Below, in pieces: positions 1 to 64,000 of a DNA stretch of 64,000 nt. Position numbers and translations under genes: made by a program. Under the pieces are notes generated by a model. That model did no database searches. It was not told where the DNA came from and saw nothing but the letters and a program-made list of their open reading frames with translations. Positions within the stretch are counted from its first letter, which is position 1. Each line of letters begins with the position of its first letter. Source of the stretch: Scenedesmus sp. PABB004 (taxonomy: Eukaryota); the NCBI GenBank assembly GCA_014905635.1, contig JABVCE010000012.1, forward strand, positions 1-64,000, read 5' to 3'.

Positions 1-218
1 CGGCGCGGCGCGGCCGCCGGCGGCCGACCTCGGCGGCGCAGCCCGTGGCCGGGCAGCATGTTGGAGCCGCGCACCTCCGCTCGCAGGGGCGGCGGGGCAG
101 GGGAAACGGCGCACGGCAGCGCTGCGCCGCGGCGCCATACCTTCGACGGCGGCTCCGTCTGGGCCGGCCAGCGCGGCCGTTGCTGCCGCGGCGCCGCCGC
201 CGCGGCAGGCGCAGGGTC

Positions 219-1460
219 TTTTTTTTGTCGTAATGGGAGACCAAACAAGGAAGGAAGCCCAGGGGCAGCCCACTGAAAAAAGCTCCAACGGGAAGAGCGC
301 AGCAACCCCTCGTGAAAAGCCGCGCCCCGGCGCCCTCTGAGGAGGGACACACACATCACCCAACCAGAGGCCAACGCCCAACGGGCGCCCAAGGAGACCA
401 GGTGATGCCCCGCAGTCACCGAGGGCAGCAGCAGATCAGGCCACACACCCCCCTTCCGGTGCAGCGAGCCGCACCGGGCATCGGTGCAGCGAGGTGCACC
501 GGCTCCAAGCCGCCGCGTAGAGATCACGCGCAAACGCCAGCCACGCCGGCGGCGCCATGGGCCGGCCCCAGCGGCTGCAGCCCCCTCGCCGCGTGACGAC
601 AACACGCAGACACCAGCCCCGCGGCACGGGCGGACACCGCCCAGCCGTGCACGCTGCACAGGAGGCGTGGCACGCAGCCAACCGGGGTCGCAGCAGCCCG
701 GCTGCAGATCCCCGGCCCCTGCAGCTAGCCGCCGCGCTGCGCCGCCGCCGCCGCTGCCGCCGCCGCGGGGTCCTGCGCCGCCGGCGGGGCCTGCGCCGGC
801 GCCGCCGGCAGCGTCGGCACGCCCGTTGCGGTGAGCCCGAACTCCATTGTGAAGCGGCCCCCTTGCTGGCCCGTGCGCGCGATGACCCCCCCCGGTGGCA
901 CCACCGGCGGTCGAAGTCTGCCCGAGTGAGCTCCTTGCCGGAGCCCGACAGCCAGGAGCGCGGCACGCCCGCCAGCGCGCGCACATCCATCGCTGCCTTG
1001 CGCCAGTCTAGCACGACTGCGTCGCGCACCGAGTACACAAAGACGCGAATCGCCGCCACAGGCGCGTGCCCGGGCTGGCCGCCGCCGTGCCGCGCGCGGC
1101 GCGCGGCGAGCAGGGCGCGCAGCAGCAGCAAGCGGAGGTGCGTCCAGAGCTGCTGCAGCTCAGGCGCGACGCCCGACCTGGCAAAGTCGTCCGCCTGCAT
1201 CACCCTGGGCGGGGGCGGCGCGCGCGGGAGCCCGGCTGCAGCCGCGCCCAGAGGTGAGCAAACCACTGCAGCACCGCCGCCGCCACGGGCAGCCGCCGAG
1301 GACGTGGCCGAGCGTCTCCAGCGGCGGGTGTTGCTGCGGCGCGGCAGAGCGGGTGCGGGCACGCCAGCTCCGCTTGCTCAGGCGCCGCGCGCTGGTACGA
1401 GAAGACCCTGTCGCCGCTGACGCGCGCACCCCTCCGTGCAGCAGGCTCCAGCCAAAGTGG
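219..1460 (-). mobile_element. 3' part of an L1/Tx1-like LINE (family A): ORF2 C-terminus, 3' UTR and poly(A)
   Basis: Minus-strand frames give HFGWSLLHGG, CPHPLC...LETLGHVLGGCPVAAAVLQW (zinc-knuckle-like) and VRDAVVLDWRKAAMDVR...DFDRRWC, with frameshifts. A GT-rich UTR ends CCCATTACGAC-A8 at 219-226. Confidence 0.75.
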
Positions 1461-1746
1461 CCTCGCGGCCCTCCAGGCCAAGAGGGAGGCGGACGCGCGG
1501 GCGGCCGCGCGTGCCCGGTGTGTTGAGCGCGCCGCGGCTGCGGGCCAGCGCCTCATCTCCAGCATGCTGCCTGCGCCGGCTTGCCAGCATGCGGTCCCGC
1601 TTGCGGGCTGCTCGGTTGGTCGCACTTGGAGGACACAGACACGTGCGGTGGCGGGGAGGGAGTTGGTTTGGCCCGCCAGGCGTTCCGATGTGTGACGCCC
1701 GGAGCGTACCGGGCCCCGCCGTGTAACCAACAACAACAAAAAAAAA
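1461..1746 (+). mobile_element. 5'-truncated retroelement fragment, (CAA)n-tailed family
   Basis: Ends GGCCCCGCCGTGTAACCAACAACAAC-An. The 3' ~170 bp match 3870-4042 on the minus strand. Confidence 0.75.
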
Positions 1747-1757
1747 TTGCCAACGGG

Positions 1758-1861
1758 TTGCGGGCTGCTCGGTTGGTCATGCATGGAGGACACAGACACG
1801 TGCGGTAGCGGGGAGGGAGTTGGTTTGGCCCGCCATGCGATCCGTGTAACCAACAACAACA
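1758..1861 (+). mobile_element. Second short (CAA)n-tailed fragment in tandem
   Basis: Diverged copy of 1601-1737 with an internal deletion, ending CCGTGTAACCAACAACAAC. Confidence 0.7.
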
Positions 1862-2329
1862 GCCCCGCTGCCCCCGGCCACGCCTGACCCTGCCTGCGGC
1901 TGCGTGCCGGGCCTGTGGCGCGCCGGCTACGGCCACGCCTGCCCGGCCAGCGCGCGGCGGGAGGCGGGCCAGAAGCGCAGCTAGGCGGAGCGGCAGCGAG
2001 CAGAGACGCCGGACCCGGAGCCTGGCCTGCCGGCGTGGCAGAAAGTCTCGCCCCCGCGGCGCCACGTCATGGAGCGCGTCGGGCCGGCGGCGGCCGCGGC
2101 CGCCGCGGCGCGGCGCGAGGAGCAGGAGCAGCGGCGGGAGCAGCAGCTAGAGCTGCGCAGGACCCGAGTCCAGGCGCCGGCAGCCACCGACCTCGTCGAC
2201 CCGCTCACTGGTGCGACTGCGCCGGCGCACGCCGGCGAGCGCGCGGAGCCGCTCGCCTGGGCCGCCGGCTACGCGCGAGCGCAGCAGGCACGCATGCCGC
2301 GCGCCCTGCGCCACTTTGGCTGGAGCCTG
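1862..2329 (+). mobile_element. Inverted upstream segment of the family A LINE
   Basis: Frame DLVDPL...AWAAGYARAQQARMPRALRHFGWSL ends in 19 bp (CCACTTTGGCTGGAGCCTG, 2311-2329) that are the reverse complement of 1442-1460, where the minus-strand piece begins. Confidence 0.65.
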
Positions 2330-2556
2330 GGCTGCTGCCCTCTGTGACTGCGGGGCATCACCTGGTCTCCTTGGGCGCCCGTTGGGCGTTGGCCTCTGGT
2401 TGTGCCGTTGGGTGATGTGTGTGTCCCTCCTCAGAGGGCGCCGGGGCGCGGCTTTTCACGAGGGGTTGCTGCGCTCTTCCCGTTGGAGCTTTTTTCAGTG
2501 GGCTGCCCCTGGGCTTCCGTCCTTGTTTGGTCGGTCACCCATTACAACAAAAAAAA
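2330..2556 (+). mobile_element. Extra 3'-UTR-only copy of family A LINE with poly(A)
   Basis: Near-perfect reverse complement of ~219-432; ends CCCATTACAAC-An. Confidence 0.8.
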
Positions 2557-3750
2557 GGGCCGCGAGGTTGGCGGCGCGCCGGCCGGTGTTCATGGCCGCG
2601 AGCGCGACCATGCACACCACGCGCCACACGCCCGAGTGCAGCCGCCGCGCGCCGGCGCGCCGCGCCGCCGGCGGCGGCGCGAACATGAGCCAGACGTGCT
2701 CGTGGTGCAGGCGCGGCGCGCCATCGGCAGGGGGCGCGCACCACTCGGCGGGCAGCGAGTCGAGCATGGCTCGCACCACTGCCTGCGCGATGGGACACTC
2801 CCAGTAGTGGTGCGCGCGGCCGGGGCAGGCGACGCCGCAGAGGCAGACAGCCTCGGGCCGGGACACGCGCTCAGCGGACGCGAGACCGTCGAGCGCGAGC
2901 CGCCAGTACACCTCCTTCACCGCGTTGTCCCAGCGCAGCCGCCACAGCTTGCGCAAGGCGACCCTGACCGACGCGGTGAGGGCCAGCTCCCGGGGGAAGC
3001 GCGGCGTCGACGGCGGCCCCGTCCAGGCCGGCTTGCGCGGCTGCTGCAGCCGCGGCGGCGCCGCAGCGGCTGCGGCCGCGGCCGCCGCCGGGTCCGGCGC
3101 GGCCGCCGCCGGGACCGGCTGGGCCGCCGGCTGTTGCCCCGCGGCTGGGGGCAGCGCGCGCGGCGTCGGCGACGCCAGCCCCAGCGCCTGGCACGCAAAC
3201 GCGACGTGCTTGTCGCGCCGCTGCGTGTCGACGCCGCCCGGCATGACGAGCTGGAGCAGCGTCGCCTGCTTGACGGTGAGCTTGGTCAGCAGCACGGGCA
3301 CCGCCCGTGACCCTTGGTACAGCCGCCAGCCCAGGCTCGGCACCAGGTCCGCCTCGGCCCACTGGGCCGCGGGGTCTGGAGGGTGTGCCGGCATCACGCG
3401 CGTGCCTCGCGGGGGCAGCGGCGGTAGGGGCGCAACGCGCGCCGCCTCCACCCACCCCGCAGGCACCGCAGCCAGCAGCGCCTGGACGTCGACCCACTCG
3501 GCCCGCTCCGCGTTGGCGTCGTGGGCCAGCGCCTCCGGCCCGCCCGCCGCCCAGCGCTGCACGCGCACGAGGTCGCCGAGCGAGCGCACCAGCGTGCGCG
3601 CGTAGCCTGCGCAGCGGCCGCCGACCTCCGGCACCGGCCTGATCTGCAGGCCGCGCGGCCCCGAGGGGTACAAGTCGCGGATCAGGGGGTTGCCGAAGAC
3701 CGGCACGTCGGCGCACCAGGGCCCAGCCGCAGGGGTAGGCTCGAGCTAGA
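2557..3750 (-). mobile_element. L1-like LINE (family B) ORF2 C-terminal fragment
   Basis: ORF 2495-3706 reads VFGNPLI...LWRLRWDNAVKEVYWRLALDGL...CLCGVACPGRAHHYWECPIA...HVWL...VWRVVCMVALAAMNTGR. These motifs are homologous to the host LINE C-terminus at 17.5-18.2 kb. Confidence 0.8.
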
Positions 3751-3768
3751 TGACCGGCCCCGAAAACA

Positions 3769-3770
3769 TT

Positions 3771-3805
<35 letters not shown>

Positions 3806-3853
3806 GGTTACACGGCGGGGCCCGGTAGACTCCGGGCGCGTGAGCGCTCCACA
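3769..3853 (-). mobile_element. Short (CAA)n-tailed fragment with long microsatellite tail
   Basis: About 12 TTG units followed by GTTACACGGCGGGGCCCGG on the plus strand. Confidence 0.75.
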
Positions 3854-3858
3854 TAACA

Positions 3859-5330
3859 TTGTTATGGTTATTATTGTTGGTTACACGGCGGGGCCCGGTA
3901 TACTCCGGGCGCGTGAGCGTTCCACATCGAATCGCCTGGCGGGCCAAACCAACTCCCTCCCCGCCACCGCACGTGTTTGTGTCCTCCAAGTGCGACCAAC
4001 CGAGCAGCCCGCAAGCGGGACCGCATGCTGGCAAGCCGGCGCAAGGCGTGTAGCGAGCATGGCGCGGCCCAGGCGCGCGCAACTCACCAGCAAACTCACC
4101 TGCATGCCGCCCTCTGGTCTCGACCGCGCGCCGGAACGTGGCACAAGGCAGAAGAACCGCTGCGAGGACCAACCCCCGCGCGCCCCCCGCCCCGCCGCCG
4201 CCCCCGCGGCCGACGCCGCCTTCTCCCCCACCCCGGTCGAACGCACACCCAGCCCGGCGGTGCCCCGGGACGCCACACACACCGGCCTACAAAACTGGCA
4301 GCGGGGCAGCACCAAACACACACGCCCGCACACACACAAAGAGCCTCACGCACCGGCTGGCGTGAGCGGCGCCGGGCACGGTGCAGAGGAAGGGGGTGCT
4401 GCGCCGCTCAAGCAGCGCAACACACCATGGCGGGGTGCGCAGCGCGCGACAAAACCCGCGAGGCAGGCCCAGGACGACGCCGCTGCCGCCTGAAGGTCCT
4501 GCTGCGGCCGGAGCGCACGCGCTCACGGCCGCCTGTCGCCGCCGCCGCGCCTCGGGGGGAGGCGCGGCATGCAGCTTGCCGAAGAGGCGCTGACCAACGG
4601 CCTCGGCGCCCTCCACGCGCCTGGGTGGCGCAGCCTCCTGCGCGTCTGCCTCCGTCTTGGTCTCGAGGTTGTCACTGCTGGGGATGGCCATGCCGCCGGC
4701 GGGGTCCCACCACCACGGCCGCTGCGACGCTGCCGCTGCCGCCGCCGCTGCCGGCGACGCTGTCCCTGTCGCTGCCGCTGCCACCGTCGCCGGCGACCCT
4801 GCCGCTGCCGCCGCCGCCGGCCCAGCCATGCGGACCGACGCTCCACACGCCCGAGAGCCGTGGCCGCGCCCCGGCGCGCCGCGGCGGCCCGGCCTCGCCG
4901 GCGCCGCCGCGCGCCGCGCTGCCCCGCCGTGCGCGCCGTCGCGCACAGGCGGGGGCATGCCGCGCCGCCCCGGCCGGCCGGGCGCCCCCGCCAGGCCACC
5001 GGGCCTGCGCGCTGGGCGCCCGGTGCCACGGGGGCGGCGCGAGTGGGGCCGGCGGATCGCGATCCTCCGCCCCCCCCCGCCGCAGCGCGAGGGGGCGTTG
5101 CACCTCCACTGATGCGGCGTAGTGGCTGGCCAGGTGCCTCTGCCAGGCGCTGGGCCTGCACGCGAGGTCCACGGTCCAGCGGCCGCGCCGGGCGGGCCTC
5201 TAGGGCTGCCCGGCGCATCGCTCAGCCCAGTGCGGCGAGGCGCGGCCCCGCGGCCCGCCGCCCCGCCACCCATGGCTTCCCTGAGCTGAGGCCGCCTCAT
5301 CGCGGCGCGCTACACCCCGCGCGGCGCTGA
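3859..5330 (-). mobile_element. Longer, degenerate (CAA)n-family retroelement fragment; 5' limit uncertain
   Basis: Decayed tail at 3859-3880 and the shared 3' end. The peptide NLETKTEADAQEAAPPRRVEGAEAVGQRL (~4580-4670) resembles ALQAKREADARAAARARCVERAAAAGQRL at 1465-1555. Confidence 0.5.
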
Positions 5331-5433
5331 GCGCGGCGCTGAGCGCCGCGCGGGGCGCGGACGGAGATCCTACGTAGCCCTACATAGCTAGCAAGTGAAG
5401 TAAGTAAGGGGGCGGTCCTTGTTACCATTTAAC

Positions 5434-5472
5434 TTGTTGTTGTTGGTTACACGGCGGGGCCCAGTACGCTCC
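5434..5472 (-). mobile_element. Micro-fragment of the (CAA)n-tailed family
   Basis: TTGTTGTTGTTGGTTACACGGCGGGGCCCAGTACGCTCC on the plus strand. Confidence 0.7.
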
Positions 5473-5477
5473 CTTAC

Positions 5478-5647
5478 TTAGAGACGTTTTTTTTTTAACA
5501 TTTTAGAATATTTTCGGGCGATTTCTCTGATTTCTTTGGCATTATTCTGCATTATTTGAAATAACAAAAATGACAAATAATAAATAATATTCCCGTTTGA
5601 CATTGTGCTTTTATATATGTTTGCTCCGCCAGGAAATGCATCCTGTC
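5478..5647 (+). promoter_or_regulatory. AT-rich upstream region of the tRNA gene with a TATA-like element
   Basis: The only long AT-rich tract in the window; TTTTATATAT at ~5609-5618, 30-40 bp before the tRNA. Confidence 0.6.
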
Positions 5648-5720
5648 GGGGACGTAGCTCAATTGGTAGAGCGCTCGCTTCGCATGCGAGAGGTCCGGGG
5701 TTCGATTCCCTGCGTCTCCA
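5648..5720 (+). tRNA. tRNA-Ala (anticodon CGC)
   Basis: 73 nt. Acceptor stem GGGGACG/CGTCTCC with the G3:U70 Ala determinant, D arm GCTC...GAGC, anticodon arm CTCGC-TTCGCAT-GCGAG, GGTTCGATTCC B box, discriminator A, no encoded CCA. Confidence 0.97.
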
Positions 5721-5728
5721 GGCGCGAG

Positions 5729-5735
5729 TTTTTTT
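5729..5735 (+). terminator. Pol III terminator (T7)
   Basis: Run of seven T's 8 nt after the tRNA. Confidence 0.8.
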
Positions 5736-6403
5736 CTCTCGGAAGCAGGGCGTTCTTGCGCGGACGTGGCAGCGGCTGCGGCCGCGGCGGCAGCAGCCGT
5801 GGCAGCAGGCGGAGACGCCGACGACGTCGGCGCAGCCGCGCTGGGGTCGCAGGCGCCGGTGCAGCCGGCATCGCAGGCGGAGGGGGCGCCGCTGGGGCCG
5901 CAGGAGCCGCTGGAGCTGCTGCGGCCGCCCCGCGCGCCCCGGCCGCGCGAGCAGGCCCTGGACGAGGCGCTTGACGGGGACCCGGTCACCAAGCGCCAGC
6001 ACGCGGACGGCCCGCGCCCGGCTGCGAAGCCGCCGGACCTCGGCGGCCGGGTCGGCGCCGCGGAGCTCGGCGCCGGCGGCGGGCCGCTGCACTCGCCCTT
6101 CCCTCGGCCGTGGCGGCAGCCGGGGCGAGGGGACGGCATGGACTGGGCGCAGGTGGTAGACGGAGCGACGGCCGCGCCCGAGGGCGGCGCGGCGGCAGGT
6201 GTGCTGGTGGGACCGGAGGTGGCGATGGACGGCGGGGCGGGGGCCTGACCATACCATGCCCAGCAACGTGAGGTGTGTGAGGCTAGCCTGCCACAATGTC
6301 AACGGCCTGGCTGCCAAGGTGGCGGCGCTCACTTCCCACTGGGCGCGGCTGGGCCTGGACGTCGTGGCAGCAGTCGACACGCACGTGACCTGGTTTGAGA
6401 GGG

Positions 6404-6694
6404 ATAAGATAAGATAAGATAGTTACACCATAGGCTCGCGCCCATTGGTCCCGCGCCCCTTAAGGACGGTGTCCCGCATCTTCCAGATGTCCATCACATA
6501 ATCTGCCACAGAGTGAACAGCAAGTTGATCCTGCAGCATGTCACCAAGCAGATAACGCCGAGCCTGCTCCAGTGCTGCACATCGACTCGCCGCGCCGGTA
6601 ACGGCAGCCCGAGGGGCCGCCGCACCAGCAGAGATGCTGCTGACGCTGACCGCCGCGCTGACATCATCAGCCCGAGGGGCCGCCGTATCAGCCG
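6404..6694 (-). mobile_element. 5'-truncated RTEX-like LINE copy with (TATCT)n tail
   Basis: Matches 7225-7512; TSD TGAGAGGG at 6396-6403 and 6695-6702. Confidence 0.9.
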
Positions 6695-7213
6695 TGAGAG
6701 GGGGCCAGTTCAGCGACAGCTCAGCAACCTGGGGTGGATAAGCTATTGGTGTGAGGCGCTTGAGGGAGCAGGTCAGAGCCGCGCCCGTGCGGGCGTGGCG
6801 ATCCTGGTGCGGCGCTCGCTGCTGGCAAGCGGCGTGCTGCGCGTGCGGGGCGACGTCGCGGCCCCGACCGCGGGCGCGGCGCGCGGCCGGCTGCTGCGCG
6901 TGCCGCTGGAGTGGGCGGGGCAGCGTATCGACGTCGTGGGCGTGTACCTGCACGCCGGCGACCCAGCCGCCAACGCTGCCATCATCGGCGGCGAGCTGGC
7001 GGAGTGGCGGCAGCAGACGCAGCAACAGCGGACGGAGCTGGTGGTTTGCGGGGATTTCAATTTTGTGCCGGCGCCCGCCCTGGACCGCCGGGGCCTGGTT
7101 GGCCAGCAGCAGCAGCAGCAGCAGCACGCGCAGCAGGCCGGGCCGGGCCCGGCAGGGTCGGCGCCACCCCACCCGGGGTCGGCGCACGACCACGGCCCTG
7201 CGGCGGCGTGGGA

Positions 7214-10200
7214 TAAAAAAGATAAAGATAAAGATAGTTACACCACAGGCTCGCGCCCATTGGTCCCGCGCCCCTTAAGGACGGTGTCCCGCATCTTCCA
7301 GATGTCCATCACATAATCTACCACAAAGTGAACAGCAAGCTGATCCTGCAGCAGGTCACCAAGCAGATAACGCCGAGCCTGCTCCAGTGCTGCACACCGA
7401 CTCGCCGCGCTGGTAACGGCAGCCCGAGGGGCCGCCGTACCAGCAGAGACGCTGCTGACGCTGACCGCCGCGCTGACATCATCAGCCCGAGGGGCCGCCG
7501 TATCAGCCGTGACGCCGTTATCGCTGATACTGACCGCCGCGCCTGCGTCAGCAGCCCGAGGGGCCGCCGCGCTAGCCACGACGCCGGGGTCGCTGACGCT
7601 GCGCTGCTGCCGCCGCCGTCAGCTCCAGCCGCCAGCTCCTGGCTGCCGCTAGCCGCCATCTCAACACCAGCCGCACGCAAGTGCGCAGCCAGCGCGCCAG
7701 CATGCGCGCCCCGCCGCTGGCACGGAGGTCCGCAAGCAGCGCAACGAGGCGTGCAGGGCGGCCGGGCGCGCCGCACTCAAAGAGAAAGTGCGCGGCCGAT
7801 TCGGGCGCGCGCGCAGCGCAGCAGGGGCAGCGCTCTCGCTCCGCCTGCTGCGCGATCGACTCCCCCCGGCGCGCGTGGCTGTGGGCAGCGCGCAGCGGGA
7901 GGCACTCCATGCGCAGGCGCATGAGCAGCTCCGCCGGCCGGCCGCGCCGCGGGCCGCCGGGGCTGCAGAGCCAGCCCAGGTAATCCCGGGCGCACGGCAC
8001 GCCGGCGCGGCGCGTGAAGGAGCGAGTAGAGAAGACGCCGCTGCCAAAGGCCTCCCGATAGCGCCGCGCCACCGAGCCGCGGCCGGCGGCGGCCTGCCAG
8101 GCGCCATCGATGTGGTCGCCAGCAAGGTCGCAAAGGTGAGCAGCAAACTCGTTGCGGCTCATGCCAGCAGTAGCCACAACATCGACGCCGTAGTCCCGCA
8201 GGAGGCCGCCCACGCCCTTCCACCACGGCGTGGCGGGCCAGGCGTCGGCAACACGGCGCAACAGGCGGTCGGCTGGCAGGGCGCGCAGGCGGTGCCAGTA
8301 GCGCAGCATGAGGGTGTCGCAGACGACATGCAGCGGGGTGATGCCCAGCTCCTGCTGCAGGCACGCGTGCGACACGTTGGGCGGGCACCCGGTCATGCGC
8401 GCCACCAGCCCCGCCTGCCACGAGTCGAGCTCCGCGCGGCGCTCGACCGTGGGGCGGGCCCAGACCTGGGCCGCGTGCGTCAACACAGGCTGCACCACGC
8501 CCGTGAGCGTGAGCAGGCGCAGGCGCAGCGGCAGGCGCCGCTCGCGCAGCACCGCCGACTGAGCCCAGAACGCCTTGTCCGCAGCAGCCTTGCGGCGCTG
8601 CAGGTGGGCGTCCCAGCTGCGGGCGCTGCGATCGGCCGTCAGCCACGCGCCCAGGTACCTGTACCCAGTGACGCGCGGCACCTGCTCCGCGCCCCACGAC
8701 CACTGGTAGGCCGCCGCGGCAGCAGCCGCCGCAGCGACGGCACGCCGGGTGCGGCCCCCCGGCACCACCATCACCGCTGTCTTGGACGCGTCCGCCGAGC
8801 TGACACTGGCCTTGAGCCGCCAGCGGGCGAGCGCGGCGCGCGTGGCGCCAAGGAGCTGCTGCATCTCCGCCGGGCCGGCCGCAAGGCTGGCGCAGTCGTC
8901 CGCAAAGAGGAGCGCGACCAGCTTGTCGTCGGCGGCGCCTGGCTCGGGCGCGGGTGGCGCCGCGCCGGCGGGCGGCGCGGGCGGCGCGGCGGGCGCGGGC
9001 GCGGGCGCGGCGGGCAGCGGCACGCCCGGGCAGGCGGCCCACACCTCCTGGAGCACGGCGTTGATGAAGACGTTGAACATCGTAGTCGCCAGCGTGTCGC
9101 CCTGCTCCCACCCAAGGCCCGGCTCAAAGGCTGTGGACAGCGCGCCGCGGTGCCGCACCATGCTGCGCGTGCGGTCGGTCATGTTGGCGAGCACGCGGAA
9201 CAGGCGGCCGCGCACGCCCACGCGCCAGAGGTTGTGAAGCAGGCCGGAGCGCCACACGGTGTCGTAGGCCTTGGCGATGTCAAGGAACAGTACGTAGGTG
9301 TCGAGTCCCTGCGCGGCGCGGGCGTCGAGGCAGGAGGTGAGCATGAAGATGTTGTCGGCGGCGCTGCGCCCGGGCCGGAAGCCCTGCTGCGCGTCGTGCA
9401 GCAGGCCGTGGCCTTCAAGGTGGTCGGTGAGGCGCTTGTTGAGCACGAGGTTGTAGAGCTTGTCCACCGCGGAGCCGAGCGTGATGGGGCGGTAGTTGGC
9501 GGGGTCGGTCGGGTCGCCGCGCTTGTAGATCGGGGTGATGACGCCGGCGGTCTGGGCCTTGGTCTCCAGGGTGAACTGCAGGTTGAAGAAGGCGGCCAGC
9601 GCGCCCCAAAGGGGCTCGCCGCCGTACTTGAGCAGCTCGTTGGTGACGCCGTCGAGCGGGCTGGGGGCCTTGTTGTTGGAGAGGGCCTGCGCCTGGGCTG
9701 CGACCTCGGCGGCGGTGATGTCGGCGCTGAGGGGGTCCTGCTCGCTGTCGCTGCCGCTGGGGTCAGAGGCGGCGGCGCGGTAGCGCGCCACGTCCGCCTC
9801 GACCTGCTCGCGCCACTGCTCGTCAAAGTCTGCCCCGGCAGCAAACGCCGCGGGGTCGCTGACACTGGCGTACTGCGCTGCCAGGGCGTCTGCGATCTGC
9901 TGCTCGCCCACAACCATGCCAGTGCTGGCAGCAGCGCGCAGCGCTGCGGGGCCGCCAGGGCCCCGCCTGGCAGTGCCGGCAATCTGGCGCAGCTGCTCCC
10001 ATATGCCCTTGCCGTCGCCTGCCGCGTGACGGGCGTGAACCGCGTCAACGCGGCGGCCGAGCTCCGCTGCGCGCGCAGCCGCCACGGCGGACTTGACAGC
10101 CCGCTGTGCGGCGCACAGCTGGTCCCGCGCGGCGGCAAGCTCGGCAGCAGCCTGGGCAGGGGCGGCGTCAGCGTCGCCGCCGGCGGCCGCCCCCCGGGCG

Positions 10201-13200
10201 GCCGCCAGCGCGACATCGGCGTCGCGGCGCGCCTGCACGGCGGCTTGGACCGCCGGCGTGAAGATGCGCCGCGCGGCGGCGGCGTTGCCGCCGCCACCGC
10301 CCGAGCGCACCTCCCTGTAGCCGACGCTGCCATCGACCGCCGTCCAAATGGCATCGCACAGCGCAGCCTTGGCGCGCGCGCACGCCTCGCGCGCCGGCAG
10401 CAGCGCGCTGCCCACCTGGTCGGCGAGGGCAGCCACGTCGTCGGCATAGTCGGCCAGCGCGTCGGCGAGCTCCGCGCGGTAGGCATCGGCATGCCCCGCA
10501 TCGCGCTGCCCCGGGACCGGCTTGAGCAGGTCGGTGCGCGCGACGCGGCGGCGCAGGCCCGCGGGGGCGCGCGCGCGGGCGGCGGGGTGAGGCAGGCAGG
10601 TCCACAGCAGCAGGTGGTCAGACTTCGTGATGCGCCGATCGTCGGCCACGGTCAGGGCGCAGGGCGCCGGGCCGCGGCTGGAGGGGAGCGCCCACGCCGC
10701 TGGCGCGAGGACGTAGTCGAGCACCGAGCACTGCTCGGTGTGCGTGCCGTCAGCGCCGCACACGAGGCGGGCGCGGGTGTAGGCAGGCAGGCCGGTGGCG
10801 GTGGGCGCGCGCCCGTTGAGGGCGTACAGGTCAGTGGCGTCGAGCATGGCCAGCAGGGCCTGGCCCGCCGCGTCGGGCGCGCCGCTCTCCCCCCACTGCC
10901 CGATGCGTGCCGGCGGCTGGTCCGCCTGCTGCTGCGCTGGCGCGCTGCTGCCCACGCGGCTGTTGAAGTCGCCCAGCACCAGCACCGCGCCCCGCTCCTG
11001 GAACCTCTGGATGTCCGTCTGCAGCTGCGCGTAGGTGTCGGCCCGCAGCGCGGCGCTCTCCAGCGACGCCGGCGGCAGGTAGACGACGCCGACAAACGCC
11101 GGCCGCGCGGTCGCGGCGCTGCCGCCGCGGCGCAGCTCCAGCCAGAGCGCCTCGGGCAGCTGCGTGTCGGCGTGCGCGCGCACGAGCGGGGCCAGCGCGC
11201 GCGCGACGTAAAAGCCCACGCCCCCGCCCTGCCCCCGGCTGCGCGGCTTGCCGATGAAGGTGTAGCCAGGCAGCTCGTGGGCGACGCAGGGGTGGCCCTC
11301 CCAGGTCTCGACGACGGCGAGGATGTCGATGCAGAGCGCCGTCGTAGCAGCGGCGAGCTCGGCAGCCTTCAGCCTGGTCATGCCGCAGACGTTGATGCAC
11401 GCCACGCGGAGCCCCGCGCGGGCCCACGCCAGGTTGGCGGCGCGTACGAGGCCTGTGTGGCGGCGGCGCATGCGGCGGTCGGTGTAGGCGGGACACGCGC
11501 GGCGCGCCCGCGCCGCGTTGTCGGCCGCCGGGACGCGCTCCGGCGCGAGCGGCACGTCGGCGGCCGCCGCCCCGGCAGCCGGGGCGGCGGCCGCAGCGGC
11601 CGGCGCCGCCGGGGCGCGTCGGCGCCAAGCGCGAGCTGAGCGGCCGCGGCGGCGGCAAGGGGGTAGAGGTCAGCGCGCGCGCCGCGCGCGGCGAGCCCGG
11701 CCCAGTGCGGCGCGAGCTCGGGCGCGTCGGCGACCGCGTGCCGCGCAGCCTCGTCGGCGTCCATGTCCTCCGCGTCGCCGTCGGTGTAGGCTACGGCAAA
11801 GAAGGGCGGCCGGACGGTGAGCACGCCGTAAAAGTGCTGCCGGTGCGACCGGAAGTACTTCTTGACGACCACGCCATCTGCGGGCGTCGGCGGCAGCAGG
11901 CGCGCGCGCAGCGCGTGCACCGCGTGCGCTGCTGGTACGCTGCCGGCAAGGTGGCCCCGCGCCTCCTCCTCCGTCATCGTCTCGTCCTCGCCGTCGGTGT
12001 AGTGCACACGGTAGGCGTAGGGGCCGCGGGCGCCGCGGATCTTGAGCACCACGCCGTAGAAGTCGCCGTGGCCAGCAAAGTGCTTGCACACAATGCTGCC
12101 GTGCAGGCGCGGGGGAGCCGCGCGGCACTCGGCGCCGCTGTCCGGCGCCGCCTCGGCGGCGGCAGCATCGGCGAGCGCTGCGTAGGGGTTGGCGTCTGTG
12201 GGCAGGGGCGGCTGAGCAGGCAGGGCGCGGCCGTCCTCGCAGACCACGAGGCGCCAGCCGAGCTGCGCGCGCAGCGCCGCCGCCAGCGCCGCGCGGTGCT
12301 GGAGCAGCGCAGCGCGGTGGGCGCTGGGGATGCGCTGCAGGCGCACACGCATGACGCGGCGGCGCTGCGCCGCACGCGTGCTGCCCATCCACTGCATGCG
12401 CCCCGCGGCCAGCGCGGCCGCCGCCAACGTGAGCGTGTCGGCATCAGCCCCCGCTGCAATAGCCCGCCGGACGGCCTCGGAGAGCTTGCTGCGCGCGGGG
12501 TTGCCGCCGTCGATGGCATCCTCGGGGCCGACGCCAAACACCAGGGCAGAGAGCCCCAGCGCACAAGGCGGGGCCGCACGCTGCGCGACCGCCGCGGGGC
12601 GGCCTTGGGCATGACCTGTCGTGCGGCGGCGGGCGGCGGTGGCAGGCGGCGCGTGGGCAGGTGCGGCGGTGGGTGCAGCGCGCGCGCGGCCAGTGCTGCC
12701 GGGCAGGCGCGCGCCCCCAGCACGCCGCTCCGGCGGCCCCGCCGGGGTCGGCAGGGCCGCCGCGCGGCGCCAGGCCCCCTCCACCCAGGCGTAGTCCGGC
12801 CCCGGTGCGGGCCCGGCGGCGGACGGCCCAACCCCGAGCTTGTCGCTGGTGATGGTCCGCCACGCGCCGCCCACGCACACGTAGAGCGGCCCGCCGACGC
12901 CAGGACCACAGGGGCGCACGGCAGGCGAGCCCGGCGTGGCCGCTGTGGCCCTGACGCCGGCTGCAGCCGCCTCCGTTCCTGCGTCCCTGTGGTCCTGCAT
13001 GGTGTGTCAGTAGCTGGAGGGTGGGGCAGCCGCGTGCGCGCGGTGAGCGTGGGCGTTGGCAGGTGCTGGGCGAGCTGCAGCGGCGGCCGCGGCTGGCAGG
13101 CGAGCGCCCCGCCTAGCGGCTGCGCTGTGCAGGGGAGTCCGGCTGGGTCCGGCGGCGTGGCGCGTCTTAGGGGTGTGCACGCTGCCGCTGGCGGGCCAGA

Positions 13201-13768
13201 CGTCTCCTGCGCCAGCGCTGTCGCTCTCGGGGCACCCGCCCGCTGCCGCTGCCGCCGCTGCTGCCGTTGCTCCAGCGTGACCGACAGCGTGCGCCTCCGG
13301 CGCAGTGCAGCCCCCTTGAAGGTCAAGGGGTCCGCATCGCGCTGGGCACGCCGTCAGTCGCCTTGCCGTCGCCGCTGTCGCTGCCGTGGTCGCTGCGCTG
13401 CTGCTGCCGCACGCTGCAGGCCCGCCGCTTGCGCGGCGGGCCCGCCACGGCTGCCCTCACGTCTCCAGCCTCACGAAAACGCGCTCTGAGCAGGCGCGCG
13501 CGCCCGCACGGGCGCGCGCGCGGCCGAACGGAACTAGCCGTTGGCGGGCAGCCCGCCACGGCCGACTGGCTCCGCGCGGGCTCGCGCGGCTCCGGCGCTG
13601 CGCGTGCGGGCCGAAATAGGGTCTGGTGTGGCGCTGGTCCTGGCTTTTCGGCACGCAATGGCCTCCCGGGAGCCACCCCAAGTTGTTGGACGCAGCGATG
13701 TTGATAGCAAGTGTGTGTGTGCGTGTGCGTCCGTCTGTCGCAGGACTGCATGCCGATCTCCTAGGCCG
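7214..13768 (-). mobile_element. Apparently full-length (~6.55 kb) RTEX-like LINE with (TATCTT)n tail
   Basis: TSD GTGGGA at 7208-7213 and 13769-13774; the host frame rejoins as AAAWEQHL. Long APE-RT ORF and microsatellite tail. The clade call is inferred from the tail type and the C-terminal CCHC. Confidence 0.9.
7238..13000 (-). CDS. LINE polyprotein: 2x Tudor-like, AP endonuclease, reverse transcriptase, CCHC knuckle (apparent frameshifts near 11612, 7705 and ~7600)
   Basis: APE: INVCG, VETW, GGVGFYV, LGDFNSRVG, LDY, SDH. RT: NYRPITL, QQGFRPGRS, FLDIAKAYDTV, GWEQGDTL, LLFADD, YRYLG. Knuckle: CPCC...HFLFEC. Upstream are two K.F...FYG....Y.V.YTDG..E.M repeats. The terminal frame ends GREPVV-TAA at 7238. 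Confidence 0.85.
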
Positions 13769-13816
13769 GTGGGAGCAGCATCTGCCAGACTTGGCCGACG
13801 CCTGGCGGGTCAAGCA

Positions 13817-14219
13817 TGTTGCGCTGCTGCTCGCTGCTCAGTGGCGAGGCCGTTGGTGTGTGGCGTGACTCCGTTAAGATAAAGATAAAGATAAAGATAG
13901 TTACACCACAGGCTCGCGCCCATTGTTACAATCGCCAAGCAGTGGGGCGCCTATTTGTAGGGCGCGCGCGCGCTGGCTATAGCGCCACGAGCTACAGCAG
14001 CTACAGCGCGCTACAGCGCTACAGCGCGCTACAGCGCGCCACGGCGCGCCACGGCGCGCTCCAACAGCGCACGGGCTGTTGAGCTGTTCGCGAGACAGCG
14101 CGCGCGCAGCAGTGCGCGCGGGCTGATGCCAGGTGTAGCAAGCTACAGCCGGCTGTAGCAGGCTGCAGCCAGGTGCAAGGGAGCAAGGCAAAAATCAGCT
14201 AGAGTGCTGAATTACAACA
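13817..14219. mobile_element. Composite unclassified insertion in the host APE, including a GCTACAGC-repeat segment
   Basis: Interrupts the host at RVKH|PGRR. (C)AAGCA occurs at 13811-13816, 13936-13941 and 14220-14224. Confidence 0.55.
13877..13924 (-). mobile_element. Ultra-short RTEX-like 3'-end insertion
   Basis: Tail plus ~26 nt of element end; GTTA duplicated at 13873-13876 and 13925-13928. Confidence 0.85.
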
Positions 14220-14543
14220 AAGCACCCCGGGCGGCGTGCGTTCACGTATGTGCGCGCAAACGCTGCCTCGCGGCTGGACGGGATTCATTTGTCGGCGGGC
14301 GTCGCCCCGCAGCTGGCGTCGTGCTGGCACGCAGACCGGCTGGGCGCGGTCAGCGACCACACCGCGGTCGTAGCCTTGCTACTGCCGGCGGGGCGCGACG
14401 CGCTGGGCCCGGGGCTCCAGCGCCTGCGTCTCTCCTTCCAAGGCGACGCCGTGTGTCAGCGCGCCCTGCGCGACTGGCTGCACGCGCAGCACGCCCCCGC
14501 GGGCGACGCGGCGGTGTTGGGCTGGTGGCCGACATTCAAGCAG

Positions 14544-14602
14544 AAAAAAAAAAGATAAAGATAAAGATAGTTACACCACAGGCTCGCGCCCCTTAAGGAC
14601 GA
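14544..14602 (-). mobile_element. Ultra-short RTEX-like 3'-end insertion with internal microdeletion
   Basis: TSD AAGCAG at 14538-14543 and 14603-14608; the host frame rejoins as WWPTFKQRLIAKVGELN. Confidence 0.85.
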
Positions 14603-15262
14603 AAGCAGCGACTCATTGCCAAGGTGGGGGAACTCAATTTTGCTAAAAACTGAACCCAAACTGAACCTAGCTTTGCACACTGCTGCAGCATTGGCAATTG
14701 TGTTTGACGGTCGGGGCGGCAGCGACGCTGATTGGGAGGCGCGTATGACGCACGTGCGGCGCGCGCTGCGGCGTGTGTCGATGCTCCCGCACATGTCGTC
14801 GTTTGGCCGCGCCTTTGCGGCCAACGCGTACGCGCTGGCAACGGTGCTCTACGCGGGCCAGTTTGGGGGTGGCTTGACGGAGCAGCATCTCACTGACATC
14901 CTCAAGTGGTGCGGCGGGCTGGTGGACGCAGGGTTGGACCCCGAGGGCGACCTGCGCCGCCCGCCCGGCATCCCCAAGGCATGCATGGCTGCGCATCCGA
15001 GGGAGGGAGGCATGGGGCTGCTGCCGGTGCGCGAACACCTGTATGCGCGCTGGGCGACGGAGGGCGCGGAGCTCATCACGGGGCAGGGGGCCGCGGGTGC
15101 AGTGCCCTGGGCGGCGGCGTGTGGGGAGCTTTGGCGCGTGTGGGCGGATCGCGTGCGCCCCGATGCGGGCGCGTGCGGGGACACGGTTTGGGGATTGATG
15201 TTGTGCGACAAACGCCTTCTTTTTGACAGCGGGCGCCAGCGGCTGCCGCAGCCCCTACGCTC

Positions 15263-16059
15263 CGGCGGCCCGCGGCGCGGCCGGCCGGCGGAGCTGCTCA
15301 TGCGCCTGCGCATGGAGTGCCTCCCGCTGCGCGCTGCCCACAGCCACGCGCGCCGGGGGAGTCGATCGCGCAGCAGGCGGAGCGAGAGCGCTGCCCCTGC
15401 TGCGCTGCGCGCGCGCCCGAATCGGCCGCGCACTTTCTCTTTGAGTGCGGCGCGCCCGGCCGCCCTGCACGCCTCGTTGCGCTGCTTGCGGACCTCCGTG
15501 CCAGCGGCGGGGGCGCGCATGCTGGCGCGCTGGCTGCGCACCTGCGTGCGGCTGGTGTTGAGATGGCGGCTAGCGGCAGCCAGGAGCTGGAGGCTGGAGC
15601 TGGCGGCGGCGGCAGGCAGCGGCAGCGTCAGCGACCCCGGCGTCGTGGCTAGCGCGGCGGCCCCTCGGGCTGCTGACGCAGGCGCGGCGGTCAGCATCAG
15701 CGACAGCGGCGTCACGGCTGATACGGCGGCCCCTCGGGCTGATGATGTCAGCGCGGCGGTCAGCGTCAGCAGCGTCTCTACTGGTGCGGCGATAAAGATA
15801 AAGATAAAGATAGTTACACCACAGGCTCGCGCCCATTGGCCCCTCGGGCTGCCGTTACCGGCGCGGCGAGTCGATGTGCAGCACTGGAGCAGGCTCGGCG
15901 TTATCTGCTTGGTGACCTGCTGCAGGATCAGCTTGCTGTTCACTCTGTGGCAGATTATGTGATGGACATCTGGAAGATGCGGGACACCGTCCTTAAGGGG
16001 CGCGGGACCAATGGGCGCGAGCCTGTGGTGTAACTATCTTTATCTTTATCTTTTATCTT
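15263..16059 (+). mobile_element. 5'-truncated RTEX-like copy (~750 bp)
   Basis: Reverse complement of ~7215-7960; TSD TACGCTC at 15256-15262 and 16060-16066. Confidence 0.9.
15792..15838 (-). mobile_element. Ultra-short RTEX-like 3' end inserted in opposite orientation inside a sister copy
   Basis: Splits GGTGCGGCG|GCCCCTCGGG; no clear TSD. Confidence 0.85.
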
Positions 16060-16332
16060 TACGCTCGTTCGCGCTCGGGCTGCGCGCGCTGCCGCCGCTG
16101 GAGTGGCTGGGGCCGGGGGAGTACGACTGGCAGGCCCACAGCTGGGATGCCCCCCTGTGGGGCAACCCGCTGCTCACGGTGCGGCAGCAGTGGCGCTGGC
16201 CGGCCCAGCCGGGGGAGGAGTGTGTGCGTGATGTGGCAGTGGGCTTGGAATGTGTGGTAGCCCCGGGCTTGCGCGGGCTGCCCTGCCTGCAGACGGTGGG
16301 CCAGGCGGTCACGCTGCTGGCCGTTCTTGAAT

Positions 16333-17053
16333 GCTGCTGGAGCTGGCGGCGGCGGCAGCGGCAGCGTCAGCGACCCCGGCGTCGTGGCTAGCGCGGCGGC
16401 CCCTCGGGCTGCTGACGCAGGCGCGGCGGTCAGCATCAGCGATAGCGGCGTCACGGCTGATATGGCGGCCCCTCGGGCTGATGATGTCAGCGCGGCGGTC
16501 AGCGTCAGCAGCGTCTCTGCTGGTGCGGCGGCCCCTCGGGCTGCCGTTACCGGCGCGGCGAGTCGGTATGCAGCACTGGAGCAGGCTCGGCGTTATCTGC
16601 TTGGTGACCTGCTGCAGGATCAGCTTGTTGTTCACTCTGTGGCAGATTATGTGATGGACATCTGGAAGATGCGGGGCACCGTCCTTAAGGGGCGCGAGAC
16701 CAATGGGCGCGAGCCTGTGGTGTAACTATCTTTATCTTTTTATCAGCGATAGCGGCGTCACGGCTGATATGGCGGCCCCTCGGGCTGATGATGTCAGCGC
16801 GGCGGTCAGCGTCAGCAGCGTCTCTGCTGGTGCGGCGGCCCCTCGGGCTGCCGTTACCGGCGCGGCGAGTCGGTGTGCAGCACTGGAGCAGGCTCGGCGT
16901 TATTTGCTTGGTGACCTGCTGCAGGATCAGCTTGCTGTTCACTCTGTGGCAGATTATGTGATGGACATCTGGAAGATGCGGGACACCGTCCTTAAGGGGC
17001 GCGGGACCAATGGGCGCGAGCCTGTGGTGTAACTATCTTTATCTTTATCTTTA
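16333..17053 (+). mobile_element. Two head-to-tail truncated RTEX-like copies (junction ~16742) inside one TSD
   Basis: Two (TATCTT)n tails at 16726-16744 and 17033-17057; TSD TCTTGAAT at 16325-16332 and 17054-17061. Confidence 0.88.
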
Positions 17054-18486
17054 TCTTGAATCGGATCGGTTGACTCCGCCTCGTTGGGGCCTTGGGTTGG
17101 CGGAACACATGAATTACCTGGCTGCAGTCTGGGTGCCATGCCTGGCTTCCCGGCAGTATTACCAGGCAAGTAGGCAGCGTGCACTCGATGACGTGTGCGC
17201 GCTGGTTGACAGGCTGCCGCCATCCTGGGTGGCGGCGGCGCGAGCTCGGCTGGCGGCGGCGGCGCGCGCGGGCCAGCCCGTGAGCGCCCCGGCGCTGGTG
17301 CAACCAGCAGCGTTGGCGGCGGCACGTGCGGCGATTGCGGTTGGCCTGGGCTGGCCGCTTGTGGGTCGGCCGGTGCAGCCTGGTTGCCGGCCGGGGGTAC
17401 GGCTGGGGCAGCTCACGGTGGCGCTGGCCACGCGGCTGCAGGCGCTGCTGGCGCGCGCTGAGCTGCATGCCCGCCACCACCGCCACTGTCTGACGGTTTC
17501 TGAGTTTGATGGTTTGCCGCACATTGGTGATGATGAGCTTGCGATGCGCACGCGCCACGCCACGGTGTGCCAAGCCCTGGCGCGCTGGTGGCAGCTCAAG
17601 GTGCCCAACACGTACAAGGAGGCGGCCTGGCGGCTCACGCTGCAGGCCTTTCCAACTGCCAGCCGCATGCAGCCGGGGCCGGGCATGGTGGACTATTGTG
17701 TCTACTGCTGCCCAGGGCCGCCGGAGGCGCCGGAGCCAGCGGAGGCGTCCGGCCTGGGCGGCGCGCTGCACCCGAGCGAGGCGCACCATTTCTGGCGGTG
17801 CCCGGTGGCAGGCGAGGTGTGGGGTGAGATCGAGAAGCAGCTGGCTGCTTTTGGCTGGTGGCCGGACGGCGCGCGCTTGCACTGCAGGCACATCTAGCTG
17901 GGGCGCCGGCCGCGGGAGCAGCTGTCCCAGATGGTCTGGGACATGGTCTGCATCGCTGCAATTCACGCGTGCGAACGCGGCCGGCGCGTGGCCTGGATTG
18001 TCCTGCAAGTGCGGGAGCGTGCCTTGCCCTTTGACGTGGCTCGAGACATTGTGAGGCGGGCGGCAGTGAGTGCGTTTTGGGAGGCGCTGGCCGACTTTGC
18101 GGCGACCGCTTACGTGCCGCGCGCCGCCCGTACGCCCGACCTGACGGGCCAGCCCTTTCTGGCTTGGTGCACTCCCCGCGTCGCGGGGAGTGGCTTGGTT
18201 GTTATTCGGCGATGAGGATGGTGGCATTCTCCCAGCACTCCCGCGCGCGCGGGTTGCGCGCTCGCGGGCACGCGCGACCTGCGGTCACCGGCTGCTGCCG
18301 ACACTGAAATACTGCTACTGCCCAGCAGCGAGCGATCGGTCAAGGTGCGTGTGCGGAGACAGCACTGAGCGTGTGCAGGCGACGCTTTTGGGCGTGAGCG
18401 TGGCCACGGGCGGCAGCTGCGCGTGAGTGACTGACTATACCAAAGTGATGGGGTCCGTGTTTGCGCCGTAGGCGCTTGTTCACCCC

Positions 18487-18627
18487 TGGTAACCTGCTGC
18501 ATGACCAACTTGTTGTTCACTCGGTGGCAGACTATGTGATGGGCATTTGGAAGATGCGGGACACCGTCCTTAAGGCGCGCGGGACCAATGGGCGCGAGCC
18601 TATGGTGTAATCGACTTTGACTTTGAC
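18487..18627 (+). mobile_element. Diverged RTEX-like 3' fragment with (GACTTT)n tail
   Basis: Homologous to the element end (...GGCGCGAGCCTATGGTGTAA), followed by TCGACTTTGACTTTGAC. Confidence 0.8.
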
Positions 18628-18847
18628 AGCACTGCATACGTGCAGGCGTCGCGTTTGGGCGTTTGGCGTGCCCACGCGGGGGAGGGCCGAGCAGCATCGG
18701 CGCTGACGGCGGCGGCGACCCGCCGGGCTGGAGCCCCGGGCGCGTCGTTGCTTCCTACGTCGGGCCGCACGTGGTACGGGGCGCGGCTAGGCTGCGAGTG
18801 ACACGTTACACGGACCGCCCACCGCCGGCCGCCGCGCCAGACGGCGC

Positions 18848-21235
18848 TCAGCGCGCGCCGCTACTGCCGCCGCCGCCGCCGCCGCCGCTCGCGGCGGCCG
18901 CCTCGTCGTCGACGCGCGCAAACTGCCAGGTCCAGGCGGTGTTGTACAGGAACTGGCGGTGGTCGAAGCGGTTGTCGTCCGGCGAGTAGCCCTCGGCGTG
19001 GTACGCGGGCGGCAACACGGTGGCCTTGTGGCGGTTGATGGCGTAGAAGCGGAAAAACGCCTTCACCTGGCGGCGGCGCAGGGCGCGCGGCAGAGGGTGA
19101 GCGACGGGGGCGGCAGGCGACCAGCAGAGGGCGGCGGCGGCGCGGCGCGGCTCGGCGCGCCGGGGCAGCCCCCTCCGTCGCGCGCTGCCGCGCGCGCGCC
19201 TTGTCGGCGACCACGAGCGGCGGGTGCGTGTCGCGCCAGAGCGCGGCGGCGGCGCGGAACATCGCGACCGGCCCGCGCGCGCGACCTTGCGCAAGCGGCC
19301 GTACAGGCCCAGCTCGTCGTAGGTCATGCCCATGTCCGCCTCGTCGCTCTGCGGCGCGACGCCCGGCCTGCGGGGTCGGGCGCGGGGTCCGGGGCGCGGG
19401 GTCGGGCGCGCACGGCGCCGTGTCGCGCGCTGCCGCGTCGCGCCCGGCCGGCCGACGCGCGGCGCCCCCGCCCGGCCCGGGCCGGCCCGCGCCCCCGCAC
19501 CGGAGCGGCTCCAGCTCCGCGCTCGGCGGCGCGGCGCGCACGTCGGCGAGCGCGGGGTAGCCGAGCGCCGGCGCGGCCAGGCCAGGAAGGACCGCAGGTC
19601 GGCCTTGCTGACGCCGCCAATGGGGTTTATGTCGGCGGCGCTGCAGTCGTACTTGGTCAGGTACCCTCGCAGCGCCTCGTCCACGTTGGCCGCGCCCAGC
19701 ACGAGCAGGAAGCCGCCGCGCCGCCGCGCCCAGGGAAGCAGCTGCGCGAGCAGGAAGGCAAACACCATGCGCAGCCGCGCCTGGGCGCGGCGCGGGGGAG
19801 AGGGTTGTTGCGTGTGCGCGCCGGCGGGCGGGCGGGCCGGCGGGCGGGGAGGGGTCGGCGACCCAGAGCCAGCGGCGCCGGCGCCGGGCGCGGCGGCGGC
19901 GCGCGGCGCGCCTGGATGTTTTGCAGGGCCAGGTTCTCGGCGGGGCTGCCGCCGTCGACGCGGAAGCGCGGCGCCGCGCCCGTGAGCGCCGTGAAGAGCG
20001 CCGTGACCGCGGCCACGAGGCTGTCGATGCTCACGTCCAGGTGGTACGACCCCACCTGCCCCGCAAGCGCCTTGGCGCTGCGCACGCGCGGCGGCGGCGG
20101 CGGCGGCGTTGTTGGCGACGGCGGGGGCGGCAGCGGGCGGCGGGGGCCGACGTGGCGGCGGCGGCGGGTTGGCGGCGGCGGCGGCGGCTGCTGCGGCGGC
20201 GGCGGCGGCGGCGGCGGTGGGCGGCGGGCCGCACCGCGCGCGCGTGTCGGCGGAGCTGTTGGCGGTGCCCATGTAGACCGTGTGCAGCAGCCGCCCCGCA
20301 AGCTCGCCCGCGTCGCCGAGCGCCTCGCCCTCGCCGTACTGCCCCACGCGCCGCGCGTCGGCCGCCACGGCGGCGTCCCCCGCGGCGGCCGCCTTGACCA
20401 CCAGCTGCGCCGGGGCGCGCGGCGCGGCCGGCGGGTCGGCACGGGTCGGCTCGGCCGGTCGGCGCGGTGCGGCGCGGGGTGCAGCGCGCGCCCGCTGGTG
20501 CCGGCGCCCCACCTGGCACATGGAGCCCACGATCGCGGCGACGGAGCTCGAGTCGGCACCGCCGCTGAGGGGCAGCAGGAAGCCGGCCGCGTCGCTGCGG
20601 CGCAGGTAGTCCCACAGCCAGGCGGCGGGGCCGAGCGCAATCTCCTCTTCGGGGACATGGAACTGGGCGGCGCGCGCGGGCGCAGACGGACGCGGGCGGA
20701 GCAGGCGGCGGGCGGAGCGGGCGTCGGGCGGCGCGGGCGTCGGGCGGCGGGAGCCGCGCGCGCGCGCGGGGCGCGGCGGCGGCGCGGCGGCCTGCCCCGT
20801 CGTGGCGCGCGCGGGCGCGGCACACCCGCGGGGCGCGCGGCGGGTCGACCGGCCCCGTCGCGCGGCAGAGCTGGAACGGCACCGCGACCAGCGCGGGCGG
20901 CGTGGTGGCCGAGGCCTGCTCGCGCAGGCTGCTGATGGCCGCGCGGAAGGACACCACCTCGTCCAGGTCCACCGTGGCCGTCACGACCTGCGGCGGCCGC
21001 GCGCGCGCGCGCGCGGGGGGGGGGGGGGTGTCGTGCGCTGCCGCACGCGCGGGCGGGCACGCGCGGCCGCCGCGGCCGCGCGGGGCCGCCGCGTGCGTCA
21101 CCTCGACGTCCGCCAGGCTGAACTGGCTGCCCTGCGCGACGAGGGCGCCGTTGATCGCGACGCAGGCGCAGCCGTCGTAGTAGAGGCGCCCGCCGTCGCA
21201 GCCCTGCTGGTTGGCGTACAGGTACACGCCGCCCG

Positions 21236-21274
<39 letters not shown>

Positions 21275-22658
21275 GTGTGTGTGTGGGGGGGGGGGGGGGG
21301 AGGCGCCGCGCGGCGGTGGCGCGGGCGGCGTGCGGCGACCGCGGCCGGGCCGGGGCGCGGCGGGGCCGCACGGCGAGGCCGCCGCCAGCGCCGGCGTCCG
21401 CGCCCGCCCGTCGCGCGCTGCCGCCGCTGCCGCCGCTGCCGCCGCGCCTTTGCGGTGGCGCTGGTGATGAGGTCGAGCCGCGTGTGGAGCTTGCGCAGCT
21501 GGTGGTGGCTGCCGCTGCCGTTGCTGATGACCTCGACGCCAGCGAGCGCGAGGCCGATGTGGGGCGCCGCGGGCGTGAACAGCTCCTCGCACGTCTCCGC
21601 CGCCAGCACCGCGTCGTCGAGCGCGAGCACGCCGTCACCAAACGGCGCGTCGGCCTGGCCGCCGCACGCGGTCGACACGTCGGGCGGCAGGCGGTGCGGC
21701 TCGAGCACACCCTTGTGCTTCCAGGCGGCAAAGTAGCTGCGACGCGGCGCGGCGGTGCAGCGGCGGCACGGCGCGGGCGCGGCGCGGGCGGCGCGTGCGT
21801 GCGCTCAGCGCGGGCGCCGTGCACCGCGGCGCGGTCGCACTGCGCGCGGGGCGCCCGCGCGGCCGGCTGCGAGCGCTCACCGCGTCTCCGGTAGTTGCCG
21901 TCGTTGGCGAGGTGCAGCTTGGGGCGCAGCAGCAGCACCTTGCCGTCCAGCAGCAGGCAGCGGCAGTTGTAGAGGACGCCTGCGGCGCCGCGCGGCGCCG
22001 CCGGGTTCCGTTGGGCGCCGGGCGCGCGGCCCGCCCTCCTCTGGGGGAGGGAGGGAGCGAGCGGCGGGCGAGCCCGCCCCAGCCCTGCGCGCCGCGCCGC
22101 CGGGGGCCGCGCCCCTGGCCACCTCTGTGTATAACAGGCATGCCGACGTCCACCAGCAGCCCCGCCGTCGCGCCGCTGCGCACCAGCTCCTGCGCGCACG
22201 CGGCGGGGCGTGCGGGCGCGGGCGCGCGCCTCGGTGGCGGCGCGGCGCGCGGCGGCCCGCGCACGGCTACGGCGCCCCCGCAGCGGCTGCAGCGCCGGCT
22301 GCGCGCACGCGTGCCGCGAGGCGCTGCGCGTTGCGCGGCGCCTCACTCACCGCGAGCACCTCCCAGGCGTGGTTGACTGTGTCGAGCTCATAAAAGTGGT
22401 CCTCGCAGCCGTAGCCACACACCTCCAGCTCAGGCCCAACCTGACACAGAGCAGCGCGCAGGCAGGGCAGGTCGGTGGGCGCCGCACGGCGGCTCGCCCG
22501 CGCGCTGCGGACGCGCGGCCGCCGCGGCTCACGCGGTACGTGGCGCCCGCGGCGCGCGCGTCGGCGATGGAGCGCTGGATGCGCTCCAGGTTGCCGGAAA
22601 AGTCCATGGCCCATTGGTTCAAGTTGCACGTGGCCAGCGTGGCCAGACGGCGCCGCAT
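18848..22658 (-). CDS. QNS1: Glutamine-dependent NAD(+) synthetase (multi-exon)
   Basis: Exons give [143 protein letters not shown] and [38 protein letters not shown] at 18806-18810 on the minus strand. Confidence 0.95.
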
Positions 22659-23245
22659 CGCTGCTGCCGCCACCGCGCGGCACTGCCGCCGGCCCGCGCG
22701 CACCGGCGCTGGCTGTGATGCGAGAGGCAGGCGTGCCAGCGCTCAGGCGCGGCGGGGCCCCGCCGGGAGCGCGGGCGGCGTGCTGGCGGCGCGGGGCGCG
22801 GGCGCCGCTGCTCGCTGTCGCGGCGTCGGTAGGGCGCAGCAGCTGCGGTCGGGTCCGACCGCGCGTGACCGAGGGGCAATGCCGACAATGCTCGGGCTGG
22901 AGCGTGGAGTTGTTATTGGCGCAGCGGGTTCACCAGGTTACAGCGACAGCAGCGACGGCGTGGCCTCGCCGCGGCGCCCCGGCGCTCCACTCCGGCGCCT
23001 CCACCTGCTCCCGTCACAAGCAGCTCGCTCAACAGGTTGTTCTCGCAGCTCTCTCCAGCCGCGTGTGCGCCAGCAGCGGCAGCAGTAGCACCACTGGCAG
23101 CGACCCGGCACCGGCGCCAGCAGCGGCCAGCGCTGGCAGCAGCAGCTGCCGCCACAGCAGCAGGCAGCAGCAGCGGCCGGCGGTAGCCTCGGGGGCCATG
23201 CGCCGGGGCGGCGCGCCCGGCGGCGGCCGCTAGAGCGCGCGCAGC

Positions 23246-25087
23246 ATGCGGGCGGCGCGGCCGCGGCGAGCGTCGCTGCCGGGGCGGCTGCGCCCGGCGC
23301 GCGGCGGCGTGAGCGCGCGCTGCGCGCTCGCCGGCCTCGCCGCGCTCGCCGCGGCGGCGCTGCTGCTGTCGGCGGCCGCGCTCGCGCGCCGGGCGCCGCG
23401 GGGGCTGCCCGGCGCCGGCGCGGCGGTGACGCTGCTGCCGGGTGAGGAGCAGCTGTACGGAGCCCCGCTGCCGCCGCCGCGCCCGGCGGCGCCGGCGCGG
23501 GCGGCGCGGCGGCGGCGCCGTGCAGCGGGCCGTGCCAGCTGCTGGTGCTGGGCTACTTCCACAGCGGCGCGTCGCGCGTCGCGCGGCTCCTCATGCTCAT
23601 GCGCGTGTGGGCAGGCCGCGCCGACGAGCTGCGCATCGGTAACCGCTGACCGCGGGGCGCGGGGCCGGCGGGCGCGCGGTGGGGGTGCGGCGCGGCGGCC
23701 GAGAGCGCGCCCGCCCGCCCGCCCGCCCGCCCGCCCGCCGCAGACGCCGGCAACCGGCTGCGATGGTGGGAGCTGCGGCACGTGACGGCGCTGAACGACC
23801 TGTGAGCAGGGCGCTGGAGGGAGGGGGCGGGGTGGCTCTGCCGCCGCCGCCGCCGCCGCCGCCGCCGCCCAACCGGCCCCCGCCCCGCCCCCGCGCCCCC
23901 GCCCCCCGTCCCCGCGCCGCGCCGCGCCGTTCCGCGCCCGCCGCAGGCTGCTGCGCAAGTACGTGCCCCCGGCGGCCCGCCGGCGCGGCTGGGGCGCGGC
24001 TTCTCCCTGTTGTCGCTCGATCGTGGCGACGCGCTGTACTATGGCGACCGCGTGCGCCAGGCGGTCGCCGCGCTGGACGCGCGCCACCGGCCCTGGCTGG
24101 TGAAGGACCCGCGGCTCTCCTGGTTTGCGCCCGCCTGGCTGGAGCGCCTCGACTCGCCGCTCTGCGTGCTGGCGGTCGACCTGGCGCCGGGCGGGGTCGG
24201 CGCGCGGGCCGCGCGGCGCGCGCGCCGCGCGCGCCGCGGCGCGGCCGCTCGGCGGCGGCGGAGGGCCGCAGCCCGCCGCGGCGCGGGGCGGCGCGGAAGA
24301 GGAGGAGGAGGAGGAGGGAGGAGGAGGAGGAGGGGGAGGAGGGGAGGGGGAGGTCAGCGCCGCGACGCACGTGGAGCGCTGGACCAACGCGACGCTGTCG
24401 GCGCTGCAGGCGTGCCTGGCCGTGCCCACGGTCGTCGTGCCCAGCAGCGTGCTGGAGCCGCCCCTGCTGCGGCCCTTCCTCGCTGCGCTGCAGCAGCACC
24501 TTGTCCTGGCGGGTGCGCGCGCGGGGCGCGCGGCGCGCGGCCGCGCACGCGCGCTCGGGCGGGCGGGCGGGCGGGCGGGGGCTGACCGCCGCCGTGCGGC
24601 GCGCGCGCGCTCTGGCGCAGGCGTGCAGGGCACGGTGCTGCCGCCGGGCGCGCTGCTGGATGAGCAATACACGGACCACCTTCCCTCCGCTGACGGCGCG
24701 GCCGCGACGGCGCGGGCGCCCGCCGCGCCTGCGCGGCAAACGCGTCCGCTTACGGCGCGGCGCTGCTGCGCGAGAGCTGCACCTGGCTGCCGCCGCACCT
24801 CGCGGCGGCCGTGGGCGGCGGGCGGCAGCGGCGGCGGCGGCGCGCCGCCGCCGGAGCTCCCGATCCCCGCGCAGGCGCTGCTGGAGGCGCTGGCGGCGCA
24901 CCTGCACGCCGTGCTGGCGCACCCGCGGCCCGGGCGCGATGCGGCCAAGGCGGCGGCCGCCATTCTCGCTGACTACCGCCGGCGCGTCGCGGCGCTCGTG
25001 CGCGCGGCGCGGGGGCGCGGCGAGCACGACGCGGGCCTGCTCGCAGGGCTGGTCGCGGACGCGCTGCGGGCCGTGGCGGTCGCATAG
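23246..25087 (+). CDS. Membrane-anchored sulfotransferase-family (P-loop-like) protein, multi-exon
   Basis: N-terminal hydrophobic anchor; LLVLGYFHSGASRVARLL, WELRHVTALND and PWLVKDPRLSWFAPAW motifs. Confidence 0.6.
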
Positions 25088-25144
25088 CGCGGCGACAAAC
25101 GCGCGCAACGAATGCGATTCGCGCCGCGTGCCGCACCGCGCGCC

Positions 25145-25620
25145 GCGCCCGCCTGGCAGCGACGGTGCGCGGCGGTGCAGGCCCAGGGCGCAGGCGCCGC
25201 CCGGCCGGCTGCCCGCGCCGCCGCCGCCGCCGAGGAGGCCCCCCGCGCGCGCCACCCCGCCGCCCAACACAGCCGCCGCCACAGCGCCTCCCTGCCACAC
25301 ACGCACGAACACAAGCGCTCGCCGCGGTCCACAGCTCCCACGTGCACCGCGCCGCCGCCCAGCGCCCGCCCCCGCCCGCGGCCCGGCCCTGGCCAGGCGA
25401 AGCGCGGACCTGCGGGCGCCTGACGGCCGGGCCGGGCCGCCCAGCGCAGCGCCAGGCGAGCTGTGCGCGCGGGCGGGCGGGGAGGGCAGCAGCGGCGGGC
25501 GGGCCGCGCTGCGCGGCGCCGCTGCGGGCGGCGGGGGCTGCGGCGGTGCGCGGGTGGCGGGCGTGTGGTATGGGCTGCCGGGCCTGCGCGCCCCGGGCGC
25601 CGCTGGCAGGCCCGCCGCCC
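25145..25620 (+). repeat. Dispersed leader repeat, copy A
   Basis: Colinear with the reverse complements of 57770-58240 and 59700-60140. Confidence 0.85.
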
Positions 25621-25650
25621 TGCGTCGACCGCGCCTGCCGCGCGCGCAAG

Positions 25651-26223
25651 TCTGTGACGGCGGTGCTGCTGGCGAGCGGCGAGCTCGCGGGGATCCTGCT
25701 ATACGGGGGCGAGCCGCACGACCACGGCAGGGAGCCGTCGGGTGCGCGCCCCGCCCGCCCGCCCGCGCGCCCACCCGCCCGTGCGCGCCCGCCCGCGCCG
25801 GGAGTGCTGCGCGCGGACAGCTGACGTGCGCCGCGCCGCCCGCCTGCGCGCTCGCCAGCGGTGGGGCCGCTGCAGTCGGCGCTCGAGATCGTCGACGCCA
25901 TGCGCGCCGCGCCGCGTGGGGCGTTGTTCTCCGCCGCGCGGGCCGCCGCGGAGTGGACGCGCCTCGGCGACGGCGACGGCGTCGACGACGGCGGCAGCGA
26001 GGGCGACGACGACGGGCTGCTGCACAGCATGAGCCGCCAGCTGGACGACGCGCACGCCACCACCGCGCTGGCGTGCACGTTCGCGGAGGCGATGGAGCCT
26101 GGCGACCCCGCCGTGGCGGCGGACGTCGAGCTGTATATCTCCGCGGCGCTGGAGCTGCACCTGCAGCGCCGCGGTCGAGGCGGCCAGCTGGGCGCCGCGG
26201 TCGAGGCGGCGGCGGCGCAGTAA
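25651..26223 (+). CDS. Hypothetical protein (two visible exons, start uncertain)
   Basis: Coding-like frames SVTAVLLASGELAGILLYG and VGPLQSALEIVDAMR...ELYISAALELHL, separated by a GT...CTGAC...CAG intron (~25742-25858). Confidence 0.45.
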
Positions 26224-26269
26224 CCTTGCCCGCCCCCTCTGCCCCCCGGCGCGCGCTGCCGTCCCGCGC

Positions 26270-26321
<52 letters not shown>

Positions 26322-26548
26322 GCTCGCGGCGAGGCCCCACGCTCGTGGCGGGCGAGCGGGCCGCGCGCGCTGGCGGCGCGCTAAGCTTGCGCCGGCGGTT
26401 TAGCGCTCGCCGTTCGAGCGCCCGCGCCGCGTGACCGCCCCTCCCTCCCGCTGGCACCAGCGCTCCAGGCACGCCCCCGGCGCGTCCCTGCTCCGCCCGG
26501 CGGGCGCTGCGCCCAGCGACGCGCACCGCGTGCCGCAGCAGCGCCTGC

Positions 26549-26603
<55 letters not shown>

Positions 26604-26706
26604 GCCCGTGCACGGACCGGCACGCCTCCAATCAGCGGCCCTCTACTCCCCGGACGCTCGAGCCGCGCGCGTGGGCGGTCCGAGCGGCGGCGGCAGAGGC
26701 GCGGAG

Positions 26707-29700
26707 ATGGCGACAGCAGCCCACCGCGCGCACGGCGCGCACGCGGCGCAGCCACCCACGGCGCCGCCCGCGAGCGCCTCGCCCAGCCGGGTGCGCGGCC
26801 AGGTGCGCGCAACTGGCGCCCCGAGCTCGCAGCACAGCAGCACCGGCACGGCGCGCCGCCGTCGCCGCCGGCGCGCGGGGCGCGACGCTGCCCCCTGCGC
26901 GCGCGCGCCGGTGCAGGACGAGCGCCTCAGCACGCCCGGCGCCGCGACCGCCGCAGGCCGCCGGTGAGCCCACGCAGCCCGGCGCGGCGCCGCCCGCGAC
27001 CTTCGCGCAGAGCGCCGGAGTCGGCGCCCAGGTGCGCGACAGCGCGCCGCGAGCTGCCCGTGCCCGCTCCCCTTTGGCGCGCGGGGCGTGCGCGGGCGCA
27101 GCCTGCTGCCCCGCGCGCGCGCGCGCGCCGGCGCTTGCAGGACGACCGCCTGAGCGCGCCCGGCGCGCCGCCGCAGGACGCCGGCGAGCCCGCGCAGGCC
27201 CGGCGGCCGAGGCGCGGGGCCGCGGCGCCCCAGCCTGCGCCGCGCGCGGGCGCTGCGGCGGACCTGGGTCTCGAGGCGGAGGCGGAGGCGGCGCGGCAGC
27301 AGGCCGACGCGCTTGAAGCGCTCGAGCGCGCGCACCAGCTCGACGCGTCCCTCGCGGAGCTGCCGCGCGGAGCGCTGCGCGTGCAGGTGCTGAACGCGCT
27401 CCTCAGGCGCCCCGGGCTCGAGCCGTGCCTGCGCGCGACCGTGGTCGCGGCCATGGCGCGCGCGGTGGCGGAGATGCACGAGGCGGGCGAGGCCCTCGTG
27501 TGGGGGGTCGGCGCTGCAGCGGCGGAGATCGAGAGTGCGTGTGCGGGGAGGGAGGGGGGAGGGGCAGCCGTGGGCGCCGAGGCTGCAGCGCTGCGCGCCC
27601 TGCTCCAGCGCTGCCGCGCGGCGTGGGCTGATGCGCATGCTGCCGGACCGCTCCGCGCAGAGATGCTGCAGGAGTACGCGGACGCGACCGTTGCAGGGAC
27701 GGCCCGCTGTGCCAAGCACCTCAAGCCGTGCACCGGCTGCCGCGCCAACAGGGGCGCGTGCCTCAGAGCCAAGCCCGCGGGCAGCCGCACGCGCGCGGCG
27801 CAGCTGCATGCGCAGCTCATCGGCATGGCCACGGGTGCGCGGCAGACGCGCGCGCTGCAGCGGCCGCGGCCGGCGGGGCCCACGCCCACCCTTCCCTGCC
27901 ACGCGTGCTCGCAGTCGCGCCGCAGGTCGCGGCGGCGGTGGCGCAGCTCGAGGCGGCGCACCCGGGGCTGGCCGGCGCGCAGGTGCGCTGCGCTATCCCC
28001 GCGGCCCTCCGCCCGCGCCGCGGGCGGCGTGCTGCACGCCGCCGCCGCGCCGCCGGCTTGATGCATGACGCGCGGCCACGCCCGCGCGTGCGATGGCCCC
28101 GCGGCCCCTGCCCTACGCCCGCGCCGCGGCCGGCGTGCTCCGCATCGCCCGACGCGCAGCGCATCGCCCGACGCGCCGCGCCGCGTCGCAGGCCGGCGTC
28201 AAGGCGCTGCAGGCGCAGCTCGTGGCGGCGCGCGCGGAGCTCGCCGAGCAGCTGACGGCGGCGCGGCAGGCGGCGGCCGACGCGGCGGCGGCGGCCGACG
28301 CGGAGCGCGCGGCGCTCGCCGAGCAGCTGACGGCGGCGCGGCAGCAGGCGGCCGACGCGGCGGCGGCGGCCGACGCGGAGCGCGCGGCGCTCGCCGAGCA
28401 GCTGGAGGTGGCCCAGGTGCGCGCCGCCGCCGCCGCGCCGCCGGTTCGATGCACGGCGCGCGCCCGCGCCCGCGGCCGACGCGCGGCGGTGGCTCACGCA
28501 AGCGCCCGCGCCCGCGCCGTCCCTTTGCAGGACGCGCGCGCGCGCGCTAGCGAGCAGCTGCAGGAGCAGCAGCAGACCGCGGCGGCCGACGCGCAGCGCC
28601 AGGCGGCGGCCTCGGCGGCCGCGGCAGCGACGGCGGTGGCGCAGCTCGAGGCGGCGCGCGCGGCGCTCGCGGAGCAGCTGACGGCGGCGCGGCAGGCGGC
28701 GGCCGACGCGGCGGCGGCGGCCGACGCGGAGCGCGCGGCGCTCGCCGAGCAGCTGACGGCGGCGCGGCAGCAGGCGGCCGACGCGGCGGCGGCGGCCGAC
28801 GCGGAGCGCGCGGCGCTCGCCGAGCAGCTGGAGGTGGCCCAGGTGCGCGCCGCCGCCGCCGCGCCGCCGGTTCGATGCACGGCGCGCGCCCGCGCGCCCG
28901 CGGCCGACGCGCGGCGGTGGCTCACGCAAGCGCCCGCGCCCGCGCCGTCCCTTTGCAGGACGCGCGCGCGCGCGCTAGCGAGCAGCTGCAGGAGCAGCAG
29001 CAGACCGCGGCGGCCGACGCGCAGCGCCAGGCGGCGGCCTCGGCGGCCGCGGCAGCGACGGCGGTGGCGCAGCTCGAGGCGGCGCGCGCGGCGCTCGCGG
29101 AGCAGCTGACGGCGGCGCGGCAGGCGGCGGCCGACGCGGCGGCGGCGGCCGACGCGGAGCGCGCGGCGCTCGCCGAGCAGCTGACGGCGGCGCGGCAGGC
29201 GGCGGCCGACGCGGCGGCGGCGGCCGACGCGGAGCGCGCGGCGCTCGCCGAGCAGCTGACGGCGGCGCGGCAGCAGGCGGCCGACGCGGCGGCGGCGGCC
29301 GACGCGGAGCGCGCGGCGCTCGCCGAGCAGCTGACGGCGGCGCGGCAGCAGGCGGCCGACGCGGCGGCGGCGGCCGACGCGGAGCGCGCGGCGCTCGCCG
29401 AGCAGCTGGAGGTGGCCCAGGTGCGCGCCGCCGCCGCCGCGCCGCCGGTTCGATGCACGGCGCGCGCCCGCGCCCGCGGCCGACGCGCGGCGGTGGCTCA
29501 CGCAAGCGCCCGCGCCCGCGCCGTCCCTTTGCAGGACGCGCGCGCGCGCGCTAGCGAGCAGCTGCAGGAGCAGCAGCAGACCGCGGCGGCCGACGCGCAG
29601 CGCCAGGCGGCGGCCTCGGCGGCCGCGGCAGCGACGGCGGTGGCGCAGCTCGAGGCGGCGCGCGCGGCGCTCGCGGAGCAGCTGACGGCGGCGCGGCAGG

Positions 29701-32700
29701 CGGCGGCCGACGCGGCGGCGGCGGCCGACGCGGAGCGCGCGGCGTTCGCCGAGCAGCTGACGGCGGCGCGGCAGCAGGCGGCCGACGCGGCGGCGGCGGC
29801 CGACGCGGAGCGCGCGGCGCTCGCCGAGCAGCTGGAGGTGGCCCAGGTGCGCGCCGCCGCCGCCGCGCCGCCGGTTCGATGCACGGCGCGCGCCCGCGCC
29901 CGCGGCCGACGCGCGGCGGTGGCTCACGCAAGCGCCCGCGCCCGCGCCGTCCCTTTGCAGGACGCGCGCGCGCGCGCTAGCGAGCAGCTGCAGGAGCAGC
30001 AGCAGACCGCGGCGGCCGACGCGCAGCGCCAGGCGGCGGCCTCGGCGGCCGCGGCAGCGACGGCGGTGGCGCAGCTCGAGGCGGCGCGCGCGGCGCTCGC
30101 GGAGCAGCTGACGGCGGCGCGGCAGGCGGCGGCCGACGCGGCGGCGGCGGCCGACGCGGAGCGCGCGGCGCTCGCCGAGCAGCTGACGGCGGCGCGGCAG
30201 GCGGCGGCCGACGCGGCGGCGGCGGCCGACGCGGAGCGCGCGGCGCTCGCCGAGCAGCTGACGGCGGCGCGGCAGGCGGCGGCCGACGCGGCGGCGGCGG
30301 CCGACGCGGAGCGCGCGGCGCTCGCCGAGCAGCTGACGGCGGCGCGGCAGCAGGCGGCCGACGCGGCGGCGGCGGCCGACGCGGAGCGCGCGGCGCTCGC
30401 CGAGCAGCTGGAGGTGGCCCAGGTGCGCGCCGCCGCCGCCGCGCCGCCGGTTCGATGCACGGCGCGCGCCCGCGCCCGCGGCCGACGCGCGGCGGTGGCT
30501 CACGCAAGCGCCCGCGCCCGCGCCGTCCCTTTGCAGGACGCGCGCGCGCGCGCTAGCGAGCAGCTGCAGGAGCAGCAGCAGACCGCGGCGGCCGACGCGC
30601 AGCGCCAGGCGGCGGCCTCGGCGGCCGCGGCAGCGACGGCGGTGGCGCAGCTCGAGGCGGCGCGCGCGGCGCTCGCGGAGCAGCTGACGGCGGCGCGGCA
30701 GGCGGCGGCCGACGCGGCGGCGGCGGCCGACGCGGAGCGCGCGGCGCTCGCCGAGCAGCTGACGGCGGCGCGGCAGGCGGCGGCCGACGCGGCGGCGGCG
30801 GCCGACGCGAGCGCGCGGCGCTCGCCGAGCAGCTGACGGCGGCGCGGCAGGCGGCGGCCGACGCGGCGGCGGCGGCCGACGCGGAGCGCGCGGCGCTCGC
30901 CGAGCAGCTGACGGCGGCGCGGCAGCAGGCGGCCGACGCGGCGGCGGCGGCCGACGCGGAGCGCGCGGCGCTCGCCGAGCAGCTGGAGGTGGCCCAGGTG
31001 CGCGCCGCCGCCGCCGCGCCGCCGGTTCGATGCACGGCGCGCGCCCGCGCCCGCGGCCGACGCGCGGCGGTGGCTCACGCAAGCGCCCGCGCCCGCGCCG
31101 TCCCTTTGCAGGACGCGCGCCGCGCGCGCTAGCGAGCAGCTGCAGGAGCAGCAGCAGACCGCGGCGGCCGACGCGCAGCGCCAGGCGGCGGCCTCGGCGG
31201 CCGCGGCAGCGACGGCGGTGGCGCAGCTCGAGGCGGCGCGCGCGGCGCTCGCGGAGCAGCTGACGGCGGCGCGGCAGGCGGCGGCCGAGGCGCGGCGGGG
31301 CCGACGCGGAGCGCGCGGCGCTCGCCGAGCAGCTGACGGCGGCGCGGCAGGCGGCGGCCGACGCGGCGGCGGCGGCCGACGCGGAGCGCGCGGCGCTCGC
31401 CGAGCAGCTGACGGCGGCGCGGCAGGCGGCGGCCGACGCGGCGGCGGCGGCCGACGCGGAGCGCGCGGCGCTCGCCGAGCAGCTGACGGCGGCGCGGCAG
31501 CAGGCGGCCGACGCGGCGGCGGCGGCCGACGCGGAGCGCGCGGCGCTCGCCGAGCAGCTGGAGGTGGCCCAGGTGCGCGCCGCCGCCGCCGCGCCGCCGG
31601 TTCGATGCACGGCGCGCGCCCGCGCCGCGGCCGACGCGCGGCGGTGGCTCACGCAAGCGCCCGCGCCCGCGCCGTCCCTTTGCAGGACGCGCGCGCGCGC
31701 GCTAGCGAGCAGCTGCAGGAGCAGCAGCAGACCGCGGCGGCCGACGCGCAGCGCCAGGCGGCGGCCTCGGCGGCCGCGGCAGCGACGGCGGTGGCGCAGC
31801 TCGAGGCGGCGCGCGCGGCGCTCGCGGAGCAGCTGACGGCGGCGCGGCAGGCGGCGGCCGACGCGGCGGCGGCGGCCGACGCGGAGCGCGCGGCGCTCGC
31901 CGAGCAGCTGACGGCGGCGCGGCAGGCGGCGGCCGACGCGGCGGCGGCGGCGACGCGGAGCGCGCGGCGCTCGCCGAGCAGCTGACGGCGGCGCGGCAGG
32001 CGGCGGCCGACGCGGCGGCGGCGGCCGACGCGGAGCGCGCGGCGCTCGCCGAGCAGCTGACGGCGGCGCGGCAGCAGGCGGCCGACGCGGCGGCGGCGGC
32101 CGACGCGGAGCGCGCGGCGCTCGCCGAGCAGCTGGAGGTGGCCCAGGTGCGCGCCGCCGCCGCCGCGCCGCCGGTTCGATGCACGGCGCGCGCCCGCGCC
32201 CGCGGCCGACGCGCGGCGGTGGCTCACGCAAGCGCCCGCGCCCGCGCCGTCCCTTTGCAGGACGCGCGCGCGCGCGCTAGCGAGCAGCTGCAGGAGCAGC
32301 AGCAGACCGCGGCGGCCGACGCGCAGCGCCAGGCGGCGGCCTCGGCGGCCGCGGCAGCGACGGCGGTGGCGCAGCTCGAGGCGGCGCGCGCGGCGCTCGC
32401 CGCGGCGCAGGCCCTGCACGTCGAGTGGCATGCGGGCGCGATTGAGCTGCTGGAGCAGCACGACGCCGCGCTGGAGCAGCTGCGCGGGCAGCACGCCGCC
32501 GCGCTCGAGCAGCGCGACGCCGCGCGCGCGAGCGCGGCCACGCTGCGGCAGGAGGCGGCCGCGGCGAGCGCCGCGCACAAGGCGGAGCTGGAGGCGCTGC
32601 GCGGGCAGCACGCCGCCGCGCTCGAGCAGCTCGAGCAGCTCGAGGCCGCGCGCGCCGCGCTCGAGCAGGGCGCGGCCGCGGCGGCCGCCGCGTCGGAGCC

Positions 32701-33156
32701 CGAGGCGGCCGTGCCGAGCAGCGGGGCGCCCAAGCGTCCCCTCAGCCCGGCCGCGGCCACCGCCACCGCTGCCACCGCCGCCGCCGCCGCTGCCACCGCG
32801 CCAAAGCGCCAGCACTTGGCGAGCCCGGCGGCGGGCGGCGGCGAGCAGGCGGGCGTGCCCAGCGGCGGCGCGGTGGCACCGCCCGGCCGCGGCGCCGAGG
32901 GCAACGGCGAGGCGCGCGAGCGCGAGGCGGCGCAGGGCGCGGCCGCCGCGGGCGCCGCGGCCGCGGCCGAGCCGGGGGAGGACGCAGCCGCGGCGAGCGC
33001 CGCGCACACGGCGGCGCTCGCTGCTGCGCAGGAGCAGGACGGCGGGGCGCCCAAGCGCGCCCACAGCCCGGCCTCGTCCGCCGGCGGGCAGAAGCGCCGG
33101 CACGGCGCGGCGGGCGGCGAGCAGGCGGGCGCGCCCGGCGGCGGCGTGGCGGCGCT

Positions 33157-33209
<53 letters not shown>

Positions 33210-33698
33210 TGGGCGGGCCCGTGGCCGGCGCGCCGGGCGGCGGCGAGCAGGCGGGCGCGCCCCGGCGGCGGCGGCGCGGAGAGCGACGACGGCGAGGCCA
33301 GCGACGGCGACGACGGCGAGGCGCCGCCGCTGCAGCCGGCGCCGCCGCCAGTGCCGCCGCCGTGCGCGGTCGAGCTGCTGCTCGGCGCCAAGGCCATCCT
33401 GGGCCGCGCGGAGCTTACGGCCACCCTCCGCATGCTCAAAACCAACAAGCCCAAGCTGACCATAAAGCGCAAGTCCCAGCTCAACCCCCTGCGCCAGGTC
33501 ACTGGGGAGCGCGAGGGGCAGGCCAGCGTGCCGGAGCTCATGAGCCTGCTCACCAGGGCCATCATGATGTCGCCGGAGACGCGGGGCGGCCGGGGCGGCC
33601 CGGCGAGCCAGGTGCTGTTGGCGCCGGAGAAGGCGGCGCTGGAAGCGGTGCTCGCGCACATCGCGCAGGCCGCGGGCGGGGCCGCGGCGGTGGGGTGA
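26707..33698 (+). CDS. Large Ala/Gln/Glu-rich coiled-coil protein with tandemly amplified exons and a unique C-terminal domain
   Basis: ATG at 26707 and GT-AG introns; repeated exon DARARASEQLQEQQQ...AEQLEVAQ; final exon with NLS-like PKR motifs and VELLLGAKAILGRAEL...AVG-TGA (one indel near 33260). Confidence 0.65.
28240..32400 (+). repeat. Tandem array of intron+exon units (426 or ~576 bp) containing 75-bp subrepeats
   Basis: A near-identical ~114-bp intron starts at 28417, 28843, 29421, 29847, 30423, 30998, 31573 and 32147. Confidence 0.95.
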
Positions 33699-33939
33699 CC
33701 GAGGGGTCTGCGGCGTGTGGCGTCGGCGGCTGCGGCGGAGGCGGTGGAGCGGGCGGCGGAGGCTGCGGCAGAGGCGGTGGAGCGGGTGGCGGAGGGCTGT
33801 GCGGCGGGTGGTGGGGTTCATGGCCAACTGCAACTGCAACTGGGGTGGCATGTCGCGGGGCAGGCTCCGTCATGTGCAGCTGTCAGTGGCCAGGGCCAGG
33901 GCCTAGCCGCCGTGCCGTGCCGCCGTCCAGGGCCGTCCA

Positions 33940-36900
33940 GGGCCAAAACCCGGCCCCGCCGGGCCAAAACCCGGCGCCGCCGGGCCAAAACTCGCGCTCC
34001 CGCGGCGCCGCCGGGCCAAAGCCCGGCCCCGCCCCGCCAAAATTCGCGCTCCCGCGGCGCCGCCGGGCCAAAACCCGGCCCCGCCGGGCCAAAACTCGCG
34101 CTCCCGCGGCGCCGCCGGCCAAAACCCGGCCCCGCCGGGCCAAAACCCGGCCCCGCCCCGCCAAAACTCGCGCTCCCGCGGCGCCGCCGGGCCAAAACTC
34201 GGCGCCGCCGGGCCAAAACCCGGCGCCGCCGGGCCAAAACCCGGCCCCGCCCCGCCAAAACTCGCGCTCCCGCGGCGCCGCCGGGCCAAAACCCGGCGCC
34301 GCCGGGCCAAAACTCGCGCTCCCGCGGCGCCGCCGGGCCAAAACCCGGCGCCGCCCCGCCAAAACTCGCGCTCCCGCGCGCCGCCGGCCAAAACCCGGCG
34401 CCGCCCCGCCAAAATTCGCGCTCCCGCGGCGCCGCCGGGCCAAAACCCGGCCCCGCCGGGCCAAAACTCGCGCTCCGCGGCGCCGCCGGGCCAAAACCCG
34501 GCCCCGCCGGGCCAAAACCCGGCCCCGCCCCGCCAAAACTCGCGCTCCCGCGGCGCCGCCGGGCCAAAACCCGGCCCCGCCCCGCCAAAATTCGCGCTCC
34601 CGCGGCGCCGCCGGGCCAAAACCCGGCGCCGCCCCGCCAAAATTCGCGCTCCCGCGGCGCCGCCGGGCCAAAACCCGGCCCCGCCGGGCCAAAAACCGGC
34701 CCCGCCCCGCCAAAACTCGCGCTCCCGCGGCGCCGCCGGGCCAAAACCCGGCGCCGCCGGGCCAAAACTCGCGCTCCCGCGCGCCGCCGGGCCAAAACCC
34801 GGCGCCGCCCCGCCAAAATTCGCGCTCCCGCGGCGCCGCCGGGCCAAAACCCGGCCCCGCCGGGCCAAAATTCGCGCTCCCGCGGCGCCGCCGGGCCAAA
34901 ACCCGGCCCCGCCGGGCCAAAACTCGCGCTCCCGCGGCGCCGCCGGCCAAAACCCGGCCCCGCCGGGCCAAAACCCGGCCCCGCCCCGCCAAAACTCGCG
35001 CTCCCGCGGCGCCGCCGGCCAAAACTCGGCGCCGCCGGGCCAAAACCCGGCGCCGCCGGGCCAAAACCCGGCGCCGCCCCGCCAAAATTTCGCGCTCCCG
35101 CGGCGCCGCCGGGCCAAAAACCCGGCCCCGCCGGGCCAAAACCCGGCCCCGCCCCGCCAAAACTCGCGCTCCCGCGGCGCCGCCGGGCCAAAACTCGGCG
35201 CCGCCGGGCCAAAACCCGGCGCCGCCGGGCCAAAACCCGGCCCCGCCCCGCCAAAACTCGCGCTCCCGCGGCGCCGCCGGGCCAAAACCCGGCGCCGCCG
35301 GGCCAAAACTCGCGCTCCCGCGGCGCCGCCGGGCCAAAACCCGGCGCCGCCCCGCCAAAATTCGCGCTCCCGCGGCGCCGCCGGGCCAAAACCCGGCGCC
35401 GCCCCGCCAAAATTCGCGCTCCCGCGGCGCCGCCGGGCCAAAACCCGGCCCCGCCGGGCCAAAACTCGCGCTCCCGCGGCGCCGCCGGGCCAAAACCCGG
35501 CCCCGCCGGGCCAAAACCCGGCCCCGCCCCGCCAAAACTCGCGCTCCCGCGGCGCCGCCGGGCCAAAACCCGGCCCCGCCCCGCCAAAATTCGCGCTCCC
35601 GCGGCGCCGCCGGGCCAAAACCCGGCGCCGCCCCGCCAAAATTCGCGCTCCCGCGGCGCCGCCGGGCCAAAACCCGGCCCCGCCGGGCCAAAACTCGCGC
35701 TCCCGCGGCGCCGCCGGGCCAAAACCCGGCCCCGCCGGGCCAAAACCCGGCCCCGCCCCGCCAAAACTCGCGCTCCCGCGGCGCCGCCGGGCCAAAACCC
35801 GGCCCCGCCCCGCCAAAATTCGCGCTCCCGCGGCGCCGCCGGGCAAAAACCCGGCCCCGCCCCGCCAAAATTCGCGCTCCCGCGGCGCCGCCGGGCCAAA
35901 ACCCGGCCCCGCCGGGCCAAAACCCGGCCCCGCCCCGCCAAAACTCGCGCTCCCGCGGCGCCGCCGGGCCAAAACCCGGCGCCGCCGGGCCAAAACTCGC
36001 GCTCCCGCGGCGCCGCCGGGCCAAAACCCGGCGCCGCCCCGCCAAAATTCGCGCTCCCGCGGCGCCGCCGGGCCAAAACCCGGCCCCGCCGGGCCAAAAT
36101 TCGCGCTCCCGCGGCGCCGCCGGGCCAAAACCCGGCCCCGCCGGGCCAAAACTCGCGCTCCCGCGGCGCCGCCGGGCCAAAACCCGGCCCCGCCGGGCCA
36201 AAACCCGGCCCCGCCCCGCCAAAACTCGCGCTCCCGCGGCGCCGCCGGGCCAAAACTCGGCGCCGCCGGGCCAAAACCCGGCGCCGCCGGGCCAAAACCC
36301 GGCGCCGCCCCGCCAAAATTCGCGCTCCCGCGGCGCCGCCGGGCCAAAACCCGGCCCCGCCGGGCCAAAACCCGGCCCCGCCCCGCCAAAACTCGCGCTC
36401 CCGCGGCGCCGCCGGGCCAAAACCCGGCCCCGCCCCGCCAAAATTCGCGCTCCCGCGGCGCCGCCGGCCAAAACCCGGCCCCGCCGGGCCAAAACTCGCG
36501 CTCCCGCGGCGCCGCCGGGCCAAAACCCGGCCCCGCCGGGCCAAAACCCGGCCCCGCCCCGCCAAAACTCGCGCTCCCGCGGCGCCGCCGGGCCAAAACC
36601 CGGCCCCGCCCCGCCAAAATTCGCGCTCCCGCGGCGCCGCCGGGCCAAAACCCGGCCCCGCCCCGCCAAAATTCGCGCTCCCGCGGCGCCGCCGGGCCAA
36701 AACCCGGCCCCGCCGGGCCAAAACCCGGCCCCGCCCCGCCAAAACTCGCGCTCCCGCGGCGCCGCCGGGCCAAAACCCGGCGCCGCCGGGCCAAAACTCG
36801 CGCTCCCGCGGCGCCGCCGGGCCAAAACCCGGCGCCGCCCCGCCAAAATTCGCGCTCCCGCGGCGCCGCCGGGCCAAAACCCGCCCCGCCGGGCCAAAAC

Positions 36901-39900
36901 TCGCGCTCCCGCGGCGCCGCCGGGCCAAAACCCGGCCCCGCCGGGCCAAAACCCGCCCCGCCCCGCCAAAACTCGCGCTCCCGCGGCGCCGCCGGGCCAA
37001 AACCCGGCCCCGCCCCGCCAAAATTCGCGCTCCCGCGGCGCCGCCGGGCCAAAACCCGGCCCCGCCCCGCCAAAATTCGCGCTCCCGCGGCGCCGCCGGG
37101 CCAAAACCCGGCCCCGCCGGGCCAAAACTCGCGCTCCCGCGGCGCCGCCGGGCCAAAACCCGGCCCCGCCGGGCCAAAACCCGGCCCCGCCCCGCCAAAA
37201 ACTCGCGCTCCCGCGGCGCCGCCGGGCCAAAACTCGGCGCCGCCGGGCCAAAACCCGGCGCCGCCGGGCCAAAACCCGGCGCCGCCCCGCCAAAATTCGC
37301 GCTCCCGCGGCGCCGCCGGGCCAAAACCCGGCCCCGCCGGGCCAAAATTCGCGCTCCCGCGGCGCCGCCGGGCCAAAACCTGGCCCCGCCGGGCCAAAAC
37401 TCGCGCTCCCGCGGCGCCGCCGGGCCAAAACTCGGCGCCGCCGGGCCAAAACCCGGCGCCGCCGGGCCAAAACCCGGCGCCGCCCCGCCAAAATTCGCGC
37501 TCCCGCGGCGCCGCCGGGCCAAAACTCGGCGCCGCCGGGCCAAAACCCGCGCCGCCGGGCCAAAACCCGGCGCCGCCCCGCCAAAATTCGCGCTCCCGCG
37601 GCGCCGCCGGGCCAAAACCCGGCCCCGCCGGGCCAAAATTCGCGCTCCCGCGGCGCCGCCGGGCCAAAACCTGGCCCCGCCGGGCCAAAACTCGCGCTCC
37701 CGCGGCGCCGCCGGGCCAAAACCCGGCCCCGCCGGGCCAAAACCCGGCCCCGCCCCGCCAAAATTCGCGCTCCCGCGGCGCCGCCGGGCCAAAACCCGGC
37801 GCCGCCGGGCCAAAACTCGCGCTCCCGCGGCGCCGCCGGGCCAAAACCCGGCCCCGCCGGGCCAAAACTCGCGCTCCCGCGGCGCCGCCGGGCCAAAACC
37901 CGGCCCCGCCGGGCCAAAACCCGGCCCCGCCCCGCCAAAACTCGCGCTCCCGCGGCGCCGCCGGGCCAAAACTCGGCGCCGCCGGGCCAAAACCCGGCGC
38001 CGCCGGGCCAAAACCCGGCCCCGCCCCGCCAAAACTCGCGCTCCCGCGGCGCCGCCGGGCCAAAACCCGGCGCCGCCGGGCCAAAACTCGCGCTCCCGCG
38101 GCGCCGCCGGGCCAAAACCCGGCGCCGCCCCGCCAAAACTCGCGCTCCCGCGGCGCCGCCGGGCCAAAACCCGGCGCCGCCCCGCCAAAATTCGCGCTCC
38201 CGCGGCGCCGCCGGGCCAAAACCCGGCCCCGCCGGGCCAAAACTCGCGCTCCCGCCGGCGCCGCCGGCCAAAACCCGCCCCGCCCCGCCAAAACTCGCGC
38301 TCCCGCGGCGCCGCCGGGCCAAAACCCGGCCCCGCCCCGCCAAAATTCGCGCTCCCGCGGCGCCGCCGGCCAAAACCCGGCCCCGCCCCGCCAAAATTCG
38401 CGCTCCCGCGGCGCCGCCGGGCCAAAACCCGGCCCCGCCCCGCCAAAATTCGCGCTCCCGCGCGCCGCCGGGCCAAAACCCGGCCCCGCCGGGCCAAAAC
38501 TCGCGCTCCCGCGGCGCCGCCGGGCCAAAACCCGGCCCCGCCGGGCCAAAACTCGCGCTCCCGCGGCGCCGCCGGGCCAAAACCCGGCCCCGCCCCGCCA
38601 AAACTCGCGCTCCCGCGGCGCCGCCGGGCCAAAACCCGGCCCCGCCCCGCCAAAATTCGCGCTCCCGCGGCGCCGCCGGGCCAAAACCCGGCCCCGCCCC
38701 GCCAAAATTCGCGCTCCCGCGGCGCCGCCGGGCCAAAACCCGGCCCCGCCCCGCCAAAATTCGCGCTCCCGCGGCGCCGCCGGGCCAAAACCCGGCCCCG
38801 CCGGGCCAAAACTCGCGCTCCCGCGGCGCCGCCGGGCCAAAACCCGGCCCCGCCGGGCCAAAACCCGGCCCCGCCCCGCCAAAACTCGCGCTCCCGCGGC
38901 GCCGCCGGGCCAAAACCCGGCCCCGCCCCGCCAAAATTCGCGCTCCCGCGGCGCCGCCGGGCCAAAACCCGGCCCCGCCCCGCCAAAATTCGCGCTCCCG
39001 CGGCGCCGCCGGGCCAAAACCCGGCCCCGCCGGGCCAAAACCCGGCCCCGCCCCGCCAAAACTCGCGCTCCCGCGGCGCCGCCGGGCCAAAACCCGGCGC
39101 CGCCGGGCCAAAACTCGCGCTCCCGCGGCGCCGCCGGGCCAAAACCCGGCGCCGCCCCGCCAAAATTCGCGCTCCCGCGGCGCCGCCGGGCCAAAACCCG
39201 GCCCCGCCGGGCCAAAATTCGCGCTCCCGCGGCGCCGCCGGGCCAAAACCCGGCCCCGCCGGGCCAAAACTCGCGCTCCCGCGGCGCCGCCGGGCCAAAA
39301 CCCGGCCCCGCCGGCCAAAACCCGGCCCCGCCCCGCCAAAACTCGCGCTCCCGCGGCGCCGCCGGGCCAAAACTCGGCGCCGCCGGGCCAAAACCCGGCG
39401 CCGCCGGGCCAAAACCCGGCGCCGCCCCGCCAAAATTCGCGCTCCCGCGGCGCCGCCGGGCCAAAACCCGGCGCCGCCGGGCCAAAACCCGGCGCCGCCC
39501 CGCCAAAACTCGCGCTCCCGCGGCGCCGCCGGGCCAAAACCCGGCCCCGCCGGGCCAAAACTCGCGCTCCCGCGGCGCCGCCGGGCCAAAACCCGGCCCC
39601 GCCGGGCCAAAACTCGCGCTCCCGCGGCGCCGCCGGGCCAAAACCCGGCCCCGCCGGGCCAAAACCCGGCCCCGCCCCGCCAAAACTCGCGCTCCCGCGG
39701 CGCCGCCGGGCCAAAACCCGGCCCCGCCCCGCCAAAATTCGCGCTCCCGCGGCGCCGCCGGGCCAAAACCCGGCCCCGCCCCGCCAAAATTCGCGCTCCC
39801 GCGGCGCCGCCGGGCCAAAACCCGGCCCCGCCGGGCCAAAACCCGGCCCCGCCCCGCCAAAACTCGCGCTCCCGCGGCGCCGCCGGGCCAAAACCCGGCG

Positions 39901-42900
39901 CCGCCGGCCAAAACTCGCGCTCCCGCGGCGCCGCCGGGCCAAAACCCGGCGCCGCCCCGCCAAAATTCGCGCTCCCGCGGCGCCGCCGGGCCAAAACCCC
40001 GCCCCGCCGGGCCAAAATTCGCGCTCCCGCGGCGCCGCCGGGCCAAAACCCGGCCCCGCCGGGCCAAAACTCGCGCTCCCGCGGCGCCGCCGGGCCAAAA
40101 CCCGGCCCCGCCGGGCCAAAACCCGGCCCCGCCCCGCCAAAACTCGCGCTCCCGCGGCGCCGCCGGGCCAAAACTCGGCGCCGCCGGCCAAAACCCGGCG
40201 CCGCCGGGCCAAAACCCGGCGCCGCCCCGCCAAAACTCGCGCTCCCGCGGCGCCGCCGGGCCAAAACCCGGCCCCGCCGGGCCAAAATTCGCGCTCCCGC
40301 GGCGCCGCCGGGCCAAAACCCGGCCCCGCCGGGCCAAAACTCGCGCTCCCGCGGCGCCGCCGGGCCAAAACCCGGCCCCGCCGGGCCAAAACCCGGCCCC
40401 GCCCCGCCAAAACTCGCGCTCCCGCGGCGCCGCCGGGCCAAAACTCGGCGCCGCCGGGCCAAAACCCGGCGCCGCCGGGCCAAAACCCGGCGCCGCCCCG
40501 CCAAAATTCGCGCTCCCGCGGCGCCGCCGGGCCAAAACCCGGCGCCGCCGGGCCAAAACCCGGCGCCGCCCCGCCAAAACTCGCGCTCCCGCGGCGCCGC
40601 CGGGCCAAAACCCGGCCCCGCCGGGCCAAAACTCGCGCTCCCGCGGCGCCGCCGGGCCAAAACCCGGCCCCGCCGGGCCAAAATTCGCGCTCCCGCGGCG
40701 CCGCCGGGCCAAAACCCGGCGCCGCCGGGCCAAAACCCGGCGCCGCCCCGCCAAAACTCGCGCTCCCGCGGCGCCGCCGGGCCAAAACCCGGCCCCGCCG
40801 GGCCAAAACTCGCGCTCCCGCGGCGCCGCCGGGCCAAAACCCGGCGCCGCCGGGCCAAAACTCGCGCTCCCGCGGCGCCGCCGGGCCAAAACCCGGCGCC
40901 GCCCCGCCAAAATTCGCGCTCCCGCGGCGCCGCCGGGCCAAAACCCGGCCCCGCCGGGCCAAAATTCGCGCTCCCGCGGCGCCGCCGGCCAAAACCCGGC
41001 CCCGCCGGGCCAAAACTCGCGCTCCCGCGGCGCCGCCGGGCCAAAACCCGGCCCCGCCGGGCCAAAACCCGGCCCCGCCCCGCCAAAACTCGCGCTCCCG
41101 CGGCGCCGCCGGGCCAAAACTCGGCGCCGCCGGGCCAAAACCCGGCGCCGCCGGGCCAAAACCCGGCGCCGCCCCGCCAAAACTCGCGCTCCCGCGGCGC
41201 CGCCGGGCCAAAACCCGGCCCCGCCGGGCCAAAATTCGCGCTCCCGCGGCGCCGCCGGGCCAAAACCCGGCCCCGCCGGGCCAAAACTCGCGCTCCCGCG
41301 GCGCCGCCGGGCCAAAACCCGGCCCCGCCGGGCCAAAACCCGGCCCCGCCCCGCCAAAACTCGCGCTCCCGCGGCGCCGCCGGGCCAAAACTCGGCGCCG
41401 CCGGGCCAAAACCCGGCGCCGCCGGGCCAAAACCCGGCGCCGCCCCGCCAAAATTCGCGCTCCCGCGGCGCCGCCGGGCCAAAACCCGGCGCCGCCGGGC
41501 CAAAACCCGGCGCCGCCCCGCCAAAACTCGCGCTCCCGCGGCGCCGCCGGGCCAAAACCCGGCCCCGCCGGGCCAAAACTCGCGCTCCCGCGGCGCCGCC
41601 GGGCCAAAACCCGGCCCCGCCGGGCCAAAACTCGCGCTCCCGCGGCGCCGCCGGGCCAAAACCCGGCCCCGCCGGGCCAAAACCCGGCCCCGCCCCGCCA
41701 AAACTCGCGCTCCCGCGGCGCCGCCGGGCCAAAACCCGGCCCCGCCCCGCCAAAATTCGCGCTCCCGCGGCGCCGCCGGGCCAAAACCCGGCCCCGCCCC
41801 GCCAAAATTCGCGCTCCCGCGGCGCCGCCGGGCCAAAACCCGGCCCCGCCGGGCCAAAACCCGGCCCCGCCCCGCCAAAACTCGCGCTCCCGCGGCGCCG
41901 CCGGGCCAAAACCCGGCGCCGCCGGGCCAAAACTCGCGCTCCCGCGGCGCCGCCGGGCCAAAACCCGGCGCCGCCCCGCCAAAATTCGCGCTCCCGCGGC
42001 GCCGCCGGGCCAAAACCCGGCCCCGCCGGGCCAAAATTCGCGCTCCCGCGGCGCCGCCGGGCCAAAACCCGGCCCCGCCGGGCCAAAACTCGCGCTCCCG
42101 CGGCGCCGCCGGGCCAAAACCCGGCCCCGCCGGGCCAAAACCCGGCCCCGCCCCGCCAAAACTCGCGCTCCCGCGGCGCCGCCGGGCCAAAACTCGGCGC
42201 CGCCGGGCCAAAACCCGGCGCCGCCGGGCCAAAACCCGGCGCCGCCCCGCCAAAATTCGCGCTCCCGCGGCGCCGCCGGGCCAAAACCCGGCGCCGCCGG
42301 GCCAAAACCCGGCGCCGCCCCGCCAAAACTCGCGCTCCCGCGGCGCCGCCGGGCCAAAACCCGGCCCCGCCGGGCCAAAACTCGCGCTCCCGCGGCGCCG
42401 CCGGGCCAAAACCCGGCCCCGCCGGGCCAAAACTCGCGCTCCCGCGGCGCCGCCGGGCCAAAACCCGGCCCCGCCGGGCCAAAACCCGGCCCCGCCCCGC
42501 CAAAACTCGCGCTCCCGCGGCGCCGCCGGGCCAAAACCCGGCCCCGCCCCGCCAAAATTCGCGCTCCCGCGGCGCCGCCGGGCCAAAACCCGGCCCCGCC
42601 CCGCCAAAATTCGCGCTCCCGCGGCGCCGCCGGGCCAAAACCCGGCCCCGCCGGGCCAAAACTCGCGCTCCCGCGGCGCCGCCGGGCCAAAACCCGGCCC
42701 CGCCGGGCCAAAACCCGGCCCCGCCCCGCCAAAACTCGCGCTCCCGCGGCGCCGCCGGGCCAAAACCCGGCCCCGCCCCGCCAAAATTCGCGCTCCCGCG
42801 GCGCCGCCGGGCCAAAACCCGGCCCCGCCCCGCCAAAATTCGCGCTCCCGCGGCGCCGCCGGGCCAAAACCCGGCGCCGCCGGGCCAAAACTCGCGCTCC

Positions 42901-44108
42901 CGCGGCGCCGCCGGGCCAAAACCCGGCCCCGCCGGGCCAAAACCCGGCCCCGCCCCGCCAAAACTCGCGCTCCCGCGGCGCCGCCGGGCCAAAACCCGGC
43001 CCCGCCGGGCCAAAACCCGGCCCCGCCCCGCCAAAACTCGCGCTCCCGCGGCGCCGCCGGGCCAAAACCCGGCCCCGCCCCGCCAAAACTCGCGCTCCCG
43101 CGGCGCCGCCGGGCCAAAACCCGGCCCCGCCCCGCCAAAACTCGCGCTCCCGCGGCGCCGCCGGGCCAAAACTCGGCGCCGCCGGGCCAAAACCCGGCGC
43201 CGCCGGGCCAAAACCCGGCCCCGCCCCGCCAAAACTCGCGCTCCCGCGGCGCCGCCGGGCCAAAACCCGGCGCCGCCGGGCCAAAACTCGCGCTCCCGCG
43301 GCGCCGCCGGGCCAAAACCCGGCGCCGCCCCGCCAAAATTCGCGCTCCCGCGGCGCCGCCGGGCCAAAACCCGGCCCCGCCGGGCCAAAACTCGCGCTCC
43401 CGCGGCGCCGCCGGGCCAAAACCCGGCCCCGCCGGGCCAAAACTCGCGCTCCCGCGGCGCCGCCGGGCCAAAACCCGGCCCCGCCGGGCCAAAACCCGGC
43501 CCCGCCCCGCCAAAACTCGCGCTCCCGCGGCGCCGCCGGGCCAAAACCCGGCCCCGCCCCGCCAAAATTCGCGCTCCCGCGGCGCCGCCGGGCCAAAACC
43601 CGGCCCCGCCCCGCCAAAATTCGCGCTCCCGCGGCGCCGCCGGGCCAAAACCCGGCGCCGCCGGGCCAAAACTCGCGCTCCCGCGGCGCCGCCGGGCCAA
43701 AACCCGGCCCCGCCGGGCCAAAACCCGGCCCCGCCCCGCCAAAACTCGCGCTCCCGCGGCGCCGCCGGGCCAAAACCCGGCCCCGCCCCGCCAAAATTCG
43801 CGCTCCCGCGGCGCCGCCGGGCCAAAACCCGGCCCCGCCCCGCCAAAATTCGCGCTCCCGCGGCGCCGCCGGGCCAAAACCCGGCGCCGCCGGGCCAAAA
43901 CTCGCGCTCCCGCGGCGCCGCCGGGCCAAAACCCGGCCCCGCCGGGCCAAAACCCGGCCCCGCCCCGCCAAAACTCGCGCTCCCGCGGCGCCGCCGGGCC
44001 AAAACCCGGCCCCGCCGGGCCAAAACCCGGCCCCGCCCCGCCAAAACTCGCGCTCCCGCGGCGCCGCCGGGCCAAAACCCGGCCCCGCCCCGCCAAAACT
44101 CGCGCTCC
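33940..44108. repeat. ~10.2 kb GC-rich satellite of 21-bp and 31-bp monomers
   Basis: Short monomer AAAACCCGGC(C/G)CCGCC(GG/CC)GCC (21 bp); long monomer AAAA(C/T)TCGCGCTCCCGCGGCGCCGCCGGGCC (31 bp). Confidence 0.98.
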
Positions 44109-44129
44109 TGCAGCCCCCCAGGCAGCGCC

Positions 44130-45248
44130 ATGTCGTCGTCAGAGGGCAACCGGTGCGCCGGGCCGACGATCGCGGCGGCCGCGCCGGCGGTGGGCGAGGC
44201 GCCCGACGGCGATGGGGCGGCGCCGAGGTGGGCGCGCTGGCGTCCTCTGGTGGCTGGTGCTGGTGCTGCCTGGCCAGGCGGGCACTGCGCACCCAGCCAC
44301 AGCCAGACGCAGCAGGCGCCGCACGCCGCCTCACCGCCGCCCCTGCGCACGCCCCCGCCGCCGCCCCGTCGCCTGCTCGCCACGCCGCGCCGCCCGCAGC
44401 CCATGGACAGACCTGCCCGAGCCGCTCATGCTCCACGTCCTGAGCTTCCTGCCGCTGGCCCTGCAGGGGTGGACCGCCAAGCAGGTCTGCAAGGCGGCGC
44501 GCGACCGCTTCTGCGGCGCCACGGTCGTCTCGCTGCACTGCCGCGAGCTGCTGCTGGCGGCGGTGCAGCAAGCGTGGCGGGCGGTGGGGGGTGATGTGGT
44601 GCAGCAGCGGCAGCTGGCCGAGGCGCGCCCAGCGTGCGGCGACGTGGCGGGCCTGGCCTGGCTGCGCGGCGCCGGCTGCGACATGGACTACAGAGTGTGC
44701 GGCATGGCAGCGTGCAACGGCGAGTTTGCCGTGGTGGAGTGGGGGCGCGACCAGGGGCTGGACCTCAGGGACGTGTGCCTTGGAGCAGCCGGGGCGGGCA
44801 CATGGCGCTGCTGCGCTGGGCGCGCGCGCAGGCGCCGCCGCTGCCCTGGGGCGAAGACGTGTGCTTTTGGGCCGCGGCGCGCGGCAACTTGGAGATGCTG
44901 CGCTGGGCGCGCGCCCAGGCCGAGCCCGCGCCGTGGGACACCGGCGTGTGCTCCATCGCAGCCCAGTGCGGGCGCCTGGAGGCGCTGCGCTGGCTGCGCG
45001 CCAACGGCTGCCCGTGGCGGCGCGGCGAGTGCAGTCTCCGGGCTGCGCAATATGGTCACGACGCCGTCGCGGCCCATATCGGCCGCACCGCCACTGCTCA
45101 TGTGCACCTGATCCAGGCGTTCACCGAGCCTGTCCAGGGCACGGACGAGGAGGAGAGCCAGGAGCCGGAGGACGAGGACGAGGAGGGGAGCTGGGACCTG
45201 GGCGAGGAAGAGGGCCAGGAGGAGGAGCACGCAGACGCGTGCTCTTGA
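44130..45248 (+). CDS. F-box-like plus ankyrin-like repeat protein, copy 1
   Basis: Intron 44228-44399; WTDLPEPLMLHVLSFLP (F-box-like); repeats C..AA..G.LE.LRW.RA...PW; acidic tail; probable G-run indel near 44793; TGTAA at 45327. Confidence 0.75.
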
Positions 45249-45733
45249 CGGCGGTCGGTGCGGCTGAGCCCGCAGTGCGCTGCGCCAGCCTGCGCGCCGC
45301 GCGGCAGTGTGCTCCAAGCGCGTGCCTGTAAAACGTTGAGCTTGCAGTTGGCCCCTCGGCCGGCCTGGCAACGAGCTGAACGGCGGCGCCCCGTCGGCGC
45401 GGCGGGGACGCGCAGCCAGGGCTCACCGGCGAGGCTGGCCCAGCCGCGAGGCTCAGGTAGCGCCGCTCCCGCGTACAACGTGACGGCGCGCCCCGGCACC
45501 CGGCTGACTAAGCCGAGCTCTCGCGGGCCGTTTCGCCCTACTGCCCCGACTGCCCCGCCCGGTCCGGCTCCTTCGAGCCCCGACGGCCATGCCCTGAGCT
45601 GAGCCGCAGACTCTCTTGAGCTTGGCGAGCGCGTGCGCGCACAGCCAGCGCGCAGGCGGCCGCCAGGAGCTCCGGCCAGCGCTGCCGCTGCTGACCCGGC
45701 GGCGCGCCCGCAGCGGGCGCCGCGGTGAGCTTG

Positions 45734-46026
45734 ATGAAGCGCCTGGCGCACCCGTTTGGTGGCATGGGCCACAAGGACGCGCTGCGCGAGGACGCGCCGC
45801 TCGCGGCCGCCGCGCCGGCGAGCAGCGGCGCGGGCGCGCTGTCCGGCCCGCTCGCGGGGGGCAGCCACGGCCCCAAGGCCGCCCACCACGGCCACGGCGG
45901 GCATGCCAGGCCCGGCATCATGTCTCCTGTGTGCGGCGGCAGGCCGGGGCGCTACTCTGACGAGTCCGAGGACGAGCGCCAGCAGGAGCAGGGCTTCACC
46001 ATCCCCGCCGCCGTCGTGAGCCGCCT

Positions 46027-46060
<34 letters not shown>

Positions 46061-46065
46061 CACAG

Positions 46066-46116
<51 letters not shown>

Positions 46117-49100
46117 GAGCCCGCAGCAGCTCCACCAGCAGCACCACCAGCTGATGCAGCAGCACAGCCAGCAGCTCAGCCAGCAGCCGTCGCCGGCGCC
46201 GCCGCGCTGTGCGGCGCCGGCGCTGGCGCAGAGCGCGGCGCTGGGCGAGGGCGGCGGCGACCCGTACGGCCGGCTCGCGGGGCGCATGCTGGGCATGGTC
46301 AACGAGCTGCGCAGCGCGGGCGCCGACGTGGAGCTGGAGCTGCCGCGCATCGTGGTCGTCGGGCAGCAGTCGGCGGGCAAGTCGAGCGTCGTCGAGGTGC
46401 GCGGCGGGCGCGCAGCGCGCAGCGCGCAGCGCGCCGCCGCCGGCTGCGCCGCGCCAGCGCCCCCGCCGGCTGCCGCCCGCCGCCGCCCGCCCACGGCGCC
46501 GCGCGCCCTGGGCCTCTGCCCGCGCGGGCGCAGGCCATCTGCGGCATCCCCCTGCCGCGCAGCGCCGACACCTGCACGCGCTGCCCGACCGAGGTCCGGC
46601 TCAGCACCGCGCCGCCGGCATCGGGGTCGGCATGGGAGGCGACCGTCAAGATCCGGCGCGAGCGCGGCCAGGGCCCGGCCGGCGACGGCGGGCCGGCGGC
46701 CTGGCAGCTGGCCCAGGCAGCGCAGGCGGGGCGCGGAGCCCCGCGGGCAGCCGCGTCGCGTCCGCCAGCGCCGACGGCGACGGCGCGCCCTGCTGCGAGG
46801 TGCTTTTCCAGGCGGGCATCGGCGCCCCCGCCGACCTGCCGGCGGCGGTCGCGGCCGCGCAGAGCGCGCTGCTCACGGGCGACGCGGCGGCCGCCGGCGC
46901 CGCCACCGGCGCTGGCGCTGGCGACCGCGCCGGCGCCGGCAACCGCGGCGGCGGCGGCGGCGCGCTGAAGTTCAGTGCCGACGTGGTCGTCGTCGAGGTG
47001 CGGGGCGCGGGGACGGACCTCACGCTGATGGACCTGCCCGGTATTATCCACGCGGTGGAGCGGCCCGAGGACGAGCATTACAAGGGCCTCGTGGCTGGCC
47101 TCGCGGCGGGCGCCATGGCCCGCCCCGGCACTGTGATCGTCGCGACAGTGACGTGCAAGGAGGACATTGACACCCAGGCGCGCGCGGGGCGGGCGCTGGG
47201 CGGCGGCGCGCGCGGCGGCTCAGCAGGCAGGGCCCGACCCAGATCCCGCCGCCGTGCACGCGCACAGGTCGTGCTGTCGATGGCGCGCGCTGCCGACCCC
47301 GGCGGCGAGCGCACGCTGGGCGTGCTGACCAAGCCCGACCAGGTCGAGGAGGGCTGCCACGCCCAGTGGCTGGCCGTGCTCGCCGGCGAGCGGTGAGCGC
47401 CGCGCCGCGCGGCGTGGCACCGTCGGTGCGCGCCGCACCACCGCGCAGCGCCCCGCCTCACCGCCCCGCCTCCCTGCGCCGCCGCCGGCCCGGCTCCCCC
47501 GTGCAGCTACCCGCTGAGCCTGGGGTGGTACGTCGTGAAAAACCCCAGCCAGTCGGCGCTCGCGCGCGGCACGACCGCCGCGGCGGCGCGGCAGGGCGAG
47601 GAGTCGTTCTTCGCCGCCACCACGCCCTGGCGGGGGCTGCCGAGCGCGACGCGCGCGCGCCTGGGTGCGCGCGCCGCACCGCGCGGGGCCGCCGAGCGCG
47701 GCGCCGTCGCCGGCCCTCCGCCGCGCGCCACCCGCCCGCCGAGGCCGTCGTGCGCGCATGCCGCCCCGCAGGCAGTCTGCAGCTGCGCGAGGCAATGAGC
47801 AAGCAGCTGGTGCGCATGGTCGCCGCGGCGCGGCCAGGGCTCATGGCCGCCGCGGCGGCGCAGCTGGCGGCGGTGCGGGCGGAGCTCGGCGCGCTGCCGC
47901 CCGCGGCGGCGCTCGGCGAGCCGCACGCCCAGCTGCTGCAGCTCATCGACGGCCTGTCTGGCAGCATTGATGACGAGGTGCTGGCGCGGAGCCAGAGCAA
48001 AGCCTTTTATCAGCACCTGCTGGTGCAGTTCCAGGCGCTCAAGTCGGCGCTGGCGGGCGCGCGGCCCTGCTTCCTGCTGCCGTCGTCGTCTGGGCGCGGC
48101 AGCAACTCCGGCGGCAGCGGCGGCGCCGGCGGCAGCAGCTTCCTCGCCGTCACGTGCGCGCTCGACGACGACCTCGGCGGCGGGCCCGACGAGCCGCGCG
48201 CCGCCGCGACGCAGCAGCTGCTGCTCACCGGCGGCGCGGGCGCGGGCCTGGCCATCCGCGCCGTCGGCGCGCCGCGCGGCGGCGGCGGCGGCGCCGACGA
48301 CGGCGCCGCCAGCGCGCCCGCCACGCCCGGCGGCGCGCGGCCGATGCCGGCGTCGTTTGACATATTTGAGCGCGGCGTCGCCGCCGCCGGCGGCGGCGCT
48401 AAGGCGGGCCTGGCTGCCTTCATTACCTCGGCCTCCATGTCCGGCGCCACCGCAGGCGCGCTGCTGCTCGCGCCCTGCCCGCTGCAGGTGCTGCTGCCGC
48501 CGGACGCGCCGGAAGGTGCGCGCCCCGGGCGGCCAGCGCGGCGCAGGCGGCGCGCACGCGCGACGTCGGCTGCGCGTGGTGGCGTCGGCGGCCGCCGCGC
48601 CTCCGTTGCGTCCGACGCGCGCGCCGCCGCCCGCGCTCCGCCTCTTTGCCGCAGTGCGGCGCGGGCTGACGCTGGAGCACGTGCGCCAGCTGGTGGAGGC
48701 GCACCACAGCATTGAGCTCCCTGGCTTCTCCCCCTATAGCGCTGTGCAGGACCTCGTCGCGCGGCACCAGCAGAGCTGGCCCCTGCTCGCGGCGGAGTGC
48801 GCGTCCGCGGCGCACCGCCAGCTGCTGACGCTCGTCACGCTGCACGTCGACCGCACCTTTGGCCGCTTCCCCCGCGCGGCGGAGCACATCAGGCGCGCGC
48901 GGCCGCGCGGCGCATGGCCTAGCGCGCCGCCGCAGCGCCGGCCCGCGCCGCGCGGCGCTGACCGCCGCCGCCGCGCCGCCGCCATTGCTCGCGACAGGGA
49001 CCTCGCGTCGCAGCTGCTGCTGGAGCTGCACGCCGAGACGTCGGCGGCGGTGGAGGGCATGGTGGCCATGGAGATGGGCAGCGCCTTCGCGGTCGCGCGG

Positions 49101-49676
49101 CGCGAGTTCCAGCGCTGCAGCGCGCTGCACCTGGAGGGCCTGCGCGCGCTGCTGGCGGCCGCGGGCCCCGCCGCCGCCTTTGCGACGAGCGTCGGCGCCA
49201 ACACCAGCGCGGGCGCGCCCGCCGCTGCCGCGGCCGAGGCGGCGCCGGGCGACGGCCGGCCGGCCGGCGCCGCGGCGCCGCCCGCCGCGGCGCTGCCGGG
49301 CCCGCCGCCCGCGTGCGCCAGCGGGTGCGGCGCGGGGCCGGGGCTGTACGAGGCGCCCGGGGCGCTGCCGCCGCTGCCCGCGACCGCGACGGGCGCGGGC
49401 GAGCTGCTGAGCATGATGGCGGTCGCGCTGGCCTACTACGCCCTAAGTGCGCGCCGCGTCGGCGACGGCGTGTGCCTGTGCGTGAGCCACCACCTGATCA
49501 GCGCGCTGCGCGCGAAGCTCCGCGGCCGCCTCGCGGCGCAGCTGCTCGCGCTGCGCCGCGACGACGTGGCGGGGCTGCTCACGGAGGACGCGGGCGCCGC
49601 GGCGCGCCGCGCCGAGCTCAAGGCGCGGCGGGACCTGCTGGAGCAGGCGCTCCGCGTCATGCGCGCGGCGGGCTGA
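45734..49676 (+). CDS. Dynamin-related GTPase, Mx/DRP4-like
   Basis: LPRIVVVGQQSAGKSSVVE (G1), LPRSADTCTRCPTE (G2), LMDLPGII (G3), RTLGVLTKPD (G4), LGWYVVKN, ELPGFSPY and a C-terminal GED-like helix LLTED...RRAELKARRDLLEQAL. Confidence 0.9.
46027..46185 (+). repeat. (CAG)n poly-Gln tract in the dynamin N-terminus
   Basis: In-frame CAG runs interrupted by His, Ser and Pro codons. Confidence 0.9.
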
Positions 49677-50114
49677 TGCGATGGGACGTGGTGAGGCGGG
49701 CGCCAGGGGCAGTGGGGGCCAGCGCCCGTGCGCGCGGCGCGTGGCGGCAGCGCGGGCGGAGCGCCGAGCAGGAGGGGGAGGGGCAGGCAGCTTTGTTTGC
49801 GCAGCGCTTTAGAGAGACAGGGGGTTAGGCAGGCAGCAGGCAGGACAGGCATCGGTCGGGGCCGGCGCGTGCGCGAGCGCCGCCGCGCCCCCAATAGCCG
49901 GCAGTGATCACGCCGCGCGCTGCTGGGCGGTGAGCGCGGCGCAGCCCCGCGCGCTGTCGCCTCCCGGCCCCGGCGGCGCACGCGCGCCTGCTGCCGGGCC
50001 GGGAACGCAGTCGCTGCAGCAACGGCAGCATTGACGCGCGTCGCGTGTGGGTTACAGGGCCCGGTCGCCGCACTGCTCTCCTGCTGTAAACGTCGCGCCA
50101 AATGCTGCCGCTGG

Positions 50115-51328
50115 CTACGCGGCGCCCGGCTTGCCTGCCTCGGCCTTGCCCGGCTTGGCCTTGGCCGCCTCGGCCTTCCCCGGCCTGGCCTTGGCCGCCG
50201 CCGGCGCGGGGCGCGCCGCCTTGGGCCGGCCGAGGGGCGCCAGGTACTTCTCCGCCAGCTCCGCCTGCGGCGGCGCGGCGCGGCCCGCGTGGTGGGCCCC
50301 CACGCGCGAGAGTGCGCGCGCGCCGCGGCAGGCCGGGCGCGAGGGTCGGGCCGACCGCTCGTGCCGCCCAGACCCCCTGGGGCGCGCCTGCGTCTTGGCG
50401 CGCGTCTCCTTGCAGCGCTCGTAGAGGCTGGCCATGTAGGTGATGCTGTCGGCCTCGCTCACCGCCTTGACCGGGACGTACGCCTCACGCGTGCCCTCGT
50501 ACGTCAGCTTCACCGCCTGCGCGGGCACCGGCGGCCCGCGACGGCGGCTCGATGCTGGCCGCGGCCCCTGCGTCGGCCGCGCGGGGCGACGTGCGCGGCG
50601 GCGGGGCGCTGCGCGCCGCACGTGCGGCCGTGGCGGCAGGTCGTCGTCCGCGTGCTTGGCCGTGCAGAGGCGGTCGACCATCGCTGCCAGCTGCTCGGGC
50701 TCCAGCTTCCTGCTCCTGAACACACAGCCCGTGGCAATGTGCCAGTCCGCCTTGTCGCCCTGCGCGCCGCGCGCAGCCGCGCTGTCAGCGCGGCGCCGCG
50801 CTGCCAGCCCCGCGGCCCTGGAGCATGGGGGGCCCGCTGGCAACGCGCCTGGGTCTTCTGCAGGCTCTTGAGTATGCGCAGCGCGGTGGGCGTGGTCAGC
50901 CGCTCGGCGGCGGTCTCCACGTGCTCCGCAGCCTTGGCCGGCGGCGCCTCGGCGGCTGGCTCCTGCGCCAGCGGCGTGGCACTGCTGGCGGCGCGCGACC
51001 GCGCGGGCCCCGGCTCCGGCTCTGCCGCTGCCCCCGGCTCTGCCGCGGCCTCCAGTGCGGCCGCCGCCGCCGGCTCTGCTGCCGCCTCCGGCGCGGCCGT
51101 ACCGCTCGTGCTGCTGCCACTGCCGTCGCCGCCGCCCGCCGCCGTGGGCTCGTCCAGCTGCGCCTGCAGCTCCTCCGTGTCGGGCTGCAGCTCCTGGGCG
51201 CGCGCGTCCTCCGCGTCGGCGCCAGCGCCGCCGCCCGACTCTGCGCCGCTGAGCTGCTCGTCGGACGCCCCCGCCTCGCACAGGGCGCCCGCCGGCGCGG
51301 CGGCGGGCTGGCCGCCCTCCTCCTCCAT
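50115..51328 (-). CDS. Hypothetical protein (4 exons), acidic N-terminus and Lys/Ala-rich C-terminus
   Basis: MEEEGG...LKSLQKTQ | GDKADWHIATGCVF...PPRPH | AVKLTYEG...RAKTQ | AELAEKYLAP; TGTAA at 50052-50056 on the minus strand. Confidence 0.7.
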
Positions 51329-51756
51329 CGCGGGCGGAGCCTGCGGCGCGCGAGCAGCAGCGCGCGCGGCGGCGGCGTGCGGCGGCGAGCGGCGGCCAGC
51401 GGCGGTGGCCGTGAGCTGTGGCCGGGCGTGCGGGCCACGGGAGAGTGGGGGCGGCGGCGCGGCGGCGCGCACCCGCAGCGCTCGCGCTGACCGCCGCTGC
51501 TCCCGGTGGTCGTCGAGCGGCGCTCGGCTGCTGAACGCGCGCGAGTGAACGTATGCGTGCTCGAGGGCCGTGCGCCACACCGGCAGCCCTGGGACAACGC
51601 TTCGCGTCGCTTTCCCGCCTAGGCCCGCGACATCGCGCCCACGCCGCCCAGCCGCCACAAACGCCACCCCCATCACTCAACAACGCCTGCGATGCTTCCC
51701 AGCACCCGCCGCGCCTCGGCGGCGCGGGGCCGGCGAGAGCAGTAGCGGCGGCGGCG

Positions 51757-52902
51757 ATGCGCCGCTCGGGCGCCCGGCGGCCCGCGCCGGGCGAGCCGGT
51801 GGCGCAGGACAGCGACGCGGCCAGCGCGGCCAGCGAGCTGTCGTTCAGGGGCCGCGGCGGCGGCGGCGGCGCGTCGTCGTCGAGCAGCGGCACCGCCGCC
51901 GACGAGTTCCTGCTCATCGTGGTGCGCGAGGCCCGCAACCTGGTGCCCAAGGACGCCCACCATGACTCGACCGCCAGCCGCTACCCGTGAGCTGCTGCGA
52001 CCCGCGCGAGCGCCGCGGCCGTTGCCGCGCGCGCGCCGCCGCCGACGCGACGGTGCCGCCGCCACGCAGCTTCGCGCGCGTCACGCTCGGGGGTGCCAGC
52101 CGCAAGACGCGCGCGATCAGCGGCACGACGCACCCACTGTGGGAGCAGGGCCAGCTGTTTGCGCTCGAGGGCGTGCCGGAGGAGGAGCCGCTGCTGGTGC
52201 AGCTCTTTGACCGCGACTCCCTCCGTGCCAAGGAGTTCCTCGGCCAGGTGCGGCACGCGCGTCCTGCAAGCAGCGGCGGCGCGTCCTGCGAGCATCGGCG
52301 GGTGCATCCTGCGAGCAGCGGCGGCGCGTCCTGCGAGCGGGCGCTCGCCCGCCGCCGCTGCCGCCGCCGCGCCGCGCCGCGCCAGGTCATCATGACGCTG
52401 GGCAAGGCGCTGGAGATTGCCACGAGCAGCGGCTGCGGCGAGGCGTACTGGTTTGGGCTGAGCCGGCGGCACCCGGGGGACGTCGTGTCGGGCGAGCTGT
52501 GCCTCGGCTTCCGCCTCGTCGACGCGGTCACCTATGTCCAGGTAGGTCAGCGTGAGCGCCGCGCCCTGCTGGGGCAGCGCGTGTGTGTGTGTGTGTGTGT
52601 GGGGGGGGGGGGGCAGAGACTGGCTGGGGGGCAGGAGGGATCGAGGGAAGGGGGGGCGCCGCGGCGGCGCCGCGCGCCAACGCCCCGCCGCCAACGCCCG
52701 CCGCCTGGTCGCGTGCGCAGCTGGTGGCGGAGCTGGAGGGCCAGGCGGACCAGGAGGCCATCGCGGCGCGGCTGGCGGGCAAGGCGCTGCACGTGCAGCT
52801 CAGGGGCCTGAACGGCCTCGCCGCCAGCGGCCTGCTCGGCGGCGGCGCCGGCCCGGCAGCGCCGGCGGCGGCGACGGCGAGCCCGGCAGCGGCGGCGGCG
52901 CC

Positions 52903-52934
<32 letters not shown>

Positions 52935-55685
52935 GGAGCAGGGGCTGAGTCTCCTCATCAAGTTTGGCCGGCTCGCTATTGAGAAGCCCCTCCCCCGCCT
53001 GCAGCCCGCCGCGCAGTGAGCTGCCGCCGCCGGCCCGCGCGCGCCGCGCTGCCGCGGGCGCGGGCGGCGCCGCTGCGCTGCCGCGCCGCGCGCGCGCCGA
53101 CCCCGGCCGCCCCGCCGTGGCCAGGGCGGGCGGCGCGTGCGGTTGCTTTGAGCTGGCGGTGGACGAGGAGGTGATCTTCCCCTTGCGCCGGCGGTGCGCG
53201 CCCCGCCCCTCGCGGCGCGCAAGAAGGGCGAGGTGCGGCGCCGCCGCGCCGTGCTTGCGCGGCGCCGCAGCGCGGGCGGGCCTCCCTCCCACTCCCTGCC
53301 CACGCGCGCGGCCCTGCCACCGCCCACGATCTCCTCGCCCCGCCCCGCCCCGTCAGCTGCTGGACATCAAGCTGTACCTGCGCTCCGCCGTGACGGGCGC
53401 CGTCATCGCCAAGACACAGGCGCGGCGCCGGCGGGCACCCGCTCTCACTCTCTCTCTCGCGCGCGCACCCCCTGCCTGCCGCGACACCCCGCGCGCGCGC
53501 CGAGCCGCCGACGCACCCCCCCCTGTCCGTCCGACTGCCGCGGTGCAGATCCCGATCTGGGACGTGCCGGCCGCGAGCGCGGCGGCGCCGGGGGCGCACG
53601 CGGAGCCCGGCGGCGCGCCGCGGCCGCCCGGCGCGAGCGGGCCGGCCACCGGCGCGAGCACGCCCGAAGCGCAGGCGTCCGGCGCGGGGGGCGGCGGCGA
53701 CGCGCCCGCCGCGGCGGCGCGGCTGCTGGACAGGGCGGGCCTGGCGGCGGCGCTCATCGGCCGGCAGGGGAGCGGCTCGACCGCGGACAGCGCGGCCGGC
53801 ACGCCGCGGTCGACGCCGAGCACGCCGCGCGGCGCCATGCCGCCGCCGGGCGGGCCGCCGGGCTCGCCGCCGGCGCCGGGCGGCGCCGGCGTCAACATGC
53901 GGCGCGCCAAGTCGGACGCCGCGGGGCTGCTGGCCCCGGGGAGGGCAGCGGGCGGCGCGCGCAGCCTGCTGCTGCAGGAGGGCAGCCTCTGCGCCGTCAC
54001 CGCGACCCGCGCGCCGTCTGCGGGCGCGGCGCAGCGGGGGCGCAAGGTGCACGGCCTGACTGAGCTGAACGACACCTTCAAGGCCAGGGCCTTCCGCTCC
54101 ATGCTCCCCGCGCCGCGCGAGGTGCGGACGGCGCGCGGGCGCAGGGCCGCGGGGACGCGGCCGCGGGGCCGGCGACGCCCCGCGCGCGCGGCGGCTGACG
54201 CCGCGGCTGCGCCGCCGCGGCCGCTGGCGCGCGCAGGCGAGCCGCATGGGCTGGGCGCCCACGCGCGCTGCGCCGGACGGCGCCGAGCCCGCGGCGGCGG
54301 GCCTGCGGTTGTATTGCCGCACGCTGGAGGCCTGCGTGCCGCTCCACACGCAGCTGGAGCTCGCGCTGGCGCTGGGCGTGGTGCCGCAGCCCGCGGCGGC
54401 AGCCGCGCCGGGCGGCGCAGAGCTGGCAGGCGGCGGCGGCGGCGGCGCGGCCGCGCTGTCGGCGCTGGGCTCGGACGACACCGACGACGAGGGCGAGGCC
54501 GAGGGCGACGCCGGGGCCTGCGACGAGGCGGCGGCGGGCGGTGCGGCGCTGACGTTGCCGGCGCCATTTGACCAGGTGCTGCTGGAGACGCAGCTCGAGG
54601 TCGGCGTGGCTGCGCTGCAGGCGCTGCTGCTCGATGCCGGCTCGCCGCTCATGGCGGCGCACTGGGCGGCCGAGGGCCTGCGCGACGTCGTCGTGGGGCC
54701 CTGGGCGCCGGGCGGCGTGCCGGGCGTGCTCAGCGCGCGGAGCGTGAGCTACGTCAAGCGGCTGAGCATCCCCTTTGCGCCCAAGCAGTGCCAGGTGGGG
54801 CGCAGCGCGGCACCCGCGCGGCACCCGCGCCCCGCGCGCCTGCGGACCCCCGCGCACCGACGCCGGGGCCCGCGCCGCGCCCTTGCCGCGGTCCAGGTGT
54901 GGGAGGAGCACCAGGTGCTCGCGCGCTGTGGCGGCGGCTTTGTCGTCCAGCACGTCTGCACCAATGACGCCCCCAAGGGCGACTGCTTCCGCGCGCTCGT
55001 GCAGCTCGCCTGCAGCGCCACGGCGCCGGACGCCTGCCGCCTGCGCGTCAGCATGAAGGTGTGTGTGTGTGTGGGGGGGGGGGGCTGCGCCAGCGGGCGG
55101 CTGCTGCGCCAGCGGCGGCGGCACGGCGTGGCCGATCGGCGGACGGCAAGCGCCGCAGCCGGCTGGCCAAGCGCGCTGAGGCCGCGCGCGCGCGCGCGCC
55201 GCCCGCAGCTGGACTGGCACAGGAGCACGCTGGGCAAGGCGCTTGTGGTGGCGGGGGCCGAGGCGGACGCCAGGCGCAGCTGGGCGCGGCTCGTGACGGT
55301 GCTGCGCCAGCACGTCGCCACGGGCGGCAGCGCGCCGGGTGTCGGCGCAGCCGCCGACGACCCGGCCGCGCTGCAGCAGCAGCCGGAGCAGCAGCTGCAG
55401 GATGCGCCACCCGCTCGCATCAGCTTTGGCGGCGCGCGCATCAGTTTTGGCGGCGCCCGCGCCGGCAGCATGCCCGGCGCGCGGCACGCAGCAGCAGCGG
55501 CGAGCGCGCCGGCCCTGCTCGTGGCAGCGGTGGCCGCGCTCGCGCTGCTCTTGCTGGCACTGGCGGTCTGGATGGGCGCACGAAGCATCAGCGCCGAGCT
55601 GCACGAGCTCAACTCAGCGCTGCGCGCGCTCAACGGCACGGCGCGCGCCGAGAGGCTGCTGGTGGCCCGCACGGGGGAGCTGTGA
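51757..55685 (+). CDS. C2-domain and VASt (StARkin) domain protein with C-terminal TM helix; putative membrane-contact lipid transfer protein
   Basis: C2: LIVVREARNLVPKD...PFARVTLG...KTRAI...HPLWE...VQLFDRD...EFLGQ. VASt-like: DVVVGPW...RSVSYVK...DAPKGDCF...CRLRVS. Hydrophobic helix at ~55510-55575. Confidence 0.8.
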
Positions 55686-56212
55686 GATGAGGGACGGGGG
55701 GCGGTGGGGCTGTGAGATGTGGCCGGGCGCGCACAAGGGACGCCATGCAGCAGCCGAGGCCAGCAGGGCAGCGGCCTGACCAGTGGCGGGGAGGGGGGAG
55801 GCATGCTGCCCATTCCTGACTCACGACGCCTCGCTCTCACCAACCAATCTTTCCACCACCTTGGCCGCTGGCTGGGACATGGGCCGCGCGGCCCCCCCGC
55901 CGGGCCCTCCGCCTGGCGCAGGGCGCGGCTGCTGCGCGGCATTGAGCGAGCGCGCCGCGGTGCGCCGGGTCGAGCGATCGGCTCCCTGTGCGTCCGGCCT
56001 GCGCTTGCAGGTGTGTGGGCTCCTCCTGGGCGCGGGGCGGCACGCCTGTTTTGCATGGCGGGATTGGCGCGCAACCAGCCAATTGCCCGTGAGCGCGGCG
56101 CGCTCCGGACCTGCGCGGGGCGCCGGCTGCCCTCTCCGCCGGCGCATGGCCAAGCCAAGGGGCTCTGGAACTCGGGCCCCGGAGTCCCGGCTGGGGGGGG
56201 GGCTTCTCCGTG

Positions 56213-57634
56213 TTACGACGCGCCGCCGCGCCCCTCGCCGCCGTCGCACAGCATGGTGCCCAGCACGGCGGCGCACTTGAAGCAGGCGCCGTATAGGCGC
56301 CCGTGCTCGCGGCTGGCGCTCGGGTCCAGCCCCACCGGCGGCACGGCGCGCCCGGCCTTGGCGGGCGTGGCGGTGCCGGGCGCGCTGCCGCACCAGACCT
56401 CCGCGAGCCCGAGCGGCTCCCAGCCCTCGGCCGCGGCGGCGTGCAGCAGCTTGGGCGCCGCGCAGTCGCCCACGCCCGCGGGCATGCCGAGGAAAGCGCC
56501 CGCACGTGTGAGCGGCAGGCCGTCACGCTCCGCGGCGCGGCGGTAGGCCTCCAGCAGCGCCAGGTCCCGCCCGCCGGCGTCGCGCGTGAGGTAGGAGCGC
56601 TGAACCTCCTCCAGCAGTGCGTGCGACAGCCGCCGCCGCCGGCCCTTGAGCAGCGCCGCCTGCGCCGCCATCCAGCGCAGCCGCGCGGGGCTCGGCTCCT
56701 CCGCGGCGGCCGCCGGCTGCGGCGGCGCCGGCTCCTCCCCCCGCTGCTGCTCCTGCCGCGGCTGCGCCTGCGGCTCCTGTTCCTGCCGCGGCTGCGGCGC
56801 GGCCCGCGCCCGTTGCGCGCCGCCGCGGGCTGCCTGGCACGCGGCGAGGCGTGCCGACATCGCCTCGATCAGCCGCCGCGCGCGCACGTAGCTGGGCGAC
56901 GCGCTGGTGAGGCCCGCGACCGGCGCCGCCCAGCCTGCGCGCGGCGCGCGGGACGCGCGGGCGGCGGGCGTCTCACTCTCACTCTCGCCCTCCACGCAGG
57001 CCGCGGGGGCCGCCGCCGCTGCGCGTGCGCCGCGCCTGCCACCACCCACCAGGGATGGCCCAGCTCTCGGTGATTTGCCCCGAAAAGGCCTTGAGCACGT
57101 GCCGCCCGCCCGCGCGGTCGCGCGCGACCAGCACGCCTGCCGGGCGCGGCGCGCCGCCGCCGCTGGTCAGCGCGCGCGCGCTGCGCTGCCGGGCCGGGCG
57201 CGGCGGGCGCGGCGGGCGCGGCCCTCACCGAGCATGCGCCCCGGGCCGTGCGAGGTGAGCATGCGCAGGCTGAAGCGGGGGTCGGGCTGCGGCGAGTCAA
57301 AGTCGAGCCGCCCGTGGCGCTGGATCGCTGCCATCAGCCGCTCGGCTGCGGCGCGGCGCGGGAGGTTAAGCCAGCGGCGGCGTCGCGGCATCGGGCGCCG
57401 TGCCAGCCGCACGCGCCGCGCCGGGCGCGCACCCTCGTCGGCGGCCTCCGGCGTGCAGGCCAGCCAGTGCTGGCGCCCGCAGCTGGTGCACGGACCGCCG
57501 TACGCCAGGGCGGGCCTGCGCCAGCTGCTGCTGCGCCTGGCCGCAGCCGCCGCCTGCGGCGCAGCGAGTGCAGCCGCTGCCCGCGCGCGCGTGGTCGGCC
57601 CGGCGCACCCCCGCGTGCGCGCCGGCGACGACAT
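56213..57634 (-). CDS. Protein resembling the N-terminal (non-catalytic) region of long bacterial RluA-family pseudouridine synthases
   Basis: Exons give GRMLGVLV...LKAFSGQ...W.IPGW, a coiled coil, then MPAGVGDCAAPKLL...PLGLAEVWCG...REHGRLYGACFKCAAVLGTML. No HRLD catalytic domain is visible. The Ser/Arg/Ala-rich N-terminus could be a transit peptide. Confidence 0.6.
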
Positions 57635-58245
57635 GGCGCCGCCTGGGGGCCTGTGAGCCAGCAGGGAGCAGCAGGCGGCGCCGGCAGCAGGGGCGAGCGC
57701 GCGGGCGGCGTGAGCGCGGCAGCAGCAGCAGCGCGCGGCGCCCGCCTCGGCGCCCCGGCGCCCCGGCGCGGCGGCGGGCCTGCCGGCGGCGCCCGGGGCG
57801 CGCAGGCCCGGCGGTCCACGCCACACGCCCGCCACCCGCGCACCGCCGGTGCCCCCGCCGCCCGCAGCGGGCGCCGCGCAGCACGGCCCGCCGCTGCCCT
57901 CCCCGCCCGCCCGCGCGCGCAGCTCACTTAGCGCTGCGCTGGGCGGGTCAGCCCGGCCGTCAGGCGCCCGACGCGCGTCGCCCCGCCTGGCCAGGGGCGC
58001 GGCGCGGGCGGGGGCGGGGGCGGGCGCTGGGCGGTGGCGGCAGCGCGTGTGCGTGGCGCGAGCTGTGGGTCGCGGCCGGCGCTTGTGTGCGTGCGTGTGC
58101 GGCAGGGAGGCGTCAGGGCGGCGGCTGTGGGCGTCAGGGCGGCGCGCGCGGGGGGCCTCCTCGGCGGCGGCGGCGCGGGCAGGCGGCCGGGCGGCGCCTG
58201 CGCCCTGGGCCCTGCACCGCCGCGCGCCGCTGCCGGCGGGCAGCG
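57635..58245 (-). repeat. Dispersed leader repeat, copy B, ending at the ATG of the RluA-N-like gene
   Basis: Ends ...CTCACAGGCCCCCAGGCGGCGCC-ATG (ATG at 57634). Confidence 0.85.
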
Positions 58246-58578
58246 CAGGGAGCGTGCCGCTGCCCGCGCACGGCGGCCGCATCGGGTGCGCACGGCCCGC
58301 GAAAGGGTGCGCCGCGCGGCCAGCCGGTTGCCAGCGCCGCCAACGTCAACTCGCCCCCCTTGCCAGCGCCACGTGCGTGCGTGCGCTCGGAGCTGCGTGC
58401 GCTGCCGCGCCGCGGCCATGGGCGCAGGCAGCGCGACGCGGCCCCACACACGCACACGCGCAACCGGGTGGCCGCCGGCCGCAGCGTGGGGCGCAGCGCA
58501 CGGCCGACCGCACTCACGCGGAGCGCTCCCCCTCATCCTCCTCTTCCTCCTCCTCCTCCGGGCCCCCCTCCACTTCGT

Positions 58579-59564
58579 TTAAGTCCCCTCCAACTCATCC
58601 CAGTTCGACTCTTCTTCCGGCGCCGCGGGCTGCGCTAGGATCCACGTGACCAGGGCCTCGTGGCCATTGCCTGCCGCTGCGTGCTTGCACTCGCGGCGCC
58701 ACCAGGGGCAGCCACTGGCGCGCAGCCAGCGCAGCGCCTCCAGGCGCCCGCACTCGGCCGCGATGGAGCACACGCCGGTGTCCCACGGCGCGGGCTCGGC
58801 CTGGGCGCGCGCCCAGCGCAGCATCTCCACGTCGCCGCGCGCCGCGGCCCAAAAGCACACGTCTTCGCCCCAGGGCAGCGGCGGCGCCTGCGCGCGCGCC
58901 CAGCGCAGCAGCGCCATGTGCCCGCCCCCGGCTGCTCCAAGGCACACGTCCCTGAGGTCCAGCCCCTGGTCGCGCCCCCACTCCACCACGGCAAACTCGC
59001 CGTTGCACGCTGCCATGCCGCACACTCTGTAGTCCATGTCCCAGCCGGCGCTGCGCAGCCAGGCCAGGCCCGCCACGTCGCCGCACGCTGCGCGCGCCTT
59101 TGCCAGCTGCCGCTGCTGCCGTCGTCTCCCCCCACCGCCCGCCACGCCTCCTGCACCGCCGCCAGCGGCAGCTCTGGGCAGCGCAGCGAGATCGCGCCGC
59201 GGAAGCGGTCGCGCGCCGCCTTGCAGACCAGCTTGGCGGCCCACGCCCGCAGGTCCGGCGGCAGGAAGCTCAGGACGTGGAGCATGAGCGGCTCGGGCAG
59301 GTCTGTCCACGGGCTGCGGGCGGCGCGGCGGGGCGAGAGGGGGTGAGCAGGTGGGGGGGGGGGGGCGGGGACGGTGAGCTGGCGTGCAGCACCTGCTGGA
59401 GCTGCCTCTCGTTGCTGCGCGCCCGCCAGTCAATCAGCAGACGCACCTCGCCTCCTGGTCGCTGGGCGCTCCGCCGCCTGCTGGCGCCGCCGGCGGCGCA
59501 GCGGCGCCGCTGCGCACGCGAGCGACAGACCGGCGAGCGAGAGTGCTGCCGGCGGCGACGCCAT
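58579..59564 (-). CDS. F-box-like plus ankyrin-like repeat protein, copy 2
   Basis: WTDLPEPLMLHVLSFLP and the same repeats as copy 1; core nearly identical to 44620-45000; indel near 59120. Confidence 0.72.
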
Positions 59565-60140
59565 GGCGTTGCCTGGGGGCCTGCCGGCCAGCAGGGAGCA
59601 GCAGGCGGCGGCGGCAGCGGGCGCGAGCGCGCGGGCGGCGTGAGCGCAGCAGCAGCAGCAGCGCGCGGCGCCCGGGCTCGCCCCGGCGCGGCGGCGCGGC
59701 GGCGGGCCTGCCAGCGGCGCTCGAGGCGCGCAGGCCCGGCGGCCCACGCCACACGCCCGCCACCCGCGCACCGCCGCAGCCCCCGCCGCCCGCAGCGGGC
59801 GCTGCGAGGCGCGGCCCGCCGCTGCCCTCTCCGCCCGCGCGCTGCTGGGCTCGCCTGACGCTGCGGTGGACGGGTCGGTCCGGCCGTCAGGCACCCGCAG
59901 GTCCGCACTTCACCTGGCCAGGGGCGCGCCGCGGGCGCGGGCGGGCGCTGGGCGGCGGCGGCGCGTGTGCGTACGGGGGAGCTGTGGGCCGCGGCGGCCG
60001 GCGCTCGTGTGCGTGTGTGGCAGGGGGGCGCTGAGGGCGGCGGCTGTGGGCGGCGGGACGGCGCGCGCGGGGGCCTCCTCGGCGGCGGCGCGGGCAGCCG
60101 GCCGGGCGGCGCCTGCGCCCTGGGCCCTGCACCGCCGCTG
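59565..60140 (-). repeat. Dispersed leader repeat, copy C, ending at the ATG of F-box/ankyrin copy 2
   Basis: Ends ...GGCAGGCCCCCAGGCAACGCC-ATG (ATG at 59564); colinear with copy B. Confidence 0.85.
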
Positions 60141-60255
60141 CTGGGCGCGGCCGCGACGGGGCGCTGCCCTGGGACCGGGGGCACGGGCGCGCCGCGTCCC
60201 AGTGCGCACCCTCGGGGGCCAGTTACGAGCATGACGGCAGCCTGTGCCTCCGCTC

Positions 60256-62492
60256 TCACCCCGCTGGCAACAGCCAGCGCAGGCTGGGCAGCGCGCGCAG
60301 CGCAGGCGCCGCCTCCAGCACCACGCCCTGGGCCAGGATGGCGGCTGGATGGAACGGCAGCGCCGCCATGGCCAGCGGCAGGACGAGTGCGACGCCCGCC
60401 ACCGCGGCGCCCGTGGCAGCGCCGCCGAGCGGCCGCACCGCAAGCGCGAGCTGCGCGCCGAGCCACGCGAGCCATAGCGCCAGCCATGGCAGCCACGCGC
60501 CGCCCAGGCAGTGCACCACGTGCGCGCCGGCGAACGAGCACACCACGCCCCGAAACACCAGCACGTCCAGCTGCCACGCCCTGCTCGGGCCGCCGCCGCG
60601 CGCGCGCCGCGCTCCCGTCCGCCCGCCAGCAGGCCCCGCCAGCTGCCGCGGAGCAGCGCGTACAGCACCGCCAGACCAGCAGCGAACAGCCCTGCACACG
60701 CGGCGGCGGCGGCGGGCAGACAGATGAGTGCAGCTTGCTCCCTGTGCTGCCGCCAGATGAGAGCGCCGCAGGCAGGCGCCGCGCCTCACCGAGCTGCTGC
60801 GCGCAGCAGCTGGCGTAGTCCCAGGCGCGCACGAGGCCGCCAGTGCCGGTGAGGCGCTGCTGCCAGCTGCTGCGCGGCTGCACCAGTTGCGCCCTGCACA
60901 GCTGCGGGGCGGCGGCGGCGGCGGGGCCGCGGTGTCGCGTGCACACGACGGCGCCGCGCGAGCGCGCCTGGCCGCACCCCCCCCCCCCTCCCCACACCGC
61001 CCACGCGCACCACGTGCACCTCCCACAGCCGCCCCACGCGCAGCGCCGTTGCGGCCAAGCCCAGGATCTGCAGCCCCAGGCCCAGCTGCGCCGCGCGCTC
61101 GCCCAGCGCCTGCTGCGCCGCGTGCGCCCCGGCGCGCTGCGCGGCGGCCGCCCAGCCCAGCGCCGTGTCGAGCCGCGTGACCAGCGCCTCCACGCCGCCG
61201 TGCAGGCGCGCCACGACGCCCACCATGCTGCCGGCCACCTGCGACGCGCCCTCCAGCGCAGCCGACAGGCGCGACAGCACCCTGCGCACGGCGGCGGGGG
61301 CGGGGCCGGCGTCGGGGGCAGCCGGCGGAGCGCCGGGCGCGCGGCGCGCTTCGCTGTGCTGCGCTGCGCTGCGCTGCGCAGGCCGCGCCCCTCCCGACCT
61401 GAGCGCAGGCACCACGAGCGCGTGCAGCGCGTCCGGCTGCGCCGTGATGACCACCTGCACAGGCCGCGCCTGCGACGACGGCGGGCCCGGCACCGCCTGG
61501 CCGGGCCACTGCTGCGCCGCCTGCAGCGCCAGCGCCAGCTGCGGCGGCTGCTGCTCATCCTCCTCCCACTCGTCCTGCTGCCCCGTGGCCCGGCGCCACG
61601 CCTCGCCAGCCCTGGCGCCCGGGCGGCTGCCCCAGCCGTGCCGCGCCTGCTGCACCGCGACGCCGCCGCGCCGGCGCCGCAGCAGCAGCCGCTCGGGGCG
61701 CGCCTTGCGCGGCCGGTGGTCGGGCGCGTCGCCTCGCAGGGCGCTGCTGGCGGGGCCCTCGGAGCCGCCGCCACAGCGCTCGGGCGCCGGAGCGCCGTCG
61801 TCGCGCGCGGCCTTTGCCGCTGCTGCGGCCGGCGCCGGCTCCGCCCGCTCGCCGCCCCCCGCCGTCGCCGGCTGCGGCAGCGCGGGCGCGCCGGCGGCGG
61901 CGCCTGCCACCACAGCCGGCCCCGCGCCGTGCCGCCGCGCCGCGCTGGCCAGCCAGCCCGCGGCAAAGACGGCGAGGTGCGTGAGCAGCGCCGCGCCGGC
62001 GCCCCAGTGCTGCTGCCGCGCCGGCTGCTGCTGCTGCTGCTGCCGCTGCTGCTGCTCGTCCGGCTGCTGCTGCTGCGCCTGCTGCTGCTGCTGCTCCAGC
62101 CGCTGCTCCAGCCGCTGCTGCTCCGCCTGCTGCTCCCCTCCCCCCTCCACCTGGCAGCAAGCTCCCCCGGCCAGCGGTGCGGGCGCCGGCGCCGGCGCAG
62201 CGGGGTTGCACGTGTGCGCCGCTGCGCCGCCGGCCTCCCCGCCCTCCGCGCCTGCGCCCGGCGGCGCACCGCGGCCGCCGTGCCGCGCCAGCAGCAGGTC
62301 GCTGAGGTCGGTGTAGCGCGCCCGTGCCGCCGCGCGCGCGCCCTCCCAGCTGCGGCCGGCGCCGGCGCCCCCGCGCGGCGCTGCGCCGCAGCCCGGGCCG
62401 GAGCACCCCGCGCCGCGCGGCGCCGCGCCCCACGCAAGCAGGGCCAGGCCCAGCAGCAGCAGCCGCGGCAGGGCGCGCCCCGGGGCGCGCAT
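60256..62492 (-). CDS. Hypothetical multi-pass membrane protein with signal peptide (multi-exon; 3' end uncertain)
   Basis: MRAPGRALPRLLLLGLALLAWG, a poly-Gln region, several hydrophobic segments in 3' exons, GT-AG introns. Confidence 0.5.
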
Positions 62493-62714
62493 GCTGCCCG
62501 CCCGCTCGCACGGGGCGGCTGTCGATCGACGACGGGACAGCACGGCGGCGGTCGGTGCGGCGCGGCGACTTGTCGCGGCGCCCTCTGTTTGGGAGAGGAT
62601 CGAGGAGAGTGGTGCGTGGGCAACGGCGCGTCGCTGGGGCGGGGGCGGGGCTCAGAAAACGAACCCAAGCGACTCACGGCAGCGGCGTCGCTTTTTTGTG
62701 CCGCCCCCGCGCCG

Positions 62715-62965
62715 CCGCCGCCGCCCGCAGGGCCGCTCGCCTAGCCCGTGCACTTAGCGGACCGGCCCGGCCGTCGGGGGCAGCAGGTCCGCGCCCCGCC
62801 TGGCCAGCGGCGCCGCGGGCGAGGGGCGGGCGGCGGCGACCGGCGGCGGCAGTGCGTGCGGAGGTGTGGGGCCACAGCCGGCCGGATATCATGCTGGGAT
62901 GCTGAGGGCGTGGCAGGGGTGCTGAGCGTCACGGCAGCTGTGGGCGGCAGCTGTGGGCGGCACCT
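62715..62965 (-). repeat. Diverged partial leader repeat, copy D
   Basis: CACTTAGCG...GCCCGGCCGTC...CCCCGCCTGGCCAG...GGCGGCAG.GCGTG...GCTGTGGGCG is shared with 57925-58135. Confidence 0.55.
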
Positions 62966-64000
62966 GCGCCAGCAGCGGCGCAGAGCAGTGGGCGCCGCCC
63001 GGTGAGCTTGCGCCGCCGAGCTGAGCGTGTCACCTATCGGCATCGATCGGCTTGACACCACAGAGGGCAGGCGCGCTGGCTCCCACCACCACCGGCGGCG
63101 GCAGCAGCGCCGATGCCGGGGGCAGCGGAGCGCACACACGCGGCGAGGTTGCTGCCCGGCGGCAGGCCCCTAACGGGCGTGGCTGCTAGCACAGAGCAGC
63201 TCCGCCGAGGCGAGGGGCGCGACAGCGTCGCCGTGCTGCGATCGGTGTTCGCAGGGCGTCAGATGCGCAGTGATGACCCGGCGCCCGCGGACAGCAGGCG
63301 CCCACGCGCGGGCGCGCCAAGGCATCGATCTCCGCGTACTGGACGCTGTGCGTGCGTCGCAGGGGCGCGCAGCGCCGAGCGCCGCGCGCGAAAACGCGGC
63401 GACCGGCCGATGCGGCGCAGCGCGGCGTCCGGCGCGGGCTTCGTGCGCCGAAAAATGCATGGCGCCCCAAATGAAAACATTTGGAGCGCACGCCGTAGCT
63501 GTTGCGGCGGCAGCGAGGGAGGGGTCGTATTTGTCCGCAAAGGCGACCGCATGTTACGTCCGCTGCTGTTGCGCGGGCGAGCTCGAGGTGCTTCTCCTGA
63601 CCGCTTCTCCGCAGCCCGCACTCGCACCCGGACCGGCACGCCCAGGCGCACGCTGCGCGCCGCGACCGCGTCGCAGTCGCCCCTCCAGCGGCCGCCCCGG
63701 TGAGCGGATGGTCCGGCGCCCGAGGGCGGCGGCTGCGCGGGCAGGCCATGCGGTCGTGGCCGGCGCGGGAGCTGCCCGCGCGCAGGCAGCGCGGCGCGCG
63801 GGCGTGGGCGGGCGCGCGACGCCAGGGCGGGCGCCCGGCGCCGCCTGAGCGCTGGGCCGCCCTGCAGCGCGGGGTCGGCCTGATCGCGGTCAGGGGGCGG
63901 CGTGTGCGGCAGTGCGGGCTCGGCAGCGCCGCGCCAGAAGCTGACGGCGCGAACTCGCCGCCCTGCCGGCCTCGCGTTCGTGCCGCCCCGCGCTGACCCG

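Follow-up and report, generated by a model that had tools for sequence, protein, structure and literature searches.

A LINE family predicted to encode a tandem Tudor module has inserted repeatedly into a retroelement island of a green-alga genome

Results

A Retroelement Island around a Dead LINE

We analyzed a stretch of 64,000 nucleotides, hereafter called the window. Its 0.2–18.7 kb part is a retroelement island within a compact, ~78% GC green-alga genome, and the core of this island is a dead, RT-deleted L1-like LINE, which we refer to as the host (Table 1). The RT domain of the host was lost in an internal deletion near 14620–14720 and the post-RT region was kept; a C-terminal zinc motif lies at ~17700–17800, where the Pfam match to zf-RVT is weak, and the ORF stops at 18215. 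Distant LINE proteins (P0036–P0038) matched the APE, post-RT, and C-terminal parts in tblastn searches, and the host frame was continuous once the inserts had been taken out. An ORF at 5670–6248, upstream of the host ATG, is of low complexity.

The island contains more than the host and the family inserted into it. A third element lies within the host APE domain, and its excision regained the host sequence "...DAWRVKHPGRRAFTY...SRLDGIHLS". A second retroelement family, with a (CAA)n tail, also accumulates in the same 18-kb island, and LINE debris was found in the left 6.2 kb of the window. For the flanks, we estimated the gene content by codon periodicity; among 46 long ORFs searched there against Pfam, a single match was obtained, to NAD synthase.

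Table 1. Positions of the host, the inserted pieces, and the domains discussed in the text; BLAST matches are to the longest copy of the inserted family
Feature	Position	Strand	TSD	Description	BLAST match
Host LINE, L1-like	6256–18486	+		~3.7 kb without inserts; 5' limit approximate	
Host APE domain	6256–7213, 13775–13811, 14220–14543	+		Pfam Exo_endo_phos	
Third element	13812–14219		AAGCA	355 bp without piece 3; in host APE	
Piece 1	6404–6694	−	TGAGAGGG (6396–6403 / 6695–6702)	291 bp; 5'-truncated; (CTTAT)n tail	6406–6697 (−), 96.3%
Piece 2, full-length	7214–13768	−	GTGGGA (7208–7213 / 13769–13774)	6,555 bp	Query; self-match 7214–13771 (−)
APE + RT frame of full-length copy	7575–11669	−		C-terminal CxxC...HxxxxC motif	
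Tandem Tudor module (predicted)	11687–12139	−		Residues 290–440 of 542-aa frame at 11381–13006	
Piece 3	13877–13924	−	GTTA (13873 / 13925)	48 bp, 3' end and tail; within 355-bp element	13881–13925 (−), 100%
Piece 4	14544–14602	−	AAGCAG (14538–14543 / 14603–14608)	59 bp of 3' end; 14-bp internal deletion; A-rich tail extension	14548–14591 (−), 100%
Piece 5	15263–16059	+	TACGCTC (15256–15262 / 16060–16066)	5'-truncated; ~750 bp element; split by piece 6	15259–15791 and 15838–16054 (+), 97.6% and 98.2%
Piece 6	15792–15838	−	Not clear (0–3 bp)	47 bp, 3' end and tail; self-nested in piece 5	15794–15843 (−), 98%
Pieces 7 and 8	16333–17053	+	One pair, TCTTGAAT (16325–16332 / 17054–17061)	Head to tail; piece 7 at 16333–16740, piece 8 at 16741–17053	16333–16739 (+), 96.3%; 16741–17052 (+), 97.8%
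Piece 9	18461–18627	+	None	(GACTTT)n tail	18487–18610 (+), 89.5% (85–89.5% overall)

Repeated Insertion of a Single LINE Family

The inserted family is an APE-type non-LTR retrotransposon (LINE), and the original prediction that it had entered this region repeatedly was borne out: a BLAST search of the window with the longest copy returned nine to ten pieces, spread over 6404–18627. Piece length varies between 47 and 6,555 bp; the 3' end is common to all nine. A 22-mer motif from this end had eight matches with at most three mismatches, all of them in 6416–17039, and 100 shuffles gave none. At 18.7–64 kb, where the original prediction had noted no copy, neither BLAST nor tblastn found a piece of the family. 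Outside 6.4–18.6 kb, the only BLAST match of the window above 60 bits was a 111-bp, 78% GC-rich stretch at 20722–20828, and tblastn with P0003 and eight other LINE proteins detected no inserted-family piece to the right of 18607 or to the left of 6426; the exception, a match of the first 56 aa of P0003 to 1030–1200, is not element sequence. Scans of metagenome contigs and genome contigs for the exact motif gave 0 matches.

The six TSD pairs, 4–8 bp in length and all distinct, were verified at both ends. When an insert was removed together with one TSD copy, the host frame was regained at 6403, 7213, 15262, and 16332, and it was also regained across 13812–14219, as the original prediction had stated for the pieces with TSDs. 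The claim that the TSDs have no consensus held as well, as the six TSDs and their flanks differ and we found no motif or recurrent target sequence among them; the one feature common to the insertion sites was a pyrimidine after the nick (7/7, by eye). Because the TSDs are distinct and both orientations are present, the events are independent, as had been proposed, and because private substitutions range from ~0.4 to 3.7% per copy (counts over copy lengths), the insertions are spread over time. In total there are at least seven independent insertion events, possibly nine. The 5' truncation, the short TSDs, the microsatellite tails, and the presence of both orientations show that the family integrated into or beside the host by target-primed reverse transcription (TPRT) at least seven separate times.

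Two of the predicted copies turned out to be more complex than described. The pieces starting at 16333 and ~16742 are indeed two pieces, but they are enclosed by one common TSD pair. They have two derived variants in common and are 97.7% alike, and either piece 8 was inserted into the tail of piece 7 or the RT switched template in a single event. The piece at 18487 matches the family at its 3' end, but it lies at the end of the host and has no TSD; it is the 3' end of a subfamily that is older or divergent, it adjoins the 3' end of the host, and it may represent an insertion or a 3' module shared with the host.

Empty Sites in Metagenome Contigs

The stretch was shared by 17 sequencing sets, all of them metagenome contigs and none of them RNA, with shares of at most 0.40. 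Contigs from four freshwater-metagenome runs, which represent paralogous copies of the host family and not the window locus itself, contained sites without the inserts. The joint 7207>13769, skipping piece 2, was present in three of the four runs, and so were the joints 13811>14220, which skips the 355-bp element and has very high depth in run X3, and 15257>16062, which skips piece 5; the joint 13872>13925, skipping piece 3, was present in two. The four inserts were skipped exactly at the TSDs. The host-family paralogues are multi-copy in these contigs, and the alignment of the contigs ends at 18493. Compared with other copies in the contigs, the full-length copy of the inserted family shows indels at 7603–7708.

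These joints bear on the concern that mis-joined reads or segmental duplicates could have produced the nest, for which the arrangement of pieces 7 and 8 as a 307-bp tandem at 98% might be taken as a sign. We regard such an assembly or duplication artefact as extremely improbable: the independent contigs break precisely at four insert boundaries, and the distinct TSD pairs, the private substitutions in each copy, and the restored host frame all stand against it.

Recipient Sequences and Base Composition

According to the original prediction, all pieces lie inside a single other LINE. This is true of five of the nine; the piece at 13877 is in the 355-bp element, one piece is at the host end, and two (pieces 6, at 15792, and 8) are in or directly behind copies of their own family, so that the recipients are of three kinds: the host LINE, the 355-bp element, and the inserted family itself. 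The last kind would fit an element that homes to its own copies or tails by Zepp-style self-nesting, or a full-length copy that seeds reinsertions nearby. Piece 7 ends in a short tail, immediately after which piece 8 begins, within the same TSD pair; piece 6 is nested in piece 5, the (CAA)n family shows a like tail-then-copy layout at 3786–4043, and a joint in run X3 connects position 16055, at the end of a tail, with position 12096 inside the element. Five events (6404, 7214, 14544, 15263, and 16333), however, took place in host sequence dissimilar to the family, and the TSD starts have little resemblance to the tail; we therefore consider homing to own copies or a local source unlikely. The private changes of the full-length copy, A at 7320 and 7326, are absent from pieces 1 and 5, and since these variants are not shared, we rejected a descent of the fragments from the resident full-length copy in its present form.

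The six TSD-flanked events fall within 3,720 bp, which amounts to 6.7% of the window once the family is subtracted. The P value of this clustering is ~9e-8 under a uniform model and, at a cost of three orders of magnitude, ~8e-5 when the sites are drawn among positions of like 50-bp GC, the latter being borderline if the window was chosen as striking, because a 39.8-Mb genome has ~600 windows of this size. At four of the six sites the 50-bp GC is ≤0.62, a value rare outside the island, and the host accounts for about one-third of the positions in the window that are this low. The median 50-bp GC is 0.70 in the host vs. 0.80–0.84 in the flanks.

This pattern agrees with an explanation that involves no reading of chromatin. 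The endonuclease would nick locally AT-richer DNA more readily, and such DNA at 78% GC is nearly confined to TE debris, and efficient selection in a compact genome would spare only the insertions in dead TE DNA; the Tudor module of the element (see below) would then serve another step, e.g., RNP assembly or silencing evasion. We see this combination of tolerance and composition as a distinct possibility, to which several observations lend weight: the base composition of the sites and the host, the unbiased orientation of the pieces (five minus, four plus), and the sharing of the island by the 355-bp element and the (CAA)n family, fitting a general graveyard. For the nearest named relative, a genome of 39.8 Mb with 78.5% GC and 1.31% repeats has been reported (PMC12571836). 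On the other hand, six events in a 3.7-kb element remain improbable after GC matching, and ~1,700 low-GC positions (GC50 ≤0.62) elsewhere in the window have received no insertion. The non-periodic (non-coding) DNA of the window and a 10-kb non-coding satellite likewise contain 0 pieces, and the clade-wide retention of a reader-type domain is left unexplained by this view. Against targeting, the left 6.2 kb, which likewise contains LINE debris, has 0 pieces, and the sequences gave no CpG-decay sign of the silenced transposon chromatin invoked in the original prediction: CpG o/e was 1.00 in the host vs. 1.11–1.31 in the flanks, and just 2 of 16 private G/C>A/T changes were at CpG, giving no decay signal.

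The Full-Length Element and Its Predicted Tudor Module

The full-length copy has a 5' UTR of ~768 bp and a single ORF with the order N-terminal region, Tudor, Tudor, APE, RT, and zinc motif, and its stop codon TAA is placed 5 nt ahead of the (CTTTAT)n tail. The ORF contains at least two frameshifts in comparison with the intact form P0003, which has APE and RT together in one protein of 1,763 aa. Pfam matches of the APE/RT frame were RVT_1 (2.4e-24) and Exo_endo_phos (6.9e-9), and the PDB sequence scores, 59 bits for L1 and 53 bits for R2, do not separate the two. In the relatives L002, L007, and L008, (ATTAT)n or (TAATG)n tails follow straight after the stop; an unrelated LINE RT fragment lies immediately past the tail of L007, and 0.6 kb from L002 there is another 3' fragment, in inverted orientation.

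The window copy matched PF21743 in two stretches (35.7 bits, Pfam cutoff 27.2), and P0003, P0004, P0010, and P0013 also exceeded the cutoff. A custom HMM found Tudor in all 15 LINE relatives of at least 1,490 aa (two repeats in 10, one repeat in the other 5), and it gave no match in the shorter LINE relatives. The long Tudor relatives are about 40–50% identical to P0003, and residues Y118, D120, D122, and E124 are invariant. Searches with the Tudor frame alone (residues 150–470, near lengths) gave no homologue at E ≤0.001 and phmmer found none in PDB, the best PDB sequence match of the module being the LBR Tudor with E 0.022. The AF2 model (pLDDT 82.9) consists of two barrel modules, and the best Foldseek matches were tandem-Tudor histone readers, namely BAHCC1–H4K20me1 (E 6.7e-4), 53BP1, SETDB1, and AGDP1/ADCP1 with H3K9me, at low TM-scores of 0.2–0.34 and with KOW domains among the matches. 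Tudor clusters of PTM/DIR17 are listed in the Atlas, and the same Tudor type was found in proteins carrying SET, bromodomain, Myb, and RdRP domains. The profile match, the long relatives, the model, and the Foldseek result together point to a Royal-family reader that is fused to the element protein and conserved in the lineage. Judged by sequence and model, the module is a plausible chromatin tether; its ligand could instead be a methyl-arginine protein or RNA.

Outside the window, two annotated gene models carry fragments of the inserted family beside ordinary genes, one a glyoxal-oxidase/Ca-ATPase gene and the other a NUDIX gene. In comparisons with longer proteins, the last 130 aa matched P0003, P0004, and P0035 only, which are few for judging insertion contexts. 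Two LINE pieces were present in 2 of the 79 related metagenome loci, as seen by protein search in contigs of 1.2–11.8 kb, i.e., about the size of the element.

Discussion

Nested TE islands are common and cannot alone tell targeting from selection. More informative is the coding capacity of the element that inserted here again and again, which includes a conserved tandem Tudor module, and our best, if tentative, explanation of the locus is chromatin-directed homing by this module, with tolerance then preserving the hits. The tandem Tudor would read a histone mark present on the island and hold the RNP–endonuclease complex there; nicking would then occur within the marked region at loosely defined, locally AT-richer sites that have no sequence motif, and the insertions would be tolerated in dead TE DNA. 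Such an element would be the LINE counterpart of the chromodomain-guided LTR elements. The regional targeting that was originally proposed thus retains the clustering and the lack of a motif in its favor, but the low-GC sites, the other families piling up in the island, and the gene-adjacent fragments speak against it. Homing is plausible rather than established because of the low-GC sites, the accumulation of other families, and the missing CpG-decay signature, and we also weighed against it the piece-free satellite and left 6.2 kb, the fragments in gene models, the few metagenome loci with two pieces, the low TM-scores with KOW domains among the matches, and the modest LBR Tudor score.

The family can be compared with several known kinds of LINE. 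Target-specific LINEs include R2, Tx1L in Tx1D, TRAS/SART, and the microsatellite-targeting Dong/Kibi/Koshi. Like them, the inserted family concentrates in a certain kind of repeat, including another transposon, but they recognize one defined target sequence, whereas the six TSDs and flanks here are without a motif. RTE/RTEX elements are characterized by one ORF, hardly any 3' UTR, and a tail of short tandem repeats. The inserted family resembles them in its single APE + RT ORF, the near absence of a 3' UTR, and the type of its tail, and departs from them in its length of 6.6 kb, its long N-terminal extension, and its C-terminal zinc motif; LINE/RTEX elements have been reported at Chlorella centromeres (10.1101/2024.02.27.582245). 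Local piles of 5'-truncated 3' ends formed by nested insertion are described for the green-alga LINEs Zepp and ZeppL (PMC8226300). As in Zepp/ZeppL of the Coccomyxa and Chlamydomonas centromeres, two events here are self-nesting or tail-adjacent, but most of the insertions hit a different LINE instead of copies of the family. In its tail, too, the family is unlike Zepp, with (CTTTAT)n instead of poly(A), and a word search of two Zepp papers found no mention of Tudor.

A closer parallel to the predicted reader comes from LTR elements. Chromoviruses (chromodomain Ty3/Gypsy) and Gypsy-10_Ec32 similarly have a Royal-family reader fused to an element enzyme, with presumed steering of integration. 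In those elements the reader is C-terminal to the integrase; the inserted family, by contrast, is a non-LTR element that integrates by TPRT and has its tandem Tudor N-terminal to APE. A 2025 paper on Ectocarpus presents the Tudor on Gypsy-10_Ec32 as the first reported in a TE (PMC12477816), and the Tudor LINE clade therefore looks undescribed; our literature searches found no Tudor-bearing LINE. That this clade of green-alga APE-LINEs is the first known LINE lineage with a histone-reader module, whose N-terminal tandem Tudor tethers TPRT to marked (heterochromatic or centromere-proximal) chromatin and so gives motif-free TE-in-TE nests, is a bolder proposal that we hold to be somewhat doubtful. 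With a reader domain on a LINE, the question of how non-LTR elements might select chromatin instead of sequence becomes concrete and testable. If the proposal is true, non-LTR elements would have reached the chromodomain strategy of LTR elements independently. In a genome with a reported 1.3% repeats, such elements may also label those few islands that are heterochromatic or centromeric.

Insertion map

At least seven TPRT insertions of one LINE family hit a dead L1-like LINE (6256..18486, +; the host) or its guests; the retroelement island around them spans 18 kb. The presence of both orientations and distinct TSDs agrees with the original prediction of independent events. We searched the window by BLAST with the longest copy and obtained nine to ten pieces where nine had been counted (table); over the whole window none was found outside the cluster at the DNA or protein level, as had been claimed for the DNA beyond 18.7 kb. 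A 22-mer end motif occurs eight times in the window, always within 6416-17039, and gave no match in 100 shuffles; GC content ranges from 67 to 86% in 2-kb windows. All six proposed TSD pairs were recovered from the flanks, and excising the insert with one TSD copy leaves a continuous host frame, again as proposed. The observation of repeated insertion is real and well bounded.

Coordinates of the inserted pieces, their TSDs and the 3' ends of a second retroelement family
Feature	Coordinates	Strand	Basis	Remark
Piece	6406-6697	-	BLAST, longest copy	
Piece	7214-13771	-	BLAST, longest copy	full-length copy, 7214-13768
Piece	13881-13925	-	BLAST, longest copy	
Piece	14548-14591	-	BLAST, longest copy	
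Piece	15259-16054	+	BLAST, longest copy	interrupted by 15794-15843 (-)
Piece	15794-15843	-	BLAST, longest copy	inside 15259-16054
Piece	16333-16739	+	BLAST, longest copy	
Piece	16741-17052	+	BLAST, longest copy	
Piece	18487-18610	+	BLAST, longest copy	89.5% identity
TSD pair TGAGAGGG	6396/6695		flank comparison	
TSD pair GTGGGA	7208/13769		flank comparison	
TSD pair GTTA	13873/13925		flank comparison	
TSD pair AAGCAG	14538/14603		flank comparison	
TSD pair TACGCTC	15256/16060		flank comparison	
TSD pair TCTTGAAT	16325/17054		flank comparison	
Second-family 3' end	1696-1745	+		
Second-family 3' end	3786-3854	-		
Second-family 3' end	3859-4043	-		
Second-family 3' end	5425-5472	-		

The idea of a single host LINE stood for most pieces and failed for two, named here by their starts: 13877 lies inside a third element (13812-14219) and not in the host proper, and 15792 is nested within the own-family copy at 15263. 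A further piece, 18487, abuts the 3' end of the host and may be either an insertion or a shared 3' module. It belongs to a diverged subfamily whose tail is (GACTTT)n; no TSD was found in its flanks, it extends back to 18461 at the protein level, and host-family contigs cease aligning at 18493. Pieces 16333 and 16741, which lie head to tail within a single TSD pair and have two derived variants in common, arose either in a single event that involved template switching or by insertion of the second copy into the tail of the first.

In the host, the APE domain starts with the ATG (6256) and a zinc motif is found C-terminally, near 17.7 kb (both Pfam); the entire RT domain is missing between ~14620 and 14720. 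With the third element excised, it reads '...DAWRVKHPGRRAFTY...SRLDGIHLS', with a 5-bp TSD, AAGCA. This 355-bp element (its length without piece 13877) has internal GCTACAGCGC repeats and a very high contig depth of 185-237 in one metagenome run, and is possibly a SINE-like repeat belonging to this algal lineage.

Insert edges in metagenome contigs

Seventeen public runs, all labelled metagenome (15 freshwater, 1 sludge and 1 unlabelled), carry at most 40% of the words of 14000-19500, and contigs from four runs of four studies were compared with 5800-19200. Joints skipping an insert were found at 7207>13769 (three of the four runs, six shared bases), 13872>13925 (two runs, four bases) and 15257>16062 (three runs, five bases), and one skipping the 355-bp element at 13811>14220 (three runs, five bases). 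Since one insert-skipping contig has 842 extra bases upstream of 14674, incompatible with the RT-deleted copy of the window, the skipping contigs are paralogous members of the host family and not empty alleles; they confirm the edges of the inserts, not the timing of insertion. In run X3 a tail end was joined to internal element sequence of the opposite strand, and next to a tail there was a loose end whose sequence resembles a (CAA)n-family tail; these observations are biased to TE-in-TE junctions because only TE sequence was compared.

Coding layout of the inserted family

Two frames of the full-length copy (6,555 bp) carry recognizable domains: 11381-13006 (-) matches Pfam PTM_DIR17_Tudor twice (score 35.7 bits, cutoff 27.2), and 7575-11669 (-) holds APE and RT. 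Among named proteins, the nearest are a pair of Scenedesmus sp. PABB004 models labelled 'LINE-1 reverse transcriptase-like', with tblastn segments 95-99.6% identical to the window copy. The intact form, P0003, is a single 1,763-aa protein with Tudor, Tudor, APE, RT and a CxxC...H motif; its end, '...GRGTNGREPVV', is followed in the family by a TAA 5 nt ahead of the tail. Compared with P0003, the window copy has two or more frameshifts, with indels at 7603-7708, and is therefore no longer coding-competent. Sequence matches in PDB (L1 ORF2p, 59 bits; R2, 53 bits) do not separate L1 from R2. The first 56 aa of P0003 also match 1030-1200 (-) at 91% identity, a repeat of the island that adjoins another full-length copy as well. 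Two public PABB004 models named CA1 and TGD2 (P0034 and P0035) are chimeras containing family fragments and likely annotation artefacts.

Clustering and its possible causes

Without the family, the window comprises 55,348 bases, 3,720 of them (6.7%) in the host and its 355-bp guest, and all six TSD-flanked events fall in the latter (P ~9e-8, uniform model). The host is, however, the AT-richer part of the window (median 50-bp GC 0.70 versus 0.80-0.84 in the flanks), and four of the six sites have a 50-bp GC of 0.62 or less. Preference for AT-richer sites, combined with survival only in dead DNA, is a possible cause, a little less likely than the tethering considered below. The PABB004 genome, reported in the part of its description covered as 39.8 Mb with 78.5% GC and 1.31% repeats (PMC12571836), is in keeping with strong purging of insertions that fall outside dead DNA. 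Drawing sites only from positions of like GC raises P to ~8e-5, a value suggestive and not decisive, as there are ~600 such windows per genome and this one was picked as striking. Codon periodicity suggests that a 10-kb satellite (33951-44120) and a quarter to half of the remaining flanks are non-coding, and no insertion was found in this presumed non-coding DNA of the window. Regional preference without a target sequence, as originally predicted, is the best reading.

Several observations count against chromatin homing. Neither CpG o/e (host 1.00, full-length copy 1.12, flanks 1.11-1.31) nor private substitutions (16 of 29 are G/C>A/T transitions, just 2 of these 16 at CpG) gave a trace of cytosine methylation in the window. 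Other elements entered the same island, namely the 355-bp element and the (AAC)n-tail family with four 3' ends at 1696-5472. Copies beside ordinary genes exist, as one PABB004 gene model has a 1.3-kb 3' part of the family fused ahead of a glyoxal-oxidase/Ca-ATPase model and another has rearranged family fragments between a TGD2-like and a NUDIX part. An L1-like C-terminal fragment at 2498-3745 (-) ('...AHHYWECPIAQAV...'), a distant relative of the host (short tblastx matches at 40-50%), holds no piece of the family. For the regional preference itself, tethering of insertion by the element's own tandem Tudor is tentatively the likeliest single cause, though less likely than not.

Green-alga Zepp and ZeppL LINEs form clusters through nested insertion into their own copies, according to the part of PMC8226300 covered; here, most insertions fall in another LINE and the tail is a hexamer repeat. 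Homing to tails or to own copies, to which the nesting of piece 15792 would conform, takes the remaining probability. LINE/RTEX elements are reported from Chlorella centromeres in the covered part of bioRxiv 10.1101/2024.02.27.582245. JGI metagenome contigs scanned with a profile gave 79 loci of 1.2-11.8 kb. In the relatives L002, L007 and L008 the ORF likewise runs right up to the tail, a short tandem repeat. At L007:3677-5766 a LINE RT fragment of unrelated type immediately follows the (TAATG)n tail; L002:4340-4730 is a second 3' fragment, inverted and with an internal deletion, that has an (ATTAT)n tail of its own and lies 0.6 kb from the main copy; and in L033 a distance of 4.9 kb separates two copies. 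By protein search just 2 of the 79 loci have two LINE pieces, the contigs being too short for this to carry much weight.

Other features of the window

The island adjoins a tRNA-Ala(CGC) gene (5648-5720, +; 73 nt, T-run terminator), ~0.5 kb upstream of the host ATG and with an AT-rich upstream stretch (5332-5762, 48% GC); further ARAGORN calls (a tmRNA and over-long tRNAs at 26338 and 60336) appear spurious. The second retroelement family ends in GTGTAACC(AAC)n, also written ...GGGCCCCGCCGTGTAACC then a (CAA)n tail (no matches in shuffles); all four ends fall in the left flank, the host having none, and two are arranged tail-then-copy, as are pieces 16333/16741. An inverted 194-bp pair (239-432 and 2331-2532, 99% identity, A/T-run end) probably represents another short retroelement, present twice. 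An NAD synthase domain at ~19580-19780 (-) (Pfam 1.9e-13) within ORF 18851-20980 shows that a gene begins no more than ~1 kb from the right edge of the island. Long 75/426-bp tandem repeats at 28212-32134 with codon periodicity encode an Ala/Glu/Gln-rich repeat ('AEQLTAARQ...'), probably of a coiled-coil protein gene, and gave no Pfam match. The satellite, 15 kb from the island, has a 21/52-bp unit, a 177-bp higher-order period, no codon periodicity and strong strand asymmetry (GC skew -0.27, AT skew +0.6).

The Tudor module across the clade

Metagenome contigs of about element length provided another 30 relatives, 42-69% identical; for two of these the identity, 68-69%, applies to half of the query. 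An HMM made from the two repeats of the window copy, searched against 36 proteins, found the module in all 15 LINE relatives of at least 1,490 aa (two repeats in 10, one in 5) and in none of the shorter ones. Pfam Tudor passes the cutoff in four relatives (P0003, P0004, P0010, P0013), scores below it in P0024, and has no match at E <=0.001 in P0007, P0009, P0018 and P0027. The aligned repeats keep K-R-F ... Y-G-V ... P-Y-x-Y-x-V-x-Y-x-D-G-D-x-E-T-M.

AlphaFold2, with an 11-sequence alignment, predicted two strand-barrel modules with a helix between them (pLDDT 82.9). The one Foldseek match in PDB at E <=0.001 was the BAHCC1 tandem Tudor with H4K20me1, followed by 53BP1, SETDB1, TDRD1, AGDP1/ADCP1 (H3K9me), Spindlin and also Spt5 KOW domains, with TM-scores of merely 0.2-0.34 that place the likeness at the domain level. 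A PDB profile search gave weak matches only (LBR Tudor top, E 0.022), and PTM/DIR17 Tudor clusters ranked first in the ESM Atlas (score 0.90). An exhaustive profile search returned 345 cluster representatives at E <=0.001. Among 31 of the best 150 scanned with Pfam, one is a further LINE (P0069), two resemble chance matches to bacterial surface proteins and four are without family; the others join this Tudor to SET, bromodomain, Myb, RdRP, 5-hmdU kinase or Kelch, or are long Tudor/Agenet arrays. Five uncharacterised metagenomic proteins (P0131, P0082, P0064, P0099 and P0073) have a PTM/DIR17-type Tudor fused to RNA-dependent RNA polymerase, SET, bromodomain or 5-hmdU DNA kinase.

Chromodomain-bearing Gypsy elements offer the closest logic to this Tudor-bearing LINE. 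According to the covered part of a 2025 paper, an Ectocarpus Gypsy whose C-terminus bears a Tudor domain is the first TE of which its authors know to carry one (PMC12477816). Full-text searches of a limited literature set found no paper describing Tudor on a non-LTR element, and the word Tudor is absent from the covered parts of the Zepp papers searched for it. The Tudor-APE-RT architecture is conserved across a deep clade, and it is the part of greatest merit for follow-up.
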